64,000 bases of DNA from an uncultured archaeon (GTDB taxonomy: Archaea > Asgardarchaeota > Lokiarchaeia > Sigyniarchaeales > SOKP01): positions 56,092 through 120,091 of the forward strand of contig CAZDTP010000003.1 in NCBI GenBank assembly GCA_964508365.1, given 5' to 3'. Shown here one piece after another: positions 1-64,000 of this stretch. Numbering within the stretch: the stretch's first letter is position 1; each line of letters starts with the position of its first letter. The position numbers were made by a program, and so were the translations under genes. Below the pieces are notes generated by a model that was given only the letters and a program-made list of their open reading frames with translations, had not been told where the DNA came from and made no database searches.

Positions 1-673
1 GTAAATCTTCTATATGTCCATACATCATAGTTGAAGTGGTAGGGATGCCTGAATTATGAGCGATTTTTATAATATCAATCCATTGAGAAGTTGATATTTT
101 ATTAGGACATATAACTTTCCTAATTTCATCTACTAATATTTCAGCAGCAGTTCCCGGCATTGAGTCTAACCCAGCTCTTTTTAATTCTTTTAAGACATCT
201 TCAATAGAAGAACCGTATAATTTTGCCATGTGGAATACTTCTTGGGGAGAAAAAGCATGAGTATGCATATTAGAATCAATTTCTTTAACAACCTTTAGAA
301 TATCTAGATAGTAATTAAAATCTAGCTCAGGGTTTATTCCTCCTTGTATACAAACTTCTGTACAACCTGCTCTTTTAGCATCAATTACATCTTCTCTGAT
401 TTCTTCATGGGTTTTTAAAAAACTCTCCTCACTTTTATTTGAAACGCTAAAAGAACAAAATTTACATCCTTGATAGCAAACGTTTGTGAAATTAATGTTT
501 CGATTTATAATAAAAGTCACAAGATTATTTTTCTTTTCAAAACAAATCTGATCAGCTACCTGTTGTAGAGCAAAGAAATCTTTGCCGGTAACTTTTAGAA
601 GAGCTAAAGCTTCTTCTTGGTTGATCTCTTCTGAATCCTCAGCTTTTTTGAGAATCTTATTTATTCCTTTCAT
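1..673 (-). CDS. cofH: FO synthase subunit CofH (radical SAM), 5' part; runs off the window edge; not in the ORF track
   Basis: Manual translation from ATG at 673: MKGINKILKKAEDSEEINQEEALAL...NRNINFTNVCYQGCKFCS...EVCIQGG...SMPGTAAEIL...TTSTMMYGH. Has CxxxCxxC; overlaps the cofG stop by 17 nt. Confidence 0.88.
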   Translation of the reverse strand, partial: MKGINKILKKAEDSEEINQEEALALLKVTGKDFFALQQVADQICFEKKNNLVTFIINRNINFTNVCYQGCKFCSFSVSNKSEESFLKTHEEIREDVIDAKRAGCTEVCIQGGINPELDFNYYLDILKVVKEIDSNMHTHAFSPQEVFHMAKLYGSSIEDVLKELKRAGLDSMPGTAAEILVDEIRKVICPNKISTSQWIDIIKIAHNSGIPTTSTMMYGHIEDL

Positions 674-1775
674 TCAAATTAATATTATCTATCGTTTTTT
701 TAATATTTTCTGGGCAAAAACCATTTTTAGTAATATATTTCTCATAGACAGGAAGTCTCTCTACGAGTTGGTATCCCATCCTATTACAAATCGTCTCTAA
801 GTATTCAATTTTAGGCCAAACATGTTTCGGGTTAATATAATCCAATGTATAGGGAGAAACACCTCCAAAATCATCAATTCCTAGCTCAATGGCTTCTTTT
901 TCGTAATTTTGAATTAGATTTGGTGGTACTTGAATAGCTATCTCATTACCTAAAATAAGCTTTGCAAATCCCGCGGTTTTTAAAGTTTCTTCAATTGTTA
1001 AGGGGTTATCCGGATGGTATTCTATCCCTTCTTTATCAGTGAATTTTTGTATTATGACTTCTTGAATATGACCATATTTAGAGTGAATATCCTTAATTAA
1101 AAGAAGGTCTTGTATTCTATCGTCAAAATTTTCTCCTATTCCTAGCAATAAACCCGTTGTAAAAGGGATTTTTAATCTACCCGCGTTTTTAATGTGTTTA
1201 ATTCTGTTTTCTGGAATCTTGCCAGGTGAATTATAGTGAACTCCTCCTTCTTTGAGGAGGAGCTTGTTTGTACTTTCTATCATTAGCCCCATACTTGCAT
1301 TACATTCCTTCAAACTTTTTAATTGTTCGTAAGTTAGTAACCCTACATTAGTATGAGGCAAAATATTTGCATCTAACAATCTGAAACATAAATTCCTTAC
1401 AAATTGGGTAAAATCTTTAAAATTTCTTCCTTCCAACTCACTACGAACTTCATTATAGCTATCGGGAAATTCGCCTGACATTAATAGAGCTTCTTTACAA
1501 TTATATTGAGTGGCGGTTTGAATTAATTCATTAATTTTTTCCTCTCTAATTAATGCGACATTTTCTTCGTCAGAGCCCTTAGGAATTGTATGGTTGTAAA
1601 AACAATACTTACATCGGTTCTGACAATAGTTTGATAAGGATAAGGTAAAATTTTTGGAGTAAGTAATTACATTATGCTTTTCTCTTGGTAATTCTGCCCT
1701 TACTTCACTTATTTCTTCTTTTAACCTCTTAAGTGATAAATTTTTTAATCTTTCTAGATTCTTTGGTGCATTCAT
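657..1775 (-). CDS. cofG: FO synthase subunit CofG (radical SAM)
   Basis: TYSKNFTLSLSNYCQNRCKYC radical-SAM motif; IPFTTGLLLGIGE; IQVPPNL; GIDDFGGVSP.T.DYINP; adjacent to cofH. Confidence 0.9.
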   Translation of the reverse strand: MNAPKNLERLKNLSLKRLKEEISEVRAELPREKHNVITYSKNFTLSLSNYCQNRCKYCFYNHTIPKGSDEENVALIREEKINELIQTATQYNCKEALLMSGEFPDSYNEVRSELEGRNFKDFTQFVRNLCFRLLDANILPHTNVGLLTYEQLKSLKECNASMGLMIESTNKLLLKEGGVHYNSPGKIPENRIKHIKNAGRLKIPFTTGLLLGIGENFDDRIQDLLLIKDIHSKYGHIQEVIIQKFTDKEGIEYHPDNPLTIEETLKTAGFAKLILGNEIAIQVPPNLIQNYEKEAIELGIDDFGGVSPYTLDYINPKHVWPKIEYLETICNRMGYQLVERLPVYEKYITKNGFCPENIKKTIDNINLNERNK

Positions 1776-2455
1776 CGCTTCGTTTTTCTATATTTAAGAA
1801 TTACATAATTATTTCTGCTGGTAACATTTATTAAACTATATCTTGGGCTCTCTATCATTTTTTCAAACCCTTCCCCTTCCACTAAGCTTACTGCATCTTT
1901 ACCACCTACCATCCAAGGCGCAATAAATATTCTGATCTCGTCTACTATATTTTCCCTAATAAAACTCCAGTTTAAATTTCCTCCACCCTCTAGGAGAATT
2001 CTTCTTATTCCCTTCTGATATAAAATGGGCATTAGTTTAATTATATCAACTCTACTCCCTGTCCCTGACTTTATAATCTCAATGTCGTTAGATTCGAATT
2101 CTCTAATCCTCTCCACAGACGCATTTTCAGTAGTTGCTATTATGGTCGGATAAATTTCAGGTTTGTATCTAACTACATTTGATTCGATAGGTATCGAAAG
2201 AGTGCTATCTAACACAATTCTATAATAACTTTTGTGATCGTAGAACTTGATGTGCAATTTTGGGTTATCTGAAATAATCGAACATTTGCCAATCATGATG
2301 GCATCGACTTCTGTCCTGAGCTTGTGAACAGCCATCCAATCTTCTTCATCTGAAATTTCTGGATCTCCAGTTTTAGAAGCAATTTTTCCATCGATTGTCA
2401 TAGCAGCACTTAAAATTATGTAAGGTCGTTTATCTCCTTTCAAATACCACCACAC
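1772..2455 (-). CDS. RibD C-terminal-type pyrimidine nucleotide reductase (archaeal ArfC/Rib7-like)
   Basis: AAMTIDGKIA, RTEVDAIMIG, ILLEGGGNLNWSF motifs; ATGA overlap with cofG. Confidence 0.85.
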   Translation of the reverse strand: MWWYLKGDKRPYIILSAAMTIDGKIASKTGDPEISDEEDWMAVHKLRTEVDAIMIGKCSIISDNPKLHIKFYDHKSYYRIVLDSTLSIPIESNVVRYKPEIYPTIIATTENASVERIREFESNDIEIIKSGTGSRVDIIKLMPILYQKGIRRILLEGGGNLNWSFIRENIVDEIRIFIAPWMVGGKDAVSLVEGEGFEKMIESPRYSLINVTSRNNYVILKYRKTKR

Positions 2456-3602
2456 CTTTAATGTAAGTCTTCTTTATATTCTCTGATTTAGTTCTTTGAA
2501 CGATGATGTTGTAAATACTTTCAGAATCAATTTTATATGTATAATAATTTGGATGAGAAAGGTCAACTAAAAAGAAATCAGCATATTTTCCTGCTGAAAT
2601 TGAACCATATTCTTTTTCTAATCCCAAATTTCTAGCAGCAGTAATGGTAACCATTTCTAGTAGATCCTTTGATGTTAAATTCTTACAATCCTTATGCACG
2701 GCTAATACTCGGGAAATTCTATATAAATATCGCATTTCTTCGAATAAGTCAGTATTGTTAGCCATTACATTATCAGTACCGAGACTAATTGGGATTCCAA
2801 GATCATAAATCTCATTTATTGGCGGAAATCCACTTCCAAAATAACCGTTGCATCTAGGACATAAGACTAAAGAAATGTTTTTTTTTTTTAATCTTTCCAA
2901 ATCATCTTTATTGTAGTGAGTTCCATGTATAACGACATCAATCAGCTGATCATTTATAATTAGATTGAAGAGTAACTCGTCTCTCGAGAGTTCACTATCA
3001 TGAGTCGCAATAATTTTGTCTAAATATTCTCTCTTCAAACCTCTGATAATTTCTTTGTGTTCCGAAGATAATTGATCGTAGCTAGCAAATCCCAAACCAT
3101 CAGCACATTTAAAAACGGAATCGATCTCTGTTGTATCATTAAATCTTCCCAAGATGCGATAGTTAATTGGAGACTTTTGCAATGCTTCTTTTAAAAGGGC
3201 AATGCCAATTAATCCATCTTCTCTAAAGTCGAAGAACATAGTTATACCGCTTGCAAGCATTTCTATCGCAGCCTCTCTTATTCCATGCATTTTTATTTCT
3301 TTTGAGGTTTTACTTAGTAATACATGCTTGATTCCATTTGGAGGAGCAACCGTTTCTATTAAATCTTTATTAAAGCCCTGTTCTTTCGCAAAACTATCAC
3401 AAATATGAACATGGGAATTAATAAAACCAGGGATCAATAGGCAGAACTGTTTTTTTTTGGAGAAAGTAATATCCTCTTTAATAGTATCGTAGAAGATGTC
3501 TGTGATCTTTCCATTATCATCTAATTCTATTGAAATATTCTTTTTTAATTCTAATCTATCTCCAATCAAACCAAAGTTACTGCGAATGGTGGTGTTAGAC
3601 AT
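2430..3602 (-). CDS. Metal-dependent amidohydrolase/deaminase family protein
   Basis: PGFINSHVHICD (HxH), HDSE, VIHGTH, LCPRCN, LGTDN, GSISAGKYADF. Confidence 0.85.
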   Translation of the reverse strand: MSNTTIRSNFGLIGDRLELKKNISIELDDNGKITDIFYDTIKEDITFSKKKQFCLLIPGFINSHVHICDSFAKEQGFNKDLIETVAPPNGIKHVLLSKTSKEIKMHGIREAAIEMLASGITMFFDFREDGLIGIALLKEALQKSPINYRILGRFNDTTEIDSVFKCADGLGFASYDQLSSEHKEIIRGLKREYLDKIIATHDSELSRDELLFNLIINDQLIDVVIHGTHYNKDDLERLKKKNISLVLCPRCNGYFGSGFPPINEIYDLGIPISLGTDNVMANNTDLFEEMRYLYRISRVLAVHKDCKNLTSKDLLEMVTITAARNLGLEKEYGSISAGKYADFFLVDLSHPNYYTYKIDSESIYNIIVQRTKSENIKKTYIKGVVVFERR

Positions 3603-3669
3603 AGGACACTCAAAATTTTTTGTTCTTTCGATTAAAAAGCATTACCTTTAACGACAATCAAGACTACAA

Positions 3670-4227
3670 CTAGCTCTTTAGAAGTTCTAACGCCTCTGAT
3701 CTGGTAATAGGATTTGTTTTAAAAATACCTTTTATTGCCGATGTTATCATTATTGGGTTAGATTGCTTTACGCCTCTCATTATTTCACATAAGTGAGTTC
3801 CTTTTACAATAACCATCACTCCTCTCGGTTTTAAAGCACACTCCATTAAGTAATTAGCAATGTCATCTGTCATTTTTTCCTGAACATTTAACCTATGAGT
3901 AAAATAATTAACAACCCTTACGAATTTTGAAATTCCTAGAAGATATTCTCCGGGCATATATACGATATCAATTGTACCATAAAAAGGTAAAATGTGGTGT
4001 TCACACATGCTGTAAAATTGAATATCCTTTGATATTATTATTTCACTATATTGTGCTTTAAAAATTTTTATATCCTTATCCAAATCCAGCTGATATCCGT
4101 CAAAAATTTCATTGTACGAGTTAGCTACTCGTCTTGGAGTTTCTAATGTTGCAGGTCTTAAATCGTCATTACCTTCAATTTCTTTAATGAGTTGGGTAAT
4201 TAATTCTTGTACTCTTTCTTTATTCAT
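3670..4227 (-). CDS. folE: GTP cyclohydrolase I (type IA)
   Basis: ETPRRVA, FYSMCEHHILPFYG, RLNVQEKMT, HLCEIMRGV. Confidence 0.9.
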   Translation of the reverse strand: MNKERVQELITQLIKEIEGNDDLRPATLETPRRVANSYNEIFDGYQLDLDKDIKIFKAQYSEIIISKDIQFYSMCEHHILPFYGTIDIVYMPGEYLLGISKFVRVVNYFTHRLNVQEKMTDDIANYLMECALKPRGVMVIVKGTHLCEIMRGVKQSNPIMITSAIKGIFKTNPITRSEALELLKS

Positions 4228-4382
4228 TTTTTTGTATTAATCTCTTTTTTAATTTATATATATTGAAATTTAGGAAAATATAAATAAATATTAGAATTCG
4301 AAAAAAATCGCTGTTAAAGAATTTAAAAAAAGCTTTGAGCGTTCAATTCCTTTATTTTCAAGATTTATCTAACTGTTTATCA

Positions 4383-5501
4383 TTACTTCTTTAGGAAATG
4401 TCTATAAATTGTCACATAGTTTTTTACACTTACTACTCTAGGATTACGCCTAAAATTAGAAGGAATAAGAGCACTACAGCGTGAACAGAGTTTTGAAGTC
4501 TGCATCCAATCTTTAAATTCATCAGCGTGGGAAGGATACCTGCAGTTTGGACATACAACTACTCCTCGTCCTCTATCTTCCGGAAGTTTTGGTAATTTAA
4601 AACAAAAGATACACTTGAAATCCTCTAATGTTAAATATGATCCTTTTGGTTTAAATTTGTCAAAATTTTGGATTTTTGAAGTTGATTTAGTTCTAGTTAT
4701 ATGAGTTGCATTTGATGTTTTTTTTCTAGTGGTTTGCTTTTTTGACGTAGGAGTTATTCTTGATGATTGAGTTCTAGATCTTGTTGTACGAGTAGTTGCT
4801 CTAGTAGAGGGTGTTGGATTAGTTACCCTTGTTGTCCTTACATTCTGTCTCTGTATTGTAGGTGTGGTTAAACTATTAATAGTTCTAGTACGATTTGCGA
4901 TGTAATCACGAGTTAATGTAGGTAGTGATGAGCGTGTATTAGTAAATCCAAAAAGTATTACTATTAAAATCGTAGCAATTAATAGCAGCAAGAGATTTAA
5001 GTCTAATGGAAAACTTTCAATAGAACCATAGAAAGTTATCCAATAAGTTAGAATGAAAATAAGAACTGAGATTGATAACATGTACCCTAGCGTTCTCGCT
5101 TTTACTGCCTTTGTTCCAAAGTATATTACATTGTATTTCTTAAAACAACGATATAAAGAGTAAGAACCATACAATATGTAAGGAAAAGCAAAAATTAGGC
5201 TCCATAAACTAAAATATACCCCTCCGAGAAGATTTTCACCCAATACACCTGTATAAAAACCCCATATAGAATAAAAAATTCCCACACATAACGGAAGAAT
5301 TACAAAAAATGCAGTATTTTGTGGTGAATTAAACTCACGATGACGTTTTATGTTTTCAAATATTTTTAAAGTGAATATTAACCATAACCCAATTAATAAC
5401 CAAGTAACAAAATTAGAAAAAGAATAGGAGAGTAAACCATGGATTGCACCAATTATTAGAAAAATAGTACATATTATTGTTATAGTTTTATTTCTTGCCA
5501 T
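4383..5501 (-). CDS. Multi-pass membrane protein with C-terminal RING-variant Zn finger (candidate E3 ligase)
   Basis: About six hydrophobic segments in aa 1-190, an S/T/R/K-rich low-complexity linker, then CIFC-x16-CPNC-x4-H-x6-W-x6-CSRC; last gene of the Ubl-E1-E2-JAMM run. Confidence 0.65.
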   Translation of the reverse strand: MARNKTITIICTIFLIIGAIHGLLSYSFSNFVTWLLIGLWLIFTLKIFENIKRHREFNSPQNTAFFVILPLCVGIFYSIWGFYTGVLGENLLGGVYFSLWSLIFAFPYILYGSYSLYRCFKKYNVIYFGTKAVKARTLGYMLSISVLIFILTYWITFYGSIESFPLDLNLLLLLIATILIVILFGFTNTRSSLPTLTRDYIANRTRTINSLTTPTIQRQNVRTTRVTNPTPSTRATTRTTRSRTQSSRITPTSKKQTTRKKTSNATHITRTKSTSKIQNFDKFKPKGSYLTLEDFKCIFCFKLPKLPEDRGRGVVVCPNCRYPSHADEFKDWMQTSKLCSRCSALIPSNFRRNPRVVSVKNYVTIYRHFLKK

Positions 5502-5533
5502 GGTTTAGATATCACCAAAGGTGTTTTTTATCT

Positions 5534-6340
5534 TTATTCATCATATTCTAAATATGCTGGTTTCCCTTCAATAATTGGATTCATGAATTCTAAAATTTCT
5601 GGTAACATTCTCACATCTAAATGGCCCTTAATATCAAAAGGTACCGAGTACCATTTTTTAGTTTTAAAATTTGCACGATAGATCTCAAAACCTACAGATT
5701 TTCCGTTAATTTGATAAGGATCAATTACTAAAGCTACTGATTTATCCCAAAATTGCTGATATCGCCTTTGAGTCCCTAAGTCTTCTCTAGACATGAAACA
5801 TCCATATGAGGGATGAGAATGATACCATCCACAAATAAATTGCTTACTTTTTACAATATCTTCATATGCTCGAGTAAAATTGTTATAATCTTTAATTTCA
5901 GCATAGACTGCAGTGCCGTGACCCATTGGATATGCATCTTCTAAATATAATATTCCATTGTCATAGCTTCCAGCGAGTAACCCAATCACCTCAACCCAGT
6001 TCTCTTTCCTAATTTTGGAATTCGCATATTTCAACGAATGACTTGAGATCTTTAGGATAGCTTTTACAGTTATTTTTATCTTTGCAGAAATTTTATCACT
6101 TTTATCACCTTTAGCGATAGTTATTACAGGTTCCATTGGAATTGGTTCTAATTTGGTTTTTATACTTTCTGAATGGTTTAAAGATTTCGCATCAAAAATT
6201 TCAGCGGTTATTTCTTCCTGTAATTCTTCGAGTTGTAATTCGGTGTATACTTCCTCAAGTATTTCTTTTTTGATCTTTTCCTTTATTTTTTGTTTAATTG
6301 CATCTCTAATTTTTTCACCATTCTCATCGTTAATTTTCAT
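5534..6340 (-). CDS. JAMM/MPN+ metallo-isopeptidase (Rpn11/CSN5-like) with charged N-terminal extension
   Basis: VEVIGLLAG and GWYHSHPSYGCFMSREDLGTQ...VALVIDP match the eukaryotic GWYHSHP.YGC.LS..D..TQ JAMM motif. Confidence 0.92.
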   Translation of the reverse strand: MKINDENGEKIRDAIKQKIKEKIKKEILEEVYTELQLEELQEEITAEIFDAKSLNHSESIKTKLEPIPMEPVITIAKGDKSDKISAKIKITVKAILKISSHSLKYANSKIRKENWVEVIGLLAGSYDNGILYLEDAYPMGHGTAVYAEIKDYNNFTRAYEDIVKSKQFICGWYHSHPSYGCFMSREDLGTQRRYQQFWDKSVALVIDPYQINGKSVGFEIYRANFKTKKWYSVPFDIKGHLDVRMLPEILEFMNPIIEGKPAYLEYDE

Positions 6341-6344
6341 AAAA

Positions 6345-6872
6345 TCACCATTTATCCTTCGCGTATTTCTTTACCAAATTCCTAACTTTTTTTTCAAAAT
6401 TTTTCTGATCTTTCATCATCTCAATAGCTGCCTTTTTGTTAAAAACATCAGTTGGATTAACATATTTTCCACGAGTGTTTAACATAGCAATTATTGCTTG
6501 AACAACTGTAACCGCTGTTTTTGAAGGACTCCATCCCCCTTTTTTGCCAGTTAGAGAAGGATCTACTAAAGCTAAGCAGATATTTCTTTGTCCTTTATAT
6601 TCACTTGGCTTTGGCCAAAAGTTTGGATGCCATATCGGAGTATGCAATCTAACAAAAGGAGGCTGATTTGGATATTGAACAGGAAACTTCATTTCTAATT
6701 TAAACAATCCTCCTGCATAAGCAGTGCCTTTAGGACCTTTAATCGTAACAGCTAAGTGATCGATGCTCTTTTTTTTTGGATTAAATGGCTTTAATTGGAT
6801 AATTGTACCTTCCTTTAGCAACTTTTTTAGTCCCGCAAAATCTCGGGAAACTCGACTACTTCTTATACTCAT
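6345..6872 (-). CDS. Ubiquitin-conjugating enzyme E2 (UBC fold)
   Basis: IKGPKGTAYAGGLF.L...FP..YP..PP.V...TPIWHPN...IC...WSP; HPN motif and catalytic Cys present. Confidence 0.93.
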   Translation of the reverse strand: MSIRSSRVSRDFAGLKKLLKEGTIIQLKPFNPKKKSIDHLAVTIKGPKGTAYAGGLFKLEMKFPVQYPNQPPFVRLHTPIWHPNFWPKPSEYKGQRNICLALVDPSLTGKKGGWSPSKTAVTVVQAIIAMLNTRGKYVNPTDVFNKKAAIEMMKDQKNFEKKVRNLVKKYAKDKW

Positions 6873-6938
6873 ATTCTTAACCCCGTTTTTTCTTTTTTTT
6901 CTTTTTAATATTTTAAAATTATATTTTGGATTAAAATT

Positions 6939-8174
6939 TTATTTAAATTTTAAGGTTACATAAATCTCTCCACCTTTAAACCCCGCAACTGTGAGAAATT
7001 CGTAATTCCTCAAATCGTTTTGTACAAGAGTTTGGTCATTATCTAAAACGACAATATCATTAAAATCTAATAAAGTTAAAACCGGTTCAAATTCAGATTC
7101 CAATTCATATCCATTTCTTTCTAGTGTTTTAATTAAATTTGTACAAGGTGAAGTACTCTTCATTTTAATGGAAACTCGTCTTACCTTTTTACCGCACTGA
7201 GAACATTCTGGATTTCTCTTCTTTTCAATGTGGTATAGTTTCATTGTCACAGCATTAAATATCACATAACTTGTAATAGGCTGACCTAATCCTTTATGAC
7301 CCCTTTTCCAATGAAGGATTTTAACCACCTCATGAGATTGTAATGCCGAAATAGTTGCGTTAATTGTAATTATCCCAGGATCGTGGCGATCAATAATTTT
7401 TACAATATCATCTTCGGTATATTCAGGTAAGAAATTGTGTTTTACAACAAGTTCATTTGCAACTTTTTGAATAAATCTAATATCTTCTACATTTTTAGGA
7501 TTTGGATCTGTGTCAAATTTATCTTTAAAGGCCATATCTCCTTTAAAGACACAATGAATTCTTTTTCGAGGGATGCCAACCACCGTGCAAGCTGCCATTT
7601 CATCACTTTTGAGATCTGGCAATGGATTGCATTCATAACATGCATTTCGATATGGAAATATCGTATATATGTGACCATAATAACCAGAAACCCCTCCATC
7701 TACTAAAGGTTTTCTGAATCTAATGCATTGAGCGTTTAAATTTAGCCTTGCGTTCATTGAATCAAGACCTCCAATTACAACATCTGCATTATAATAGAGT
7801 GCAGGGTTTAATCTTTCTAAGGATGAATGATACCCTTTAACAATAATATTTGGATTAATTTCGACTAATTTTCTTGCAGCTGCAATTGCTTTGGGTTCTC
7901 CTAACTTTGCGCCCACAAACAGAATTTGACGGTTCAGGTTAGAATGTTCAATTATGTCTAAATCGACAAGATCTATATGACCTACCCCTAACATGGTTAA
8001 GTTTTTAGCAATTTCACATCCTAAACCTCCTACGCCAGCTATTAATACTCTCGACTTTTTTACTAATTTCTGGGACCATCCTTCTAAACGAAATTGACGA
8101 TCGTATAAGTCTCTCTCTTCTTCTGACATTCCCTTTGCAAAAAAATCTGAATTCTTACGCAATATTATCACCAT
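6939..8174 (-). CDS. Ubiquitin-like activating enzyme E1 (Uba3/Uba2-like) with probable C-terminal ubiquitin-fold domain; real start may be MSEEER
   Basis: LYDRQ, AGVGGLG, DLDIIEHSNLNRQ, CYEC...CSQC Zn site, catalytic MAACT..PRKRIHC resembling Uba3 CT..PRLPEHC. Confidence 0.92.
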   Translation of the reverse strand: MVIILRKNSDFFAKGMSEEERDLYDRQFRLEGWSQKLVKKSRVLIAGVGGLGCEIAKNLTMLGVGHIDLVDLDIIEHSNLNRQILFVGAKLGEPKAIAAARKLVEINPNIIVKGYHSSLERLNPALYYNADVVIGGLDSMNARLNLNAQCIRFRKPLVDGGVSGYYGHIYTIFPYRNACYECNPLPDLKSDEMAACTVVGIPRKRIHCVFKGDMAFKDKFDTDPNPKNVEDIRFIQKVANELVVKHNFLPEYTEDDIVKIIDRHDPGIITINATISALQSHEVVKILHWKRGHKGLGQPITSYVIFNAVTMKLYHIEKKRNPECSQCGKKVRRVSIKMKSTSPCTNLIKTLERNGYELESEFEPVLTLLDFNDIVVLDNDQTLVQNDLRNYEFLTVAGFKGGEIYVTLKFK

Positions 8175-8185
8175 TAATATTAATC

Positions 8186-8220
8186 AAAAAAATAAAAAAA
8201 TTGAAGGGCTTTATGCCCTT
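8186..8220 (-). terminator. Hairpin plus oligo-T tract between Ubl1 and E1
   Basis: Minus strand AAGGGC-ATAAA-GCCCTT (8204-8220) followed by CAATTTTTTATTTTTTTT. Confidence 0.5.
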
Positions 8221-8247
8221 ACTATATATTATATTTTATGAAAAGAA

Positions 8248-8583
8248 TTATTTAAAAGTACCCGCTGTGCTTGCAGGGATTAAAAGTATATCGTCGCCAT
8301 CATTAACATTATAGTCTTTTAACTGGCTACTCTCATCCATTGTTCTTCCACCAGAAGAAAGATGGAACTCATCTGGATCAAGTCCGAATAGATTTCCTAA
8401 TGTTTGTTTGATATCGCTTACGTTATTTGCGTCATTTACAGTTAACTTTTCCTTCTTTTCACCAGGACCAATAGTTGACATGAAATATAAAGTCAACTTC
8501 TTACCTGTTGAGGGAACTTTGCTTGATGGGGTTTTAGATTTAACTGGTTCTAACTCCTCATCAAAATCTTCATTATAACCCAT
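8248..8583 (-). CDS. Ubiquitin-like protein Ubl1 (acidic N-terminal tail; ends IPASTAG-TFK)
   Basis: Beta-grasp/ubiquitin pattern VSDIKQTL...LSSGGRTMDESSQLKDYNVNDGDDILLI; directly upstream of E1. Confidence 0.85.
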   Translation of the reverse strand: MGYNEDFDEELEPVKSKTPSSKVPSTGKKLTLYFMSTIGPGEKKEKLTVNDANNVSDIKQTLGNLFGLDPDEFHLSSGGRTMDESSQLKDYNVNDGDDILLIPASTAGTFK

Positions 8584-8845
8584 TTTAATCGTTTCTCTTA
8601 TTTTTTTTTTAAAGTTTTTTTTTTAAACTTAATAATATCAAGTTAAAATGATATTAAAAAACCCATTGGAATGATTTTGAAGTTTTTTGAATTTTTGTTT
8701 AAAATATAAGTATCTACATCAAAAAACCTAATATCATATATTTATAAATTAAATGAATGACTATCAATATATATAAATAGGAAAATATCGTATTAGAGAG
8801 AAGATTTGATTATATAAATCAATTTATTCAACACGTTAAAATCAA

Positions 8846-9529
8846 TTGCTTATGAGCACTCCAGATAACCTTCAATCTATTGTTTGTAATCTAATAAAGG
8901 AATATCTAAAAAAGAAACCTTTCTTTTCAATAGAAGATATTGTAATGTTCATCAGTAATAGGGTAAGAACTAACCCTAATTTGAACAAACGCAGCATTGA
9001 AATCATCATTAAAAATCTCATTAAAAGAAGAATTCTAATCCCTGGAACTAAATTAATGAAAAATAATATCATCGAGCATCCAATAAGAAATGAAATCTAT
9101 AATTATATAAGAAAGAATCCTTCGAATGTTAATGATATAATGAAAGCAATTAATATTGGGAGTAATCAAGCGTTATGGCATTTATCTTGCTTAGAAAAAT
9201 TTAGATTTACAAGATCAACAAAAATCGAGAATCAAAGAATAATTTTTGAATATGAATCAAATTCAGATCTAGATGAGTTGTATTACTATTTAAAACAGGA
9301 TATTGTACAAGATATTATCAACCTACTGAAAAAAGAAAACACCTCATTTAAAATTACGGAAATTGCTGCCAATTTAAAAAAAAATTACAATACTGTAAAA
9401 AAATATCTTGAAATATTAGGAACTCTGAAAATATTAAAAATTGAAAAAAATAAAAAAAGAGTTTTATTCAGATTAGATCAAGAGAAATATGATAATATTA
9501 GGAAATCCATTATTGATGGTGAATTATAA
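8846..9529 (+). CDS. Tandem winged helix-turn-helix protein, probable transcription regulator
   Basis: Two HTH-like units (NVNDIMKAINIGSNQALWHLSCLEKF; KITEIAANLKKNYNTVKKYLEILG); divergent from Ubl1. Confidence 0.65.
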   Translation: MLMSTPDNLQSIVCNLIKEYLKKKPFFSIEDIVMFISNRVRTNPNLNKRSIEIIIKNLIKRRILIPGTKLMKNNIIEHPIRNEIYNYIRKNPSNVNDIMKAINIGSNQALWHLSCLEKFRFTRSTKIENQRIIFEYESNSDLDELYYYLKQDIVQDIINLLKKENTSFKITEIAANLKKNYNTVKKYLEILGTLKILKIEKNKKRVLFRLDQEKYDNIRKSIIDGEL

Positions 9530-9608
9530 AATTTACAAAGTTATTCCAATGGAATTTATATTTTGAATTATATATTAGAAAATTAGATAATACTTTAATC
9601 AAAAAATC

Positions 9609-10397
9609 ATGAAGAAGAAATATAGAGTTTTAAATATCATAACTCTTTATGTTGTTTTCACTTTAATTTATTTGATTTTTTTCATATTCCAAATAGAGAG
9701 TTTACCTTTATTTCTCTTTCTAACTATTGGGAGTGTTGCTGTATTATCTACCAGCACGATCTATACCGTTGTTAAATCTAAAAGCAGTCCAGCGAAGAGG
9801 ATAAAAAAAGATAAATATTATCAAAAACCAAAATCAATCAAAAGAATATCGAGTGATTTGATTGAGGATTACTTCGAAGCCATGCCATTAATAGATCAAT
9901 ACGCTGATACTGATGTATCTTTTGAAAATGTAGAATCAATCGATGATTATATCTTCACTTTTTTCAAACAAGAGGAAGTAGATAAAATCGATTTGTTAGG
10001 GTTTTCAAAAATGGATAAAATCTTTTTTATCAGAGAGATGTTGTATTTTGATGCTGGTGAGAGAAAGCAGCTAATCGAAGATATTTTGAAAAATAAAGAT
10101 ATAACTGATGAACAGATAAAATACTACCCGCCTTTAAACATAATTGGATTGAATGATAAATTACGCGTTTACATAAGGTCATTAGTCGAACCTGGTGAGA
10201 AGACCAAAATACTCATAATTGAAACCTCCGAATTAATAAGTATAATCAAAGAACAAGTTGGAATTCTATTTGATTATGGTTTAGAAGATTTTTCCCTATC
10301 CACAGGAGGTTTAATATTAGATGAAACTAAGCAGATAAAGGACTATTTTATTGACGAGGATGACGAAATTGCTTTAATTCCATCAAAAAAAAAATAG
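9609..10397 (+). CDS. Membrane-anchored protein with C-terminal ubiquitin-like domain lacking a terminal Gly
   Basis: Two N-terminal hydrophobic helices; the C-terminal ~80 aa align by eye with Ubl1/Ubl2 (EPGEK, IKEQV, LSTGG..LDE...IKDY.I..DDEI.LIP); ends PSKKK. Confidence 0.75.
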   Translation: MKKKYRVLNIITLYVVFTLIYLIFFIFQIESLPLFLFLTIGSVAVLSTSTIYTVVKSKSSPAKRIKKDKYYQKPKSIKRISSDLIEDYFEAMPLIDQYADTDVSFENVESIDDYIFTFFKQEEVDKIDLLGFSKMDKIFFIREMLYFDAGERKQLIEDILKNKDITDEQIKYYPPLNIIGLNDKLRVYIRSLVEPGEKTKILIIETSELISIIKEQVGILFDYGLEDFSLSTGGLILDETKQIKDYFIDEDDEIALIPSKKK

Positions 10398-10416
10398 AAT
10401 TATTTTTTTTATAGTT

Positions 10417-10836
10417 TTATATCCTTTCAATATAACAACCAGCAACACTCGCTGGAATTAATAAAATGTCATCTCCATCATCTACATTGTAATCACTCAG
10501 CGTAGATTCTTCATCCATGGTAACTCCTCCAGAAGACAAATAAAAATCAGATGGATCTAAAGCAAATAAATTCGCTATAGTATCTTTAATATCTCTTACC
10601 ATATTACCCGTGAAGACGGTAAGCTTTTGTTTTTTCTCCCCTGGTCCTATAGTGGATAAAAAAAAAACTGAAATCTTTTTTCCTTCAGAAGAGATTGTGG
10701 GTTCTGGAGTTTTAGATCTAATATCTTCTGTTTGGTCCTTTTTAGACTGATCATCAATATCTTTATCCAAGCTTTCATCAATTTCCTCATCGAATTCTTC
10801 ATCGAACTCCTCTTCAAATTCATCGTCAAAATCCAT
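10417..10836 (-). CDS. Ubiquitin-like protein Ubl2 (long acidic tail; ends IPASVAG-CYIERI)
   Basis: Clear paralog of Ubl1 (STIGPGEKK.KLTV, LSSGG.TMDE, DYNV.DGDDILLIPAS.AG). Confidence 0.85.
   Translation of the reverse strand: MDFDDEFEEEFDEEFDEEIDESLDKDIDDQSKKDQTEDIRSKTPEPTISSEGKKISVFFLSTIGPGEKKQKLTVFTGNMVRDIKDTIANLFALDPSDFYLSSGGVTMDEESTLSDYNVDDGDDILLIPASVAGCYIERI
10785..10833 (-). repeat. Imperfect ~12-nt coding repeat giving the (D/E)EEF acidic tail of Ubl2
   Basis: Protein reads DFDDEFEEEFDEEFDEEIDE. Confidence 0.5.
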
Positions 10837-11015
10837 TAGATTAACACCATAAATTTAGATTACTTAATTTTATATTACTTTTAAAAAATAAAGGAATTTA
10901 TGTTATATAAATAGACTTCACAAAACCAAAAAAATTCTTAAATTGAAATTACAAACACTTTAGAATTTGAGTTAATATAATATAATTAATAATTTACATA
11001 AGTTTAAGAACTACC

Positions 11016-12119
11016 ATGAAGGATAAACCTATTCCTAAGTATCAAATTCGAGAAAAAACACCCGAAGAGCAACTAGACACCATTCCTAAAACAAAATTAC
11101 TTAAAAAAATTAAGGAAGAAAGAATTAAATTAAATAGAGAAAAAACTGAATGGGAGAGCGTTATTAGCAAAGTTGAAGGTTATCAAGATAATATTCAAGA
11201 TTTAGAAAAAAAAAGAAAAGAAAAAGAACTTCAAGTCAGAGACCTTCAAAATCAACACGAAAAACTAAAAAACGATCTAGACAATATGAGAAATGAATTA
11301 AAAGAAAGTAAAAATAATCTATATGAGAAAGAAAGGGAGTTAGATCAAAAAAATGCTGACTTAGAGCGATATCAAGAGAGATTAGATGGACTAAGAGATG
11401 AATTAGAGAGTGAGAAGAAAGACTTAGAAAGAGAAAAAGAAAAAGCAAAAGAAAGAATTAAAGAAATTAAAACCAAATTACCCGGAATGGAACGGAGAGA
11501 GAGTGCCTTAGAGAGAACAATTGAAAAGTTGGAAAACAATTTAATGGATTTAAGAAACGAAGGTAAGAGTTTAACGAGAGAAAGAGATAATTTAAACAAT
11601 GAAATCAATAGTTTGAGAAGAGAGATAGTAGATGAAAAAAATCGAATTGATGATGAGAAAAGAAGATTAAAAGATGAAAAAGAAAAGGTTCGCTATAAGA
11701 AAAAAGACTTAAGTCTCAAAGCTCGTGATATTGAAAAAAAAAAAGAGCAATTGGGAAAATTTAAAGAGGATGTAGATCACGATGTAAAAGACTTAGAAAG
11801 AAAGAAAAAAGGGCAAGAAGTAAGATTAAAGGAATTAGATAGGAAGGTACCTAAGGCAGAAGATACTTATTTTTCATTAGAACATAAAATTGGTAACTTA
11901 GAAAATAAACTGAAAAGCTTAAAAGATGAAATAAAAAAACTGGAAAAGGAAAAATCGAAAATAGAAGACGATAAATTTTCAATTAGAAAGGAGAGGCAAA
12001 GATTAGAAAGTGATAAAGAGAGATTTCTTAAAGAAAAAAGAGATTTTGAAAGAGAATTGAAAAAAACAAAAGAAATCCCAAAATATAAAATCAAATCAAA
12101 AACGCCTTCGAGATATTAA
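11016..12119 (+). CDS. Long coiled-coil rod protein with matching head and tail motifs
   Basis: About 330 aa of K/E/L heptad sequence; IPKYQIREKTP at aa 6-16 and IPKYKIKSKTP at aa 354-364. Confidence 0.75.
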   Translation: MKDKPIPKYQIREKTPEEQLDTIPKTKLLKKIKEERIKLNREKTEWESVISKVEGYQDNIQDLEKKRKEKELQVRDLQNQHEKLKNDLDNMRNELKESKNNLYEKERELDQKNADLERYQERLDGLRDELESEKKDLEREKEKAKERIKEIKTKLPGMERRESALERTIEKLENNLMDLRNEGKSLTRERDNLNNEINSLRREIVDEKNRIDDEKRRLKDEKEKVRYKKKDLSLKARDIEKKKEQLGKFKEDVDHDVKDLERKKKGQEVRLKELDRKVPKAEDTYFSLEHKIGNLENKLKSLKDEIKKLEKEKSKIEDDKFSIRKERQRLESDKERFLKEKRDFERELKKTKEIPKYKIKSKTPSRY

Positions 12120-12139
12120 TTAGTATAGTTGGGGGATTT

Positions 12140-13177
12140 ATGAAAATTCCAAAAGGAATTGAAGGGGATTACCTTGAAACAAAAGAAAACAACCTTTTTT
12201 TCGATATAAAAGGTTATCACCATCCCCGAGACCGTAGAATTTGTTTTTTAAGATTTTATCCAGATCAAAATGGGGAAAGAATAAAAGAAGGCAAAAAATT
12301 TAATAAAATCTATTCTTTAGATGAAAGATATTTGAAATTAAGAGAGGAATACCCACAGTATCTTTTTTTTTCAAATGAACTTGATTTAGAGCTTCAGGGC
12401 GTAGAAATTAAAGATATAAAGAAAATTTATACGCCCCGAGAATACTATGATGCATTAAAAATGAGGAATAATTTGTCAGAAATCGAAATCCATTCCAAAA
12501 ATTTGTGTGAGTTATTTATTACAGGCGGTTCCATACCAGAAGATGCAATCGGTATTTCTGGTTCCCCCATGATCGGATTAAGTAAAGATGATTCTGATAT
12601 AGATGTAATAATATATGGAACTCGTGCTAGTTTAGAGTTTCAAGATAAATTAAAAACAATACTGCTTACTTCAAACAATTGTAGGGCGTATAACTTAAGC
12701 GAATATAAAACTCATTATAATTGGAGGGTAGGAGGTTCTGGCATTAGTTTCGAGAATTTTTTGAGAAGTGAAAAAAGAAAGTTACATCAAGGAAAATTCT
12801 ATGGAATTGATTTCTTTATACGATATATTAAAAGCCCTAATGATTGGAATGGAACTTTCTACGATTACAAATTCAAGAACTTAGGAAGGATTGAAATAAA
12901 AGCAAAAATTGTAGATTCAACCGATTCCATTTTTACTCCCTGCTCTTATAAAATTAATGGTATAGAAATCGTAGATAAAAAATTTATTAGAAATGATATA
13001 AATTTAAAAGATATTACTGAAATCAACTCATTTCGCGGTAGATTTTGTGAACACGCTAAAGATGGAGAAACTGTGTTAGTTAAAGGAAAACTAGAAGAAG
13101 TAGTTTTCAAAAATAACAAAAAATATCTAAGAATTCTACTTACGGATCAAAAACAAGATATTTTTTGCGTAATATAG
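12140..13177 (+). CDS. Predicted archaeal Pol-beta-superfamily nucleotidyltransferase (COG1665-like)
   Basis: GISGSPMIGL...SDIDVIIYG (GS...DxD); possible C-terminal OB-like region. Confidence 0.7.
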   Translation: MKIPKGIEGDYLETKENNLFFDIKGYHHPRDRRICFLRFYPDQNGERIKEGKKFNKIYSLDERYLKLREEYPQYLFFSNELDLELQGVEIKDIKKIYTPREYYDALKMRNNLSEIEIHSKNLCELFITGGSIPEDAIGISGSPMIGLSKDDSDIDVIIYGTRASLEFQDKLKTILLTSNNCRAYNLSEYKTHYNWRVGGSGISFENFLRSEKRKLHQGKFYGIDFFIRYIKSPNDWNGTFYDYKFKNLGRIEIKAKIVDSTDSIFTPCSYKINGIEIVDKKFIRNDINLKDITEINSFRGRFCEHAKDGETVLVKGKLEEVVFKNNKKYLRILLTDQKQDIFCVI

Positions 13178-13280
13178 CTCTAATTATCCGACTTAAAATA
13201 ACAAAACACTTTTTTTCCTAAAACAAAAAAAATAATAGGTATCCACCATTAAATTATTTCAGAAATATCTGATTTAAAAT

Positions 13281-14354
13281 ATGATTGAGCGATATAAAAA
13301 ATCAGTCGAAATAGACCCGAAAGACGCAGACGCGTGGATTAACTTAGGGGATGCCTATTACGACGAAACAAATTTTGATGAGGCAATAAAAGCATATCAG
13401 AAAGCAATTGATATTAATCCTTTTTTTTCCGAAGTATGGAATAATTTAGGTCTAGCACTCAGTATGATACATAAATTTAAAGATGCAATAGAATGTTATC
13501 AAGAAGCGCTTAAAATCGAACCAGACGACGCAATTTCTTACTATAACATGGGATTTGCATATGAGGATTTAGAAGATTATGATAATGCGTTAAAATTTTA
13601 CAAGATTGCACTAGAATATGAACCAAGCTACACAGATGTGTGGAATAATATTGCTTTAATTTATAGAGAAAATGAACAATATGATGAAGCAATAGAATGC
13701 TACAAAAAAGCGATAAGAATCAACCCAGATGAGCAAATGTTATATAATAATATAGCCATCATCTATTACGATACCCAAAACTTCGATGAAGCCATAAAGT
13801 ATTATAAAAAAGCTATTGATCTAGATCCCAACAATGCAGAGTTATGGTTTGATTTAGGTGACATTGCATATGAACAAAACGACTATGAATTGGCAATATC
13901 CTGTTATAAAAAAGCAACTGAGCTTAATCCTCAATTCATTGAAGCATGGAATAATTTGGGGTTATCCTACACATTTACGAAAGAATTTAAAAAATCTATC
14001 AAGTGCTATGAAGAAGCACTAAGTTTACAATCTGAGGACCCAGTACTTTATGAAAATTTAGCGTTTAGCTATAGTGCTTTAAATGATTTTGATAATGCTA
14101 TTTTATATTATCAAAACACTCTTAGAATCGATCCTGAGAACATCAACGTACTTAAGAAATTAGGCCGAATTTATTGCGATGTAAGAAAAAATTATGAAGA
14201 AGCAATAAAACATTTTAATAAAATTGTCGCTTTGGATCCTTCTGAATTAGATTTTTGGGAATCAGCGGTAAGTTGTCATGAAAAACTAGGAAATTTTGAA
14301 AAAGCTAAAGAATGGAATGAAAAAGGGTCTAAACTAAAAGCAAATGATTATTAA
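13281..14354 (+). CDS. Tetratricopeptide repeat protein (~10 TPRs)
   Basis: 34-aa periodic W.NLG..Y.....Y.EAI..Y.KA..I.P units. Confidence 0.92.
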   Translation: MIERYKKSVEIDPKDADAWINLGDAYYDETNFDEAIKAYQKAIDINPFFSEVWNNLGLALSMIHKFKDAIECYQEALKIEPDDAISYYNMGFAYEDLEDYDNALKFYKIALEYEPSYTDVWNNIALIYRENEQYDEAIECYKKAIRINPDEQMLYNNIAIIYYDTQNFDEAIKYYKKAIDLDPNNAELWFDLGDIAYEQNDYELAISCYKKATELNPQFIEAWNNLGLSYTFTKEFKKSIKCYEEALSLQSEDPVLYENLAFSYSALNDFDNAILYYQNTLRIDPENINVLKKLGRIYCDVRKNYEEAIKHFNKIVALDPSELDFWESAVSCHEKLGNFEKAKEWNEKGSKLKANDY

Positions 14355-14378
14355 TCGATTCTAGTTTTAAATTAACTA

Positions 14379-15689
14379 ATGGATTCATTTAATGCTGACT
14401 TACACATCCACTCACCTCATTCAATTGCAGTATCTAAAAATCTTAATTTAGATACTATGGTAGAAACCTGTAAGAAAAAAGGGTTGGATATCCTTGGAAC
14501 CGGAGATGTGTTGCAACCGGATTGGTTAAAGTATTTAGAAAAGAATTTGAAAAAAGACCATGTCGGAGCTTTCTCTTATAAGGATATTTACTTTATTTTA
14601 CAAACTGAGATTGAAGACGAAAATTCGATTCACGAAGTGGTTTTTTTCCCCGATTTTTCAACCGTAAGAGAAGTCCAAAAAAAGATTAAACCATATTCAA
14701 AAAATATTTTGGGTGAATGGGGGGGTCGCCCAAGGGTAAATTTACCTCCTGCGGAATTAGTTGACATTATCACAGATTTTGGAGCAATAATAGGTCCTGC
14801 TCATGCTTTTACTCCATTTAAAGCAATTTTTCGCCAAAGTAAATATGCGACTCTCGAAGAGTGCTATCAAGACGCTACTAAAAAAGTGAAATTTTTAGAA
14901 TTAGGACTCTCTGCTAATACAGATTTAGCCGATAAATTAGAATCTCTTAAAAATATATCTTTTTTAAGCAATAGCGATGCGCATTCTGAAAGTCCCCGCT
15001 CTTTAGGGAGAGAATTCAACAAAATTAAAATGGAAAACCCTTCGTTTGATGAGCTAGCCTTAGCCTTAGAAAGAAAAAGTCAACGCAAAATTGAACTAAA
15101 TGTAGGACTTCACCCGAAGCTAGGAAAATATTATAATATGTTCTGCAACAAATGTAGAAGAAGAGTAATATTTGTTAAATCAGAAAAAACTAAAGATACA
15201 CTATTAAATGAATATACTATTTCAGAAGACTTCATAAAAATTTTATCAGAAAACCCCTTAAATGCGAGAAAAGAATACATAAACAATGTTTCCAAGGAGA
15301 AAATTACTTGTCCTGCTTGTAAAGAAAAAATTAACAAGAACATTAAAATTAAATTAGGAGTCAGTGAGAGAATAGATGTTATTTCTACATCAATCGAACC
15401 AATACATCCAAATCATAGGCCTCCATACATCAATGCGGTTCCTTTAATAGATATTATTCGCGCGGTAAAAAAAATTAAGAGCGCTACGAGTGTTACAGTT
15501 TTAAAATCATATGAGAAAATGTTAAATGAACTAGGCGCCGAATTTATTATTTTATTTGATACAGAAATTGAAGAAATCAAGAAATTTGACAAGAATATTG
15601 CCACAGTTATCGAAGCAATAAGAAAAAATAAAGTTAAATATACACCTGGTGGCGGTGGGACTTATGGGCAAATTCAACTCGAAATGTAA
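14379..15689 (+). CDS. PHP-family protein, endonuclease Q-like (TIGR00375-type)
   Basis: ADLHIHS, GTGD, GPAHAFTP, ELGLSA, SNSDAHS, GKY...C..C...C..C, C-terminal PGGGGTYG. Confidence 0.8.
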   Translation: MDSFNADLHIHSPHSIAVSKNLNLDTMVETCKKKGLDILGTGDVLQPDWLKYLEKNLKKDHVGAFSYKDIYFILQTEIEDENSIHEVVFFPDFSTVREVQKKIKPYSKNILGEWGGRPRVNLPPAELVDIITDFGAIIGPAHAFTPFKAIFRQSKYATLEECYQDATKKVKFLELGLSANTDLADKLESLKNISFLSNSDAHSESPRSLGREFNKIKMENPSFDELALALERKSQRKIELNVGLHPKLGKYYNMFCNKCRRRVIFVKSEKTKDTLLNEYTISEDFIKILSENPLNARKEYINNVSKEKITCPACKEKINKNIKIKLGVSERIDVISTSIEPIHPNHRPPYINAVPLIDIIRAVKKIKSATSVTVLKSYEKMLNELGAEFIILFDTEIEEIKKFDKNIATVIEAIRKNKVKYTPGGGGTYGQIQLEM

Positions 15690-15758
15690 CTATCTAAAGA
15701 AGAATTTAAGTAGCTGTTAATAAGGAAATCTAAGTATTGAAAAAAGTTCAAAATTTGG

Positions 15759-15998
15759 CTATATTTCAAACTCTAAATCAAGATTTAAAAGTTCTCCACA
15801 TTTAGAGCAAGTCATAAAATCAAAAATTTTAAATGCTACAACCATAAGCTCTAAATCTTTTCTAGGAAATCGATTTTTAAACTTTTTTTTATAATCTCCG
15901 GAAGGACAGCTAATAATCGCTCGTACATTAATAATGTCCTCCGCTTCCGAACTATCGAAAGCTTGTTCAGTTGTATTCTTATTCATATCAATTTCCAT
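15759..15998 (-). CDS. Small putative Zn-binding protein
   Basis: CPSG...CSKCG; divergent from ftsZ. Confidence 0.55.
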   Translation of the reverse strand: MEIDMNKNTTEQAFDSSEAEDIINVRAIISCPSGDYKKKFKNRFPRKDLELMVVAFKIFDFMTCSKCGELLNLDLEFEI

Positions 15999-16206
15999 TT
16001 TAATTAACCCCGAGCATATAAAATATGAAAATTCGGTCTTTTAAATTTATCTACTTCGAAATTTATCCTTTTTATCACGCGAACAAGTGGAAATTTGATG
16101 TATTTTCATTGTAATACTCATATAACATCTATATTAATAATATTAATTTTGATATGTATTATTAGCGTATTATATAGCTAATTACTCCATATTATGGTAA
16201 TGATTA

Positions 16207-17349
16207 ATGAACAACGATGAATTTGATCTAAGCGAAATTGTAAAATCTAGAGAATCTGTTAGAACTAGGTTTAATGAGATAGCGCGTCAGAATGTTAAAT
16301 CAAATAACGTGTCAAATCTAGATAACGACACTTATCTAGCGGATCTGCTAAAAGTTATAAAAATTAAGTCTTTAGTTATTGGAGTCGGTGGAGCTGGGAA
16401 TAACACCGTATCGAGAATGCACGATATTGACTCTGATTACATCGACTCGCTCACTATTAATACGGATGCTCACGATTTATATTACTCAAATTCTAGCCAG
16501 AAACTTTTAATCGGAAAAGAGATTTGCAACGGATTAGGGTCTGGTAATGATCCCAGCATCGGTAGTGCGGCTGCTGAAGAAGATGTAGATCGCCTTTCTC
16601 AAGTGTTAAACGCTGATGTAGTTTTCCTTACTTTTGGCTTGGGTGGTGGTACTGGTACTGGTGCAGCTCCTATTATTGCTAGGGAAGCCAAAAAAAATAA
16701 TGCCACAGTTGTATCGTTTTGTTCAGTACCTTTTAAATCTGAAGGAGTGGAACGAAATTTAAGAGCAAGAAAAGGTCTAGAGGAACTTATGAAATATTCT
16801 GATACATTAATCCCTATACCAAATGATAATCTTCTCCGATTTAACCAAAAATTACCTATTCTAGCAGGTTTTAAGATTATGGATGAGGTTTTAATCAGGT
16901 GTATTAAAGAAATAATTAATCTAATAAATAACTGTGGTTTGATTAATATTGATTACGCAGATGTTAGAAAAGTTTTAGAAAAAAAGGGAAATTACCCTTC
17001 TGGGCTAATTGGTATTACAGAATCGTTAGGTGAAGAAAGAGATTTAATAAGAAAGTCTAAACTAGCATTACATAATCCTCTTTTAGAACCGGACATAAAA
17101 AAAGTTGATAAATGCATAGTTTCTGTTTCTGGTGATCATCAATTATCGTTATCTAATATTGATAGGATTATTTCAACAATTTCAAGTGAAATCCCCGAGG
17201 ATGCATCTCTTAAATTCGGAACTTCATTAAATCCAACCCTAGGATCGAAAATTAGGATTATGGCGTTAGGGCGAGGCCCAATCTCGCCATATGTTCAAGC
17301 GGCAATAGATGGGACTGAATTTCCACACACTCACATAAGCCAGCTGTAA
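16207..17349 (+). CDS. ftsZ: FtsZ family GTPase
   Basis: GVGGAGNN, INTD, GLGGGTGTGAAP, PF..EG, PNDNL, T7 loop GLINIDYADV. Confidence 0.9.
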   Translation: MNNDEFDLSEIVKSRESVRTRFNEIARQNVKSNNVSNLDNDTYLADLLKVIKIKSLVIGVGGAGNNTVSRMHDIDSDYIDSLTINTDAHDLYYSNSSQKLLIGKEICNGLGSGNDPSIGSAAAEEDVDRLSQVLNADVVFLTFGLGGGTGTGAAPIIAREAKKNNATVVSFCSVPFKSEGVERNLRARKGLEELMKYSDTLIPIPNDNLLRFNQKLPILAGFKIMDEVLIRCIKEIINLINNCGLINIDYADVRKVLEKKGNYPSGLIGITESLGEERDLIRKSKLALHNPLLEPDIKKVDKCIVSVSGDHQLSLSNIDRIISTISSEIPEDASLKFGTSLNPTLGSKIRIMALGRGPISPYVQAAIDGTEFPHTHISQL

Positions 17350-17436
17350 AAAATTTTTATGTAAAACGGGTATTTAATAATCAAACTACATCATTCATTA
17401 AACTTTTTTTTAAAAAAATCTTATAACTAATAACAA

Positions 17437-17907
17437 TTGCGATTAGGTGAATCTATCATCGGAAATAAAATGTCAGAAGAGGATTTAAAAAAAAAAATCC
17501 GAGATTTTTTAGATAAAAGAAAGATACTCGTACTTTGTACTTGTTCGGATAACACGCCTCGCGCAACACCTATGGATTTTTACATGGATAAGAAATCTAA
17601 TGATTTTAATATATATGTAGGACCTGCTCCTGGGAGAAAGGTAAAAAACATCGAAGAAAATCCAAATGTCAGTATTGGGATATATACACCAATGAACACT
17701 GGTAAAATACAGGGCATGCAAATTACAGCATCCGGGAAAGAAAGACTGATTTTTTTGAGGGAAGGGGACAAAGATTTTGATGAAGCTCAAAAAATAGTGC
17801 GGGGAAAGAGAAAGCTCCTCTTGAAGATCATTCCAGAGAAAATCGAATTACTAGATTATGATTTCATTAAAAAAGGGTATTCAAGACTTCAATATTTAGA
17901 ATTATAG
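17437..17907 (+). CDS. Pyridoxamine 5'-phosphate oxidase-like FMN-binding split-barrel protein (likely start MSEEDL)
   Basis: LCTCSDNTPRATPM, RKVKNIEENPNVSI. Confidence 0.75.
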   Translation: MRLGESIIGNKMSEEDLKKKIRDFLDKRKILVLCTCSDNTPRATPMDFYMDKKSNDFNIYVGPAPGRKVKNIEENPNVSIGIYTPMNTGKIQGMQITASGKERLIFLREGDKDFDEAQKIVRGKRKLLLKIIPEKIELLDYDFIKKGYSRLQYLEL

Positions 17908-17920
17908 TAAATTTAAAATC

Positions 17921-18211
17921 TTAGATACTGAAATTACAAGAGAACTGAAATTAGAAGGAATAGCTAGAAATTTAATAAGAAATATTAATAACCACAGAAA
18001 GAAAATGAGATTATCAACGAAAAACAGAATAAGATTATATTTAAATGCTGAAGACGATGAGATTTTAGCATCAATATCTAAGTATCAAAATTACATCAAA
18101 AAAATGGTACAAGCAGATATAATTTTTGATAAATTAGATAATAACAGAGAGATAAAGATATTTAAAGTAAACCAGAGCGAAGTTTCAACCTATCTCGAGG
18201 TAATAACTTAA
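17921..18211 (+). pseudogene. ileS: Orphan C-terminal fragment resembling the isoleucyl-tRNA synthetase tail
   Basis: Frame open upstream of the ATG at 18005: LDTEITRELKLEGIARNLIRNINNHRKKMRLSTKNRI matches IleRS LDT.IT.EL..EG.AR...R.IQ..RK; in-frame TAG at 17897, no catalytic domain. Confidence 0.6.
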
Positions 18212-18313
18212 TATTACTTATTTATTTTTGAAATTTAAGAAGTGAACATAAAGAAAGAAGAAAGAAATAATATTAGTTCTTAGATGTTATTTTTTAAAAG
18301 TTAATTTTTGGAA

Positions 18314-18622
18314 CTACTTTTTTAACATCAGCTTTATTGCTTCATCAGCATCCATAAGTAACTCCATTGTGTATGTAACTCCTTCTACCGAAGCATAAAA
18401 ACTAAATCTTTTAGAAAGAGCAGTAAAACCTTCAACAATTTTATCATCCGGGCATTCATATATAGCGTAAGTTTTATGTCTATCATCAGTTACTTGTGCT
18501 GCCCAAGCTCCTACTTTCTTTAAATAATCAGGATAAACTGGTTTATTTGAAGACATATAGTTTTTTATTACTTCATTAATTTTATGAGGAGGGTATTTAG
18601 ATATCATCATTATTTTAGCCAT
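18314..18622 (-). CDS. Small hypothetical protein (possibly DUF3303-like)
   Basis: ORF with plausible composition; family guess only. Confidence 0.45.
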   Translation of the reverse strand: MAKIMMISKYPPHKINEVIKNYMSSNKPVYPDYLKKVGAWAAQVTDDRHKTYAIYECPDDKIVEGFTALSKRFSFYASVEGVTYTMELLMDADEAIKLMLKK

Positions 18623-18820
18623 ACAATTTTCACCATTTTACCTATTTTTTAATTTTGGATTAGAAATGTTAAGAAATAGTATGAAATTTCTCTATAAAAA
18701 CTTTTACAATTTAGTAAAATAAAAACTCTCAAGTTTTATTATACCACCTTTCAAATTTGATTTCCTTAATTTAGAAGAAAAGATTTTAGGAAATCATTAA
18801 TTGTACTAATTAAATATCAG

Positions 18821-21808
18821 ATGATCATCAACACCAAGCTTTTGATTAATATGTTATCCGATGAAGATAGAAAGCAATTAAAAGGCGCTAATAACGATAA
18901 AGAGCTTAAAAAAATATTCAAATTAATCGCATCAAATAATCCCGACGAATTCTTTCCAACCGAGGAACTGAAACATTTGGGTTACATTAGAAGGCAATGT
19001 GAATGTTGCGGTGTTTATTTCTGGACCACCATCAATGAAAGAAAGGTATGTGGAGATCCTGTTTGTTCTGGGGGATTTCAAGTCACTATTAATAATCCTG
19101 CGAAAGTAAAGCTCTCCTATATTGGTGTATGGAAAAAAATTGTTGAGATACTAGAGCCTCGGGGGTACGTCCCTATTAAAAGATACCCCTGCGTAGCAAG
19201 ATGGAACCCTACTTCAGAATTCACTATAGCATCAATTTCTGCTTTTCAACCTTATGTTATTACGGGTGAAGTTGAACCACCTGCAAAAAAATTAATAATA
19301 CCTCAATTCTGTTTAAGATTTAATGATATTGAAAATGTAGGAGTAACTTCAAGCCACAACACTGGCTTCGTAATGATAGGGCAGCATTTTTTTGGTACAT
19401 CTTTAGAGTGGAATCAAGGAGAATTCTTTTTAGACATTCATGCTTTTATCCACGAAGGTGTAGGTTTACCAAAGGAAGAAATCACGATTCACGAAGACAG
19501 CTGGGCAGGAGGTGGCTCCTTTGGATGTAGTCTTGAATTTTTTAGTCGAGGAGTCGAATTGTTCAATCAAGTGTATACTATGTTTGAGCAAACTCCAGAT
19601 GGCCCTCGAGAATTGAGTTTAAAAGTTTTAGATATGGGGCTAGGTCAAGAACGTGTAGCATGGTTCTCCCAAGGAACTCCAAACATTTACGAAGCAACAT
19701 TTCCATTTGTGATCTCTAAATTAAAAGACATTACCAAAGTTAAAACACATTTTGAGTTATATAATAAATTTTCGAGATACTCTGCTTATTTAAACATAGA
19801 TGAAGTAGACGACATGGATGCAGCCTGGGAGAAAGTAGGAATAGAGCTTAATATAGATGTAAATGAGTTGAAAGAAAAGATTTTACCTATGACAGCGATA
19901 TACTCTATTGCTGACCATGCTAGGACTTTACTATTTGCAATAAACGATGGAAAACTACCCTCAAATGTTGGGGGAGGATACAACCTAAGAGTTATATTAA
20001 GACGCGCTTTAAGTTTTATCGATAAATTTGGTTGGGATATCGAAATTTCTGATGTTTGTAATTGGCATGCGAAAGAACTGAAAGAACTATTTCCGGAAGT
20101 TTCTGAACGGTTAGATGAAATAAAGAAGATTTTGAGCGTTGAAAAAGAGAAGTTTTATACTACAAAACGAAAAGCGAGTAAAATGCTAGAAAAATTACTT
20201 GCTGAAGGAGATATTTCTACCGAAACATTGATAGAAATTTATGATTCAAGAGGCATAAATCCAGAGATGGTTAAAGAAATGGCGACAAAATTTGGCAAAA
20301 AAATCAAAATTCCTGACAATTTTTATAGTCTAGTAGTAGAAAGACACGAAAATAGAGAAAAAATCGACGCTATATTAGACGAAATCAAATTAGACTTAAA
20401 TAATGTTTTAGAAACCAAATCTCTTTACTATTACAATTATACTGAGACATCTAACAATGCTAAAGTATTAAAACTAATTGGAAATAATGTAATCCTTGAT
20501 CAATCCGTTGCTTATCCAACATCCGGTGGGCAGGAACATGATGTTGGAACTATTAATGGTCAAAAATTCAATAATGTGTTTAAACAGGGTACTCACGTTA
20601 TTCATGTTTTATCTGAAAAACCTAAATTCAAAGAAGGAGATATGGTTAAAGTTGAAGTTGATAAAAAGTGGCGCACACAACTTTCTCAACATCATACTGC
20701 TACTCATATTGTAAATGCTGCAGCTCGTTTTGTATTGGGGGCCCATATTAATCAAGCTGGAGCGAAGAAGACTATGAAACATTCCACCTTGGATATTACT
20801 CATTACGAACAGATTTCTCGAGAAGATCTGTTAAAAATAGAAAAAAAAGCAAATGAAATAGTTGACAATGCAATTGATATGAAACTCTTTTTTATACCCC
20901 GTTCTGAGGCTGAACAGAAATATGGTATGGCAATTTACCAAGGAGGTGCTGTTCCTGGAAAAAGCATTAGAATCGTTGAGATTCCAGATGTGGATGTAGA
21001 AGCTTGTGGTGGTACGCATTTGAATAATACTTCAGAGACAGGGAGAATTAAAATAATTAAATCACAAAAAATACAAGACGGAATTGTCAGATTAACATTT
21101 ACAGCAGGCTCAGCGACTAAGGAACTTGAAGGAGAGGAATCTCGAATCTTGGATCAATTAAAAACTTTATTGGATGTTCCACAGAATCAAATTGTTGGAC
21201 GAGTTGAAGAGTTATTAGAAAAGTGGAAAAATTTAAACAAATCACTACAAACTGGAAAAGTAAATGAAAAAGATCTAACGCTTAAATCAGAGCTTATACA
21301 CGAAACGAAGATTTTAACAGAATTATCGAGAATTTTAAACACAAAAAAAGAAGATATTCCTCTAAAAGTAAATAAAATCTATTCTGAATGGAAAAATGCC
21401 AAATCTAAATTAAAAGATATAGAAGATTTGTATAACAAAGAATCCATTAAGCTCCTTGTCGAATCAGCAATTCCTTTGATGGACACAAAAATGATTCTTA
21501 AAACCTTCGATAATCTTTCTTTAAAAGATATTAAAAATCTTAGCGTGAATATTCTCCATATGTCTGAGGAATTAAGCACAATTATTATAAACAAAGATGA
21601 GAAGGGAATAAAAGTTATTGGAATGGTTGGTAAAGAACTTTTGAAAAAATCTGATTTCAACATGGGTAGTCTTGTTAAAAAAATCGCTTCAAAATACGGT
21701 GGCAAGGGCGGCGGTAAGAAAGATTATGGTCAAGTTTTTATCGGAGACATAGGTTTAGAAGTTGAAGAATTATTAAATTTTGTAAGAAAGATTTTATCGA
21801 ATTATTAG
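18821..21808 (+). CDS. alaS: Alanine--tRNA ligase, archaeal type (start possibly at second Met, 18851)
   Basis: N-terminal C..C..YFWT...CGD..C, YPCVARW...FTIASI, DMGLGQERVAW, IADHARTL, HHTATHIV, EACGGTH editing motif, GGKGGG DHHA1 tail. Confidence 0.96.
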   Translation: MIINTKLLINMLSDEDRKQLKGANNDKELKKIFKLIASNNPDEFFPTEELKHLGYIRRQCECCGVYFWTTINERKVCGDPVCSGGFQVTINNPAKVKLSYIGVWKKIVEILEPRGYVPIKRYPCVARWNPTSEFTIASISAFQPYVITGEVEPPAKKLIIPQFCLRFNDIENVGVTSSHNTGFVMIGQHFFGTSLEWNQGEFFLDIHAFIHEGVGLPKEEITIHEDSWAGGGSFGCSLEFFSRGVELFNQVYTMFEQTPDGPRELSLKVLDMGLGQERVAWFSQGTPNIYEATFPFVISKLKDITKVKTHFELYNKFSRYSAYLNIDEVDDMDAAWEKVGIELNIDVNELKEKILPMTAIYSIADHARTLLFAINDGKLPSNVGGGYNLRVILRRALSFIDKFGWDIEISDVCNWHAKELKELFPEVSERLDEIKKILSVEKEKFYTTKRKASKMLEKLLAEGDISTETLIEIYDSRGINPEMVKEMATKFGKKIKIPDNFYSLVVERHENREKIDAILDEIKLDLNNVLETKSLYYYNYTETSNNAKVLKLIGNNVILDQSVAYPTSGGQEHDVGTINGQKFNNVFKQGTHVIHVLSEKPKFKEGDMVKVEVDKKWRTQLSQHHTATHIVNAAARFVLGAHINQAGAKKTMKHSTLDITHYEQISREDLLKIEKKANEIVDNAIDMKLFFIPRSEAEQKYGMAIYQGGAVPGKSIRIVEIPDVDVEACGGTHLNNTSETGRIKIIKSQKIQDGIVRLTFTAGSATKELEGEESRILDQLKTLLDVPQNQIVGRVEELLEKWKNLNKSLQTGKVNEKDLTLKSELIHETKILTELSRILNTKKEDIPLKVNKIYSEWKNAKSKLKDIEDLYNKESIKLLVESAIPLMDTKMILKTFDNLSLKDIKNLSVNILHMSEELSTIIINKDEKGIKVIGMVGKELLKKSDFNMGSLVKKIASKYGGKGGGKKDYGQVFIGDIGLEVEELLNFVRKILSNY

Positions 21809-21968
21809 TATCCGAATATATATTTAAAAAATTTCTTTACAAAATCTGCTTTTTTTTAGATTAGGATATCTTTCTGAACTATATAGAATCTATATATTAT
21901 GTCGAAATTATTTAAATAAGAACGAAATCTCTTATAATATAAGAAAAAACGAAGAAATTAGATGAACT

Positions 21969-22130
21969 ATGTTTGAAGAAATCTTAGATGAAATGAACGA
22001 AAAGGTAGAAGATCATCCAGAACTCAAGAGGAATTATACGGAAACACCTTTTGAAAAATCAATTGATATTATTCTGGATCAGATTAATTTAGATATAGTT
22101 AAAATCTTAAGATATAACAGAATTGAATAG
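21969..22130 (+). CDS. Small hypothetical protein, 53 aa (not in ORF track)
   Basis: MFEEILDEMNEKVEDHPELKRNYTETPFEKSIDIILDQINLDIVKILRYNRIE*; amphipathic; 11 nt from the next small ORF. Confidence 0.4.
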   Translation: MFEEILDEMNEKVEDHPELKRNYTETPFEKSIDIILDQINLDIVKILRYNRIE

Positions 22131-22141
22131 TGAAATTTAAT

Positions 22142-22303
22142 ATGAAGTTAGTATATCAAGAATTTATATGTCCTGAATGTGGCCAAGTTAGATGGCTAAA
22201 AGTTGAAAATATGTGCGTAGATTGTAAAGATAAGCTGTTTTTAGATGAAGTGTCTCAATCTAGAAAAGAGCAACATGTTTTTAACGAGCAAATATGTTTT
22301 TAA
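22142..22303 (+). CDS. CPxCG-type small zinc-finger protein, 53 aa (not in ORF track)
   Basis: MKLVYQEFICPECGQVRWLKVENMCVDCKDKLFLDEV... Confidence 0.55.
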   Translation: MKLVYQEFICPECGQVRWLKVENMCVDCKDKLFLDEVSQSRKEQHVFNEQICF

Positions 22304-22480
22304 AAAAAAGGTAGAAACTTACCTTAATAACTTAATTTTTTAATTTAAGATTTTTTATTTAGAATTTATTAGATTGGTTTTCTTAGAATTTAATTAAATT
22401 CATTAATATTGTTAAAATTTTATATACATTAAAACACCTTATATATATAATAGTTTGTTAAGAGATGGAGATGAGAGATT

Positions 22481-23287
22481 TTGGTTGAAATTGTTCATAT
22501 TTCTGACTTACATTATGGTAGCGAGTTTGTTAGTGAGTATCTTGAAAATATTATAAGTTTTATCAGGGACGAAAAGCCAGATGTGGTAGTGTGTACTGGG
22601 GATTTAGTTCATAAAGGGAGAGTTACTCAATTTCAAGCGATTCTTCCTTATATTCAGAGAATAAGGAGTATCACCAAATTTTTAGTAGTGCCAGGTAACC
22701 ACGATGCGAAAAATTCAGGTATAATTTACTTCGAGAAAATAATTGGGCCTCGACGCTCCAGATTAGTAATGGATGAATTGGACACCATAATTGTTGGAGT
22801 CTGCTCAGCGAGGGATGACATGAGCGAAGGAATGATTGGGGACGAACAGCTAGACTACCTCGGCAGGAGCTTCAATAAAAACTTAGAAAATAGGATAATG
22901 GCACTTCACCATCACTTAATACCTGTACCTCTTTCAGGGCAAAAATTCACAACAGTGAGAGATGCGGGAGAAATTCTCGAGTTTACCCAACTATTCGAAC
23001 TAGATTTGGTTTTAATGGGACATAGACACGTTCCACATGCTTATGTAATCGGACCAACAACATTCCTCTACTGTGGCACATCTGCTTCTAATAAAGTGAG
23101 AGCAGACGATAGTCCTAGCTTCAATCACATTTTTTTAAATGAGGGTGATATCGAAGTCTATATGGTTAATTCAACAAATCTCGAAAAACACCTACTACTG
23201 GAACGAAAATTAAGTCGTACTAAATTTGTTAGACCACGAAGAACGCGAATAGAGCATCTATTAAGCTCTGATGTATGGGATGATTAA
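22481..23287 (+). CDS. Calcineurin-like metallophosphoesterase (CpdA/Icc-like)
   Basis: HISDLH, TGDL, PGNHD, LHHH, GHRH. Confidence 0.9.
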   Translation: MVEIVHISDLHYGSEFVSEYLENIISFIRDEKPDVVVCTGDLVHKGRVTQFQAILPYIQRIRSITKFLVVPGNHDAKNSGIIYFEKIIGPRRSRLVMDELDTIIVGVCSARDDMSEGMIGDEQLDYLGRSFNKNLENRIMALHHHLIPVPLSGQKFTTVRDAGEILEFTQLFELDLVLMGHRHVPHAYVIGPTTFLYCGTSASNKVRADDSPSFNHIFLNEGDIEVYMVNSTNLEKHLLLERKLSRTKFVRPRRTRIEHLLSSDVWDD

Positions 23288-23289
23288 AA

Positions 23290-23709
23290 ATGGCAAGACC
23301 TATAACTCCAATAGTGGCTGTTGATGCGGTTATAAGATTTAAAAAAACTTCGATAGTGCTAATTCGGAGGAAAAATCCCCCCTTTAAAGGAGAGTTCGCT
23401 TTACCTGGAGGATTTGTTGATGTTGGAGAGAGCGTCGAGGACGCGTGTATTAGAGAAGCTTATGAAGAAACAAATATTAAGGTAAAAATTAAAAAACTGA
23501 TTGGTGTTTTTTCAGCACCCAATAGAGATCCTAGAGGACATACCATATCAGTAGCTTATTTATGTGAACCATTAACAAATTCAGAGAAGCCAATGGCCAA
23601 AGACGATGCTCAGTCTTTAAAAATTGTAAAATTAACAGATATTTCATCTTTAAAACTAGCGTTTGATCATAAAGATATCATAAATGCGTCAGGTATTATT
23701 AAGATTTAG
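23290..23709 (+). CDS. NUDIX hydrolase (ADP-ribose pyrophosphatase-like)
   Basis: LPGGFVDVGESVEDACIREAYEET Nudix box; RDPRGH. Confidence 0.92.
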   Translation: MARPITPIVAVDAVIRFKKTSIVLIRRKNPPFKGEFALPGGFVDVGESVEDACIREAYEETNIKVKIKKLIGVFSAPNRDPRGHTISVAYLCEPLTNSEKPMAKDDAQSLKIVKLTDISSLKLAFDHKDIINASGIIKI

Positions 23710-23724
23710 AAAGTATATTATCAT

Positions 23725-24498
23725 TTAATCGAAAATCTTTTTATAACACTCGCAACAAGGAATTCCAAGACTAATTTTATTGGAGTAATCAACTCTTATT
23801 TCCTCAATATTATTAACTAATCTGATTAGGCTCTCTTTAAATTTCAATACTTCGGGATCCAAAATATTTTTATATATATTTTTTAATCCAACATTGTTAT
23901 GAATTCTCTTTTTGCAAATGGGGCATCGATCAAAGAAATTTTTTAACCTTATCAATTGCTCGTCTTCTTTATTAATAGTTAAACGAAAGTGAGATAAAGT
24001 GTGTCCTGGATGTAGTGTTATAATTAATTTCTTAAATATTTCCTCTAAATTTTCTTCTAGACTTAATAGCGAGGTGTGTTCGATATATACGAGGTCTTCC
24101 TCAGCTATCAAGTTATTAATCGCTTCTTCTGATACTTCCCTATTTGCTAAATTGGCTTTGATCCCAATTAAAATAATTGGAATATCATTCACATTCTCCT
24201 TAAAAAGAGTTATCCACCTATTTAAGTCGGAGAAAGTTTCTTTATTAGATATGTTAAAGCATAACAATCCTGTACAGGCACCTCGACAGAATACAGGAAA
24301 AAGAAACCTAAATCTTTTGCTATCTTTCAAATCCCAAATAATAAACTTATAGTTATCTTCCTCATTAACTTGACATTCCACAGATTTAAACGAAACACCA
24401 ATCGGGCTTCCGTTATTTCCATTATTATCAATAACGGTATTTTTACCCGAGTTAAATGATCCTCCTAAAACCAATTTTAACTTATAAGATTTGGGCAT
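23725..24498 (-). CDS. Degenerate Rab-like small GTPase fused to a C-terminal Cys-rich domain
   Basis: YKLKLVLGG...GK, IGVSF, FIIWD...RFR......RGA, PIILIG.K; C-terminal CPIC...CCEC. Confidence 0.7.
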   Translation of the reverse strand: MPKSYKLKLVLGGSFNSGKNTVIDNNGNNGSPIGVSFKSVECQVNEEDNYKFIIWDLKDSKRFRFLFPVFCRGACTGLLCFNISNKETFSDLNRWITLFKENVNDIPIILIGIKANLANREVSEEAINNLIAEEDLVYIEHTSLLSLEENLEEIFKKLIITLHPGHTLSHFRLTINKEDEQLIRLKNFFDRCPICKKRIHNNVGLKNIYKNILDPEVLKFKESLIRLVNNIEEIRVDYSNKISLGIPCCECYKKIFD

Positions 24499-24579
24499 TT
24501 TAACTATTCTCGTTAATTACTCGAGGACATATTATAAGGCTTCATGTTCTAATAAAAATCCACTCTAAAAAATATTACT

Positions 24580-24972
24580 CTATTTAATTTCAAATAAATT
24601 CCCATAAAAATCTTTTAAAAATAAGTAGAAACTATCACTATTTTTTCTAGGTACTTGAATCACTTCAAAATTTAATTCTTTCGCTCTTTCGATTAATTTA
24701 TTACGATCCTCAACGATTAAGCAAGTATGGGTAAATTTATCTTGTGCTTGATTTTTATCGTCAGTTATAAACGCTTCCACGCCCAAATCTTCATTTTCAT
24801 ATCTAAGAACCCTCTGTTCCTTCTTAATATTAAAAAATTTTTCCATTAAGTCATCAGATACTACAAAGGATCTAACTTTTTTCATATTTAAGAGATTAAT
24901 GAAAAATTCATCTGCCTTTTCTTCGCTATTTGAGCTTACTGCAATATGCTCTATTTTCAAAATTAATATCAC
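24580..24972 (-). CDS. VOC/glyoxalase family protein
   Basis: IEHIAV...ADEFF..LL.M; HTCL.V; FLKDFYGNLFEI. Confidence 0.75.
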   Translation of the reverse strand: MILILKIEHIAVSSNSEEKADEFFINLLNMKKVRSFVVSDDLMEKFFNIKKEQRVLRYENEDLGVEAFITDDKNQAQDKFTHTCLIVEDRNKLIERAKELNFEVIQVPRKNSDSFYLFLKDFYGNLFEIK

Positions 24973-25098
24973 TTATCTTTTTGAGTTTTTCTGAAATTTA
25001 TTAATGTATTACTTATCTTAAATGAAACTTTAATAATTTTTAGTGTTTAATATTTATTAATTTTAAATTGAGTAGCTAGAAAGTTAAGGGATTCTTGG

Positions 25099-25962
25099 AT
25101 GACTAATGTAACTTCAGAAATGTTTTTGAATAAACTATTTAGTGTTGTATACAAACTATATACTATTGCAAAAACACAATCCGAACGGCTTAAAAAGGAA
25201 TGGGATGAAGATTTCGCCTTATTAACTGAAAAACCTCATTTAGTTCGCTACATTCGAGCTGAAAAAGAACAATTTCTGACCAATATAGATTATCGTATTA
25301 AAATTCTAAACACTATAAAGTTATCGTTTGAGGATGGATTCTATTCTATAAAATCCATATTAAATGCTCTATATCATTCGTATTTTAAGGATTCAGAAAT
25401 CTTTACACAGAATTTTTTTGGAGAGGATCAAAATAAACTCAAGTACTTAGTGGCTAAAGAAATTTTGGGAAATTTAATTCAGTACAATCAACTTGATCAT
25501 GAAACTGTACCAGTAAAATATAATATCCTAGCAAGAAATTACTTATTAATTAAATTTAAAGAACAGAGCGCTAAAGATATCAATGAGAACCTAAAAAAAA
25601 TTAAAATAGCACTTAAACTCCCAGAATTAAAAAAAATCTTGAATGAGATAATTGCTGAAGGATTTTTAAAAAAAAAAAAGGTGGGCAAAATTATGTATTA
25701 CAGTTTAAAACAGGAATTAGAATTGTCGGAAAAAGGTAAAGCAACTTACAATCAAACTATACGACCATTAGTAGATTGGCCAACTTTGTTTTATCGTAGC
25801 TATTATAATATAAGAGAGTTAAATGTTACAGTGGATGACGATTCTAAGCATCCAGAGTTCCTCAATACAGTTTTACAAAAAGCAGCTACACAAGGTTATA
25901 CTGCTTGCCACTATGTCTTTAAAAATTTAGTAAAATATTACGAGAAATTAAAAGATGAGTAG
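25099..25962 (+). CDS. Hypothetical protein with possible winged-helix region
   Basis: Long intact ORF; SAKDINENL...ELKKILNEIIAEGFLKKKK..K.MYYSL resembles a wHTH. Confidence 0.5.
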   Translation: MTNVTSEMFLNKLFSVVYKLYTIAKTQSERLKKEWDEDFALLTEKPHLVRYIRAEKEQFLTNIDYRIKILNTIKLSFEDGFYSIKSILNALYHSYFKDSEIFTQNFFGEDQNKLKYLVAKEILGNLIQYNQLDHETVPVKYNILARNYLLIKFKEQSAKDINENLKKIKIALKLPELKKILNEIIAEGFLKKKKVGKIMYYSLKQELELSEKGKATYNQTIRPLVDWPTLFYRSYYNIRELNVTVDDDSKHPEFLNTVLQKAATQGYTACHYVFKNLVKYYEKLKDE

Positions 25963-25991
25963 TATTTTTCCGCTGTGAATATTAATCCTGC

Positions 25992-26903
25992 TTAAATTGT
26001 TGAAAAACTCCTTGTTTTCCTAACGGGAATATCAAACTTTTCAAGTAAAGGAATCAAGTGTTCTTTGTCTTTAGAATTAGTACCCTTCCAATCTACTATG
26101 AAGTAATCAATTTCTTCTAATGTGTTGTTGATCATCATTTTAATTAGGTTCTCGTTCAATACTTGGACATAATACTTCGGACAAATAAATGAAAGTGCAA
26201 TGTTATTATTGGTTATTAACCTATTAAAATTAGGAGCGTAGTGAGTACCACCGAACCCTAAACCAACTTTTTGATTTTTCTCCTTTTTAAAAATCAGATA
26301 TTTAAAAATAGAATTAACAATAGCATTCGCTACGAGTTGACCTGCTTCTTTAATTACCCATTCTTGCTTACTACTACCTAATTCTATAAAAATTAAAGGT
26401 ATTTCTAAATTCGTCGGTCCATGATGAGTTACTTCAATATCTAAGGAGAAACCAGTAAAATTTTCTATTACTATTTGTTCTCTTAAAGATTCAAAGTTGG
26501 CTTTATGAATTAAAGCACTCGTTTTTGATAACATTTGAGGTATTCCTCCAAAATCATTATTTCTACCCCAGTTCCCGGTTGTGTGAACCAAAAATGCGGG
26601 TCGCGCTGTTTTTGATGTATGCCTGCTTGCAAATAATAGGAGATCCGGTTTGATTTTTGATTTATCAAAATTTAAATTTTCCAAGAAAATCAATGGTTTT
26701 TCTGTTAAACCTAAATAAATTTGGTTGGTATTAAGAAGATTATTCAGATTACTCTGAGATATTACTTTTTTTAAATAAAATACCGGATTCTCATCCCATC
26801 TTGCATTTACCTCTTTAAAGGAATAGGAGTTAGAATTTAACAAATTTTCTCTCATATTCATAGATGCTGTGTCTTCTTTTGAAGTAATAATAAAGAATTG
26901 AAT
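25992..26903 (-). CDS. dtdA: Archaeal D-aminoacyl-tRNA deacylase (DTD2); N-terminus probably extends to an ATT at 26903
   Basis: FASRH.S....PA..VH..GN, EVTHHGPT, FIELGS, GFGGTHYAP; upstream in-frame FIITSKEDTASMN resembles the usual family N-terminus. Confidence 0.9.
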   Translation of the reverse strand: MQFFIITSKEDTASMNMRENLLNSNSYSFKEVNARWDENPVFYLKKVISQSNLNNLLNTNQIYLGLTEKPLIFLENLNFDKSKIKPDLLLFASRHTSKTARPAFLVHTTGNWGRNNDFGGIPQMLSKTSALIHKANFESLREQIVIENFTGFSLDIEVTHHGPTNLEIPLIFIELGSSKQEWVIKEAGQLVANAIVNSIFKYLIFKKEKNQKVGLGFGGTHYAPNFNRLITNNNIALSFICPKYYVQVLNENLIKMMINNTLEEIDYFIVDWKGTNSKDKEHLIPLLEKFDIPVRKTRSFSTI

Positions 26904-27075
26904 TAGGACTCACCTCTGAAAGAATTCGTAGTAATTATAAACATTATCATTATAAAATTCAAGTAAAAATGACTTAAATATTTATGATCTTAATTCTTTT
27001 ATTCGTTCAGAATGTAATATTAACCCAGATTTAATACTAAAAACCTTTTAAATAAAAATCGTATTAAAACATTTA

Positions 27076-28041
27076 ATGTCAATTGATTTTGTATTTGTAG
27101 CTGCCATTTCATTAATTTTTGGTACTTTGTTCTTCATAATTGATTTTTATCAACGTACCCATCCTAAAATCAATATTTCCTTAATTGCAGGTATCTCTAT
27201 CTCTTATTTCTTCTTAGTACTCCTTCCAGAAATTGCTGAAAATATTCCCGTATTCCCATTTGAACTCACAATTTTTGAGTATTTATTTGTGTTAATTGGT
27301 TTTATATTTGTTCACACTTCTGAAAAATTAATTTTACAAAAGGTAGAGTCTAAGTCGCAAAAGAGAATGCGTAAATTAATTGAAAAAGAAAGAATTTTGG
27401 AAAGTGTTGAAGAAAATATCGAGAACATATTAACTAAAGAATTAGAAAAAGAGGATTTAGACGATATAGCTCTGAAGGATTTAGCCCAAACATTAGTTGA
27501 TTTAAAAAAAAAAGGTGGAGAGTTCATAGAGAAAATAAATCGCTATAAGGCTAAGATTCAAACACACATCAACGAAGATTTAAGCAATCTTCGTTTTTTC
27601 ACTAATTTTTCATATCATCTTCTTGTAGGGATTATTGTTGTAGGGTTATTAACTATTGATTTAGTTGGAGGGATATTATTTTTCCTTTTCGCCTGGTTTA
27701 GAGCAGTTATAACAAACAGATCAGAAAGCCATATCGTATTTACTGATCTGGAAATCTATGAAACATACGATATTGAAGATAATTTGGCCAGAAAATATGT
27801 TCTAGCTCTTTCAAATTTTTTAGGAGTTTTATTTGGATTATTTTTAGATTTAATAGGTTTTGAATACTCTGAGTTATTCTATGTTTTTTATTCTTTTATA
27901 TCAGGAGTTATTCTGTATACTATTGTAAGGGAAGTTCTACCCGAAAAAGAAAAAGGAAATCCATTATTTTTTCTCATTGGATTCTTTGGATTTACACTTG
28001 TAATCTTTATTATAAATATCTTCACAAGTATAATTTATTAA
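27076..28041 (+). CDS. ZIP-like membrane protein with ~90-aa coiled-coil cytoplasmic insertion
   Basis: IAGISISYFFLVLLPE and FISGVILYTIVREVLPE resemble ZIP TM motifs; central metal-binding motifs are degenerate. Confidence 0.55.
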   Translation: MSIDFVFVAAISLIFGTLFFIIDFYQRTHPKINISLIAGISISYFFLVLLPEIAENIPVFPFELTIFEYLFVLIGFIFVHTSEKLILQKVESKSQKRMRKLIEKERILESVEENIENILTKELEKEDLDDIALKDLAQTLVDLKKKGGEFIEKINRYKAKIQTHINEDLSNLRFFTNFSYHLLVGIIVVGLLTIDLVGGILFFLFAWFRAVITNRSESHIVFTDLEIYETYDIEDNLARKYVLALSNFLGVLFGLFLDLIGFEYSELFYVFYSFISGVILYTIVREVLPEKEKGNPLFFLIGFFGFTLVIFIINIFTSIIY

Positions 28042-28261
28042 GAAAAAACCTCATATTAATCCCTCTTATTAAAAATAAATAGTATGGAACCCGTTTTTTA
28101 TAATTAAAAAATAAATTGGATTTGTTCCTTATTTTTTGTAATTATTACATTATAAAATTTTAAAACTATTAAATATAAATTTATATTATCATTTAGTTAT
28201 GAACTATTTGGTAATGTGTATATAAAAAAAATAATAAAAAAGATTAAATTTAAGGAGCGAA

Positions 28262-28840
28262 ATGATGATTAAAAAGACCTTTAAGGAAATTTTAGGTATT
28301 GATGATGACGATTATAAGATCATTGAGATGATGGAAAAAAATCCATCCGTAACGCACAGTGACATAGCACGTGAAATCGATAAGTCTCAGCCGGCAGTAG
28401 GGGCAAGAATTATTAAATTAGAACGAAAACATTTACTTACAAAACAGGTTGGATTTAATATAAAAAAAGTTGATATTAAAGTTGCGATTGTTTTCGTGTC
28501 AACCAAAGATGTAGAAGTAATAGTAAAAAAAATAGAAAAGTGTCCTTTCATTAATCATGCATTCAAGATTTCTGGGGAATTTAATCTTTTGTGCTTTGTT
28601 GCTGCTTCAGATCTTCAAACAATTGAGAAATTAGTAGATTTATGTTTTAGAAAAGATTCGAATGTAATTAACGTAAAAACTAACATACTTATTGATTCCG
28701 TTCATGATTTCATCGTGCCCATTGATTTCCAAATCGAAAAGTTTGATTTTCTTTCAAATGTATGTGGTCCTGATTGTAATTTGAACGTAAATCTACCTAA
28801 GTATAAATTTGATACTGCTCAAGAAGAGGAAGAAGAATAG
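28262..28840 (+). CDS. Lrp/AsnC family transcription regulator
   Basis: IDDDDYKII...THSDIAREI..SQPAVGARIIKLE; RAM-like C-terminal domain. Confidence 0.85.
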   Translation: MMIKKTFKEILGIDDDDYKIIEMMEKNPSVTHSDIAREIDKSQPAVGARIIKLERKHLLTKQVGFNIKKVDIKVAIVFVSTKDVEVIVKKIEKCPFINHAFKISGEFNLLCFVAASDLQTIEKLVDLCFRKDSNVINVKTNILIDSVHDFIVPIDFQIEKFDFLSNVCGPDCNLNVNLPKYKFDTAQEEEEE

Positions 28841-28853
28841 AAAAAGGAAGTAT

Positions 28854-29411
28854 TTACTCTAATTTACTAGTTAATCCTTTCAGTTGAGCAATTTTGTATC
28901 TACATTTCTCCCCACAACCTTCTTCTAAAGTAGGATTATGTTCTTCGCTTGTGAAATCTATGGGTAATATAAAGTCCTTAGCAATTTCTGTTATCATATT
29001 CATCGAGACTGAAGTTACTTCAGGATCGCTTCTAAAGTGGTAATTTACTATGTTATCCAGTTTGGTAATATTAGAACTTGCGAGTAGAATACATATATTA
29101 TGGGAACCACTTAATCTAAATGCGTTCAACATGAATGGACAGAACCTAGCCATATCAAGAATCTCATTTGGGTGTTTTGTATTCAGTTCCACAGTTGCTA
29201 AGAAGAGATCTACCTTTTTAAAATTAATACCGGGTTGGAATTGTAGTATTCCTTCTTTTTCAAGCTTCTTTATTCTCATCCCAACAGTTGGCTGAGATCT
29301 ATTAATTTTTTCCGCAATTTGAGTATGAGTTAAGTTTGGATCTTCTTGTACTAATGTAATGATACGGCGATCGATATCATCAAGTTTTAATTTGTCTGAA
29401 ATCATATCCAT
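28854..29411 (-). CDS. Lrp/AsnC family transcription regulator (paralog)
   Basis: LDDIDRRII...THTQIAEKINRSQPTVGMRIKKLE. Confidence 0.87.
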   Translation of the reverse strand: MDMISDKLKLDDIDRRIITLVQEDPNLTHTQIAEKINRSQPTVGMRIKKLEKEGILQFQPGINFKKVDLFLATVELNTKHPNEILDMARFCPFMLNAFRLSGSHNICILLASSNITKLDNIVNYHFRSDPEVTSVSMNMITEIAKDFILPIDFTSEEHNPTLEEGCGEKCRYKIAQLKGLTSKLE

Positions 29412-29568
29412 TAATCAATTAAAATTTTAGTTCTTTTATCTAGATAATGACTTTTCACATTAAAAAGATACTTATATTTTATAAATTTTGAAAAAATTGT
29501 ACAAGATTAAAATGCGTATTACATTAATGGGCTAAGATGTGTTTAGACAAAAACTTACCTACTTAATC

Positions 29569-29808
29569 TCAATCAATGGTTAAAGCCCTCAACTTGCACG
29601 CAGTTGTACAAATATGACATTTTACGCAATGATCTTCTCGATCTTCTACAACAATGCTCCTAGGTTCAGATTCTTTATTTATAACTTTATAGATTCCTCT
29701 GAAACACGCATCTTCACAAAAAAAGCCTTCACATATCTTGCATTTATTTACATCAATATGGTGAAACTTGTAATTAACGATATTGGTTTGTTCGGGTGCA
29801 TCGCTCAT
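29569..29808 (-). CDS. Ferredoxin-like 4Fe-4S protein
   Basis: CKIC..FFCEDAC and CVKCHICTTAC. Confidence 0.8.
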   Translation of the reverse strand: MSDAPEQTNIVNYKFHHIDVNKCKICEGFFCEDACFRGIYKVINKESEPRSIVVEDREDHCVKCHICTTACKLRALTID

Positions 29809-29910
29809 TATTTTAGTTAAAATGCAACTCCTTTTATCTCTATAGTTTATATAATATAATGGAATTTATTAAAATCAATTTAAATTATTTTTAATTAAAT
29901 TAATTTTATT

Positions 29911-30594
29911 GTGAGTAGTTTTGGAATGCGTAACGCTAAGATTCCCCTCTTTGAAATCCCAAATCTCAAAAAAGGTACATTTTTACGGCGCCCTAATCGA
30001 TTTGTAAGTGAAATTGAATACAAGCATCAAATAAATACTGCTCACATTCATGATCCTGGAAGACTAAAAGAGTTATTAATCCAAGGAAAAGAAGTCCTTT
30101 TCACCGAATCTCGTGGGAAACTAGATTATTATATTAAAGCAGTAAAAATTCAAGATGATTGGATCTTAATTGACACTGCACTTCATTCTAAAATTGCTTT
30201 AAAAGTTTTTCCATGCATTAGTGAATTTTCAAATGTGAGGGAGATAAGGAAAGAAGTTAAAATTGGAAAGAGTCGAATAGACTTTGTATTAGATGGAGTT
30301 CCTTTAGAAGTAAAGGGAGTGACACTTGTCAAAGATAATTTAGCTTTATTTCCCGACGCGCCTACAGAGAGAGGGACTAGGCACGTACAAGAAATTATTG
30401 ACAATCATGGTATGCTTTTATTTTTAGTATTTCGTAAGGCGTCTAAGTTTAAGCCTAATTTCATTATGGACCCACAATTTTCGAATAAATTATCTGAAGC
30501 TAGAAAAAAAGGTGTAAAAATTTTTGTTATACAGCTTAGTTTTGATGGAAAAATAATATATTACAACGGTAGTATTCCTTTAGCAGATTTTTAG
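29911..30594 (+). CDS. sfsA: DNA/RNA nuclease SfsA
   Basis: RPNRF, HIHDPGRLKEL, SRIDF, EVKGVTL, FPDAPTERG.RH. Confidence 0.92.
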   Translation: MSSFGMRNAKIPLFEIPNLKKGTFLRRPNRFVSEIEYKHQINTAHIHDPGRLKELLIQGKEVLFTESRGKLDYYIKAVKIQDDWILIDTALHSKIALKVFPCISEFSNVREIRKEVKIGKSRIDFVLDGVPLEVKGVTLVKDNLALFPDAPTERGTRHVQEIIDNHGMLLFLVFRKASKFKPNFIMDPQFSNKLSEARKKGVKIFVIQLSFDGKIIYYNGSIPLADF

Positions 30595-30764
30595 GTTGCT
30601 ATTCTATCCGATTTATAAAATAAAAAAACACACAAATAACAAGCTGTTTTTTAATAGCAAACCTAAAAGAAATCTTGTATTTCATTAAACAGACTTTTAA
30701 ATTGTCTAAATTAGATTTAAAGAAATAAAGTTAAACCTAAATAAATTCAACAAGGAGAAATAAA

Positions 30765-31073
30765 ATGTCAGAAGTAAAAGAAAAATATGTAACATCTCCG
30801 GAAATTTGTGCATGGGCTGATGATGAACACGACAGTTACCACTTTGAAATTACAATGCCTGGTGTTGAAAAAGACACGATCAAACTCAAAATCCACGAGG
30901 ATTCATTTCTCGTGAAGGGTGAAACAGACGGTACAATCTATGTAGGCTCTTATGCTATTTGTTGTCCTGTTAAGGCTAAAGAATCAAAAGCTACTTATAA
31001 AAATGGAATATTAAAAGTCGATGTACCATTTAAAGATCCAATGGAAGATGCCATTGAGGTTAATATCGAATAA
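30765..31073 (+). CDS. Small heat-shock protein (Hsp20/alpha-crystallin)
   Basis: EITMPGVEKDTI, ATYKNGILKV. Confidence 0.82.
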   Translation: MSEVKEKYVTSPEICAWADDEHDSYHFEITMPGVEKDTIKLKIHEDSFLVKGETDGTIYVGSYAICCPVKAKESKATYKNGILKVDVPFKDPMEDAIEVNIE

Positions 31074-31179
31074 ATTTCTTTTTTTTCCTACTTTTTTGGA
31101 TTTAAAATGAGTTAACTGATTAAGGATTTAAAATCTAAGTTATTTTAGATTATTGAAAATAGTTTGAATTTGGTTAATG

Positions 31180-31476
31180 TCATTTTTTCTTCTTCTTTTT
31201 ACGTTTTTTATCCCGTTTTTCCGGCTCTGGAGTGATATCAACGTCAACTTCTGCGATAATGAACGCCAGTAGAATAGGTCCCGCGTTAGAATAGCGGGGA
31301 TCAGAAAAAGCACTAAATTTAATATCTTTTAATTTAAAGTTCTTATCGCTTTGTTTTAAGATCATTAGGTTTTTATTAACCTTTTGAGTAAATTCTGATG
31401 GATCTTCGAACGTCCCTCCGACGGCAAAAACTTGATCCATTCTTATAATTTGGTGAATTGGAGTTTCTTCTTCCAT
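31180..31476 (-). CDS. Hypothetical protein with poly-Lys tail
   Basis: Intact ORF between Hsp20 and trxB. Confidence 0.5.
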   Translation of the reverse strand: MEEETPIHQIIRMDQVFAVGGTFEDPSEFTQKVNKNLMILKQSDKNFKLKDIKFSAFSDPRYSNAGPILLAFIIAEVDVDITPEPEKRDKKRKKKKKK

Positions 31477-31591
31477 ATTTTTTTACCGATTATTTACTTC
31501 TTTTAATAAAAATTAAAATTCTTTGTTTTATAATTATTAGCCTTTTTTCACAATATTCAAAAAATAACCAATTAAGTGAATCCTAACCAAG

Positions 31592-32536
31592 CTAATATTC
31601 TATATTCATTTCTTTAATAAAATCGAAGGCTGAATATGCCGCTATAACGCCTTCTGATACTCCAGTAATCGCCTGCTTAAATGGTGCGTCTGCGACATCG
31701 CCAGCTGCGAATACACCCGGTATATTTGTTTCCGACTTTCTATTGATAATAATTTCATCCTTTTCATTCGTTCTTATGCCTATATGTTTTGCAAGATCTG
31801 AGTTAGGTATAGACCCTACTTCGATAAAAACACCATCTATTTCAAATTCTTTGCCATTATCGAAAATTACTGATTTTACCGTATTATCTCCTTTAATTTC
31901 TGTGACATTGGTTTTATATATGATTTCAATTTTTTGATTCTCCTCTACTCTTTTCTTATTAATTGGTTCTGCCCGTATTTCTTCCCCCCGATATATTATA
32001 TAAACCTTTTTTACATTTTGAGATAAAAATAACGCTTCCTTGGCTGCAGAATCACTTCCGCCAATCACACATACCGTTTTATCTTTGTAAAATGGACCGT
32101 CACATGTAGCGCAATAAGAAACACCCCTTCCAGCAAATTCCAGTTCTCCTGGGATTCCTAACTTCTTCCTTTCAGATCCTGTGGCGATAACCACACTCTT
32201 CGCTTTAAATTTTTGAAAAAACGAATACAGAATGAAGTGATCACTTGCTTGCTCTATATTTCTAATTTCGTCTGTTATGTAAGGAATACATAAAGAATTC
32301 ATGTGTTCTTTAAACATTTCCATTAAACCTTGACCACTCGTAGAGGTGACTCCAGGATAATTTTCTACAAGATGAGTTGTGGCAATCAAACCTCCGAAAA
32401 TTTTCCCTATGACTAAAACATCCAATGCAAATCGAGCAGCATAGATTGCGCAACCTATCGCAGTTGGTCCACCACCTAAAACAATAAGATCGTACCTCTT
32501 TTCTAGATCAATGTCTTCCATATCAATATTATACAT
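31592..32536 (-). CDS. trxB: Thioredoxin-disulfide reductase
   Basis: GGGPTA, ATGS, GVSYCATCD, GGSDSA, FAAGD. Confidence 0.93.
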   Translation of the reverse strand: MYNIDMEDIDLEKRYDLIVLGGGPTAIGCAIYAARFALDVLVIGKIFGGLIATTHLVENYPGVTSTSGQGLMEMFKEHMNSLCIPYITDEIRNIEQASDHFILYSFFQKFKAKSVVIATGSERKKLGIPGELEFAGRGVSYCATCDGPFYKDKTVCVIGGSDSAAKEALFLSQNVKKVYIIYRGEEIRAEPINKKRVEENQKIEIIYKTNVTEIKGDNTVKSVIFDNGKEFEIDGVFIEVGSIPNSDLAKHIGIRTNEKDEIIINRKSETNIPGVFAAGDVADAPFKQAITGVSEGVIAAYSAFDFIKEMNIEY

Positions 32537-32606
32537 TCTTAAATCCTTCTTTTATGTAATATCTAATAACTAATTGTAAGGTATTGATTTTTAAATGTAA
32601 TTTAAT

Positions 32607-33290
32607 TTAGTATTGTACTTTAATGTTTCCTCCGATAAGTGCTCCTAGTATTTCATTCGCCCCAACCATACCAACTAAAGTTTTCTTATCGTTTATAATC
32701 GTATAAGGCACTCCCGAAGCATCATAGAATTGTCCAATATCTGGATTCGCCAGAATATCAACGATCACGGTTCTAATCTTTCCTTCAGATGCAAGTGCAA
32801 ATTGAGAGGCTGTAGATACAACACTAGGACAATATGGGCACATCTCTGTTATCATTACTTTGATAGTTGATGGTTGAATACGATCAAGATTTTGTTTTAT
32901 TGTTGCTTCGTAATAATTCGGCGCTCCCGCAAATGTAAATAATGATTGAACAAACGGTTGGATTTCGCCACCTCTTGGTGCTGCTAAATAGCGTATTATT
33001 TCTCTTCCGTCGTCATTAATAAATAAAATGGTTGGTACCCGCTGAATATCATAACTCTTTACGAATTCGGGATTATTATCTATTGATAGTTCTTCTATCG
33101 TTAACATCCCATTCGAGTTTTCTTCATAGATTCTTAAGAGTGCCATGAATTGCCCACAATCCATACAAGCTCTTATTTTACTCCCATCTGCTTCTGTTCT
33201 TTGCGATGTGAAAATCTTTAGCCTTGCAGGTTTAGTGAGTTTCGCCATCTCTTTTTTAATAATTTCCTTATATTTATCATCCTGAGACAA
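32607..33290 (-). CDS. Protein disulfide oxidoreductase (two Trx folds; PDO/AhpF-NTD-like)
   Basis: CMDC and CPYC motifs; VPT, GVP cis-Pro loops. Confidence 0.85.
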   Translation of the reverse strand: MSQDDKYKEIIKKEMAKLTKPARLKIFTSQRTEADGSKIRACMDCGQFMALLRIYEENSNGMLTIEELSIDNNPEFVKSYDIQRVPTILFINDDGREIIRYLAAPRGGEIQPFVQSLFTFAGAPNYYEATIKQNLDRIQPSTIKVMITEMCPYCPSVVSTASQFALASEGKIRTVIVDILANPDIGQFYDASGVPYTIINDKKTLVGMVGANEILGALIGGNIKVQY

Positions 33291-33316
33291 ATTTAAAACA
33301 CCTCTTAGTATACAGA

Positions 33317-34009
33317 TTATGCGTACATTCCTCCAAAATCTCTTTGACCTTTTGTTAATTTATCTAACAAATCTTGTGGAGTAAACATCCCAACAATTCT
33401 TTCACTCTCGTTTACGACTGTTAGTGGAACACCTTGAACATCATACTTTTTTGCGATGTCAGGATTTAAGCTAACATCGATAACTTCTGCTGTAATCTTC
33501 CCTTTAGAAACTATAGCAAATAATGTTAAAACTGGAACGGTCGCAGGACAATAAGGACAAGTTGGGGTTATAAAAATCTTCATCTCTGATTTATCGATTT
33601 TTTTGAGATGAGTAAGGATTTGATCAGCATAATAAGGTCTTATGCCTGAAAAATATTGAATTGAATTTAGAAAGGGTACAAATTCAGAACCGGTGGGGTG
33701 TGCTGAGTATCGGATAATTTCCTTACCGTCATCAGTAACGAATAAAATCGCCGGAATTCGGGTAACATTGTATTTTTTTGCTTCTTCTGGATTTTCTTCA
33801 ATAGATATCTCTTCGACACCCAACTTCCCGTTTGATAGTTCCTCAAGCGTTTTTAATAAATTATAAGCACCCTCACATGCCATACACACCCTAATTCTTG
33901 AGCCGTCTTCTTGAGTTTTAAAATCGGTAAACAATTTCAACACCACTTTGTCTTTTAATTTATTCATTTCTCTCTTAACATTATCAAGTTCATTTTGGGA
34001 AAATAACAT
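33317..34009 (-). CDS. Protein disulfide oxidoreductase paralog
   Basis: CMAC and CPYC motifs; RIPA, GVP. Confidence 0.85.
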   Translation of the reverse strand: MLFSQNELDNVKREMNKLKDKVVLKLFTDFKTQEDGSRIRVCMACEGAYNLLKTLEELSNGKLGVEEISIEENPEEAKKYNVTRIPAILFVTDDGKEIIRYSAHPTGSEFVPFLNSIQYFSGIRPYYADQILTHLKKIDKSEMKIFITPTCPYCPATVPVLTLFAIVSKGKITAEVIDVSLNPDIAKKYDVQGVPLTVVNESERIVGMFTPQDLLDKLTKGQRDFGGMYA

Positions 34010-34061
34010 TATATCACCATTTAAATTTCATTCTATTGTGGATATTTTTATGTTTAACGAA

Positions 34062-35048
34062 TTAAGTATTTTTTGTTAATAGTTCTTCTCTTCTACGACG
34101 GTAATACAGAATGGGATAATCACCCTGAATAAGTTTTTCACCCATTTTTAATTGAGTTTTAATTGGTTGTTGTGTTAAAACAACACATCTATCCTGATGG
34201 AGGATAATGAAATTAAATTTATTGGCTAGCCAATTAACAAATGATTTTAAAATGGGGATTCTTAGAAATTTTTGATAGAATCTCATGTAAAACTTTGTAT
34301 GTGTCTCATCTATCGGAACGAAAGCTATAAATATCCGAACATTATTCCCAAGGTAATTCTGCCATATATGTGGAAATTTAAACTGAAGATGGAAAAATTT
34401 CATTTCATCAGTAAATTCTTCAGGTTTTAAAGGTCTGGTCTTTCCATCATCCTTTTGGTTATAAACCCAAATTATAAACTCATTTCCGTCTTCGGAAGGC
34501 TCAACCAATGGTCCATGAACAAGTGTTTGATAACCTCGACCAATTGTATTATGATGGACATAAGGTAAATGAATTACATCCAATTGATTTTCTATTGCCC
34601 GAGAATAATGAACTGGCCATACTTCTGTATGAGTTTTATATGAGAATTTTTTATCAATATCTTGGAAAAAGGGTACTGGAGGATATTTCGGTTGATGTTC
34701 TCCCCACCATATCCATATAAAATCATGTTTTTCTTTAGTAGGATAAGCTATAACTTTAAAGCGCTCTGGCACCGGAGTGTTTTTGCCATTTGCAGGTATT
34801 ATAGTACATTTTCCTGTCTCATCATACCTTAAACCATGGAATGGACATTCTACCTTTTCTCCATTATCGCATATTTTTCCTATACTAAGCGCCGCACCTC
34901 GATGAGCACATTTATCTTTTAAACATATAACATCTCCATTTTTCTTACGCCAGAAAACTAACTTTTCTCCAAGCCTTGTAACTCCAATTAGTTTGCCTTT
35001 TGGAACTTCTTTAGATTCTAATACTGCATACCATTGATTCCTAATCAT
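34062..35048 (-). CDS. Rieske non-heme iron oxygenase alpha subunit
   Basis: CAH...CPFH Rieske ligands; ENQLDVIHLPYVHH mononuclear Fe motif; HQDR. Confidence 0.9.
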   Translation of the reverse strand: MIRNQWYAVLESKEVPKGKLIGVTRLGEKLVFWRKKNGDVICLKDKCAHRGAALSIGKICDNGEKVECPFHGLRYDETGKCTIIPANGKNTPVPERFKVIAYPTKEKHDFIWIWWGEHQPKYPPVPFFQDIDKKFSYKTHTEVWPVHYSRAIENQLDVIHLPYVHHNTIGRGYQTLVHGPLVEPSEDGNEFIIWVYNQKDDGKTRPLKPEEFTDEMKFFHLQFKFPHIWQNYLGNNVRIFIAFVPIDETHTKFYMRFYQKFLRIPILKSFVNWLANKFNFIILHQDRCVVLTQQPIKTQLKMGEKLIQGDYPILYYRRRREELLTKNT

Positions 35049-35277
35049 ATTTAATCGATAGCAAAAATTTAACTGAATTTAAGATTTTGTGTTTAATAAT
35101 TTATAAATTGATTTATTTAAATCCTCGATCTATTAAATTAGTAAACATATGTTTAAATATACTATTTTTAATTTTAACCAATATTTATTATCGGAGAAAT
35201 TCTCTCGATAAAGTTAAGATAAATGAAATCGAAAAGGATTATTGCAAAATTCTATTTATGATTAATCAAATGTTTTC

Positions 35278-36276
35278 TTATTCTGTTAGTAACTCACACA
35301 TACCTATGAGTTTGTATTTAGTTCTTTGCTTTTTCCCAAAGAATTTTAAAATCCAATACGCATCAGGGCAATAGGTGGTGATATAGGTATCGTTATCTGC
35401 AATTTCTGAATTATAATATTCATTATCCTTAAACTCTTTCATTCTCTTAGTCGCAATCATTTCAGAGATATCTGTTCGTAATTGATGACCAACGCCTCCT
35501 CCACAACAATTATGTGGGATAAGTAGAACATGATATCCACTAGCTTCGTATAACTGTTTTAACTCTTTTTCTATACTTGGAAATACGACATATTTTAAAG
35601 GACAAGCGTGTTGAATTATTAGATTTCCTTTATTTTTTCTTACTCGTGGTGTTAAATATTCCGTAAAATATTCTATTTTAATATCTAAATCTTGGTAGTG
35701 TTTTTTTAATACCATGTAACAACTTGGACAGACAGTTATGATTTTTTCAAATCCTTTTTCTATAAAAAGTTTTTTATTTCTCTCAATTAGAAGATCGTAA
35801 GTATCTAATTCTCCAGTACATAAAATTGGATAACCACAGCATATTTCCTTTTCTAAGACATTAAAGTCTACATTTTTACTAAGCAAATATTTTGCGATGC
35901 TTAAGCCATATTTTGGAGTTTTAACGGTAGTAAAACAACCAAAATATAAAAGAGTCTTACTTTTTACATTAATACCTTCTATACTCTTAATGCGACTCTT
36001 ATTTAACTTAAATGGCGTTCCGAGTTTTTTAAGAGCTTCAATTTGTTCGTTTAGACCTTCAATTTTATTTCCATCCCGTAAGAATTTTTGCTTTAATAGA
36101 AAACGCTCGTTGTGTGTACCACAAGCTCCACAATGAACGCAATTATATAACCTAAGATAGTCTCCTTGATTGAACTTATAATCATCCTTAGTTTCTAATA
36201 ATTTTATTACTTCTTCGTTTGTAACGAAATTATCTGGATCGACATCCCTACAAGGACAATTATAATCTTCGTTCAT
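35278..36276 (-). CDS. CCG-domain Fe-S oxidoreductase (HdrB/HdrD-like)
   Basis: CVHCGAC; YFGC, EICCG, TVCPSC, QHAC, HNCCGG, TYCP. Confidence 0.78.
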   Translation of the reverse strand: MNEDYNCPCRDVDPDNFVTNEEVIKLLETKDDYKFNQGDYLRLYNCVHCGACGTHNERFLLKQKFLRDGNKIEGLNEQIEALKKLGTPFKLNKSRIKSIEGINVKSKTLLYFGCFTTVKTPKYGLSIAKYLLSKNVDFNVLEKEICCGYPILCTGELDTYDLLIERNKKLFIEKGFEKIITVCPSCYMVLKKHYQDLDIKIEYFTEYLTPRVRKNKGNLIIQHACPLKYVVFPSIEKELKQLYEASGYHVLLIPHNCCGGGVGHQLRTDISEMIATKRMKEFKDNEYYNSEIADNDTYITTYCPDAYWILKFFGKKQRTKYKLIGMCELLTE

Positions 36277-36285
36277 TTTACAATT

Positions 36286-37278
36286 TTATATCAGTAATTC
36301 AAATATATCCTTAGCTTTTGGATTTATTTTGCATAATTTGCTATACCTTTTTAAAATCCACCAACAACTCGGACAGTATGTCGTCGAATAATCACCTCCA
36401 GCTGTATCGAAATCGCTCATTCGTTTATTTGCAACTTTATCGATCACATCAGTTCGATGCATATAACCAAGACCACCACCGCAACACCAATGAGGTATAT
36501 CTATGACTTCATATCCACTTTTTTCTAAAATGTTATTTACCAGTTTATCAACCCCCTTCTTGCCACGGTTCATTAGTTGGCAAAGATGTTGCACTCCTAC
36601 CTTTCCCGATTTTTTTATATCAGAGGGCTTCAAATAATCAGATATATATTTAAATTCAGTATTCGATTTCATTGAAGGTTTATAATATTTATTAAAAAGA
36701 AAATAGCACGCAGGGCATAAACAGATTATTTTCTTATATTTATTAAAAATTTCAATATTTTCATTCGTACATATTTCAAATTCTTCAGTACAACCGGACG
36801 CAAACCAAGGCCAACCACAACATATTTCCTTATCAAGGATTGTAAAATCGTTTTTATGTTTAAGTAAATATTCAAGTGAATGTTCTGTGTATCTTGGGAT
36901 CCGAATTGTAGAAAGACAACCCATAAAAAATAGCGTGTCAGATTCAGCAGGAATTCCTTCAGGTCTTCTAATTCGCATCTTATTCGAAGGATAGGGGCTG
37001 CGATATTTACGGAAACATTCTATCATGTCATCAAGACCTTCAACGACATTACCATCATCAAGAAATTTTCGCTTTAAGAGTATGCGTTCCTCTTCTGTTT
37101 CGCATTCACCACAATGTACGCAATTGTAAAGCTCATAATAGTCATCTTGTTTAAATTTAATTTTATTCTGGTTTTTGATTAAATTTCTGATATCATCATC
37201 GCTTAAATAGTTTCCTGGGTCAACTTCGTCAGTAGGAAAATTTTTTCTACCTTTAATTCTTTCCCTCAAGGTATTCAC
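36286..37278 (-). CDS. CCG-domain Fe-S oxidoreductase paralog
   Basis: CVHCGEC; FMGC, EICCG, CLCPAC, QHLC, HWCCGG, TYCPSC. Confidence 0.78.
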   Translation of the reverse strand: MNTLRERIKGRKNFPTDEVDPGNYLSDDDIRNLIKNQNKIKFKQDDYYELYNCVHCGECETEEERILLKRKFLDDGNVVEGLDDMIECFRKYRSPYPSNKMRIRRPEGIPAESDTLFFMGCLSTIRIPRYTEHSLEYLLKHKNDFTILDKEICCGWPWFASGCTEEFEICTNENIEIFNKYKKIICLCPACYFLFNKYYKPSMKSNTEFKYISDYLKPSDIKKSGKVGVQHLCQLMNRGKKGVDKLVNNILEKSGYEVIDIPHWCCGGGLGYMHRTDVIDKVANKRMSDFDTAGGDYSTTYCPSCWWILKRYSKLCKINPKAKDIFELLI

Positions 37279-37470
37279 CTAAGGTTTGAAATTGAGAATC
37301 TTTATTAAAAATTTGGTTTAAAAATTAAATACTATTACATAAATGAAATTTATTCAGATTTTAAAGACTATTCCAAATTCATAATGAATTTTTTATACAA
37401 AAACTAATTCAAAATCTTAAATAATTCAAATATATTAAAAAAAAAGCCATTGAAATCAAAAGTTATTTCT

Positions 37471-37626
37471 TTATTCTTTTTTTAGTTTAACGCCTGTTCT
37501 CTGAATTCCTACCTCTTTATTTGTAGGAATGGGACTACCACATTGATCTTTTTTCGCCTCGTTCGACTTAAAAGCTTTTTCTAATTCTTCTTCTATCTCT
37601 TCGTCTGTTAATTCTTTATTTGGCAT
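37471..37626 (-). CDS. Possible small acidic protein, 51 aa (not in ORF track)
   Basis: MPNKELTDEEIEEELEKAFKSNEAKKDQCGSPIPTNKEVGIQRTGVKLKKE*; fills the gap between FTR and the CCG genes. Confidence 0.35.
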   Translation of the reverse strand: MPNKELTDEEIEEELEKAFKSNEAKKDQCGSPIPTNKEVGIQRTGVKLKKE

Positions 37627-37736
37627 ATATTATTATGAGAATTCGGAATATTTAAGGCTTTTATTTATAAAAAATTGATTTGTAAAACAAGAAAAATAGG
37701 ATTTAATGCTGATAAAGAAGATTAAGTCTAAACTAA

Positions 37737-38108
37737 TTATAACTGTTTGTTAAAGTAATCCAAAACTGCGTTCTCCTTTTCTATAGGTCTTCTCTCTGGT
37801 ATATTTACGTAATTAGCTTTAAATTTATCATAAAAATCTAATCGTAAGTACAAATTGCAATAGCAGGCTCCAAATTCCTTTACATCATCGGAAGCATAAT
37901 CACAAGGACAAATTAAATCTCTATCTAAATCTCTTTTTCCTGAAGCAAGACGACACGGACAGGATTGATATCCGTACGATTTTTTATTATCTACTAACCC
38001 ATTAATTAAATCATTAAATGTACTTTGGTCTTTGTTAAGAATCCAACTGTTTTTCTGGCTAACCATTCCTACATATTCTTTCATTCCTTCGGTTGTTTCC
38101 ATGTCCAT
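37737..38108 (-). CDS. Ferredoxin:thioredoxin reductase catalytic subunit
   Basis: CPCRL...CPC...CYC.LY signature. Confidence 0.9.
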   Translation of the reverse strand: MDMETTEGMKEYVGMVSQKNSWILNKDQSTFNDLINGLVDNKKSYGYQSCPCRLASGKRDLDRDLICPCDYASDDVKEFGACYCNLYLRLDFYDKFKANYVNIPERRPIEKENAVLDYFNKQL

Positions 38109-38109
38109 A

Positions 38110-38436
38110 TTAATTTCCTCCTTGATTTATTAATTTTTCATATTTAGTTGGATCGTAACCAACAACAAACTTGTCATCGCACACAACAAATGGATAGGAT
38201 ATTCTTTCTGGCTTGTAGTTTTCTCTCAAATATGCTAGCACTTTTGATTTTTCGCTTGGATCAATTTTATCAATATCTACATAACGATATTTAATATTTT
38301 TGTCGTTCAAATATTGTTTACACTTCTTACACCATCCGCAGGTAGATAGGGTGAAAATCGTCCATTCATGGGAGTCATTTTCACCATCAACACTTTGAGC
38401 TAATTTCTCAATAAATTCTGGGAACATATCATTCAC
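38110..38436 (-). CDS. Glutaredoxin/NrdH-like protein
   Basis: TLSTCGWCKK...SYP; 1-nt gap to FTR. Confidence 0.87.
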   Translation of the reverse strand: MNDMFPEFIEKLAQSVDGENDSHEWTIFTLSTCGWCKKCKQYLNDKNIKYRYVDIDKIDPSEKSKVLAYLRENYKPERISYPFVVCDDKFVVGYDPTKYEKLINQGGN

Positions 38437-38474
38437 TCTTTATTTTAATAATTATTAGTTTAAGATTATTATTA

Positions 38475-38951
38475 TTAGATTTTACTATTTCCTGTGAGGT
38501 TTTTCTTCCAGTTGGGATCTATACATTCTAAAGCCTCTTCTGTAAGTTTTTTTATATCACCCTCACAGAATTCCAAAAGTAGGCCCAAATGTTCTAACGC
38601 TCTCTTATCTCCAATTTTCATTAAGCTTTCAACAATCAAAAATAGTAGACTCTTATCTTGCTCGATATCTTGTTTATCAAGCTCTTTTTTTAATATTTCC
38701 ACGATCGCCATAGTTGCTTTTGCATCTTTAATTTCGCCCATAGCTTCAATTATTCGATTTATAACAATGGAATCTTCTTCAGACTTTAAAGCTTTTATTA
38801 ATAAGTTTGAAGCTCTACTATCCTTTAAATGCCCGATTTGTCTTGCAGCAGAAGCTCGGACCAATATCTCTCCATTAAATAAATTTTTCATGGCGAGATT
38901 GTATTCCATATCTCGAGAATTAGAATTCATTAAGTTAGTAAAATAGGACAA
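38475..38951 (-). CDS. HEAT-repeat (PBS-lyase-like) protein
   Basis: VRASAARQIG, IIEAMGEI.D..A, ALEHL, ALECI repeats. Confidence 0.8.
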   Translation of the reverse strand: MSYFTNLMNSNSRDMEYNLAMKNLFNGEILVRASAARQIGHLKDSRASNLLIKALKSEEDSIVINRIIEAMGEIKDAKATMAIVEILKKELDKQDIEQDKSLLFLIVESLMKIGDKRALEHLGLLLEFCEGDIKKLTEEALECIDPNWKKNLTGNSKI

Positions 38952-39097
38952 ACTTTAAAACTTGTTTTTTATAAATTATTAAATCTAAGCCTAATATTGG
39001 TTAATTTATTTGAAATCTAAATTAAAAAACATTTGATATAAAACTTATAATGTCTTAAATATATTTTAGGTAAAAATATTTATCATCGAGTGCAAAC

Positions 39098-40141
39098 ATG
39101 GCTAATGAAGTCATCCTCTGTTTAAGTTATTTCGACACAATTTTCGGACCTAACACCTTATATTGCAGTTCCCCTTTGATTCCTGAGGAACATCCAGATT
39201 TAGGAAGAATTTTGGAATTCACAGAGGAAGAGGGTAATTTTATCTTTACGTTTAGGAAATATCAGACGATTAATCATATTTTTTACGTCAAGTCAGAGTA
39301 TGCTCGTGGTGGTAAAGAACTCTTAATGATAACCTATATGATCAAAGCTGCCTATTTTAAGGAAGAAATAACAGATGTTTACGAATTTTTATTATCTAAA
39401 ACATCTGATCTTGAATCTTACGCTTTAGAACTAAAAGAACTTCAGGAAATTACTGAATTACTTCACACTCATAAAAATCGTACTAATCAAAAAAAAATTC
39501 TTGATGTCGCATCTAAAGAATTTAAAGAAAAATTCCTTACCCTATTCCAAAAATATTTAGAAAAAATGATGCCTCGAATAGATATTAATGCACCCTTACT
39601 AGATAAGGGAAATTTGAAGAAGATTTATGTTTTTGGACCAACAAACGCAGGAAAATCCACACTAGTACAAAATTTAGAAGTAATTCAATTTCTCCAATAT
39701 AAGAACAATGAAATGAAACGAGATTTGGCAAGTAAGATCTATGATTTTATAATTGATAGTATCGAAGTATTAACTTTTGAGTGTATTGATGAAAATACAG
39801 ATACGGAAAAAATTGAGATTTATAAAGACTGTATCGATAATGCTCAAGGCTTTATTTTAATCTTTAACGCATCTAATATAGAGTTTTTGAAAGAAGCTAT
39901 CGAGATGTTCCAATTAGTTATAGCCCGGTGCTTAGATCAAGGAGATTCTATGCCTATTCTGATTATTGGCAATAAATTTCAAAACAAAGAGGAAATCAGA
40001 TCGGATATGATTTTTGAGAATTTCGATATGGATGAATTAAATGAATGTGGATTACTCCCCCACTATTTCTCGATTAATATACTTAGTGAAGATGATAAAA
40101 TTATCAATGCTTTGCGCTGGTTCTTAACACAAATTATATAA
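39098..40141 (+). CDS. Longin/uDENN-like domain fused to a small-GTPase-like domain
   Basis: N-terminal LSYFDTIFGPNTLY; P-loop FGPTNAGKST; GFILIFNA; ILIIGNK. Confidence 0.68.
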   Translation: MANEVILCLSYFDTIFGPNTLYCSSPLIPEEHPDLGRILEFTEEEGNFIFTFRKYQTINHIFYVKSEYARGGKELLMITYMIKAAYFKEEITDVYEFLLSKTSDLESYALELKELQEITELLHTHKNRTNQKKILDVASKEFKEKFLTLFQKYLEKMMPRIDINAPLLDKGNLKKIYVFGPTNAGKSTLVQNLEVIQFLQYKNNEMKRDLASKIYDFIIDSIEVLTFECIDENTDTEKIEIYKDCIDNAQGFILIFNASNIEFLKEAIEMFQLVIARCLDQGDSMPILIIGNKFQNKEEIRSDMIFENFDMDELNECGLLPHYFSINILSEDDKIINALRWFLTQII

Positions 40142-40206
40142 ATTTTCTTTCACTGAAGCTAAATGCTATAGAAGAGCTATAAGTACCCGATAATCTAATT
40201 ACATTT

Positions 40207-40653
40207 CTAATTATAAGGAGACTTCCACTTTCTGAAGTAAAGATCGTATTTCTTTAACAAATCCTTAGGATCCAATTGCTGTTCTTCTTGGATTGCTTTC
40301 AGTGCTTCAAGAACGATTTCAGTCTGCAAAAGTTGAAATTCTTGGCTCTTTAAATCACTGGTAGTAAGATACCGATTTCCTATTTCATTTGCTTTTAGGC
40401 TATCCATAGTGTTTATATTATAAATATCCATGAAATATCCAATTACAAATGCTCCAAGCAGTAGCACCGGAAATATAAATATTAACATCCAAAAGCTAAT
40501 CTCAAAAGCTAAAGATATTAATGATATAGCGCTAACGGTAGATACCGCAATTGCATAATAGGATTGGCCCAACTTAAGCCGGGACAACTGCCTTCCAATA
40601 AAATGTGCGCTCTTCACTCGTTTTACTATATTTGATTTTTTCAGTCTTAACAT
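40207..40653 (-). CDS. Hypothetical membrane protein (2 TM)
   Basis: Two hydrophobic helices at about aa 33-75. Confidence 0.55.
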   Translation of the reverse strand: MLRLKKSNIVKRVKSAHFIGRQLSRLKLGQSYYAIAVSTVSAISLISLAFEISFWMLIFIFPVLLLGAFVIGYFMDIYNINTMDSLKANEIGNRYLTTSDLKSQEFQLLQTEIVLEALKAIQEEQQLDPKDLLKKYDLYFRKWKSPYN

Positions 40654-40829
40654 TTTATTATGTACGAAAATATTATATTGATTTTTTTCAACTACTAAAA
40701 TTTGAAAAATACTGTATTATTTATAAAAAAACTTCAGAAAATTACGATTTATTATTATATCTTGAATTCATCGTTTTATGAATTAGAAGCTAAATCTTTT
40801 TTATTGAATATTGCTATTTTATAATTACT

Positions 40830-41126
40830 ATGAGTAAAATGCAAGTACCTATCATTATTACAAAAACTGACTGCCACCGCTGTCATGAACTTAAGGTGTG
40901 GCTTGATGAACGAGAAGTTAATTATATAGAGAAAGACATTGACGATGAAGAATTAGTTCCTAAGTTATTGCTCGACAATAACTTTCTAAAAAATTTCTGT
41001 GACGCAGACGGATGTGTTGTAAATACGCCAGTTGTAATAATGGATGGAAAATATTGGTTTAAAGAGCTCTGGGGCATCTCAGGACTCAGAGAAAAAGCTG
41101 CTATGAAATTATTTGGCGTTAAATAA
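40830..41126 (+). CDS. Glutaredoxin-like protein
   Basis: TKTDCHRCHELK..L...VNYIEKDI; TPV. Confidence 0.78.
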   Translation: MSKMQVPIIITKTDCHRCHELKVWLDEREVNYIEKDIDDEELVPKLLLDNNFLKNFCDADGCVVNTPVVIMDGKYWFKELWGISGLREKAAMKLFGVK

Positions 41127-41157
41127 AATTTATTTAGTGAATATTTAATTTTTTTAT

Positions 41158-41757
41158 TTATTTTTTAAATTCTGCAAGTCTTTTTATAACTTTTCTAATT
41201 GCTCTTAATCCTTCTTCATCCTTTTGAACCCCTTCCTTACCTTTATCCCCGCTCCATAAGGAAGCACCCAGATTCGCCCCAAACGCTCCACCTGAGACGG
41301 AAATAACATGGTTTTGCTGGTAGAAATCTAAAATACTTCTTATTGCAATTTCTTGACCACCATTTCTATCTCCTCCTACCGCAAGAGCGATTCCATATTT
41401 ATCTTTAAATACATTAGGATTTTTAGCAACTAATCCACGACAGCGATCAAGTACTGTTTTAAGCTGTCCTGACATAGTTCCTTGAAAAACCGGCGTTCCT
41501 AAAAGTAAAAATTTCGATTCTTCTAATTTAGGGTAAAGCTCTGAAACATCATCGTCGTTAATGCATCCTTTTTTCTCTCTGATACAATAGTCGCAGTGAG
41601 TACAAAACTCTATTTTTTTGCCTTTTACCGTCCAGTATTCAATTTCAAAGCTAAATTTCTTGGCTGCGTAATTTAAAGCGTATTGCACAGCAAAATCAGT
41701 TCCTTGTTTTCTGGGGCTTCCACAAATGCCTAATAGTAAATTCTTGTTTTCCACCAT
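41158..41757 (-). CDS. Iron-sulfur flavoprotein / NADPH-dependent FMN reductase family
   Basis: GSPRK.GT, CTHCDYC...C, GTPVF.G..SGQLK..LDR, GGQE. Confidence 0.87.
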   Translation of the reverse strand: MVENKNLLLGICGSPRKQGTDFAVQYALNYAAKKFSFEIEYWTVKGKKIEFCTHCDYCIREKKGCINDDDVSELYPKLEESKFLLLGTPVFQGTMSGQLKTVLDRCRGLVAKNPNVFKDKYGIALAVGGDRNGGQEIAIRSILDFYQQNHVISVSGGAFGANLGASLWSGDKGKEGVQKDEEGLRAIRKVIKRLAEFKK

Positions 41758-41847
41758 AATAATAATAGTATATAATTCTATCTTTAATTATTACTATCCA
41801 TTTTTAATCTAAAAAATGTTTTAAATTCTTTATTACTACAAATTACG

Positions 41848-42501
41848 ATGGAATCAACCAAATCGAGTTTAGCAAGAATTAGAATTAAATTCCCAGACCA
41901 GTTGTGGATATCTGAGATTTTCAAAAATTTTCGAGATATCCGAATGGAAATTGAATACTTTCTTCCCTACGATTTTGAAAACTCAATAGGTAATTCTATA
42001 ATTGAAATTTTTCACCACAATATCGATTTAATAATTGAGGAAGTTAAAAATCATAAATCTGTCATTGATATCAGTATTCTAGAAAAGGATGAAAACCGAG
42101 TTAAATTCAACGTCAAAACTAAGGATCCCTTTCTTTTGTACGCGATAATTAAATGTGGCGTTTTAGTGAATTTTCCTGTGCGGGTTAGAGATGGTTATGC
42201 GTTTTGGAGGTTAGTTTCAAATAGGGAGAGTATAGACAACCTTTTAACGCTATTTGATCAGAATGGTATCGATTATTCACTTCTCAGAATTGGAAATTCT
42301 CCCTACAGTATTGACGACGACAAAAATAAGCTAACCTTAGATGAATCTACTATATTGAATAAAGCCATATCCTTAGGCTTTTTTGAAATTCCAAGAAATA
42401 TCTCTTTAGAACAATTAGCAAACGAGTTAGGAAAATCAAAATCTGCTTTATCTGTTACTCTAAGAAAAATAATAAAAAAAAAAGTCATGTTCGAGATGTA
42501 G
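41848..42501 (+). CDS. Bacterio-opsin activator-like (HTH-10) regulator
   Basis: LT..E..IL..A...GFFEIPRNISLEQLANELGKSKSALS..LR. Confidence 0.82.
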   Translation: MESTKSSLARIRIKFPDQLWISEIFKNFRDIRMEIEYFLPYDFENSIGNSIIEIFHHNIDLIIEEVKNHKSVIDISILEKDENRVKFNVKTKDPFLLYAIIKCGVLVNFPVRVRDGYAFWRLVSNRESIDNLLTLFDQNGIDYSLLRIGNSPYSIDDDKNKLTLDESTILNKAISLGFFEIPRNISLEQLANELGKSKSALSVTLRKIIKKKVMFEM

Positions 42502-42544
42502 CTATTTGTAAAAATGAATATAGTTTACTGATTTGCAATCCTTC

Positions 42545-43066
42545 TCATTTTGAATTTTTACAATGCTCTTGAATTTGCTCTGTTAAAAAAGCTGCTACTT
42601 TGGAAATATTAAAAGGCCATACATAGGAGTACTGAGTGTTAGGGAATTTTTTTCTTGCTCTTTCAATAGCTTCAGGAATATCTTTTTCTGAGTGTTCGCC
42701 ACCACGAGTCATCATAGGAGTAATGATGATAATTTTTTCAGAACCATCCTTGCTGGCTGCATCGAAAGCCTCATCTAAAGAAGGAGAACAAAATTCATTA
42801 AAACCAACTATCACTTTATATCCCGTCTGACTTGATATTACTTTAGCTAATTCGTTTGATGCGTAAAAATATTGGTCGTTTTCTTCAGTTCGTGCCCAAT
42901 TCCGCATTTTTTTATCCAACTCTTCGTATTGTTGCTGCATAACTGGAGATGGTGGTCCTGGCATATTTTCTAGGCGTGAGTGGAGCATAAAATAATCGAG
43001 AGTTTCTTTTCGAGGAAAATCATTAGGTGGCATTCCATGCATCGCAAGAATTATAACAATTTTCAT
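42545..43066 (-). CDS. cbiX: Single-domain CbiX/SirB-type tetrapyrrole chelatase
   Basis: LAMHG, GFNEFCSPSL, PMMTRGGEHSEKDIP. Confidence 0.78.
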   Translation of the reverse strand: MKIVIILAMHGMPPNDFPRKETLDYFMLHSRLENMPGPPSPVMQQQYEELDKKMRNWARTEENDQYFYASNELAKVISSQTGYKVIVGFNEFCSPSLDEAFDAASKDGSEKIIIITPMMTRGGEHSEKDIPEAIERARKKFPNTQYSYVWPFNISKVAAFLTEQIQEHCKNSK

Positions 43067-43203
43067 AATATTATTATAAAATTTAAATTAAAGTTAAAAT
43101 TTTTCAATTAAACGACAAGGAGTGTGAAAAACTTCGAAAATAATATTAATATATCTCGAATTGGGTTAGAATACGCTCATAAAATAAAAATAGGTAAAAA
43201 AAA

Positions 43204-44034
43204 TTAAAGCCATTCTTCCTTTATAATATCTCCTTTTACGCTAATAATAATGTATTTTATCGGAACTTTTCTTCTTGCCCTCTTTGCACCTTCTTGTGCT
43301 AGAGCTATCAATCCAGAACAACATGCTACTTCCATGACTACAACAGTAAGCGTGTTAATTTTAGCTCCATCTATTAAAGCTTTGATTTTTTCAATGTAAA
43401 CTTCTTTACCTTGGTCAAGTTTTGGACACGCAATAGCAATAGACTTGGAACTTAAGAAATCTCTGTGAAAATCCCCATAAGAATATCCAACACAGTCAGC
43501 AGAAATTAAGACATCAGCACCCTGGTAATAGGGAGCTTTCGGGTTAATTAGATGCATTTGAACTGGCCATTGTCGTAGAGTTGAAGAAATTTTTCCAGAG
43601 GTCTCAGTTTGAACTTCATGCTCATTAAAAACCATCGTCTGAGAAGAAGGACAACCACATTGGTGAGAATGTTCAGCAACGATTTGTTTAACTTGTTCTA
43701 ATTCAACATTTTCTTCATTTTTCATAGATTCCAGATAATTTTCTACGGCTTCCTCGTCAAATTCTGCAGCTTCTCGTTCAATAATTTGTAGGGCATTTTC
43801 AGGACAAGCTGAAATACAAGCACCCAATCCATCGCAGAACACATCATTTATAACCTTAGCTTTTCCATCTATTACTTTTAATGCGCCTTCTGCGCAATCT
43901 ACTACACAATTACCACAACCGGTGCAGAGCTCTTCGTTGATTTCAATTATTTTCCTCCTTACTTTATTTTGATGTTCTATTTCAGTCATAATTAAATCAA
44001 ATAGAGATAATAATATATTTTTAATTTCGAACAT
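43204..44034 (-). CDS. 4Fe-4S dicluster ferredoxin-domain oxidoreductase-like protein
   Basis: CTGCGNC...C; CDGLGAC...CP; GCP; QWPVQ; ACPKLD; CCSG. Confidence 0.8.
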   Translation of the reverse strand: MFEIKNILLSLFDLIMTEIEHQNKVRRKIIEINEELCTGCGNCVVDCAEGALKVIDGKAKVINDVFCDGLGACISACPENALQIIEREAAEFDEEAVENYLESMKNEENVELEQVKQIVAEHSHQCGCPSSQTMVFNEHEVQTETSGKISSTLRQWPVQMHLINPKAPYYQGADVLISADCVGYSYGDFHRDFLSSKSIAIACPKLDQGKEVYIEKIKALIDGAKINTLTVVVMEVACCSGLIALAQEGAKRARRKVPIKYIIISVKGDIIKEEWL

Positions 44035-44112
44035 GTTCTTTTCGGCTTGAATTGTTCTATTTTCTATTGTATAATCAAAACTTTAAAATAAAATAATAAA
44101 AGTATAACAAAT

Positions 44113-45453
44113 ATGGAAAAAATTATTATAGTTGGAAATAATGTGGCAGGTACCTTCTCTGCCCAGAATCTTAGATACCTCAGTGAAGATGTAAATATTG
44201 AAATTTATACTCAAGAACACTATCCCTATTATACCAGAGTTAATTTGCCTGAACTTATCTCAAATAAAGTTCAGGTCAACGATTTAATCGTTTTTAAAGA
44301 TGATTGGTATAAGGATAACGAAATTAAGTTAAATCTTAATAAAAGAGTAATAAAAATAGAGCCACAGCAGAAAAAATTATTTATTGAAGGTGAAAGCAAA
44401 CCTGATACATATGATAAATTAATATTAGCTTTAGGTAGTGTTCCCAATATACCTCCCATTAAAAACGCACTGGAATTAGTTGGAAAAGGAGTATTTACTC
44501 TAAGAACTATAGAAGATGCTCTAAACATTAAAAATTATATTGAAAAATCCAAAGCTAAAAAGGCAATTGTTATTGGAGGGGGGTTACTTGGGTTAGAATT
44601 AGCTAACCAAATAAATGACAGCAATTTAGACACAACTATAGTCGAATTTTTTCCAAAATTACTTCCCAGACAGCTGGATGACGAATGTAGCGCCATGCTT
44701 AAGGAGGAGATTGAAACTAAAGGTATAAAAATTGTTTTAAATGCTACAACGGAAGAAATCTTGGGAAACGGAGTCGTTAAAGGAATGAGATTAAAAGACG
44801 GGCAGACATTAAATGCAGATATTATTTTAATCCAAGCAGGTATTAGAGCTACAATAGATATTGCTCAAAATTCTGGAATCGAAACAAATCGAGGTATCGT
44901 TGTTAATGAATTTTTAGAAACGAGTGAAAAGGATATCTTCGCCGTAGGTGATTGTGTTGAATACAAGAATCAAACATGGGGAATAATTCCTGCTTGTATG
45001 GAACAGTCTAAAATAGTTGCTGCATCTGCATTGGGTTTAAAAAAGGTTGAATATAAAGGAACGACTCCTAAAAATACCTTAAAAATCGTTGGGTTAGAAT
45101 TAACTTCAATTGGAGTTTTTGATCCTTCACAAGAAACAGGAGGCGGATGGGACATTCTTAAAAAAGCAGATAAGAAAGATTGCTGTTATCAGAAACTCGT
45201 GTTAAAGGATAACAAACTGAAAGGCGCTATCCTTTTTGGAGACAATAAAGCAATGTCGTTTGTATACAAGAAAATGGAACAAGATGTTAACAGAAAAGAA
45301 TTGATGGAAATCCTTGAACTATATCTTTATAAATGCTCCAATTGTGGTGCGGAATATGATGAAACGAAGATGAAAATTCTTTTCAAGGATTTACCCGATG
45401 ATTGGGTTTGCCCAAACTGTGAATACCCAAAAGATGGATTCATAAAATCATAA
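44113..45453 (+). CDS. NAD(P)H:rubredoxin oxidoreductase-like flavoprotein with C-terminal rubredoxin
   Basis: IGGGLLGLE, FAVGDC; C-terminal CSNC...[11 protein letters not shown]. Confidence 0.87.
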   Translation: MEKIIIVGNNVAGTFSAQNLRYLSEDVNIEIYTQEHYPYYTRVNLPELISNKVQVNDLIVFKDDWYKDNEIKLNLNKRVIKIEPQQKKLFIEGESKPDTYDKLILALGSVPNIPPIKNALELVGKGVFTLRTIEDALNIKNYIEKSKAKKAIVIGGGLLGLELANQINDSNLDTTIVEFFPKLLPRQLDDECSAMLKEEIETKGIKIVLNATTEEILGNGVVKGMRLKDGQTLNADIILIQAGIRATIDIAQNSGIETNRGIVVNEFLETSEKDIFAVGDCVEYKNQTWGIIPACMEQSKIVAASALGLKKVEYKGTTPKNTLKIVGLELTSIGVFDPSQETGGGWDILKKADKKDCCYQKLVLKDNKLKGAILFGDNKAMSFVYKKMEQDVNRKELMEILELYLYKCSNCGAEYDETKMKILFKDLPDDWVCPNCEYPKDGFIKS

Positions 45454-45776
45454 ATTCTAGATGTTTATTATGGCAACTTACCGTTGTAAAAAATGTAATT
45501 ATATATATGTCGATGGAGAACAAGAAGTTCCTTTTGATCAGGTTGGAGAAGACTATAAATGCCCAAGATGTCGTACTTCTAAAAGGTTCTTTGAAAAGAA
45601 ACAATCTCTCAATGATTTTAAAAATTAAAAAAGCTTACTGGGGAGATTCGTTTTTTATAATTGTTTTGAATTTTTTGGAACAACCTTAATGCATATGGAA
45701 TATTTTAGAACAAATAGAATCTATATTGATTATTTTATTAATAATTTGCTCAATTAAGTTTTAGGTATGTTCAAAG

Positions 45777-47399
45777 ATGGATTTTGATATTGTTATTAAA
45801 GGCGGAAGAATAATTGATGGAACTGGGAATCCGTGGTTTTCGGGAGAAATCGGAATTAAGGACGGAAAAATAGCTAAGCTTAGATCAAAAATAAATCAAG
45901 AAGCTAAAAAAGTTATAGATGCCAGTGGGTTGATGGTAAGTCCTGGGTTTATAGATATTCACTCACATACGGATTATATTTTACCGGGTAGCAGAGGTCA
46001 AGAATCCACTTTATACCAGGGAGTAACAACCGCAGTTGTCGGAATGTGTGGAGAAGGAATGGCCCCCATTCCAGAGGGAAAAGAAGAAGATTTTCTTGAG
46101 TTAATAAGAACCATATCTCCGGTACTTACTCAATTTGAATATCCTTATCATACATATGCTGAATATCTAGATTATAACGAAAAGAAACGAAATTCTGCGA
46201 ATCTGGTTTTTTTTGTAGGTTATGGCAATTTACAGTGGGCTGCTGGTCATGGTGGTGAGAATCGCCCTGCTAATCCAACAGAACTTCAAAAAATGAAGGA
46301 TTATTTGCGAGAAGCAATGGAAGCTGGAGCATTTGGTATGAGTACGGGTTTAATCTATGCTCCTCAAGTGTTTGCGAAAACAGAAGAAATAATTGAGTTA
46401 GCCAAAGTAGTTGCTGAATATAATGGATTATATTTTTCTCATATACGTGGTGAGGGAGCATCTGTTTTAAAAGCTGTAGGTGAAGTCATTGAAATCGTTG
46501 AGAAATCAGGTTGTGTTGGAGGGCAAATAGCCCATCATAAAATATCTGGTAAACCGTACTGGGGTACCAGCAAGGACACTATAAGCTTGATTGAAGAAGC
46601 TAACATGCGGGGTCTGAGTATAACATGTGATCAGTATCCATACAATCGTGGCATGACAGGACTTATGACAGCTCTACCTCCATGGGTACGTGAGGGAGAA
46701 AACGAAGATATATTAAATCGCATAAAAAATCCTGAAATTCAAGAGCGTATTAGAAAAGACATTAAAGAAGGTATTAAAGGATGGGAAAATTGGATTCGCG
46801 ATGAGAGTTTTCAAAACCTTTTTATCTCAACTGTTACTCACGATAATTGGAAAGATATAATATCAAAGAACATCACAGAAATCACAAAAATTAAAGGATT
46901 TTTAGACGATTTCGATACTTTTTTTAATCTATTAATTGACAACGAACTAAGTGTAATGACTACAATACAAAGTATGGGAGAAGAAGATATTCGGAGAATC
47001 ATGACGAGTCGTTATCAAATGGTTGGAACGGATGGTTCTGGAGTTCCCTCTTCTTTTAGTGCTGGAGCATTTCATCCAAGATTTTTTGGAACATATCCTC
47101 GAATTCTGGGTAAATATGTTAGAGAAGAAAAAATATTGACGTTAGAGCAAGCGATTCGCAAAATGACATCGTTTCCAGCCCAACGGCTTGGACTCCACAA
47201 TAGAGGACTTATTAGAGAAGGAAATTGGGCTGATTTAGTTATCTTTGATCCCGATAAGGTTATTGATAAAGCAACCTATGAACAACCCTATCAGCTTCCT
47301 GAAGGTATTCCATATGTAATTGTTAATGGCGTTATCGTCATTGAAAGAGGAAAAAAAAATAGAAAATCTCCGGGAAGAGTGATACATCGCCCTACTTAA
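45777..47399 (+). CDS. N-acyl-D-amino-acid deacylase (amidohydrolase 3)
   Basis: IIDGTGNPWF, PGFIDIHSH, GMSTGLIY, HIRGE, GTDG, HPR..GTYPR. Confidence 0.9.
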   Translation: MDFDIVIKGGRIIDGTGNPWFSGEIGIKDGKIAKLRSKINQEAKKVIDASGLMVSPGFIDIHSHTDYILPGSRGQESTLYQGVTTAVVGMCGEGMAPIPEGKEEDFLELIRTISPVLTQFEYPYHTYAEYLDYNEKKRNSANLVFFVGYGNLQWAAGHGGENRPANPTELQKMKDYLREAMEAGAFGMSTGLIYAPQVFAKTEEIIELAKVVAEYNGLYFSHIRGEGASVLKAVGEVIEIVEKSGCVGGQIAHHKISGKPYWGTSKDTISLIEEANMRGLSITCDQYPYNRGMTGLMTALPPWVREGENEDILNRIKNPEIQERIRKDIKEGIKGWENWIRDESFQNLFISTVTHDNWKDIISKNITEITKIKGFLDDFDTFFNLLIDNELSVMTTIQSMGEEDIRRIMTSRYQMVGTDGSGVPSSFSAGAFHPRFFGTYPRILGKYVREEKILTLEQAIRKMTSFPAQRLGLHNRGLIREGNWADLVIFDPDKVIDKATYEQPYQLPEGIPYVIVNGVIVIERGKKNRKSPGRVIHRPT

Positions 47400-47603
47400 A
47401 CTCAATACATATAAATTCAAGAATTATTAATTTTTTCATCTATTTTTAAGATGCTTTAACGTTTACAATCTTCATATTTCAAGTATAAAGGCTAAAGCTT
47501 AATTAGATTAATTTATAAAATATTAAATTAATATTTTTAATATACATTCAATTAACAAATCCATAAATACAAATTTATTAAATTAAAAGAAAGGTAGTTT
47601 ATT

Positions 47604-47738
47604 GTGGCTAAATGGGAATGTGGCGCTTGCGGTTATGTTTACGACGAAGAGAAAGAAGGAACTAAGTTCGAAGACCTCCCTGATGATTGGGTATGCCCCG
47701 TCTGCGGAGTTGATAAGAGTTTCTTCACACAAATCTAA
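47604..47738 (+). CDS. Rubredoxin, 44 aa (GTG start; not in ORF track)
   Basis: [44 protein letters not shown]. Confidence 0.92.
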
Positions 47739-47915
47739 ATATTACCTTAATTAATTTTAATTTTATTTTTTTCTTCCTTTTTACATGAGATTTTAAGAAT
47801 TGACTAATTGTAGACTCGATTATTTATTAAAAATTTATAAGATAAAAAAATTAGATTTATTAGATATAAAAAGAAGACTAGCAATAATTAATCCTAAAAT
47901 TGGTATTAAAAAAAT

Positions 47916-49130
47916 ATGACTCATTTAGAATTATTGAAAAAATGTTGGTTTGTTGGATATGTGGATTTTGAAGTCCGAAACTTCCACGGATACTCCACTC
48001 ATCGAGGATCTTCCTATAACGCATATATAGTTAAATCAGGAGATAAAACGGTATTAATAGACACAGTTAAACGTCCATATTTCGAATATTATTTGGATAA
48101 AATAAAACACGTATGTGATCCCGCAGAAATTGATTATTTAATCATGAATCACATTGAGATGGACCATTCAGGGTCTTTCCCATTAATTTTAAAACATCTA
48201 CCTAACGCAGAAATAATTACTTCTGTTAGAGGAATTGACATTCTAAAGAGCCATTTCCATCAAGAAATTGACGCAGAGGTGTTCGATAGAATTCGAGCAG
48301 TTAAGAATGGAGACACTTTGGATATCGGAAATGGTAAAAAGTTCACATTCGTACCGATACCTATGATACATTGGCCAGATTCTATGGTAACATTTATGAC
48401 TGACGATAATGGGAAAAATATCCTGTTTTCTAGCGATGCTTTCGGGCAACATATTGCAACCACTATGCGTTGGGATGATGAAAATGACATGTGTGAGATT
48501 ATGGAAGAAGCGGAAAAATATTACGCGAATATTTTACTTCATTTATCAGGACTTATTGCAAAAACGCTTCCCGTAGTTGGAGCATTGCCTATTGATGTTG
48601 TATGTACTGCTCATGGCGTTTGTTGGAGAAAAAATATCCCAGAGATATTAGAGAAGTATAGGAAGTGGTCAACCGGAGAGATCGAAGGAAAAAGCGTTTT
48701 AATCGTTTACGATACAATGTGGGAGAGTACAGCTAAAATTGCTAAAGCCTTAACGATAGAAATCCGTCATAGAGGCATTCCAGTTAAAAGATTCAGATTG
48801 ACTCAAGCAGATTATTCTGATGTAATTACTGAGGCAATGAAGGCAAAAGCAATATTGGTTGGAAGCCCTACTCTAAACAATGGACTTTACCCCTCTGTTG
48901 CAGAATACTTATGTTATCAAAGAGGCTTGAAACCTATGAATAAAGTTGGACTAGCTTTTGGTTCTTATGGGTGGTCAGGTCAAGCTACACAAGAAATAGT
49001 TGAACAAATGAAGGCTGCTGGAATAGATGTTATGGACGAGATGATTAAGATTAAATTCGTTCCGAAACCAGAGGATTTAGATTTTAAGGTTATTGTAGAT
49101 AAATTAGTTGAAAAAATGAACATAAAATAG
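47916..49130 (+). CDS. fprA: Flavodiiron protein (O2/NO reductase)
   Basis: [45 protein letters not shown]. Confidence 0.93.
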
Positions 49131-49141
49131 AGGTTAAAAAA

Positions 49142-50545
49142 ATGGATTTTAATTTAACAGAAGCACAACTAACTTTACAAAAGAAAGCTAGAGAGTTTGC
49201 AGTAAAGGAAGTGCTACCAGTTTCATTCAGTTACGATGAACACGAAATCATGCCTATGGAAGTCATTAAAAAAGCGTGGAAAGCAGGATTAACAAATATG
49301 ACTATTCCCAAAGAGTATGGAGGACAAGGTTATGGTTTAATGGAATCAGTAATAATTGTTGAAGAAATTGCAGCTGCGTGTCCAGGGATAGCAACTTCAA
49401 TATTCGATAACGATTTAGGTTCGGGTCCTATCATTATTGGGGGGAATGAAGAACAAAAGAATAGAGTGTTAAAAGATATTACCAATAACTTTAAACTTAT
49501 CGCATTTGCCACCTCAGAACCTGGAATGGGTAGCGATGTAGCTGGAATGCAATGCCGCGCTGAAAAAGATGGAAAAGATTTTGTGTTAAACGGTACTAAA
49601 TATTGGATTACTAACGCAGGGTATTCTGATTATATCACCGTTTTTGCTACAGTTGATCCAGAAATAAAACATCGTGGTATAGCAGCATTCATTGTACCGA
49701 CAGATTATGATGGAGTTAGAACAGGTCCTCACATACCAAAATTAGGTCAAAGAGCATCTAATACTTGCTCTGTAGTTTTGAAAGATGTGAGAATACCTGT
49801 AGAGAATGTCTTGGCGAAACCAGGTCGGGGATTTGTATTAGCCATGCAAACTTTCCAAAAAACTAGGCCTGCTGTTGCAGCGTTTGCTGTAGGGTGCGCA
49901 AGGTCAGCTATGGAATATGCTATTGACTACGCTCAGAAACGAGAAACATTTGGAAGACCTATAGGTAACTATCAAGGGATTCAATTTAAATTAGCGGAGA
50001 TGTATAAGGATATTGAAGCGGCCAGATTATTAACATATAAAGCTGCCTGGGAAGGAGATCAAGGTTTAGATAGCAATCTTACATCTTCTATGGCAAAAGC
50101 TTTTGCTTCAGATGTTGGAATGAATGTTACCACTGAAGCTATCCAAGTTTTTGGAGGGTATGGGTATATTAGAAGCTTTCCTGTCGAAAAATTGTTTAGA
50201 GATGCAAAATTGTATCAAATTTATGAAGGTACCTCAGAAATACAGCGAATAGTAATTGCAAGGTTTATCATGAAAAATTATGAGCATTCGATGCCTAATT
50301 TATTTGAAATTCCACGGATTGAAATCCAAGTGGAAGAAAAAGCTGAAAAAGATAAAGTTAAAATAGATAAAAGTAGCGATGAATTAGGTGGTAAATGGAA
50401 GTGTTTAGTGTGTGGATATGTTTACGATCCTGTTAACGGTGATCCCGATAGTGGAATCGCGCCTGGAACTCCTTTTGAAGATATTCCAAATTCATGGTTT
50501 TGTCCAATTTGCGGAAGCAATAAAACCAAATTCGCTAAAATTTAA
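49142..50545 (+). CDS. Acyl-CoA dehydrogenase with C-terminal rubredoxin domain
   Basis: [41 protein letters not shown]; C-terminal [12 protein letters not shown]...PGT.FEDIP..W.CPIC. Confidence 0.92.
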
Positions 50546-50664
50546 ACAATAAATTATGCATTTTTTACTTTATTATTTTTATTCTGACAAAATATTGAAA
50601 TATTGATTCGTATTCTCTAATTTATTAGTTACTTTAAGATTTCTATAAAGTTTAGGTTTATTAC

Positions 50665-52176
50665 ATGTCTGATAGCGAAGTCGAGAATGCTAAATTTTTA
50701 GGTGATGAAAGTTCGGGCATTGTACCTATAAAAGAAAAGTTAGCCTATAGTTTTGCTCAAATGCCAGGCACGTTTTATGGCGGTGTTATGGGAGTAATCC
50801 AATCCTTCTATTTTGCATGGATGGGATTGTTAAACATCTGGATAACTATAGCACAAATTGTTTATGCGGTTTGGAATATGGTAAACGATCCAATTTTCGG
50901 TAATATAATTGGAAATACCCGGTATTATAATAAAAAAAGGGGAGAAATACAACGATATATGCCATATATTAAATTTGGGGCTCCACTTTTTAGTTTATGT
51001 TTTGCTTTGGTATTTTTTCCACCAGATGCGTGGAGAGGGCAAACCTCTAATCTTACCATTCAAGTTTGGCTTTTTATATGGTATCTTGTGAGCCAAATTG
51101 CTTATGATACTTTATTTACGCTTGTTCTATGCGCAGTTGTTGCGTTACTCCCTCAAATGACCCTAAATCAAAGGGAGAGAGAAAAGATTCAACTTTACGG
51201 TACAGCGGCAACAATTCCTGCTATTTTATTTGGATTTATTGTTCCTGTTATATACTTAGCAGATCCTTCAACGGAGACTATTGCTCAGTTTCAATTGCTT
51301 GTAGTATTTATAGCTATATTTGGGATTTTTCCATACTTAATCTTATCGAAGTATGTTCGTGAGCATAGTGAATATATCCCCAAAAATGAAACCCCTTTAT
51401 TTAAATCAATAAAGCTCGCTTTCAAAAATCCTTCTTTCAGAGTATATGTAATATATGATGGCATATCCGTATTTCTGTTGAACATAATAATGGTAAGTTT
51501 ACCATTCTACTTAACTTGGGTTCTCACACCGATGGAAGGATTTAATATGTTACTTTTTTGGATTGGACCAATAATTTGTATAGTTATATCCGTCCCCATT
51601 GTTTTAAAAATTGCGGCTAAAAAATCAACAAAAGCCTCTATAACATTTTATCTAGGAATGTTAACTATCGGAGGAATCTTTAGCTTTATTGCAGGGATTT
51701 CAGGTAATTGGATTCTCGTTTCGATTGGATTTTCTATTACTATGTTAGGATTACCAGGTGATTTTATTCAACATAATCCAATGAGAGCAGATACAATAGA
51801 TTATGATTATTGGAAAATTTCGGGAGAAAGAAGGGAAGGCCTTTATGCGGGAGTAGGATCATTACTTAGCAAACCAATGATTAGTGTAGCTTTAGCAGTT
51901 CCACCAGCAGTGTTTACTGCTTTTGGTTTAATATATGTGGATGCAATTGGTGGATTAGAAGCAACTCAAGGTTTCCAATTAGCCTCCTTAGGTGTTAACA
52001 TTAGCATGACACTGTTGCCAGTTATCGCAAGTTTGATTGGGTTAATAGTTTGGATTAAATTTTATCCCCTCACTGGAGAAGTTGTAGAAAAGATGAAAAA
52101 AGAGGTAAGTATTCTACATGAACAAAGAAGAAAAGAATATAAAGAGAGTCGTAATTCAAAAAATATTAGTCCTTAA
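50665..52176 (+). CDS. MFS/GPH family glycoside-cation symporter
   Basis: NDPIFG, MPYIKFG, ADTIDYD...GERREG; ~12 TM. Confidence 0.85.
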   Translation: MSDSEVENAKFLGDESSGIVPIKEKLAYSFAQMPGTFYGGVMGVIQSFYFAWMGLLNIWITIAQIVYAVWNMVNDPIFGNIIGNTRYYNKKRGEIQRYMPYIKFGAPLFSLCFALVFFPPDAWRGQTSNLTIQVWLFIWYLVSQIAYDTLFTLVLCAVVALLPQMTLNQREREKIQLYGTAATIPAILFGFIVPVIYLADPSTETIAQFQLLVVFIAIFGIFPYLILSKYVREHSEYIPKNETPLFKSIKLAFKNPSFRVYVIYDGISVFLLNIIMVSLPFYLTWVLTPMEGFNMLLFWIGPIICIVISVPIVLKIAAKKSTKASITFYLGMLTIGGIFSFIAGISGNWILVSIGFSITMLGLPGDFIQHNPMRADTIDYDYWKISGERREGLYAGVGSLLSKPMISVALAVPPAVFTAFGLIYVDAIGGLEATQGFQLASLGVNISMTLLPVIASLIGLIVWIKFYPLTGEVVEKMKKEVSILHEQRRKEYKESRNSKNISP

Positions 52177-52191
52177 TCTGAATTAAATTTT

Positions 52192-52758
52192 TCATTTATT
52201 TAATCTCCTAATTTCTACTACTGCTTCAAAAAAATTAGAATGAACTAAAGTTGGAATTATTCCTTTAACTTCTAAATCCCGTATATGTTTCTCTCCGTGT
52301 CCAGTAATCATATAAACTGTTTTACAACCTCCATTAATGCCAAATGAAATATCTGACGGATGATCGCCTATCATCCACGATTCTTCGATATCAATGTTCC
52401 AACCATCAACGATATCTTTAATATACCTAATTTTAGGCTTCCTACATTCACAATTTTCTTCTTTAATATGAGGACAGTAAAAAGTTTTTTCTATTCTAAT
52501 TTGATTTTCTTCCAATACTTTTATCAAGTGATTGTTGAATTTAAAGAAATCAACTTCTGAATAATATCCTCTTCCAATACCAGATTGATTTGTTACGATA
52601 AAAAGTAAATAATCTTGTTGAAGCAATTTTAAGCCTTCTATTACACCAGGTAAAAGCTTGAAATCCTTGATTTTATAAGCATAATCTCTATCCTCTATTA
52701 AAGTTCCATCTCTATCTAATATTGCTGCTTTATTTTTACCCATTATAAATAAATTCAA
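52192..52758 (-). CDS. gmhB: HAD-IIIA phosphatase (GmhB/HisB-like)
   Basis: LDRDGTL, TNQSGIGRG, CPH....C.CRKP, MIGD..SD. Confidence 0.82.
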   Translation of the reverse strand: MNLFIMGKNKAAILDRDGTLIEDRDYAYKIKDFKLLPGVIEGLKLLQQDYLLFIVTNQSGIGRGYYSEVDFFKFNNHLIKVLEENQIRIEKTFYCPHIKEENCECRKPKIRYIKDIVDGWNIDIEESWMIGDHPSDISFGINGGCKTVYMITGHGEKHIRDLEVKGIIPTLVHSNFFEAVVEIRRLNK

Positions 52759-52915
52759 TCTCTAAAAGAAGAAAAAGATTATGAATCCTAAATAGACTAT
52801 ACCATGTAAAATGTAATATAATGCAAAAATTCCACTAACCTTTAGCAATATAATATTTTGTTAAATTAGATACCATTAATTAAGAAAAAAAAAAAAATAA
52901 GAATTAAAACTTAAC

Positions 52916-53308
52916 TCATACAGTTCCTTTCCATAATCCATGCAAATTACAGTACTCTCTAGCCCAGACTCCATCTGTATCTGCTACCACAAAAGTAGCT
53001 TTAGGTTTATCTCCTGGCTTTAAGAATTTTCTCTTATAACAATTTCCTTTGCAGATTAACTCAATCCACATAATGTAATGCTCTTCTGTCATAGGGTGTG
53101 GCGTTCCCATTGAAATACCGACATCAACGGTAACTTTATTACCTTCAATTGTAATTTTAGGAACATGCTTTTCACCCTTCCAATCAGCGGTTTTTTCTTC
53201 CATCAAATTCATAGGTTTTCCACAACAGATGGTCTCAGGTACGCCTGGATTAAGGATTTCAATAACTTTTCCACAAATGGCACATTTATATATTGATTTT
53301 TGTTTCAT
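52916..53308 (-). CDS. dfx: Desulfoferrodoxin (2Fe superoxide reductase)
   Basis: C..CG...CCG; KHVP; HPM..EHYI; CNLH. Confidence 0.93.
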   Translation of the reverse strand: MKQKSIYKCAICGKVIEILNPGVPETICCGKPMNLMEEKTADWKGEKHVPKITIEGNKVTVDVGISMGTPHPMTEEHYIMWIELICKGNCYKRKFLKPGDKPKATFVVADTDGVWAREYCNLHGLWKGTV

Positions 53309-53407
53309 ATTAATTCACTAAAAAAGTATTGATTTAGGTTGTTTCAAAATTGGTTATTTTGTTATTTAAGAATTTTGATTTTAACTTAAAAATTCTCCAG
53401 TAAAATA

Positions 53408-53998
53408 TTAGAAATCTTCACATTTCTTACGAAAATTCGCTCTCGGATGATCACAGGAGGGGCACTTCCAATCTTCAGGGAGCGCATCCATTTCCACTTC
53501 ATACCCACATTCCATACAAACCCAGACTATCTTTTTACCTCGTTTAAAGAAGGCATCATCTCCAACTAATTTTAAAAGTTTTCCATACCTCTCTGAATGA
53601 TGTTTTTCTGCTTTAATAATTGCTCTCACTCTCGCAGCAATCTTAGGATATCCTTCTTTTTCGGCTGTTTCCACGATATCTGGATAGAGCGTCTGCCATT
53701 CCATATCCTCTCCCGCTATCGCAGATTTTAAATTCTCAATAGTGCTACCGAAAGTTGTATGGAATTCTGCGTTGGGTAAAACCTTCATATCATCAAATGG
53801 CTCTTTCTTCTTAAATTCTTGAAGCATTGTGTAAAACCACGTTCCATGTTGTAGTTCTTGATTTGCAGTTTCTAAAAAAATGCTAGAAACCAGACCATAT
53901 TCTTCTTTTTTAGCAATTTTAGACCAGAAAGTATAACGATTTCTAGCTTGTGATTCACCTACATATGCCGTAAATAATTTTTTAGGTGTTTCTTTCAT
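53408..53998 (-). CDS. rbr: Rubrerythrin
   Basis: GESQARNRY, E..H, GE..E...Y, AEKHH; C-terminal CMEC...CPSC.H. Confidence 0.93.
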   Translation of the reverse strand: MKETPKKLFTAYVGESQARNRYTFWSKIAKKEEYGLVSSIFLETANQELQHGTWFYTMLQEFKKKEPFDDMKVLPNAEFHTTFGSTIENLKSAIAGEDMEWQTLYPDIVETAEKEGYPKIAARVRAIIKAEKHHSERYGKLLKLVGDDAFFKRGKKIVWVCMECGYEVEMDALPEDWKCPSCDHPRANFRKKCEDF

Positions 53999-54174
53999 AT
54001 TTTCATCCTTTTTGAATAATTATTTATAATATTTTGTTCGTAAATAAACATATTTTTGATTATATATTTATTTCGCGAATTATAACTTTTTTACTTATAA
54101 TTAAAAGGAATAAGGAATCTTTTAAAAAAATAATATTAGTTTAATAGAAGCATGAAAATTAGATTATTATTACA

Positions 54175-56565
54175 TTAATTGTAAGTCTTATAATCTTCTT
54201 TTTGTGGCATCACAGGAAACCCATTCCGGTGCCAAACCATCATCCCACCCGTTAAGTTTCTAACATCTTTAAAGCCTTCCCTAGCCAATAGTTGAGCTGC
54301 CATCATCGAACGTGATCCACTATGACAAATCACCACGATTTCATCATCTATATACTCTTTTAAAGCATTAATGTTATTCAATAATTCTCCTAAAGGCACT
54401 AATTTTGCGTTTTTTATATGTCCAGCTCTTCCATTATACTCTTGTGGTGTTCTTACATCAATCATTATTGTTGGTGAATCGCCTGAATCAAGTCTTTCGA
54501 ATAACTCGTTAACAGTTATATCTGATAACGATGGGGCATCTGGACTTCTTAATTCTTTTCTCGTTTTTTTCTCAATTTTCACAGGCGCTTCGATTTCTTC
54601 AAAAGTCACTGGTTTCTTTTCTAATACGACAACTAATTTCCCTTGTTCTTTACCTAGATATAATAATCTAACCGCTTTATTTAATTCTACATAAGCTTCA
54701 ACACTGGCTTTAAAACCAGGATCAGTAGCGTAGATTCTTAATCTTTTATCTTCTGGCAATAATTCAAGAGACTTAATAAGAGCATTTAAAGGACCTGGAC
54801 AAGATAAACCACACGCATCTACGTCGATATAATCATCTGTTATGGTACTTTTCCTTTCTATCATTTCTTCTATTATATCTTTGGAAGCTCCGCATTCCGC
54901 AGCGATTTCTTCTGTAGTAGCTATTGCTGTTTTATATAGTTTATATCCTCCCGATAAATTTTTAACGCGATATCCTTTTTGGATTAATAATCTTGTTGAA
55001 AGATAACCCCTGAAGCCTACTTCACAGAGAATATAGATATTTTTATCTTTAGGTACTTCATCCAACCTCTTTCTCAGCTCTAAATCGCTTATATTAGTTG
55101 CTCCTTTGATGGTTCCAACTTGATATTCTTCAGATGTTCGAACATCAAGGAAAAAGCTATTATTTGCCCGTATTTTCTCGATTTCGTGCCAGTGCCAAAT
55201 AGGCATATCTCCTCTAAGTACATTAGATGCAACAAAACCAGCCATATTTACAGGATCTTTGGCAGAGCCGTAGGGAGGCGCATATGTAAGTTCTAACTCT
55301 TCTAGATCGAAAACAGTTCCATTAAATTTTATTACAGTAGAAATAACATCAATCCTTTTTTCTGTTCCAGGTCCTCCAACAGCTTGAGCACCAAGGATTT
55401 TTCCGCTTGGAACTTCAAATAACAATTTTAAAGTTATCGGTATTGCTCCAGGGTAATACCCTGCGTGGTTATTAGGATGGATGTATATTTTTTCGTAGTT
55501 AAAATCCAACTGTTTTAGTTGTTTTTCAGATAAACCTACTGATGAGACTGTTAAATCAAAAACTTTTACAACAGATGCTCCTAAAATCCCATTATATTTT
55601 GAACTACGACCGGCAATGACATCAGCAACTATTCTCCCTTGTTTATTTGCTGGACCAGCTAAAGGTATGCCTATTGGTTGTTTGGATATAAGATTTTTTA
55701 TTTGGACAGCATCACCTACAGCAAATATTGAAGCGTCTGAGGTTTTCATTTGTTCATCAACTACGATATGACCTCGTGGACCAATTTCTAAACCCGCATC
55801 TTTTGCTAACATATTTTCTGGTTTTACTCCAATTGCCATAATTATCATATCTGTTTTAATATCTTTTCCACTTTTAGGAATAACATGGAAGCAATTATTG
55901 TTATCGCGCTTAAACGAATCAACTGGGTCTTCTAATTGTAAACACACCCCGTTTAGCAATAGTTCCTGATGTACAAATTGAGCAATTTCTTTGTCTAAAG
56001 GAGCCATAACTTGATCAAGCATTTCAATTATCTTCACTTTGATCCCTTTTTGCTTCAAATTTTCCGCCATCTCTAAGCCAATAAAGCCTCCACCGATGAT
56101 GGTTGCGTGTTTAACATCGTTATTTTCGGTGAATTGTTTTATTTTAACAGAATCGGGAATCGTTCTTAAACTAAATGCGGGAACATCACTTAATCCTTCA
56201 AGTTGTGGCATTATTGGAGAAGCACCAGGAGAAAGTACCAAATAATCATATTCTAATTCAAAAAAGTTATCATTTTCAAGATTTTTAACTAAAACGGTTT
56301 TCTTAGTCCTATTAATTGAAATTGCTTCATTCTTTGTTTTAACATCAATTTTAAACCGGTCCCAGAATTTTTCAGGAGTCATTAGTTCCAACTGACTTTG
56401 ATCCTTTATAACATGGCCGATATAATATGGTAAACCACAGTTAGCAAAGGAAACATATGGCCCTCTTTCAAGTACAGTTATTTCTAAGTCTTCTCTTAAC
56501 CGTCTTAGTCTGGCAGCAGCTGAAGCTCCTCCTGCTACTCCACCCACGATTATTACTTTTTCCAT
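54175..56565 (-). CDS. CoA-disulfide/persulfide reductase fused to rhodanese, TusA-like and second rhodanese domains
   Basis: GGVAGG, SFANCGLPY, GGGFIG, YAPPY; CEVGFRG; DACGLSCPGP; CHSGSRS. Confidence 0.9.
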   Translation of the reverse strand: MEKVIIVGGVAGGASAAARLRRLREDLEITVLERGPYVSFANCGLPYYIGHVIKDQSQLELMTPEKFWDRFKIDVKTKNEAISINRTKKTVLVKNLENDNFFELEYDYLVLSPGASPIMPQLEGLSDVPAFSLRTIPDSVKIKQFTENNDVKHATIIGGGFIGLEMAENLKQKGIKVKIIEMLDQVMAPLDKEIAQFVHQELLLNGVCLQLEDPVDSFKRDNNNCFHVIPKSGKDIKTDMIIMAIGVKPENMLAKDAGLEIGPRGHIVVDEQMKTSDASIFAVGDAVQIKNLISKQPIGIPLAGPANKQGRIVADVIAGRSSKYNGILGASVVKVFDLTVSSVGLSEKQLKQLDFNYEKIYIHPNNHAGYYPGAIPITLKLLFEVPSGKILGAQAVGGPGTEKRIDVISTVIKFNGTVFDLEELELTYAPPYGSAKDPVNMAGFVASNVLRGDMPIWHWHEIEKIRANNSFFLDVRTSEEYQVGTIKGATNISDLELRKRLDEVPKDKNIYILCEVGFRGYLSTRLLIQKGYRVKNLSGGYKLYKTAIATTEEIAAECGASKDIIEEMIERKSTITDDYIDVDACGLSCPGPLNALIKSLELLPEDKRLRIYATDPGFKASVEAYVELNKAVRLLYLGKEQGKLVVVLEKKPVTFEEIEAPVKIEKKTRKELRSPDAPSLSDITVNELFERLDSGDSPTIMIDVRTPQEYNGRAGHIKNAKLVPLGELLNNINALKEYIDDEIVVICHSGSRSMMAAQLLAREGFKDVRNLTGGMMVWHRNGFPVMPQKEDYKTYN

Positions 56566-56601
56566 CTTATATTCTTCTCATTTATCTTTAGTTGTGTGAA
56601 C

Positions 56602-56618
56602 GTGATACACTATATCAC
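56602..56618. promoter_or_regulatory. Candidate operator palindrome upstream of the CoADR fusion gene
   Basis: GTGATA-N5-TATCAC, just downstream of a TTATAAG TATA-like box on the minus strand. Confidence 0.4.
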
Positions 56619-56776
56619 TACTTATAATTTTCAAAATTAATTATTCCATTTAAAAGGCTTTCTTATTATTTATTGATTAATCTAAGAACTAAAAGTCTTC
56701 TTCTATGAATCCCATTAGAGAAATAATGTGATTACATCTCATATTATTAAAAAATAAGTAAATTAAATTAAAAATA

Positions 56777-57601
56777 TTAACCTCTATAATCCATAACTAT
56801 TACAACATCCACAAAAAGCTCGTATTTCTCATCTTCGTCGTTATTATGAATTACTACCTTTTCAACTTCATCCAGTTCTCCTTTAATTTCTATAAGGTCT
56901 GATTCGTGTATTAGTTTAACTTCCGAATGCTTTAATTTCTTCCTTATTTCGACATTACCAGGAATAGATTTTGCTTCTGTCACTACAATTACTCTTCCAG
57001 TATATTTTGTTAACTCTACTGCGAGTTCTAACGATTCATCTCCAGAATCAACTACCAGGACTCTTTTTTCTCTAAGTTCCTCCAAATCTGCTGGAACGGC
57101 AATGTAGACTCCCTTTCCAAAATATTTTTCAATTCCTAATATTACTCGAACACCTAGTTGACATGAAGTTACGATTTCTACTACCTGATTCGTACCTAAG
57201 CGATAATTATCAATTGCCGCTTGTAATGCATCAGCAGCTAGATTTGAACAATGCATTTTAATTGGTGGAAGCCCGTCTAATTCGTCGGCTACATCTTGTC
57301 TCGTTATTTTGTAGGCTTCATCAAGAGTCATTCCTTTTGCCATCTCAGTTATCATTGATGATGTAGAAACTGCAGATCCGCAACCAAATGTTTTAAATTT
57401 AATATCATCAATTATCTCCTCACCTTCATCATTTTTGCCAACTTTAATATATATCCACATAAGATCTCCACAAACGGGATTCCCAACTTGACCAATTCCG
57501 TCTGCGTCTTCTATTTCACCTACATTTCTAGGATTTTTGAAATGGTCCAAAACTTTATCCGAATATTGAGTTGATTTCATCTTATTTTTACACCTCTTCA
57601 T
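56777..57601 (-). CDS. iscU: IscU/NifU scaffold fused to a degenerate TrxR NADPH-domain-like module (likely start MKSTQY, 57577)
   Basis: NPRNVG, GNPVCGD, FGCGSA, LPPIKMHCS; C-terminal ~130 aa parallels the TrxB middle domain. Confidence 0.85.
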   Translation of the reverse strand: MKRCKNKMKSTQYSDKVLDHFKNPRNVGEIEDADGIGQVGNPVCGDLMWIYIKVGKNDEGEEIIDDIKFKTFGCGSAVSTSSMITEMAKGMTLDEAYKITRQDVADELDGLPPIKMHCSNLAADALQAAIDNYRLGTNQVVEIVTSCQLGVRVILGIEKYFGKGVYIAVPADLEELREKRVLVVDSGDESLELAVELTKYTGRVIVVTEAKSIPGNVEIRKKLKHSEVKLIHESDLIEIKGELDEVEKVVIHNNDEDEKYELFVDVVIVMDYRG

Positions 57602-58775
57602 ATTTCTTTAATAAGTCAGGGGGCGTTAATGGTGATAATTTTCTTAATCTCTTTACTTGATCTGGTAATACTTCTAAAAGGCGATCAATGTCAGTTTCAC
57701 GAGTAGTTCTTCCTAAAGAAACTAATAGACTTCCATGTGCCTCTTCATGAAGAAGGCCCATTGCAATAAGAGTATGGGAAGGTTCTAAAGTTTTTGAACT
57801 ACACGCCGAGCCAGTAGCGGCTGCTATATTATGCTCCTTTAAAGTTAATATTAACGATTCTCCCTCAATATAGTCAAACCTGAAGTGTGCGTTGTTAGGA
57901 AGCCTTTTTTCTGGATGACCGTTTAAATAGGACTTTGGGATTGTTTCTAAAACATTTTTAATGAGCTTATCTCTTAAAATTTTTAATTTTTCTGATTCTT
58001 GGGGCATTACTTCTTTTGCGATTTCAGCAGCTTTAGCAAATCCGACTATTCCTGGAACATTTTCAGAACCCGATCTCATTCCCCTCTCTTGGCCACCACC
58101 GAATATTATTGGATTAACTCGAACACCTTTTTTTAAATAGAGAGCACCAACACCTCGGGGACCATAGATATCGTTTGATGATAGCGTTATCAGATCAATT
58201 GGAACTTCTTGAACATCAATCGGAATCACACTTTCACTAGATACTGCATCCATATGAAACAGAACTCCTTTTTCTTGAGCAATTTTACTTATTTCTGTAG
58301 TCGGTTGTAGCGTTCCAACTTCATTGCTAGCAGTAGAGATAGAAATTAAAATCGTCTCGTCAGTAATTAATTTCTCAAGCTTATCTAATCGAATTCTCCC
58401 AAATCTATCCACCGCTACCCTACTAACTCTAAAACCTTCTTTTTCAAGGTATTTTCCAATGTTTAAAATTGAGATATGTTCTATTTCAGAAATAATAATA
58501 TGATTTCCTTTATTTTTCTGCCTCATAGCTGCACCGATTATTCCCAAATTATTAGATTCAGTCGCACCAGAAGTGAATAGGATATCGGATGAATTCGGTG
58601 CATTGACAAAACTAGCAACTTTTTCGCGCGATTTTTCTAAAATATCTGTAGCAATATCTCCATCGCAATGAAGAGAAGCAGGATTTGCAAATTTTTCGTT
58701 AAAATATAACATCATCTCAGAGATTACTTTATCATCTACAGGTTTTGCAGCTTGGTTATCAAGATAAATACTCAT
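57588..58775 (-). CDS. iscS: Cysteine desulfurase (IscS/NifS type)
   Basis: YLDN.A, FTSGATESNN, EH, HMDAV, GGGQE.G.RSG.EN, GSACSS...SH.L. The usual HK lysine reads SSNDIYGP, so activity needs checking. Confidence 0.88.
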   Translation of the reverse strand: MSIYLDNQAAKPVDDKVISEMMLYFNEKFANPASLHCDGDIATDILEKSREKVASFVNAPNSSDILFTSGATESNNLGIIGAAMRQKNKGNHIIISEIEHISILNIGKYLEKEGFRVSRVAVDRFGRIRLDKLEKLITDETILISISTASNEVGTLQPTTEISKIAQEKGVLFHMDAVSSESVIPIDVQEVPIDLITLSSNDIYGPRGVGALYLKKGVRVNPIIFGGGQERGMRSGSENVPGIVGFAKAAEIAKEVMPQESEKLKILRDKLIKNVLETIPKSYLNGHPEKRLPNNAHFRFDYIEGESLILTLKEHNIAAATGSACSSKTLEPSHTLIAMGLLHEEAHGSLLVSLGRTTRETDIDRLLEVLPDQVKRLRKLSPLTPPDLLKKYEEV

Positions 58776-58807
58776 TATTTTTCCCTCTACATATGTCGGT
58801 TTTATTG

Positions 58808-59068
58808 CTATTTTTTCTTTTTAAAATAAAAAATCAAATCGTCTCCATCTTTTACGAATTCTACTAATTCTGTCCCTGTTCTTTTTGCCCATCTCGTCAA
58901 ATCTTCTTCTGCTGCGGGATCATCGGCTATAATTTTAAAACATTGACCTATATCCAAAGTCTCTGAAAAATTTCTCACTTCAAAAAGTGGTTCTGGACAA
59001 AATAAACCCCTCGTATCTAATTCCTCGTCGTATTCTATTTCCGTTTTTTCTTCCGCCATTATACCCAC
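58808..59068 (-). CDS. tusA: TusA/SirA sulfur carrier
   Basis: LDTRGLFCPEP, IADDPAA.ED...W. Confidence 0.9.
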   Translation of the reverse strand: MGIMAEEKTEIEYDEELDTRGLFCPEPLFEVRNFSETLDIGQCFKIIADDPAAEEDLTRWAKRTGTELVEFVKDGDDLIFYFKKKK

Positions 59069-59318
59069 TTTCTATGACTTATATATTTTTTATAAAGATT
59101 TGTCGTATTTAGAATTATTTTAATTTATAATACTCCTAAGAGAAATACTTTCCATAACAAATTAAAATTATTTATTATATTTTAAACAACTTTTTTCACA
59201 TTTAAAAGTGGAAAAATCAACTTTATATAAAGCGACTTTATAATTTATAAATCTATAGATTTGATTCAATAAAGTTTGAAATGTTGAAGTTTAAAAATAA
59301 AAATAGATAAAAAGTGAA

Positions 59319-59966
59319 TTATTTTCCAAATGCTTCTTTAATAACTTTTACACCTGAAACAGCATCGTCAGCAAATAAGTCTGCTCCCAGCTTCCGAGCA
59401 AGTTCCATGTTCAAAGGAGCTCCACCAACTATTAGTTTTACAGAATCCCTTAGTCCAGCTGCGATTAAAGCTTCATGAACCGCTTTAATTTGTTCAACGG
59501 TCATTGTTAATAATGAACTCAACGCAATAATATCTGCTCCTGTTTCTTTTACTTTATCTACTATAATATTTTCATCAACATCCATTCCTAAGTCGATTAA
59601 TTCAAAACCACTGCTTAATAAGAGTGAGCCTAAGATGTTTTTACCAATATCATGATTATCACCCTTTACAGTAGCAATGATTATTTTTATCTTATCTTGG
59701 GTTTGATCCGATGCCGCTAAAGCTGGTTGGAGCACTTTAAACGCTTCTTTCATCGTCTCACCGGCTAGTACGAGTTCTGTAAGATAATATTCCTTTTCTT
59801 CGTATCTACGCCCTACTTCATCCATTCCTTTAGTTAAAGCATTTAGAATGTCAAAAGGCTCCTTTCCATCTACTTCTAACGCTTCCTTTACCGCAGCCTC
59901 AATATCATCTACTTCTAATTCAATTATTAGTTCTGTTAATTTCTCAAAATCCATAATAAAATCCAT
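59319..59966 (-). CDS. Methyltransferase-cognate corrinoid protein
   Basis: GDNHDIGKN, SSLLT, VGGAP; N-terminal cap L..GM..VG.RY. Confidence 0.93.
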   Translation of the reverse strand: MDFIMDFEKLTELIIELEVDDIEAAVKEALEVDGKEPFDILNALTKGMDEVGRRYEEKEYYLTELVLAGETMKEAFKVLQPALAASDQTQDKIKIIIATVKGDNHDIGKNILGSLLLSSGFELIDLGMDVDENIIVDKVKETGADIIALSSLLTMTVEQIKAVHEALIAAGLRDSVKLIVGGAPLNMELARKLGADLFADDAVSGVKVIKEAFGK

Positions 59967-60060
59967 GTTTTGTTACTATTTAATATTAAAATATCTCACT
60001 TAAGATAAATATTTTTTATATTTAAAATGGACATTAATGTATATAGGGGTCCAAAAAAGG

Positions 60061-60188
60061 AGTTAGAGAGGAGTCGGAAACTGAACCTCAAGATGAGGTA
60101 AGATTTTGGGATAAAATTTAGTTCCGTACGTTACCATTTAAATTAGGAAATTAGGGGATATTTTTATTTACGACTTCCTCTCTAAACT
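60061..60188. ncRNA. Candidate structured RNA of ~130 nt with paired ends and an internal multi-way junction
   Basis: AGTTAGAGAGGAGTCG (60061-76) pairs with CGACTTCCTCTCTAAACT (60171-88); CGGAAACT/AGTTCCG; ACCTCA/TGAGGT; AGATTTT/AAAATTT. Flanked on the minus strand by a TATA box and an oligo-T tract. Confidence 0.55.
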
Positions 60189-60205
60189 ACATTGTAACAC
60201 GGCAC

Positions 60206-60219
60206 TATATAAACTTTTG
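60206..60219 (-). promoter_or_regulatory. BRE-TATA-like element (CAAAAG-TTTATATA)
   Basis: Archaeal promoter consensus, spaced so that transcription would start near 60183-60188. Confidence 0.45.
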
Positions 60220-60338
60220 TCTAATCAGTCATTTCAATCAATATTAAGCTTAAGCGTAAAATGATGGCATAATATTTTAAATAACTAAGAATTATAAAAA
60301 AAAAAGAAGTTAAAGAAGATTTACTTTAAGGATTAAAA

Positions 60339-61109
60339 ATGGAGAATGAATTTATCGAAAAGGCTCCAGAGATAGAGGACATCGCGGTTTTAAGGGAGAT
60401 TAAAGAAGGAAATATTTTAATCTTGGCTAATAATTTAGTTAAGGATTATGAAATTGGCGATTTTATAGTGAGAGCAGTAGATGATCTCTCTATAAGAATT
60501 AAAGAATCTGCATTTGTTATTATTAAAGGACCATCAGGAGCAGGAAAAACAACCTTATTAAATTTAATAGGGGGTTTGGATACTCCAAATAGCGGTTCAA
60601 TATATTTTGATGGAGTCAAGATTACTAACTTAAAAGAAGAATCCCTCGCTACCTTTAGGTTAATAAATACAGGATTCATCTTTCAAAACTATAATCTTAT
60701 AAGTACTCTTACTGCTGAAGAGAACATAATGTTTCCTATGAAACTAGCTGGAATGAGTTTAAAAGAGCAACGAGAAAGAGCGTTAAATCTCTTAAAAAAT
60801 GTAGGTTTAGGGGACAGAAGAGAACACCTACCTTTCCAGCTATCTGCTGGTGAACAGCAGAGGGTTGCTATAGCAAGAGCTTTAGCAAACGATCCCCCGA
60901 TTATTATTGCAGATGAACCGACAGCAAATTTAGACAAAACAACGAGTTTATTTATAAGAGATCTATTTAACGATATGAAGCAAGAGGTTAAAACTATTAT
61001 TATTGCAACTCACGATGAATACTTAATAAAACTCGCAAACCGCGTGATAACTTTTGAAGACGGTAAAATTGTAGATGAACAACTAGTTAATTCGCAAGTA
61101 AAAAATTAA
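60339..61109 (+). CDS. ABC transporter ATP-binding protein (LolD/MacB-like)
   Basis: GPSGAGKT, LSAGEQQRVAIARA, ADEPT, ATH. Confidence 0.93.
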   Translation: MENEFIEKAPEIEDIAVLREIKEGNILILANNLVKDYEIGDFIVRAVDDLSIRIKESAFVIIKGPSGAGKTTLLNLIGGLDTPNSGSIYFDGVKITNLKEESLATFRLINTGFIFQNYNLISTLTAEENIMFPMKLAGMSLKEQRERALNLLKNVGLGDRREHLPFQLSAGEQQRVAIARALANDPPIIIADEPTANLDKTTSLFIRDLFNDMKQEVKTIIIATHDEYLIKLANRVITFEDGKIVDEQLVNSQVKN

Positions 61110-61194
61110 AAAAAAAAGCGGTGCCGCTAAAATTTCACTTGATTTTGCTCTAAAAGATTTTTATAGGAAACGTGGTACCACCTTCTCTTATACA

Positions 61195-63045
61195 ATGATG
61201 ATCGTTTTAGTTATAGCGTTCACTGTATTTTTAATTAATTTCACCTCATCGATAGGTTTTAACAGCTTTATAACGTATGATTATGAAAATTCATTCTTTT
61301 TTTCAGGCGGAATTAGCATTGTCTTTATTGATTTCACTAATTTAGTGCTTATCCTTATCTTAATCTTAGCTTTTGTGGTCGTTATTATCGTTACCAGTAC
61401 TTTGATTATAACCAAAAAACGGGATATTGCGATCATGAAGGCTTTAGGTTCGATCCCACAGAAATTATATGGTTTTTATTTAACAGAAGTTTATGTGGTT
61501 TTTCTTATTGGTTTTGTCATTGGAGCTATAATGGGATTTATCTCTTATATAATTTTCTTCTTTATAGCTTTATTTTTAGGAGTTATAGCGACCTTTCAAG
61601 TTGATTTTTTTTATACTCCAATTCTGTTTATATCGTGTTTTGCTGGGATTTTTCTATTTACTGGAGTCGTGTTAAGGAAAATAGGAACACAAAACACTAT
61701 AAAACTGTTTTCGAGAGATATTCCCTCGAACTACGACGCTTCAAAAAAATTAACAACAATTCCAAAGTGGTTAAGTTTAATCGGGTATAATTTTAAAATT
61801 TCAGTCCTAAATACACTTAGAAGGAGGGGAGAATTTAAGAGATATTTAGTCGTATTTACAATTATTTCTCTTATAATTTTTACTTTAGGATTAGGTAGTA
61901 CTGTTCTAACGAATTCTTCTCAAGAATGGATTAAAAAGTCGCAAGGAACAAATATAATTGCAATTGGTCATAAAGATGTCCTTCAAAACTACACATTAAT
62001 GTATGGTATGTTCTCTAATCCAGATATACTCGTAACTCAAAATGATATTGACTTTCTTAACCCAAACTACCTCTTTAATCTCTCCAAAGTTGAAGAATTA
62101 ACAAATTATACTGAAATTGAAAAAATTGACCAGCGATTAATCAATTTTTTTAACGTTACTGAGTTAGATGGATATCATCTTGTTGAAGATGGAGGTTCTT
62201 TTGCAATTGGTCAAGATAGAAAGGCTATTATCCCCATAATAGGGTTTAATGCGAGAGAAATTATACAAGATTTTGAGATTGAAGGTGAATACATTGTTGA
62301 CGAAGATAATGTAAATATGATGATAGGGGACGGATTAGGATATAATCTATTTGATTATCCATTAGATCAAAGCATGCGAATTGAAGAATTAGGAACGGGT
62401 CATCCATTTCACATTTCTGCTGTCGTTATAGATAGTTTTTACAGTGGTTTTGCGGGATATGTAGATTTAGGTGTTATGCAAGGAGATCTGAATTTTAGTT
62501 CGAATGATATTAATCTTCTATTGCTTAAGATACAATCTAGTGATTATAGTGATGTAATTGGAGATATTGAGTTGATTGTTCAAGGGAATCTAGGAGAAAA
62601 CTTTAGTTTTATCAATTTAAATCAAACTTTTGAGAATAATTATACTTATCTTGAACTCCTAACTTTATATCCTTCGCTCATCATTATTATGATGGCTATA
62701 ATTTCGATTTTGGCACTGTATAACTATCAAAAAGGGAATATTATAGAAAAAGCTAAAGATTTTTTGATTATGAGAGCTGTTGGGTCCAAATATAAATCTA
62801 TTAAGAAAATTCTCTTTTTAGAAGCGTTTTACATGATCATCCCGTCCTTGCTCCTAAGTATGGGAATTGGAATGCTAATTAACTCTTTAATATTATTCGA
62901 CCGCGTATATCTACCCAACATATCGTTACCAATTATTATCGTAGGATTATTATTTATAGCTTTCTTATCTTTTAATTATATAAGTTTATTTCCGATTCTT
63001 TCAAAGATAAAAAAATTTACTATCAAAGATTTCGATATATGGTAA
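61195..63045 (+). CDS. FtsX-like ABC permease (two permease modules); N-terminus may extend upstream
   Basis: KKRDIAIMKALG and KAKDFLIMRAVG motifs, many TM segments. Confidence 0.82.
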   Translation: MMIVLVIAFTVFLINFTSSIGFNSFITYDYENSFFFSGGISIVFIDFTNLVLILILILAFVVVIIVTSTLIITKKRDIAIMKALGSIPQKLYGFYLTEVYVVFLIGFVIGAIMGFISYIIFFFIALFLGVIATFQVDFFYTPILFISCFAGIFLFTGVVLRKIGTQNTIKLFSRDIPSNYDASKKLTTIPKWLSLIGYNFKISVLNTLRRRGEFKRYLVVFTIISLIIFTLGLGSTVLTNSSQEWIKKSQGTNIIAIGHKDVLQNYTLMYGMFSNPDILVTQNDIDFLNPNYLFNLSKVEELTNYTEIEKIDQRLINFFNVTELDGYHLVEDGGSFAIGQDRKAIIPIIGFNAREIIQDFEIEGEYIVDEDNVNMMIGDGLGYNLFDYPLDQSMRIEELGTGHPFHISAVVIDSFYSGFAGYVDLGVMQGDLNFSSNDINLLLLKIQSSDYSDVIGDIELIVQGNLGENFSFINLNQTFENNYTYLELLTLYPSLIIIMMAIISILALYNYQKGNIIEKAKDFLIMRAVGSKYKSIKKILFLEAFYMIIPSLLLSMGIGMLINSLILFDRVYLPNISLPIIIVGLLFIAFLSFNYISLFPILSKIKKFTIKDFDIW

Positions 63046-63135
63046 TTTTGTTATCAGAAAGAAAAATATTAAAAAAGTGAAATAGATGAAATATATATGA
63101 ACTTTTTTTTTCTAATCAATCGGTAAGATATAGTA

Positions 63136-64000
63136 ATGATGGATAAAGAAAACCTATTGAAGAAAATTCAAGATTTACAATCTGAATTAGATAAAAGGGA
63201 AATTCAAATTAATAGACAACTAGATAAAATTGACGGTCTCGAAGTAGAGATAATGAAATACGAGGAAATGTTCGATGAGAAAGTTCCGAAGACAAATATG
63301 AAGAACGCTCAGCAAGAAAAACTAAATATTGAAATAGACGCAAAAGATCGAGAAATTCGCGAATTGAAGGATCGAATGGGCTTCTTAAGAAAAGAAAAAA
63401 TAGAATTACAAAATAAATTTGAGCTTGAGGTAAAAAAGCATATTGATACTTCTGTTATTAGTGTAGAAGAAATTAGAGAGAAAACGAAAGCACCTTTAAA
63501 TGTATTACTACAGGAGTTGCAAGATAAAATCAACAAACAAGAATCGATAATTAGAAGGTTAGAAAGAAAAGATATCGGAAGCGATGAATATAACGAGATT
63601 TTAAAAGAAAAAGATAAAAATATTGAAAAACTCAACGAACAAATTACTAAACTTAATGTTAACTCAGGTAAAACCGCTCCCGATATAAACTTGGATGATA
63701 AACCTCCGAGCAGCGATATCTCGAAAATTCTCTTAGAAGAACTCCAAAATAACCTAAATAAAGTAAAAAGACGCAATGATGAGTTAAAAAAGAAATTAGA
63801 AAAATACGAAAAAAAAGGGCAAAGCAAAAAGGGATCTGAAGAGAATAGTCATATACTAGAATTGCAAAATATAATTTCTCAATTAACTAGTGAGTTAGAG
63901 TATAAAAATAAAATAATTGAAGAAAATACCACATCAAGAACTCAAAAACCTAGTTCTGAAAGTCTTTCTCCAGGTGAGAATAAAGGAAAATTAAAAATTC
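63136..64000 (+). CDS. Coiled-coil protein, truncated by the window end (not in ORF track)
   Basis: MMDKENLLKKIQDLQSELDKREIQINRQLDKI... open to the end of the window; K/E/L heptads. Confidence 0.75.
   Translation, partial: MMDKENLLKKIQDLQSELDKREIQINRQLDKIDGLEVEIMKYEEMFDEKVPKTNMKNAQQEKLNIEIDAKDREIRELKDRMGFLRKEKIELQNKFELEVKKHIDTSVISVEEIREKTKAPLNVLLQELQDKINKQESIIRRLERKDIGSDEYNEILKEKDKNIEKLNEQITKLNVNSGKTAPDINLDDKPPSSDISKILLEELQNNLNKVKRRNDELKKKLEKYEKKGQSKKGSEENSHILELQNIISQLTSELEYKNKIIEENTTSRTQKPSSESLSPGENKGKLKI

Follow-up and report, generated by a model that had tools for sequence, protein, structure and literature searches.

The minus-strand block from 8583 to 4383 of the window (the whole 64-kb stretch of DNA analysed) comprises five co-oriented genes, encoding in this order a ubiquitin-fold modifier (Ubl1), an activating enzyme (E1), a conjugating enzyme (E2), a JAMM metalloprotease and a membrane protein with a C-terminal variant RING (TM-RING). 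All five are genuine ORFs, four of them with Pfam-type family support, and both the families and the catalytic residues of the complete eukaryote-type Ubl-E1-E2-JAMM locus proposed in an earlier note on this DNA are present. The intergenic gaps amount to 73, 66, 4 and 32 nt; the first had been given as 64 nt, and the other three were exact. Adjoining the block are a probable winged-helix (wHTH) regulator, a membrane-tethered Ubl (TM-Ubl), a second free Ubl (Ubl2) and a coiled-coil protein (Table 1).

Table 1. Features of the Ubl conjugation locus, with positions in the window, strand and supporting evidence
Feature	Position	Strand	Evidence
TM-RING, 372-aa membrane protein	4383..5501	-	hydropathy, AF2 model; no Pfam threshold match
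RING domain of TM-RING, residues 285-372	4386..4649	-	hhalign, PDB profile, Foldseek, VIA
JAMM/MPN+ metalloprotease, 268 aa, Rpn11/CSN5 type	5534..6340	-	PF01398, 8.7e-14
E2, 175-aa UBC-fold conjugating enzyme	6345..6872	-	UQ_con, 7.8e-27
E1, 411-aa eukaryote-type activating enzyme	6939..8174	-	ThiF, 2.7e-56
Hairpin AAGGGC-N5-GCCCTT and two T7 runs	8186..8220	-	between Ubl1 stop and E1 start
Ubl1, 111-aa ubiquitin-fold modifier precursor	8248..8583	-	PF00240, 6.5e-8
wHTH protein, 227 aa, two winged-helix domains	8846..9529	+	HTH_5, 5e-6; HrcA_DNA-bdg, 3.5e-5
TM-Ubl, 262 aa	9609..10397	+	PF00240 only 0.018; phmmer paralogy
Ubl2, 139-aa second free modifier precursor	10417..10836	-	PF00240, 1.4e-5
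Coiled-coil protein, 367 aa	11016..12119	+	coiled-coil-type matches only

The five operon genes co-occur in all 16 loci sampled across the phylum. Their order is identical in 15 of these, the sixteenth possessing all five genes in a rearranged form, and is likewise retained in each uncut locus of a set of 80 Promethearchaeota loci, so that the lack of conserved gene order in related genomes, by which the earlier note would have been refuted, is not seen; the arrangement is far beyond chance. Members of the TM-RING family, which has 99 cluster representatives at E<1e-30, are encoded by 218 of the 399 phylum genomes and by 117 of the 134 genomes from the same family. No published description of this operon was found in the literature.

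The E1 possesses the motifs GxGGxG (residues 47-52) and CxxC (at 179 and 324), as read from its sequence, and is laid out as an adenylation domain, the catalytic Cys196, a CxxC/CxxC zinc site and a C-terminal domain of ~80 aa. Cys196 is aligned with the catalytic Cys173 of human UBA2, which is also the closest PDB relative (4e-36), followed by UBA1 and then UBA3 over residues 36-335. The profile of the C-terminal domain matches UBX beta-grasp domains weakly (0.0011), and this part is probably a ubiquitin-fold domain. The E2 contains H82-P83-N84, Cys99 and W114-S-P-S, with H82, P83, N84 and C99 invariant among 26 orthologues; its top PDB match is UBE2R2 (3.9e-15), with UBE2T and UBE2N also among the best. 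The JAMM protein carries the motif E117...H174-x-H176-x7-S184-x2-D187 and a charged, helical N-extension of ~85 aa. In the PDB it is closest to 6fjv, the Rpn11-like protein of Caldiarchaeum (4.2e-16), and next to yeast Rpn11 and CSN5.

Ubl1 consists of an acidic N-tail with S16-K17-T18-P19, a beta-grasp core and the end ...LLIPASTAG108, followed by the 3-residue tail TFK. In Ubl2, whose place in the neighbourhood is conserved in the 80-locus survey, the acidic N-tail is longer and contains IRSKTP (39-44), and the end ...PASVAG133 is followed by a 6-residue tail (CYIERI). The top PDB match of the Ubl family profile is ubiquitin. Columns S16, K17, T18, P19, L100-P103, S105, A107 and G108 of Ubl1 are invariant among 23 sequences, and the C-terminal end is exactly PASTAG in 47 of 66 Ubl1 orthologues and exactly PAS[TIV]AG in 41 of 51 Ubl2 orthologues; a terminus of ...IP-A-S-T-A-G rather than GG is a family trait of the tags. 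The earlier statement that the modifier lacks GG is literally true, with the correction that both free Ubls keep a terminal Ala-Gly in the conserved ...PAS[TV]AG; because the terminal Gly is kept, the tag is conjugation-competent in principle. The motif psi-x-S-K-T-P is invariant in the acidic N-tails of the tags and found again at both ends of the coiled-coil protein. SKTP is enriched 40- to 70-fold, only in the free Ubls and the coiled-coil protein, and the tools used on it yielded no link to any enzyme.

The gene of the wHTH protein is divergent from Ubl1, a placement shared by most of the 80 loci. Its ArsR/SmtB and SdpR subfamily matches are below cut-off, and the protein is probably a regulator of the locus. 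TM-Ubl combines an N-terminal two-helix membrane hairpin with a cytoplasmic C-terminal Ubl domain and is a clear paralogue of the free Ubls (phmmer 1e-9 to 1e-17 against orthologues). It lacks the KTP motif and ends in ...ALIPSKKK without a terminal Gly; all 55 orthologues carry basic tails of the ...IPSRK type without AG. The membrane Ubl and the second free Ubl noted earlier are present, in a conserved neighbourhood, and the former, missing its terminal Gly, is a non-conjugatable Ubl domain and not a third modifier. The ends of the coiled-coil protein read PKYQIREKTP (7-16) and PKYKIKSKTP (355-364), and these terminal motifs are conserved; KTP occurs in it at 7.4 per 1000 residues, compared with 0.2 in the background. 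Of the 16 phylum-wide loci, 10 have an orthologue divergent from the Ubl gene, as do most of the 80; the protein is a candidate substrate or scaffold.

TM-RING comprises six TM helices (6-186), a Thr/Arg/Ser-rich disordered linker (~215-280) and the variant RING. Hydropathy and a positive-inside count predict an N-in/C-in topology, with the basic loops and the RING all on one, cytoplasmic, side. Mean pLDDT of the AF2 model is 85.8, with values >90 in the TM and RING parts and <50 in the linker. Pfam, NCBIfam and PADLOC provide no name for the protein, and sequence and fold searches matched its membrane domain to no known fold or family. The C-terminal part displays the pattern CxxC-x16-CxxC-x4-H-x2-E-x10-CxxC, in which C297, C300, C317, C320, H325, E328, C339 and C342 are the ligands; helices flank the domain and W332 sits in its central helix. 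All of these Cys residues, H325 and W332 are invariant among 79 sequences. Ligand 6 is Glu328 instead of Cys or His (Ala in one orthologue) and the domain stays below every Pfam RING threshold, for which reasons zinc site 1 may be weak or of a different construction. Compared with Asgard proteins positive for Pfam zf-RING_2, hhalign returns a probability of 98.7% (E 1.6e-16); a PDB profile search lists RNF24 first (0.0023), then RNF165, Arkadia and RNF4. Foldseek top matches are RING/U-box domains with probabilities of 0.9-0.99 but poor E-values (0.1-1), and VIA aligns 3lrq_A (Z 7.7, rmsd 4.0, 73 aligned) and 2ckl_B (Z 7.3, rmsd 3.4, 70 aligned), Z values below 8 being in the range that, according to the tool, can mean a common arrangement only. 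Judged by profiles and model, the domain is a homologue of RING fingers recognised by Pfam and has a predicted RING/U-box fold.

Complex prediction of E2 and RING scores 0.61, the best of three controls 0.00. Among solved complexes the mark passed here is reached by 58 of 80, among mismatched pairs by 2 of 110; since RING-E2 complexes are already solved, the pass may reflect only likeness to, or memorisation of, the textbook pair. At least 94% of contacts agree between runs, with a partner pLDDT of at least 89. The predicted interface is canonical and joins helix 1, loop 68-69 and the S-P-S loop of the E2 to the first RING loop, W332 and the last zinc loop; the RING is accordingly predicted to dock on the operon's own E2. 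The polytopic E3 candidate of the earlier note, the six-helix membrane RING protein, holds as the only ligase candidate in the locus and is the likely ligase.

We read the operon, with a probability of about 0.72, as a complete, vertically inherited Asgard Ubl conjugation cascade acting at the cytoplasmic face of the cell membrane. Its steps are drawn from family membership unless marked otherwise. The free Ubls would be made as short-tailed precursors and trimmed by the JAMM protease to expose ...PAS[TV]-Ala-Gly, the terminal Gly of which would be adenylated by E1 before loading of the Ubl onto Cys196. From there the tag would be handed to Cys99 of E2, probably aided by the ubiquitin-fold domain of E1. 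The variant RING (C4-H-E-C2, with W332 in the helix) of the six-helix membrane protein would bind the charged E2 and help move the tag onto lysines of proteins located at the membrane or close to it. JAMM would also take the tag off again; since there is no tail to trim on most orthologous tags, this removal is probably its conserved role. The occurrence of psi-x-S-K-T-P in the tag N-tails and at both coiled-coil ends makes these the best target candidates; the motif could allow chains to be built on the tag's own tail, as in SUMO2/3, or serve in docking to a shared partner. The Gly-less TM-Ubl and the wHTH protein are family-level additions, probably a non-covalent membrane adaptor and a regulator, respectively.

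Hrd1 and gp78 consist of a multi-pass membrane part with a cytoplasmic C-terminal RING, and Herp/Usa1 of a membrane hairpin with a Ubl domain. By analogy, TM-RING parallels Hrd1/synoviolin and gp78 (polytopic membrane part, RING of the H-x2-[ligand]-[FIL]-x2-W type), and TM-Ubl, a separate hairpin protein with a non-conjugatable Ubl domain, parallels Herp/Usa1. The ERAD-like quality control suggested earlier, with the RING tagging misfolded proteins, membrane or secreted, that would then be extracted and degraded by the proteasome, and TM-Ubl as a Herp/Usa1-like scaffold, could moreover call on the Hrd1 and synoviolin RINGs among the weak sequence and fold matches and on the Rpn11 type of the JAMM. 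It is nevertheless improbable and was not borne out by the gene content: no AAA/Cdc48, proteasome, rhomboid/Derlin or lectin-like gene was found among the scanned ORFs of the 64-kb window (all ORFs of at least 180 aa beyond 15.7 kb and the main ORFs before, except the cut ORF 2-673), the same gene types were not seen at the one relative locus with precomputed gene families, and an Hrd3 counterpart is not nearby either. The membrane domain resembles neither Hrd1 nor any other solved protein in sequence or fold, TM-Ubl is found in family-level relatives only, the core operon across the phylum, and the membrane concerned is the archaeal cell membrane, unlike that of ERAD ligases. The conserved coiled-coil partner, sharing its motif with the tags, fits dedicated targets better than quality control in general.

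The membrane protein might also not be a catalytic E3, the E2 itself tagging the consensus lysine of psi-x-S-K-T-P in the way Ubc9 does with psi-K-x-E, and the membrane zinc protein merely anchoring the machinery or being a substrate or receptor. Points in favour are the strict, invariant lysine motif in the tail of the tags and in the neighbouring protein, Glu as RING ligand 6, the missed Pfam thresholds and the long Thr/Arg/Ser/Lys-rich linker, which could carry acceptor lysines. However, the residues by which canonical RINGs hold an E2 (a hydrophobic residue after C1, W332, the last zinc loop) are invariant and make up the predicted interface, and the TM-RING gene stays beside the E2 and JAMM genes in 16 of 16 diverse loci, leaving a non-catalytic membrane protein unlikely. 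Far less credible are a ThiS/MoaD-type pathway (sulfur carrier or cofactor) and a mobile defence against viruses (Bil, CBASS Cap2/Cap3), even though Bil and CBASS operons share the gene content of Ubl, E1, E2 and JAB. The E1 adenylation (Rossmann) domain alone gives partial matches (1e-15 to 1e-40) to ThiF/MoeB and to 'E1-E2' defence models of Cap2 type, all of which fall far short of curated cut-offs, whereas Ubl, E2 and TM-RING find no PADLOC match. E1 lacks a rhodanese domain, and a separate catalytic-Cys region of E1, an E2 with HPN...C, a RING E3 candidate and an Rpn11-type JAMM are all present; the syntenic set, near-universal in the family (117/134) and phylum-wide, has the pattern of a vertically inherited core and not of a defence island.

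The membrane-bound conjugation cascade favoured here finds its nearest counterpart in the operon of Caldiarchaeum subterraneum, whose Ub/E1/E2/srfp/Rpn11 cascade works in vitro (PMC5654768, PMC6043591). Both possess clustered genes for a precursor ubiquitin-fold tag, a catalytic-Cys E1 with a C-terminal Ubl-type domain, a UBC E2, a RING and an Rpn11-type JAMM, CsRpn11 (6fjv) being the closest solved relative of the latter. In contrast to Caldiarchaeum, the tag here ends in Ala-Gly instead of Gly-Gly and has a long acidic N-tail with an invariant SKTP, and the RING, with Glu as ligand 6, is part of a six-helix membrane protein instead of a small soluble one. Further differences are the JAMM gene within the operon, the conserved coiled-coil partner and, in this family, TM-Ubl, the second tag and the wHTH protein. 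A Helarchaeial E1/E2/RING-E3 cascade, linked to ESCRT and modifying UEV-Vps23, likewise works in vitro (bioRxiv 10.1101/2023.07.25.550441), and in Lokiarchaeota the ubiquitin gene region is separate from the ESCRT region (PMC9192718). These Asgard Ub-ESCRT systems share with the present locus an Asgard E1, E2, RING E3 and pro-ubiquitin that bears a short C-terminal tail, but their ubiquitin is of GG type, their RING E3 is soluble and has an N-loop, and they lie beside ESCRT genes; here, the tag is of AG type, the RING is membrane-embedded and no ESCRT gene occurs in the 64-kb window. In the SUMO pathway the consensus is psi-K-x-E, and SUMO2/3 chains form on the flexible N-tail. The present tags resemble SUMO in the strict lysine motif of a flexible N-tail, also found in a partner protein, and UBA2 is the solved E1 most similar to the one here; the motif differs from psi-K-x-E, its lysine is only a putative acceptor, and the E2 is not specifically Ubc9-like, with UBE2R2, UBE2T and UBE2N as best matches. 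A complete and widely conserved tagging set in a Loki-type Asgard archaeon, with a six-helix membrane protein as its likely ligase, suggests that membrane-bound ubiquitin-type tagging probably predates eukaryotes.

Elsewhere in the same genome there are two further E1/E2 sets and a separate GG-type Ubl, and therefore cross-talk is possible; synteny is the sole basis for pairing the AG tags with the operon E1. The hairpin between Ubl1 and E1 recurs in family-level relatives with compensatory changes, and a T-run of at least 5 is present in 73 of 80 Ubl-to-E1 gaps, features consistent with a terminator- or attenuator-like function.

The operon consists of five ORFs on the minus strand, arranged head to tail from 8583 to 4383 in the order Ubl1 (a free tag of the ubiquitin fold), E1, E2, JAMM protease and TM-RING, a six-helix membrane protein with a C-terminal variant RING. 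The genome comprises 4.07 Mb in 149 contigs, the window corresponding to 56092-120091 of contig C3, and its closest public relatives are MAGs labelled Promethearchaeota/Promethearchaeia (Loki-type Asgard archaea). The gaps between the five genes measure 73, 66, 4 and 32 nt; the last three are those given in the earlier note, while its first value (64 nt) is corrected here. A hairpin with T-runs follows Ubl1. It is found in family-level relatives too, with compensatory changes, and T-runs of at least 5 are present in 73 of 80 Ubl-to-E1 gaps, a combination which suggests that the tag gene may be transcribed more strongly than the enzyme genes. No RNA families were found in the window with Rfam. 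A sigma-70 promoter scan gave counts no different from shuffles and is not meaningful for an archaeon.

Features of the ubiquitin-type locus in the window, and AG-Ubl-ended proteins at operon loci of other Asgard lineages
Feature	Position	Strand	Description
Ubl1	8248-8583	-	111 aa; ubiquitin family PF00240, 6.5e-8
Hairpin AAGGGC-ATAAA-GCCCTT plus two T7 runs	8186-8220	-	between Ubl1 stop and E1 start
E1	6939-8174	-	411 aa; ThiF, 2.7e-56
E2	6345-6872	-	175 aa; UQ_con, 7.8e-27
JAMM	5534-6340	-	268 aa; JAB/MPN family PF01398, 8.7e-14
TM-RING	4383-5501	-	372 aa; no Pfam match above threshold
wHTH protein	8846-9529	+	two winged-helix domains; divergent from Ubl1
TM-Ubl	9609-10397	+	262 aa; N-terminal membrane hairpin, C-terminal Ubl domain
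Ubl2	10417-10836	-	second free Ubl; PF00240, 1.4e-5
Coiled-coil protein	11016-12119	+	367 aa
AG-Ubl-ended protein	L037:15072-16814		580 aa, ends ...LLIPSSRAG
AG-Ubl-ended protein	L048:1910-3718		602 aa, ends ...LLIPASTAG
AG-Ubl-ended protein	L041:12270-13160		296 aa, ends ...IPSSTAGFF

E1, E2 and JAMM are predicted to be enzymes of the eukaryotic kind. The best PDB relatives of E1 are the SUMO E1 UBA2 (4e-36), UBA1, and UBA3, the last aligned over residues 36-335; its Cys196 (...MAACTVVGIP...) is aligned with the catalytic Cys of UBA2 (...FPGCTIRNTP...), and the CYEC zinc motif likewise. The last 80 residues of E1 give weak profile matches to UBX beta-grasp domains (0.0011), in agreement with the C-terminal ubiquitin-fold domain described for Asgard (Lokiarchaeum) E1s (PMC5654768, supplement), and are unrelated to the Ubl family in hhalign (probability 0.6%). 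In E2, H82-P83-N84 and Cys99 are invariant in 26 orthologues. JAMM possesses the complete motif E...HxHx7Sx2D, and in the PDB it matches the Caldiarchaeum subterraneum Rpn11-like protease best (6fjv, 4.2e-16), followed by yeast Rpn11 and CSN5. Readings of the locus as a defence island or a sulfur-carrier pathway were rejected: PADLOC and NCBIfam yield partial adenylation-domain matches far below the cut-offs, nothing for Ubl, E2 or TM-RING, and no named family at cut-off for any protein.

The C-terminal part of TM-RING is the sole RING of the locus, from which a small soluble RING finger protein (srfp) is absent. The family consists of hypothetical proteins without recorded Pfam domain (327 matches in 90% clusters), with 99 representatives at E<1e-30 in a profile search of 1.84 billion proteins. 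Hydropathy gives six TM segments (6-24, 30-48, 64-82, 91-109, 137-155 and 168-186). The basic loops, the N-terminus and the C-terminal part all fall on one side, which argues for an N-in/C-in topology with a cytoplasmic C-terminal domain; the protein thus combines a multi-pass membrane domain with a cytoplasmic RING placed after TM6. Two of its cytoplasmic loops are conserved, with R55/N58-S59-P60/N62 in one and K122-Y123/Y127/K131 in the other. Nine positions are invariant in 79 diverse members (P285, C297, C300, C317, C320, H325, W332, C339 and C342), among them seven of the eight zinc ligands, all Cys/His in RING-like spacing. At the sixth ligand position, at least 80% of the 79 rows have Glu328, a possible zinc ligand, and one locus (L038) has Ala.

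TM-RING falls short of the curated Pfam RING threshold: its best RING-type matches reach about 11 bits (E 0.3), where 27-29 bits are required. Small soluble Asgard proteins make up the weaker matches of the family profile, and five of ten tested pass the Pfam zf-RING_2 cut-off. These small RINGs read CxxC-x15/16-CxxC-x4-H-x2-H-F-x2-W...CPxC, TM-RING CxxC-x16-CxxC-x4-H-x2-E-F-x2-W...CSRC, and hhalign relates the two over 56 columns (probability 98.7%, E 1.6e-16). The shared spacing and the profile-profile match argue that the C-terminus of TM-RING is a RING with Glu at ligand 6. A PDB sequence profile search is led by RING E3s, i.e. RNF24 (0.0023), RNF165, Arkadia, listerin and RNF4, with values of 0.002-0.04 for RNF24, RNF165, Arkadia and RNF4.

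An AF2 run of TM-RING with 17 close homologues was unusable (mean pLDDT 50.7), and the model used was built on the 79 diverse sequences. Its mean pLDDT is 85.8; the two domains each exceed 90, and the Thr/Arg/Ser-rich linker between them is disordered. The top Foldseek rows are nearly all RING/U-box, with probabilities of 0.9-0.99 but E values of 0.1-1. VIA aligns residues 288-372 (about 85 residues) with the RING/U-box structures 3lrq_A (Z 7.7, rmsd 4.0, 73 aligned) and 2ckl_B (Z 7.3, rmsd 3.4, 70 aligned), values of Z below 8 being modest by the tool's own note. The ESM Atlas structure search returns TM-RING's own family and then RING E3s. The membrane domain is without match in Foldseek against PDB (residues 1-190/215), hits generic helical bundles only in a wide VIA search of residues 1-190 (Z up to 8.6), and gave no usable match in an ESM Atlas feature search. 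The profile search of 1.84 billion representatives recovered members of the family, fragments, proteins with the RING alone, and a few weak matches to the membrane or linker part.

A complex prediction of E2 with the RING domain scores 0.61, against 0.00 for the best of three controls; 58 of 80 solved complexes reach the mark set for such predictions, as do 2 of 110 mismatched pairs. The runs have at least 94% of their contacts in common, and the partner pLDDT is at least 89. The predicted interface comprises helix 1, the loop at 68-69 and the W-S-P-S loop on the E2 side, and I298-K302, E328, D331-W332 and the last zinc loop on the RING side. This is the canonical arrangement, in which a RING holds its E2 by the first zinc loop, central helix and last zinc loop. 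The model supports E2 binding by the RING domain of TM-RING; as RING-E2 complexes are already solved, the predicted interface shows likeness to them and is not proof of binding.

The TM-RING profile matches in 218 of 399 genomes of the phylum. It is present in 117 of 134 genomes of the same family and, furthermore, in 29/31 and 19/22 genomes of two distant families, and is nearly absent from others. All five genes occur in each of 16 phylum-wide loci, and 15 of these keep the order Ubl-E1-E2-JAMM-TM-RING; the odd order, seen in one family, is E2-JAMM-TM-RING followed by Ubl-E1. In the closer sample of 80 Promethearchaeota loci, the five genes are present in every locus uncut by a contig end, and most loci read coiled-coil gene, Ubl2, TM-Ubl, wHTH gene, then Ubl1-E1-E2-JAMM-TM-RING. 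In more distant lineages the coiled-coil gene is directly divergent from Ubl. The earlier note had held that a lack of conserved gene order in related genomes would refute its reading; the order is kept in 15 of the 16 loci and in the closer sample, and this objection falls away. The pattern is that expected of a vertically inherited core system, and the operon ranks among the ubiquitin-type gene sets with the widest retention in Loki-type and other Asgard archaea.

Two apparently closed genomes of the same order differ in this respect. The match of the TM-RING profile is weak (1.5e-8) in G135, a single 4.4-Mb contig, apparently closed; some lineages may have lost the system or carry a very divergent form of it. 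The genome G138 (6.04 Mb, locus L039) carries the full operon. This single contig is probably the closed genome of a cultured or enriched strain, so the predictions may be testable in vivo.

The tags are of the ubiquitin fold, with ubiquitin as the first PDB match of the family profile. C-terminal Gly-Gly is absent from this family; the terminal Gly is kept, in P-A-S-[TIV]-A-G. Compared with ubiquitin, PASTAG takes the place of LRLRGG, the six residues that follow the last strand. A107 and G108 are invariant columns in 23 tag sequences, and the operon Ubl ends ...[ASVHT]STAG in the 16 phylum-wide loci, usually without further residues. Among the 80 closer loci, an exact end at PAS[TIV]AG is found in 47 of 66 orthologues of Ubl1 and in 41 of 51 of Ubl2, and the others carry 1-7 residues more. 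The AG tag would in principle be conjugation-competent; with its different C-terminal tail, it must be read by its own E1, and the pairing of AG tags with the operon E1 rests on synteny. Ubl1 (...LLIPASTAG-TFK) and Ubl2 (...LLIPASVAG-CYIERI) of the window would need trimming of their tails, to residues 1-108 and 1-133 respectively. Most tag orthologues lack a tail, yet JAMM is present in every operon, so the conserved role of JAMM is more likely deconjugation. Trypsin would leave a tag remnant of about 19 residues (DYNVNDGDDILLIPASTAG), which is out of reach of di-Gly methods; AG-tag modification would escape standard di-Gly remnant proteomics entirely, and this blind spot may be the reason why such modification is unseen in cultured Asgard archaea.

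Further Ubl genes lie elsewhere in the genome. A third free AG Ubl of 110 aa (C12:20754-21086, minus strand; locus L133), with a VKSKTP motif and the end ...PSSSAG-IY, stands alone, flanked by large polytopic membrane proteins of 472 and 485 aa. A GG-type Ubl (C1:58421-58612, minus strand), ending ...VMATQAGG, has the genome's best ubiquitin-family score (3.3e-9) and lies about 8 kb from a MoeB-like ThiF protein of 246 aa; tags of the GG and the AG type thus coexist in this genome. In other Asgard lineages, large operon-adjacent proteins end in an AG-type Ubl domain (see table) and might be conjugated whole, or be the source of a released tag.

The acidic N-tail of the tags barely aligns, except for S16-K17-T18-P19, which is invariant in 23 aligned tags; many tags possess two copies of the motif. 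It recurs in the coiled-coil protein at or near both termini, after a hydrophobic residue (PKYQIREKTP and PKYKIKSKTP), with up to three copies at one end in orthologues. KTP occurs 13.2 times per 1000 residues in Ubl1 orthologues, 9.1 times in Ubl2 orthologues and 7.4 times in the coiled-coil orthologues, against a background of 0.23 in other ORFs of those loci and 0.17 in this genome, and its frequency is zero in TM-Ubl and TM-RING. A stricter pattern matches ten times in this genome (4.7 expected), and half of these matches fall in three tags and the coiled-coil protein. An invariant motif common to the tag tail and a conserved partner offers a directly testable handle on substrates. Its lysine could be an acceptor site, i.e. 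for SUMO2/3-like chains on the tag tail and with the coiled-coil protein as substrate; the motif could also be a docking site.

A bolder reading, to which we assign a probability of roughly one in five, takes the acceptor role as its starting point. The locus would represent a distinct, pre-eukaryotic ubiquitin-type branch in which an AG tag and a membrane RING ligase are combined with attachment to the lysine of a psi-x-S-K-T-P consensus, the tag forming SUMO2/3-like chains on its N-tail and decorating both ends of the coiled-coil protein at the inner membrane face. If true, it would be the first consensus-directed Ubl system outside eukaryotes and would stand as ancestor or sister to the membrane-bound RING ligases of eukaryotes.

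The earlier note had proposed a membrane-centred, ERAD-like system. The first term is supported by the six-TM RING; the second is not supported, the partners being absent from the scanned ORFs and no relation of the membrane domain to Hrd1 being visible in the searches used. TM-RING resembles an Hrd1-type ERAD ligase in its multi-pass membrane domain and cytoplasmic C-terminal RING, and Hrd1 chains are not among the structural matches to its residues 1-190. Genes for AAA/Cdc48, proteasome, rhomboid/Derlin, Hrd3-like and lectin-type proteins were not found among the scanned ORFs of the 64-kb window (all ORFs of at least 180 aa beyond 15.7 kb, and the main ORFs before). The neighbouring genes code for GTP cyclohydrolase I, enzymes of cofactor and redox metabolism, FtsZ, AlaRS, small GTPases and transporters. 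Partners for extraction or degradation were likewise not found in L004, the sole relative locus with precomputed gene families. TM-Ubl is a paralogue of the free tags according to phmmer and is confined to family-level relatives. Its C-terminus reads ...ALIPSKKK, and all 55 orthologues have a basic end of the ...IPSRK type without Gly. Lacking both terminal Gly and KTP, it would present a non-conjugatable Ubl domain at the cytoplasmic face, like Herp/Usa1 in design only. ERAD-like remains an analogy.

Archaeal ubiquitin systems serve as an argument for the inheritance of eukaryotic ubiquitylation from an Asgard-like host, and membrane-bound E3s run ERAD and receptor down-regulation in eukaryotes. 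The archaeal cases studied so far have, to our knowledge, GG tags and small soluble RING proteins. Caldiarchaeum and Asgard archaea are already known to carry operons of Ub, E1, E2, a small RING finger protein and Rpn11, which are active in vitro (PMC5654768, PMC6043591). In a Helarchaeial E1/E2/RING cascade the protein modified is UEV-Vps23 (bioRxiv 10.1101/2023.07.25.550441), the ubiquitin region of Lokiarchaeota is separate from the ESCRT region (PMC9192718), and only srfp-type RINGs were known in archaea as of 2017 (PMC5654768, supplement). The window operon likewise has a Ubl, an E1 with catalytic Cys, a UBC E2 and an Rpn11-type JAMM; in contrast to the Caldiarchaeum/Asgard type, its tag ends in AG and not GG, and its RING is membrane-borne and not an srfp. 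In the open full-text literature searched, a membrane RING in an Asgard ubiquitin operon, an Ala-Gly tag and the SKTP motif are undescribed; an earlier mention in the founding papers is possible. The operon is real and conserved, and as a variant of the archaeal ubiquitin-type cascade it is apparently unstudied. What sets it apart is the variant RING embedded in the membrane, the Ala-Gly tag and the lysine-containing motif shared by tag and partner; we infer its mechanism from family membership. Membrane-bound E3s would have in its built-in membrane ligase a concrete candidate for a prokaryotic origin, or at least for an early existence.

The genome holds two further E1/E2 sets, on contigs C6 and C31. 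The C31 set is a second Ubl-type operon (C31:13515-17000; L131:2516-6001) consisting of a JAB protein (167 aa), an E1 without C-terminal domain (296 aa) and an E2-like protein (188 aa), with a CN-hydrolase protein upstream. Convergent to it lies a 352-aa multi-pass membrane protein, whose C-terminus contains a complete C4HC3 finger (CxxC-x11-CxxC-x4-H-x2-C-x10-CxxC) with weak RING/PHD matches. BLASTP of TM-RING against this protein gives a weak RING match (E 0.006) and none in the membrane part; a membrane RING thus occurs beside E1/E2 twice in the genome, with unrelated membrane parts. The third E1 (C6:43523-46419; L132; 525 aa) has a large insertion in its ThiF domain, and a third UBC E2 (169 aa; UQ_con 2.3e-25) lies on the opposite strand about 0.8 kb apart. 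This pair has no adjoining Ubl, JAB or RING.

The region 3' of the coiled-coil gene (12140-17349, plus strand) contains an unnamed 345-aa protein, a 9-repeat TPR protein (13281-14354, plus strand), a TIGR00375/MJ0043_C-type protein (14379-15689, plus strand) and an FtsZ/tubulin homologue (16207-17349, plus strand). The run including FtsZ is also present in L004, whose TM-RING is 65% identical. Two small-GTPase-like proteins are of a type typical of Asgard genomes: one matches the Ras family (23725-24498, minus strand; 1.6e-17), and the other, of 347 aa (39098-40141, plus strand), has weak Arf/Ras/G-alpha matches in its C-terminal half.

Follow-up and report, generated by a model that had tools for sequence, protein, structure and literature searches.

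Where does a ubiquitin-like protein end, at the last residue that its gene encodes or at the last one that evolution keeps? The question is raised by an uncultured Loki-type Asgard archaeon, in which a 64,000-nucleotide stretch of contig CAZDTP010000003.1 (the whole stretch that we analyzed, from here on the window) encodes two ubiquitin-like proteins (Ubls). In translation Ubl1 ends ...LLIPASTAG-TFK-stop and Ubl2 ends ...LLIPASVAG-CYIERI-stop. A preliminary description of this DNA pointed out that conservation between the two runs up to the Gly and gives way to unrelated tails, and translation and BLASTP agree: identity is 63% over 102 residues, the alignment ends one residue past the Gly, and the two tails are unrelated to each other. 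The genes and their parts are:

8248..8583, minus strand: Ubl1 precursor, 111 aa (ORF, PF00240), with an acidic disordered N-terminal tail (1-27), a ubiquitin-type beta-grasp (28-103), a flexible ...IPASTAG, and then TFK
8527..8544, minus strand: V-K-S-K-T-P motif in the N-terminal tail of Ubl1
8260..8265, minus strand: Ala107-Gly108, putative mature reactive end of Ubl1 (translation, phmmer register and Ala-Gly invariance)
8251..8259, minus strand: Thr-Phe-Lys tail of Ubl1, putative pro-peptide, 376.2 Da (translation)
10417..10836, minus strand: Ubl2 precursor, 139 aa (ORF), with an acidic N-terminal tail longer than that of Ubl1 and the same core
10438..10443, minus strand: Ala132-Gly133, putative mature end of Ubl2 (translation)
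10420..10437, minus strand: CYIERI tail of Ubl2, putative pro-peptide, 777.4 Da (translation)
9609..10397, plus strand: membrane protein whose C-terminal domain is a Ubl from this family without the Gly, ending ALIPSKKK (ORF)

The N-termini of both Ubl1 and Ubl2 are acidic, as had been described, and the disorder proposed for them fits the low pLDDT (55-69) of residues 1-27 in the AlphaFold model of Ubl1. A [VIL]-x-[SAT]-K-T-P motif is found in 222 of the 278 family members, and in 205 cases the STIGP core follows it 22 residues later. The same genome has a third free Ala-Gly (AG) paralog on another contig, which ends SSSAG-IY. The membrane protein is 36% identical to Ubl1 in the broad family alignment and has a weak PF00240 match at residues 194-257. 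No AG end is present in its orthologs in 55 loci, which end ...IPSRKxx or near variants, and judging from its sequence this Ubl cannot be conjugated.

When homologs are aligned, AG is invariant and the tail is variable, which is the outcome that a cleavage site at the Gly had led one to look for, and it holds in two sets of 120 ortholog clusters and in 135 free Ubl genes. All 120 Ubl1-type cluster representatives have AG, with about one third of them terminating there, and so do all 120 Ubl2-type representatives, of which 107 terminate at AG and none shares the CYIERI tail, which is unique to Ubl2 among its 120 ortholog clusters. AG is also present in 37 divergent representatives (40-60% identical), and its conservation extends over eight families of the phylum in GTDB, where identity falls to about 45%. 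The free Ubl genes come from 80 Asgard loci from GTDB, 54 of which we count as complete (E1 and JAMM both present). Every one of these 135 genes has x-S-x-A-G; the stop codon comes directly after the Gly in 98 (73%), and in the other 37 the Gly is followed by 1-7 residues that share no consensus. Taking all homologue sets together, between 0 and 9 residues follow the Gly, without consensus. By these counts the AG pattern lies far beyond chance, and the tail after the Gly is unconstrained. The family is widespread among Asgard archaea of Loki type and in several further Asgard lineages.

At the level of DNA, too, the tail is unconstrained. One and the same downstream DNA yields no tail, YF, TFK, N, LN or KNNF by means of point changes and one-base shifts. 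The TFK tail of Ubl1 goes back to the common GGA-TAC-TTT-TAA ending (YF), in which the loss of one base in the Gly codon shifts the frame. Relatives found on short metagenome contigs, outside the window, also have head-to-tail poly-Ubl genes, with three units in P0121, P0392 and P0393 and two in P0122, and at their internal junctions ...STAG is followed by the acidic tail of the next unit. From this layout, the inner units would be releasable only by a cut after AG. (One further protein, P0394 with 534 aa, looked like a Ubl-E1 fusion and was rejected, as it is a frameshifted Ubl1 read through into the E1 gene.) That the protein functionally ends at the Gly of AG, and that the residues beyond it are dispensable, is supported because the stop adjoins the Gly in most orthologs, because the reading frame of the tail is not conserved, and because the poly-Ubl genes have AG at every junction.

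What kind of modifier is it? Ubl1 matches PF00240 with 32.7 bits, above the cut-off of 25.4, and Ubl2 is slightly below it with 25.2 bits. The AF2 model of Ubl1 has a pLDDT of 80.6 overall and of about 90 in the core, and structure searches with it give as best matches the ubiquitin of C. subterraneum (CsUb), ubiquitin, ISG15 and SUMO. Foldseek places CsUb on top (6FNO, 6FNN and 6FJ7), along with ubiquitin and ISG15, at a target-normalised TM of 0.8-0.9; in VIA-align, ISG15 has a Z of 14.2 (rmsd 1.6 over 77 residues) and ubiquitin a Z of about 13. PDB entries 8HM1-3, labelled putative ubiquitin, were rejected as relatives because they are Bacteroides toxin-like ubiquitin homologues. The ungapped phmmer alignment of Ubl1 46-101 with ubiquitin 14-69 puts Ubl1 residues 107-108 on Gly75-Gly76 of ubiquitin, and in the same alignment Ser76 and Arg80 of Ubl1 occupy the positions of ubiquitin Ile44 and Lys48. 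Downstream of Ubl1 on the same strand are the enzymes, and a likely regulator stands between the Ubl genes:

6939..8174, minus strand: E1, 411 aa, ThiF adenylation domain (PF00899, 190.8 bits), catalytic Cys in ...AACTVVGIPRKRIHC...
6345..6872, minus strand: E2, 175 aa, UBC fold (PF00179, 94 bits), HPN, Cys in NICLALV
5534..6340, minus strand: Rpn11-like JAMM, 268 aa (PF01398, 51.8 bits), with Glu117, His174/His176, Ser184 and Asp187; candidate pro-peptide remover and deconjugase
4383..5501, minus strand: candidate RING-type E3, a multi-pass membrane protein that carries a Cys/His zinc domain at its C-terminus (ORF, CxxC/H pattern)
8846..9529, plus strand: double winged-helix (ArsR/HrcA-like) protein, likely regulator (Pfam HTH_5, HrcA_DNA-bdg)

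The gene order Ubl-E1-E2-JAMM-RING-type recurs in related genomes, and E1 and JAMM occur together in 54 of the 80 GTDB loci. The Cys of the E1 aligns with the PGCTIRN...IHC segment of SAE2; its structure model is poor (pLDDT 59.4, from a shallow alignment), too low to confirm an E2-binding domain. The closest solved relative of the JAMM is CsRpn11 of C. subterraneum (6fjv, E-value 4e-16). Of its 55 orthologs, 53 keep the catalytic motifs intact, and the enzyme looks active. The candidate RING-type gene is conserved 3′ of the JAMM in 51 loci, and its label is a reading of the Cys/His pattern, Pfam giving just a weak Zn_ribbon match. The winged-helix gene is found in 60 of the 80 loci. The proposal in the preliminary description that two paralogs share one E1 is not supported in that form: the genome has three free AG paralogs plus the Gly-less membrane form, and on contig C6 a second related E1/E2 pair that has no adjoining Ubl.

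A single Gly exposed by proteolysis had suggested UFM1 and ATG8 as analogs. Could Ubl1 and Ubl2 be archaeal UFM1 homologues with a UFM1-like pathway? The UFM1 system consists of UBA5, of UFC1, which lacks HPN, and of Cys proteases. The ends are alike, since UFM1 ends ...ELRIIPRDRVG-SC (PDB 8ohd_D), with the same I-P-x4-G spacing, a short removable tail, and a single Gly after a small hydrophobic residue, as in ...LIPASTAG-TFK. Moreover, a 2026 paper used structure to place homologues of Ufm1 in nine clades of Asgard archaea, and some of these homologues have long disordered termini and multiple hit regions (PMC12962969), features that fit the look of the Ubl1/Ubl2 family. Against this, it is PF00240 that Ubl1 matches, and its best structural matches are those given above. 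The UFM1 family, PF03671, has no match in this genome at E-values up to 10, none above the cut-off across 121 Asgard genomes, and none among the Pfam matches of Ubl1 or Ubl2 at E-values up to 0.1; UFM1 is also missing from the best 50 matches of both structure searches, which is weak evidence alone. The enzymes point the same way. The best PDB relatives of the E1 are SAE2 (4e-36), UBA1 and UBA3, and it is much nearer to them than to UBA5 (2e-14); the E2 has HPN and belongs to the UBC enzymes, and as protease the locus has a JAMM in place of a UFSP-type Cys protease. The outcomes for Pfam, E1 and E2 led us to reject UFM1 membership, which we consider very improbable. The analogy survives for the tail and fails for the fold and the enzymes, both of which are of ubiquitin type. 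That Ubl1 and Ubl2 are ubiquitin-type modifiers, a variant of ubiquitin's archaeal forerunners and not a new kind of system, is well supported.

If the tails have to come off, what removes them? In C. subterraneum CsRpn11 removes the CsUb pro-peptide (PMC6043591). For the pair in the window, a model of JAMM 80-268 with Ubl1 25-111 has an ipSAE of 0.83 against 0.02 for the best control, a similar complex (6FNO) having already been solved; among solved complexes 58 of 80 attain the ipSAE mark, among mismatched pairs 2 of 110. At least 92% of the contacts agree among the model runs, with a partner pLDDT of at least 86. Residues 100-110 of Ubl1 are modelled against Glu117, His174, Ser184, Glu186 and Asp187 of the JAMM, again in a complex like that of 6FNO. 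Because that similar complex has been solved, the model demonstrates a resemblance and may reproduce a structure already familiar to the predictor. From the model and the analogy together, maturation of Ubl1 and Ubl2 by the adjacent JAMM is plausible.

Two observations complicate this assignment. CsRpn11 processes the Gly77Ala mutant of CsUb much more slowly and the Gly77Val mutant not at all (PMC6043591), so it is not obvious that a site of Rpn11 type would accept a penultimate Ala. And 32 of the 54 complete loci have tail-less Ubls only and nonetheless keep the JAMM, so pro-peptide removal is not its main conserved job. Perhaps, then, the tails are removed by another JAB protein or by a carboxypeptidase, with AG still the reactive end and the operon JAMM a deconjugase only. 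The genome does have seven JAB-domain genes, most orthologs need no trimming at all, and with tails of just 1-9 residues an exopeptidase is conceivable. However, the poly-Ubl precursors require an endopeptidase that cuts after AG, the JAMM is the sole protease conserved in the locus, the complex model places the Ubl1 tail in its active site, and both CsRpn11 and BilC, which are operon JAMMs too, each do both jobs (PMC6043591, PMC10557695). On balance we find trimming from outside the operon unlikely.

With the JAMM of the operon kept as the probable trimming enzyme, we infer a pathway of cleavage after AG, charging by the E1 and conjugation. TFK and CYIERI would be evolutionary accidents at the stop codon, to be removed before the protein can be used. 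The Rpn11-like JAMM would most likely trim them and would release the tag from its targets as well. The E1 of the operon, which is of canonical type, would adenylate the exposed Gly and take it up as a thioester on its Cys, the Ubl would then pass to the Cys of the E2, and from there it would reach target lysines, aided by the membrane-anchored candidate RING protein.

A different possibility is that Ubl1 and Ubl2 are never conjugated, and act either as non-covalent adaptors like Hub1 or as sulfur carriers like MoaD, ThiS and Urm1. Ser76 and Arg80 at the positions of ubiquitin Ile44 and Lys48 could be read that way, the Gly-less membrane paralog shows that the fold has a non-covalent use, and one source labels a homolog 'molybdopterin converting factor small subunit'. 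But sulfur carriers end in Gly-Gly, their systems lack the E2 and RING-type neighbors that are conserved here, and a terminal Gly that never varies and is followed at once by the stop indicates that the C-terminus is reactive. We give the absence of conjugation very little credence. Taken as a whole, the view that these are Asgard modifiers ended by AG, with accidental tails, likely removal by the JAMM, and conjugation by an E1-E2-RING-type set of their own, seems to us a good deal more probable than its alternatives combined.

The same genome has a separate Gly-Gly (GG) type Ubl system, with a JAMM, an E1, an E2 and a Ubl that ends RVVGG-Q, on contig C31. Across these genomes the GG-type Ubl serves as an internal control, having an invariant end of its own with 0-4 variable residues behind it. 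Because the two systems co-reside in the same genomes, the AG family is a distinct class, and the AG-terminated modifier class put forward in the preliminary description stands, with AG invariant and the GG-type system separate. The penultimate Ala may be what keeps the AG system apart from its GG neighbor. It is a more tentative thought, one that we would rather doubt than defend at present, that Ala is a mark of specificity separating the two systems, and that both the split into modifier classes and the polyubiquitin gene design are archaeal and precede eukaryotes. If it were true, the poly-Ubl genes, the SUMO-like N-terminal tails with their Lys motif and the enzyme fusions would mean that parallel modifier classes predate eukaryotes. 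On this reading, AG tags would go with their own E1, E2 and S-x-E-D JAMM, and GG tags with an S-D-T-D JAMM. Cited for it as well are whole enzymes (a HerA-like ATPase and Cdc48_N-VWA proteins) that end in a conjugatable AG-Ubl.

Asgard ubiquitin clusters are models for the origin of eukaryotic ubiquitin signaling, and two co-resident systems provide a natural test of how E1s and JAMMs read the residue before the reactive Gly. We found no explicit account of Ala-Gly ends in Asgard Ubls in open-access papers or bioRxiv; in the searchable literature Asgard tags are simply 'ubiquitin homologues'. There are practical consequences. Standard proteomics of di-Gly remnants would miss AG-Ubl conjugates, on which trypsin would by calculation leave 19 residues in the case of Ubl1 (1943.9 Da) and 49 in that of Ubl2. 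Constructs for experiments should stop at Gly108 for Ubl1 and at Gly133 for Ubl2. And the family is one in which most species need no processing, and which includes poly-precursors and fusions as well.

How does the system compare with those already known? The conjugated modifiers of canonical E1s (ubiquitin, NEDD8, SUMO, ISG15 and FAT10) have a C-terminal Gly-Gly. That end is absent here and an invariant Ala-Gly takes its place, while the adjacent E1 with its aligned Cys segment and the UBC-fold E2 with HPN are similar to theirs. The head-to-tail repeats of the relatives resemble eukaryotic polyubiquitin genes in needing cleavage after the terminal Gly of each unit, and differ from them by including the acidic tail of each unit as a spacer. 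Like SUMO, the Asgard Ubl has a disordered N-terminal tail with a conserved Lys-containing motif. UFM1 differs by having its own Pfam family, and its UBA5, UFC1 and Cys-protease features are unmatched in the Asgard locus.

The nearest archaeal relative is the C. subterraneum operon, where pro-CsUb, an E1-like protein, an E2-like protein, CsRpn11 and a small RING protein are encoded together (PMC5654768, PMC6043591). As here, a Ubl, an E1, an E2, an Rpn11-like JAMM and a RING-type protein form one cluster, the Ubl is synthesized with extra C-terminal residues, which there the JAMM takes off, and CsUb and CsRpn11 are the best structural match of Ubl1 and the best solved relative of the JAMM, respectively. 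On the other hand, CsUb has Gly-Gly plus nine residues, whereas the Asgard family has Ala-Gly and most of its orthologs have no extension. The Asgard family also adds the acidic N-terminal tail with K-T-P, several paralogs and poly-Ubl genes, its locus adds the membrane-anchored RING-type protein and the Gly-less membrane Ubl, and its JAMM has S-x-E-D where CsRpn11 has S-P-T-D.

The bacterial BilABCD system (Ensifer aridi BilA and BilC) differs in being linked to phage defence, in having no RING protein, and in an E1 that combines an inactive and an active adenylation domain in one chain, the Asgard E1 having a single one. By its description it is similar in its conserved Gly with a variable tail and in the JAMM of its operon, which cuts after the Gly and also deconjugates; its E1 and E2 resemble the canonical type, and some of its Ubls are fused to other domains. 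In BilA proteins one Gly is conserved universally, and as many as nine variable residues come after it, which the operon JAMM cuts off, and E. aridi BilA ends ...Ala-Gly-Ala, its lysine conjugates carrying an Ala-Gly remnant (PMC10557695). By analogy, the BilA system is an experimental precedent for an Ala-Gly end combined with trimming by a JAMM.

The Ala-Gly (AG) end of the two free ubiquitin-family (Ubl) tags in the window is a real and strongly conserved feature. The tags belong to the following locus.

Genes of the Ubl locus (coordinates, strand, product and evidence)
4383-5501, -, membrane protein with a Cys/His zinc domain (ORF and domain search)
5534-6340, -, JAB/JAMM protease (ORF and domain search)
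6345-6872, -, UBC-fold E2 (ORF and domain search)
6939-8174, -, ThiF-type E1 (ORF and domain search)
8248-8583, -, Ubl1, ends ASTAG-TFK (ORF, translation)
8846-9529, +, double winged-helix protein (ORF and domain search)
9609-10397, +, membrane protein with a Ubl domain at its C-terminus (ORF and domain search)
10417-10836, -, Ubl2, ends ASVAG-CYIERI (ORF, translation)

Translation confirms the ends that the preliminary description had read for Ubl1 and Ubl2, which share 63% identity as far as the Gly. Its expectation that homologs would keep the AG and vary the tail held in the Ubl1-type, Ubl2-type, divergent and GTDB sets. All 120 Ubl1-type clusters (74-94% identity) carry ...IP-x-S-x-A-G; about one third end at the AG, and the others extend with YF, RLI, K, CFE and so on. 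Among the Ubl2-type clusters, 107/120 end at the AG and 13/120 have unrelated tails of 1-9 residues. The AG is retained by 37 of 37 divergent representatives at 40-60% identity (from a library clustered at 50% identity), and by all 135 free Ubl genes in 80 loci from GTDB species genomes, 98 of them tail-less and 37 with tails of 1-7 residues. At deeper divergence, the motif persists in members of eight GTDB families of the phylum. The Gly-Gly Ubl that the same genomes encode serves as an internal control and behaves alike, ending in an invariant ...RV[IV]GG plus 0-4 variable residues.

Homologous DNA downstream of the Gly is translated in different species into no tail, YF, TFK, N, LN or KNNF. 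The TFK of Ubl1 is the common GGA-TAC-TTT-TAA ending minus one base in the Gly codon; the Gly is kept, and because of that lost base the tail is in another frame. Thus, the differing tails and frames of homologous DNA show directly that there is no sequence constraint on the tail.

The fold agrees with a ubiquitin-type tag. Ubl1 matches the ubiquitin family profile, and in its AlphaFold model the N-tail (residues 1-27) is disordered, the beta-grasp core confident and the C-terminal tail loose. The best Foldseek match is Caldiarchaeum subterraneum ubiquitin (CsUb), both free and bound to the Rpn11 homolog (CsRpn11), followed by ubiquitin, ISG15, Hub1 and SUMO; an all-against-representatives structural search agrees (ISG15 Z 14.2, ubiquitin Z ~13). 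In an ungapped alignment Leu101...Gly108 of Ubl1 corresponds to Leu69...Gly76 of ubiquitin, so that Ala-Gly occupies the Gly75-Gly76 position with a tail of equal length, and Ser76 and Arg80 fall at the positions of ubiquitin Ile44 and Lys48.

The disordered N-tails carry a [VIL]-x-[SAT]-K-T-P motif in 222 of 278 family members (window 8527-8544 in Ubl1), 22 residues ahead of the core in 205 cases, which may serve for docking, as an acceptor lysine or for phosphorylation. The Ubl2 N-tail also has the conserved motif, and sequences resembling it, IPKYQIREKTP and IPKYKIKSKTP, lie at the two ends of the coiled-coil protein adjoining Ubl2 (11016-12119).

In four independent metagenome proteins the complete AG-family unit, from the acidic tail through the K-T-P motif and core to the AG, is repeated head to tail, with three units in P0121, P0392 and P0393 and two in P0122. 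Every junction reads ...STAG and then the acidic tail of the next unit; to judge from these sequences, the inner units can only be released by a cut after the AG. These polyubiquitin-like genes (loci L095, L096) all lie on contigs shorter than 2 kb. An AG-type Ubl domain is also found at the end of whole proteins, with the stop at or just past the Gly: HerA-like proteins of ~600 aa (P0144, L128, L129), Cdc48_N plus VWA proteins (P0162, P0176), and a zinc ribbon plus coiled coil protein (P0395). In principle, such proteins could be activated whole and joined to targets in one piece.

The window is DNA of a Loki-type Asgard archaeon, with ~31% G+C; public records list homologs as Promethearchaeota. 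The order Ubl1-E1-E2-JAMM-membrane RING (putative) is conserved over 80 related loci, accompanied by the winged-helix gene, the membrane Ubl and Ubl2, and E1 and JAMM are both present in 54 of the 80. The membrane-anchored paralog (9609-10397, +) has a Ubl domain that ends ALIPSKKK, without a terminal Gly, and none of its orthologs across 55 loci has an AG end, the endings being ...IPSRKxx or close variants. On its sequence this Gly-less Ubl cannot be conjugated, and it may be a membrane dock for the machinery or for readers. The window E1 is nearest to SAE2 (4e-36), UBA1 and UBA3, and UBA5 is far weaker (2e-14). Its segment ...AACTVVGIPRKRIHC... aligns with the SAE2 segment PGCTIRNTPSEPIHC, which holds the catalytic Cys. 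The E2 has HPN, with its Cys in NICLALV.

Is the JAMM there to trim the tails? The catalytic Glu, His-x-His, Ser and Asp motifs are preserved in 53 of 55 orthologs, and CsRpn11 is its closest solved relative. A complex model of the JAMM domain with Ubl1 residues 25-111 reaches an ipSAE of 0.83 (best control 0.02). Of 80 solved complexes 58 attained that mark, as did 2 of 110 mismatched pairs; contact agreement between runs is at least 92%, and partner pLDDT is 86 or higher. The STIGPGEK loop and Ubl residues 100-110 contact the protease, including Glu117, His174, Ser184, Glu186 and Asp187. Because CsRpn11-CsUb has already been solved, the model shows a likeness and may owe its score to that known structure. 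Ahead of the catalytic Asp, 52 of 53 JAMMs of AG-type operons have S-x-E-D (window residues 184-187), whereas CsRpn11 has S-P-T-D and the Gly-Gly-system JAMM of the same genome S-D-T-D; Glu186 touches the Ubl tail in the model, and the difference is no more than a lead towards co-adaptation. Two observations temper the idea of trimming. In CsUb, changing the penultimate Gly77 to Ala makes cleavage much slower, and Gly77Val is uncleaved (PMC6043591). And 32 of the 54 complete loci have tail-less Ubls alone, with the JAMM still present. The maintained role of the JAMM is probably deconjugation, trimming being a by-product through which accidents at the stop codon can persist.

The genome holds five ThiF-type, three E2-type and seven JAB genes. 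The preliminary description counted two paralogs, but a further one on another contig (C12) ends SSSAG-IY, making three free AG paralogs. Contig C31 (L006:2016-5501) encodes a second complete ubiquitin-type system: a JAMM of 167 aa, an E1 of 296 aa, an E2 of 188 aa, an 85-aa Ubl whose end reads ...RVVGG-Q, and a membrane protein that is RING-like at its C-terminus. By single-protein query the GG-type Ubl occurs in 20 of 201 Asgard genomes, and the AG family occurs in all 20, so the two classes co-exist and do not replace each other. A third E1/E2 pair (contig C6) has its E1 at L007:2024-3601 (+, 525 aa) and its E2 at 4411-4920 (-, 169 aa, HPN); this E1 shares 46% identity with the window E1 across the adenylation domain, and the AACT...HC Cys segment is the same in both. 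No Ubl gene lies beside the pair, which could serve an AG paralog or a Gly-Gly protein on contig C1. There, an 89-codon open frame (L001:1490-1760, -) has the genome's best ubiquitin-profile score, 38.6 bits, and ends tail-less in ...VMATQAGG-stop. No ATG, GTG or TTG is in frame; directly ahead of a five-A run there is a GTG that is out of frame by one base. It could be that the A-run is misassembled, that the start is unusual or that the gene is dead.

We conclude that Ubl1 and Ubl2 belong to a family of ubiquitin-type modifiers whose reactive end is Ala-Gly and whose tails are dispensable and unconstrained, encoded in a canonical-type E1-E2-JAMM-RING locus (the RING being putative). The mechanism of these tags we infer from homology and context. 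In the portions of the Hatano et al. catalogue of the Loki 'Ub region' available to us (PMC9192718), we found no comment on the C-terminus. The Caldiarchaeum operon has the same design (PMC5654768, PMC6043591), apart from the Ala-Gly end of the window tags, their optional tail and their N-terminal tail, and the paralogs and membrane parts of the window locus. UFM1 has a similar tail design, ...IIPRDRVG-SC, but its profile, E1, E2 and protease all differ; structure-based Ufm1 homologues were described in nine Asgard clades in 2026 (PMC12962969). In the bacterial Ubl BilA, up to nine non-conserved residues follow a single universally conserved Gly, after which the operon JAMM cuts, and E. aridi BilA ends Ala-Gly-Ala, with an Ala-Gly remnant on conjugates (PMC10557695). 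For the logic of the window system, Bil offers a direct precedent from experiment.

Follow-up and report, generated by a model that had tools for sequence, protein, structure and literature searches.

The spacer between a corrinoid protein gene and a divergent ABC transporter operon in this Lokiarchaeial genome very probably carries a genuine stand-alone gene for a structured small RNA (sRNA), predicted to be transcribed from the minus strand. For its function, we give an even chance to a trans-acting antisense sRNA that would mask the ribosome-binding sites in the leaders of MFS transporter mRNAs. The features of the locus are collected in Table 1, with positions counted in the window, i.e., the whole stretch of 64,000 nucleotides of DNA that was analyzed.

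Table 1. Features of the predicted sRNA gene and its flanks (positions in the window; RNA letters in the sense of the minus strand)
Feature	Position	Strand	Basis or remark
Predicted sRNA, 131 nt, 5' UAGAGAGGAAGUCG ... CUCUAACUCCUUUUU 3'	60054..60184	-	Covariance model 103.7 bits, E about 1e-18
BRE/TATA promoter, minus-sense CAAAAG-TTTATATA	60206..60219	-	TATA end 22 nt before first model base 60184
P1 5' arm UUAGAGAGGA[A]GUCG, bulged A	60171..60185	-	Partner 60063-60076
P1 3' arm CGACUCCUCUCUAA	60063..60076	-	Partner 60171-60185
Core 'seed' AUAUCCCCUAAUUUCCUA, two 8-nt repeats, AUCCCCUA and AUUUCCUA	60144..60161	-	Exact in 57/60 aligned homologues
Near-invariant block AUGGUAAC	60130..60137	-	Invariant or near-invariant columns in alignments A1 and A2
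Third C-rich, U-rich block UUUUAUCCCAAA, directly before P2	60105..60116	-	Sequence conservation
P2 hairpin ACCUC-AUCUU-GAGGU	60085..60099	-	6/6 pairs change on both sides
Oligo-U terminator, UUUUUU after CUCC	60053..60058	-	T-run of 5-8 in nearly all homologues
Putative separate TATA box of the corrinoid gene, AAATATTTA	60006..60014	-	Genus-level conservation
Corrinoid (B12-binding) protein gene	59319..59966	-	Pfam B12-binding and B12-binding_2
Divergent operon, ABC ATPase and FtsX-type permease	60339..63045	+	Pfam ABC_tran, FtsX

Fold, strand and distribution of the RNA

A structured element at 60045-60220 had been noticed in the first-pass annotation of this DNA, and this observation is confirmed. 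The terminal helix with single-nucleotide bulges that it described is present as P1 (TTAGAGAGGA-GTCG with CGACT[T]CCTCTCTAA in the letters of the window), as is the tandem CCTAATTT repeat, found at 60142-60157 in the plus-strand reading. The minus-strand BRE-TATA and the U-rich CTCCTTTTTT following the element (minus strand, 60053-60062) were also seen correctly, and both turned out to be conserved across homologues. Of the two hairpins reported in the interior, the ACCTC/GAGGT one (P2) holds, whereas the 'loosely paired' second one, on the plus strand, shows no covariation. The folding against shuffled controls that had been proposed as a check gives -28.3 kcal/mol for the 131-nt minus-strand RNA versus -18.2 ± 3.1 kcal/mol in 200 shuffles (z = -3.25), none of which folds as well.

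Homologues of the element were detected by BLAST in 21 of 24 genomes of the same genus, at 73-97% identity. Their alignment displays invariant blocks with variable hairpin insertions between them at fixed sites, a signature of structured RNA. RNAalifold recovered just seven pairs from the raw MAFFT alignment because P1 and P2 were misaligned in it, and this alignment was replaced by a realignment of 60 homologues to a covariance model built with hand-set P1 and P2. In this model-fitted alignment, which favors the structure and on which all covariation counts rest, 86.9% of the cells are paired versus 76.0 ± 0.6% in shuffles, and changes on both sides occur at 17 of 21 pairs (160 cells versus 58.6 expected, a value reached in 0 of 500 shuffles). 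When the partners were slid by 1-3 columns as a control, pairing fell to 41-69% (maximum 68.7%). P1a is 96% paired, all 9 pairs of P1b show both-sided changes, and the P2 stems are wholly different among lineages (ACCUC/GAGGU, AUCUUA/UAAGAU, CCAAAAC/GUUUUGG, GCAGG/CCUGC). Covariation thus counted supports the predicted P1 and P2 helices.

The orientation of the element, left unresolved at first, is settled by family-wide evidence. On the minus strand, AAAGTTTAWATA precedes the purine-rich 5' arm (AGAGGGAAG) by 22-24 nt in all of about 57 distinct homologues, and a run of U directly follows the pyrimidine-rich 3' arm in nearly all of them, U-tracts being an archaeal termination signal according to PMC8716108. 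Minus-strand G-U pairs outnumber A-C pairs (125 vs. 49 overall, 45 vs. 10 in P1a, 55 vs. 6 in P2), and P1 is more stable on this strand in 39 of 57 sequences. The promoter and U-tract at fixed distances, the G-U excess and the stability of P1 together designate the minus strand as the RNA strand. The plus strand had been favored because of the G-U pairs of one hairpin, and this is correct for P2 in the one sequence of the window, where the P2 region folds at -13.2 kcal/mol on the plus strand vs. -9.0 on the minus strand (the plus strand of 60050-60200 has a fold z of -3.32), but the asymmetry across the family points to the minus strand.

The predicted transcript would begin some 22 nt downstream of the BRE/TATA, at the first base of the 5' arm, and would end at the U-tract directly after the 3' arm, so that the two ends of the RNA would pair into the bulged closing helix P1. 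Enclosed by P1 would be a largely unpaired A/U-rich stretch of ~70 nt with invariant C-rich blocks, together with P2. The conserved BRE/TATA and U-tract, and the fact that the unit moves as a block in inversions (see below), are those of a predicted independent transcription unit. A coding function was rejected, as neither the frame nor the length of a 24-codon ORF that begins at an invariant AUG is conserved. The spacer between TATA box and RNA (60185-60205) and its equivalents in homologues contain lineage-specific palindrome-like sequences, e.g., GCCATGGT/TACCATGGCAA in close relatives. These are possible operator sites and, as such, would hint at regulation of the RNA gene itself.

Across 151 genomes sampled from the phylum, a covariance-model scan located the RNA in 18 of the 25 genomes of the window's GTDB family, with a single match per genome, and in none of 125 genomes from 28 other families. 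By genus, it is present in 10/12 genomes of g1, 4/4 of g11, 1/3 of g12, 1/1 of g14 and 2/2 of g15, and in 0/3 of g13, a genus with a variant motif, CGGAAATTAGGGGAT, that cannot be recognized as homologous to the RNA. The homologue and covariation check suggested at the outset thus returned a structure conserved in relatives, at one copy per genome. The exact 18-mer TAGGAAATTAGGGGATAT, searched in 185,579 species genomes, occurs on 69 contigs, nearly all of them titled Promethearchaeota, i.e., Loki-type Asgard archaea; this search biased the homologue sample toward intact cores. Five loci (L095 on DATKTW010000107.1, L032, L036, L037 and L047) are recorded under foreign titles, those of locus-bearing contigs being 'Candidatus Nanopelagicaceae bacterium', Hodarchaeota, Odinarchaeota, Hermodarchaeota and Thorarchaeota. 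Several of these contigs are near-identical to loci of the window's genus, which suggests mis-binned or mislabelled records.

The conserved core and the leaders of MFS transporter genes

The core is predicted to be the most exposed portion of the RNA, with a mean unpaired probability of 0.69 versus 0.44 for the remainder of the molecule. A few scattered unrelated contigs set aside, exact matches to the 18-mer outside the RNA gene were found at seven loci, all in the opposite sense and 2-4 nt ahead of an MFS start codon; both the RNA gene and such an exact site are present in three genomes. The proteins encoded there correspond to Pfam MFS_1 and MFS_3 and form a multi-copy family, often in tandem arrays. 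The leader motif, UAGGAAAUUAGGGGAUAU (UAGGAAAU as named for genus g11), contains a G-rich Shine-Dalgarno-like element, and its duplex with the seed has a predicted energy of -28.9 kcal/mol. With up to three mismatches, the motif is present in 15 of 40 fetched MFS upstream regions, ending 2-9 nt before the start codon. Its pairwise identity reaches 87%, whereas the 40 nt ahead of it are 46% identical and the opening 60 nt of the coding sequence 59%. A family-wide pattern scan (central 15-mer, at most one mismatch) retrieved the RNA genes and 16 MFS leaders in 11 genomes; the other matches were scattered and mostly within coding sequence, and a reversed-pattern control matched about as often.

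We propose a trans interaction in which the exposed core AUAUCCCCUAAUUUCCUA would pair with UAGGAAAUUAGGGGAUAU of MFS_1/MFS_3 mRNA leaders, and in which this pairing would mask the ribosome-binding site and thereby control the translation or the stability of the transporters. By its mode of action, the RNA would then belong to the class of archaeal trans-encoded sRNAs.

Three to four MFS_1/MFS_3 paralogues stand in tandem at G211:C357:7054-12268, G176:C243:37890-41819, G209:C1:150084-153936 and G007:C115:1349-5274. The leader motif is found at the ribosome-binding site of 2-3 paralogues in each of the first three arrays and of none in the fourth, and the proteins of these arrays are just 45-60% identical despite the common leader motif. 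At several MFS loci the upstream neighbor encodes a helical-repeat protein of 313 aa that matches an Apolipoprotein-like Pfam entry weakly. The in-frame TGA codons that had been flagged in MFS paralogues proved to be just the true stop codon.

In the window's own genome, no site adjoins the start codon of the MFS orthologue (contig 15, 56884-58161). The complement lies at MFS translation-initiation regions in sister genomes, and here we found just AAGGGAATTAGAGGATAT, 168 nt upstream of the start codon, with three mismatches, one of them wobble-compatible. The duplex predicted for this site has an energy of -21.3 kcal/mol, and an equally good alignment to the element was obtained with just 3 of 500 shuffled versions of the spacer; beyond about 25 nt, the similarity of the spacer to the element is not significant. 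No enrichment of the seed complement was detected near the start codons of this genome, where the Shine-Dalgarno consensus is GGAGGUGA, nor were complements of AUGGUAAC and of the other invariant blocks enriched over reversed controls. A duplex scan of its 5' regions returned just meaningless long A/U duplexes. With this degenerate, distal site, the RNA may work in this genome through weaker pairing, through other targets or through its other invariant blocks.

The core is not contiguous everywhere. It is split exactly between AUCCCCUA and AUUUCCUA by a covarying hairpin of 27-30 nt in at least eight genomes (G002, G103, G159, G088, G209, G211, G217, G220), and a 1-nt insertion separates the two repeats in two further genomes; the anti-Shine-Dalgarno half AUAUCCCCUAA is intact in all cases. 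Three of the split-core genomes, G211, G217 and G220, nevertheless have exact, contiguous MFS motifs, so that contiguous 18-bp pairing is not what is conserved, and pairing between seed and MFS leader would there need a three-way junction. The same three genomes refute the idea that the target motif decays once the seed is split. A search for a compensating 1-nt insertion in the targets of the seeds with a 1-nt insertion gave just chance matches inside coding sequences. As to the inserted hairpins themselves, they always end in G(A/U)GGA or GGGGA before (A)AUUUCCUA (L104, L105, L106, L180-L183, L015). Inserts that end in GAGGAA give rise to AGGAAAUUUCCU, a self-complementary stretch with the potential for a small hairpin or for dimerization of the RNA. 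In L018, L031 and L015, direct pairing links the insert to one of the core halves.

Further observations run counter to the antisense reading. The RNA is present in genera in which the MFS family was found rarely or not at all: this family was detected in 16/16 genomes of g1 and 15/15 of g11 and rarely elsewhere (1/10 in g15, 0/4 in g12), and g15 has the RNA in 2/2 genomes versus MFS in 1/10. In addition, AUGGUAAC and the U-rich tract before P2 have no candidate partner. A protein-binding scaffold or sponge is a rather unlikely reading, in which the CUAAWUU and UCCC blocks and the U-rich stretch would bind, e.g., an Sm-like protein (SmAP) and the complementarity to MFS leaders would be secondary. 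In its favor, the RNA persists where the MFS family is missing, and its invariant nucleotides total about 38, far above the requirement of a seed, in blocks with optional hairpins between them. CUAAWUU occurs three times within these blocks, UCCC blocks are repeated as well, and the U-rich tract (AAUUUUAU, or AUUUUUUG in genus g11) adjoins a stem. Yet, the partner protein of a scaffold is purely hypothetical, the sequence of the U-rich block differs among genera (UUUUAUCCCAAA is kept in the window's genus and in several genera, with another U-rich sequence in part of the family), and the conserved exact complement of the core at MFS ribosome-binding sites would be left unexplained. A broader form of this idea, to which we assign a low probability, takes the core of about 38 nt (AAUAUCCCCUAA, AUUUCCUAAUUAAA and AUGGUAACUAA, plus the stem-adjoining U-rich tract) as an Asgard-specific RNP platform or as a ligand- or protein-sensing RNA, bound for instance by an Sm-like protein, with the optional hairpins as peripheral domains and the MFS pairing as one output.

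The persistence of the MFS motif in genomes with a split RNA core would be accounted for if the 18-mer, with its two direct TAGGRRAT repeats, were a DNA operator through which a factor co-regulates the MFS and RNA genes, the function of the RNA being separate. The motif is indeed a tandem direct repeat, double-stranded DNA holds it irrespective of the transcribed strand, and at MFS loci TATA-like boxes lie 10-25 nt ahead of it, which places the motif where archaeal repressors frequently bind. The motif may thus be partly untranscribed, which leaves room for a function at the DNA level. These TATA calls are unreliable at 32% G+C, however, and an insert of about 30 bp between the half-sites, found in the RNA genes with split cores, would disrupt an operator, whereas it would be neutral for an RNA in which the hairpin brings the halves of the core together. 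An operator located within a transcribed RNA gene, at +24 to +41, would be unusual, and dimeric DNA binders do not typically have a repeat period of 8 bp. We therefore regard an operator as improbable, and retain the masking of MFS ribosome-binding sites by the RNA as the preferred reading.

Genomic setting of the RNA gene

At every locus with readable flanks, the RNA sits in the spacer that separates the divergent corrinoid/TusA and ABC-FtsX operons. Downstream of the corrinoid gene follow genes for TusA, a class-V aminotransferase, NifU and a CoA-disulfide-reductase/rhodanese/TusA fusion; loci that lack the corrinoid gene have TusA directly after the RNA. In 53 of 58 loci, the RNA is directed toward the corrinoid or TusA gene, at a distance of 90-130 nt. 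A cis-acting, riboswitch-like leader or attenuator of this sulfur-trafficking operon, in which P1 and the U-tract would form a conditional terminator, would fit this direct upstream and codirectional position, and the layout of a closing helix followed by a U-tract, with invariant junction nucleotides and variable peripheral hairpins, resembles that of an aptamer. It is the five remaining loci, from three lineages (L023/L025/L026, L031 and L053), that make a leader quite unlikely: there, the whole unit of promoter, RNA and terminator is inverted and faces the ABC gene. A conserved promoter-like box (AAATATTTA in the window, conserved within the genus) also lies between the U-tract of the RNA and the corrinoid start codon. 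The inversions, together with this separate box, argue for a self-contained gene and not a 5' leader. The interior of about 70 nt of mostly unpaired A/U-rich RNA likewise speaks against a leader, as does the lack of any riboswitch match in Rfam.

This last point extends to all known families. Rfam 15 gave no match at the gathering score over the whole window and none at E ≤ 10 over 59900-60400, and ARAGORN detected no tRNA or tmRNA, in line with the by-eye judgment of the first-pass annotation that the element does not match tRNA, 5S, C/D box, hammerhead or cobalamin-riboswitch consensus. The Rfam families covered include riboswitches, 5S, tRNA, SRP, RNase P, C/D, H/ACA, Y RNA, ribozymes and RsaE. 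As judged from its sequence, the RNA belongs to no described RNA family. Of the two roles proposed at that time, novel sRNA or regulatory leader, a conserved, covarying and Rfam-unmatched RNA has emerged, for which a stand-alone sRNA is favored over a leader.

Several local features of the flanking genes deserve mention. The start of the corrinoid gene (59946-59966) contains a tandem 12-nt duplication, with AAAATCCAT occurring twice, 12 nt apart, so that the gene has two ATGs in frame (MDFIMDFE...). Because orthologues begin at the equivalent of the second ATG (ATGGATTTTGAGAAATTAACAG), the true start probably lies 12 nt downstream of the annotated one. In L013 (1393-1420) and L014, 12 nt of the RNA 5' arm, GAAGTCAGAAAT, are repeated just before the corrinoid AUG and overlap it, so that the 3' arm of the RNA could pair with the corrinoid start region. 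As general mechanisms, this pairing and a 'three-strand switch' were rejected: the copy of the 5' arm is limited to the L013/L014 lineage and absent from the window, which also counts against a leader.

On the other side of the spacer, a 20-nt direct repeat links 60053-60072 (AAAAAAGGAGTTAGAGAGGA) and 60300-60319 (AAAAAAGAAGTTAAAGAAGA), and through it the 5' UTR of the ABC ATPase gene complements the sRNA's 3' arm and tail at 17 of 20 positions. Pairing between the sRNA tail and this 5' UTR was rejected as a family trait, since significant complementarity is confined to this species and its nearest relative (z = 5.7 and 4.8), the mean z over 25 loci being 0.64.

The element lies between genes in A/T-rich DNA and its terminal inverted repeats measure 14-16 bp, which could also recall a MITE (mobile inverted-repeat element) or a chance fold, readings that are almost certainly wrong and that we consider refuted by copy number and covariation: the element has a single full-length copy in the 4.07-Mb genome (31.8% G+C) and one per genome across the family, at a syntenic locus, with covarying helices and an invariant core.

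Comparison with known systems

The locus thus offers a family-wide, covarying RNA gene that is absent from Rfam, whose ends can be mapped and for which the ribosome-binding leaders of MFS exporters are a concrete and conserved candidate target. Its modular arrangement of invariant single-stranded blocks and optional hairpins suggests more than a simple antisense seed. The gene gives directly testable access to post-transcriptional regulation in the lineage of archaea most closely related to eukaryotes; no archaeal regulatory sRNA from Asgard archaea was found in the literature searched. The covariance model obtained from the homologue alignment could serve to annotate this RNA gene in Lokiarchaeial genomes.

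With cobalamin and other riboswitches, the RNA shares a position upstream of a gene for a B12-binding protein, a closing helix and conserved junction nucleotides. It differs from them in having its own terminator, in being inverted in some lineages and matching no Rfam family, and in its architecture, which comprises no compact multi-helix core.

C-rich sRNAs with multiple seeds are known from bacteria, such as RsaE/RoxS and the RNAIII type of S. aureus. Like these, the Lokiarchaeial RNA has a terminal stem followed by a U-tail and unpaired C-rich motifs (UCCCC, UUCC, UCCC) that could pair with G-rich Shine-Dalgarno sequences. The resemblance is one of possible working mode and not of membership, as the RNAs are not homologous (Rfam, E ≤ 10) and the seed complement is not generally enriched at host start codons, whose Shine-Dalgarno sequence is the one given above.

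The closest parallels in the proposed mode of action come from Methanosarcina mazei, whose sRNA162, sRNA154 and sRNA41 are trans-encoded RNAs of 100-250 nt with stable stems and exposed pairing regions, which pair with the translation-initiation regions of mRNAs and mask their ribosome-binding sites (PMC3510493; PMC5867862). One of them, sRNA154, is conserved within one genus and acts via distinct loops or domains (PMC3510493; PMC5867862). The likeness lies in the masking of ribosome-binding sites, which for the Lokiarchaeial RNA is proposed on sequence grounds. The two systems have no relationship in sequence or in Rfam, and the present RNA stems from another lineage, the Lokiarchaeia within the Asgard archaea; its 18-nt tandem-repeat complement is often split by a hairpin, and its predicted targets are MFS transporters.
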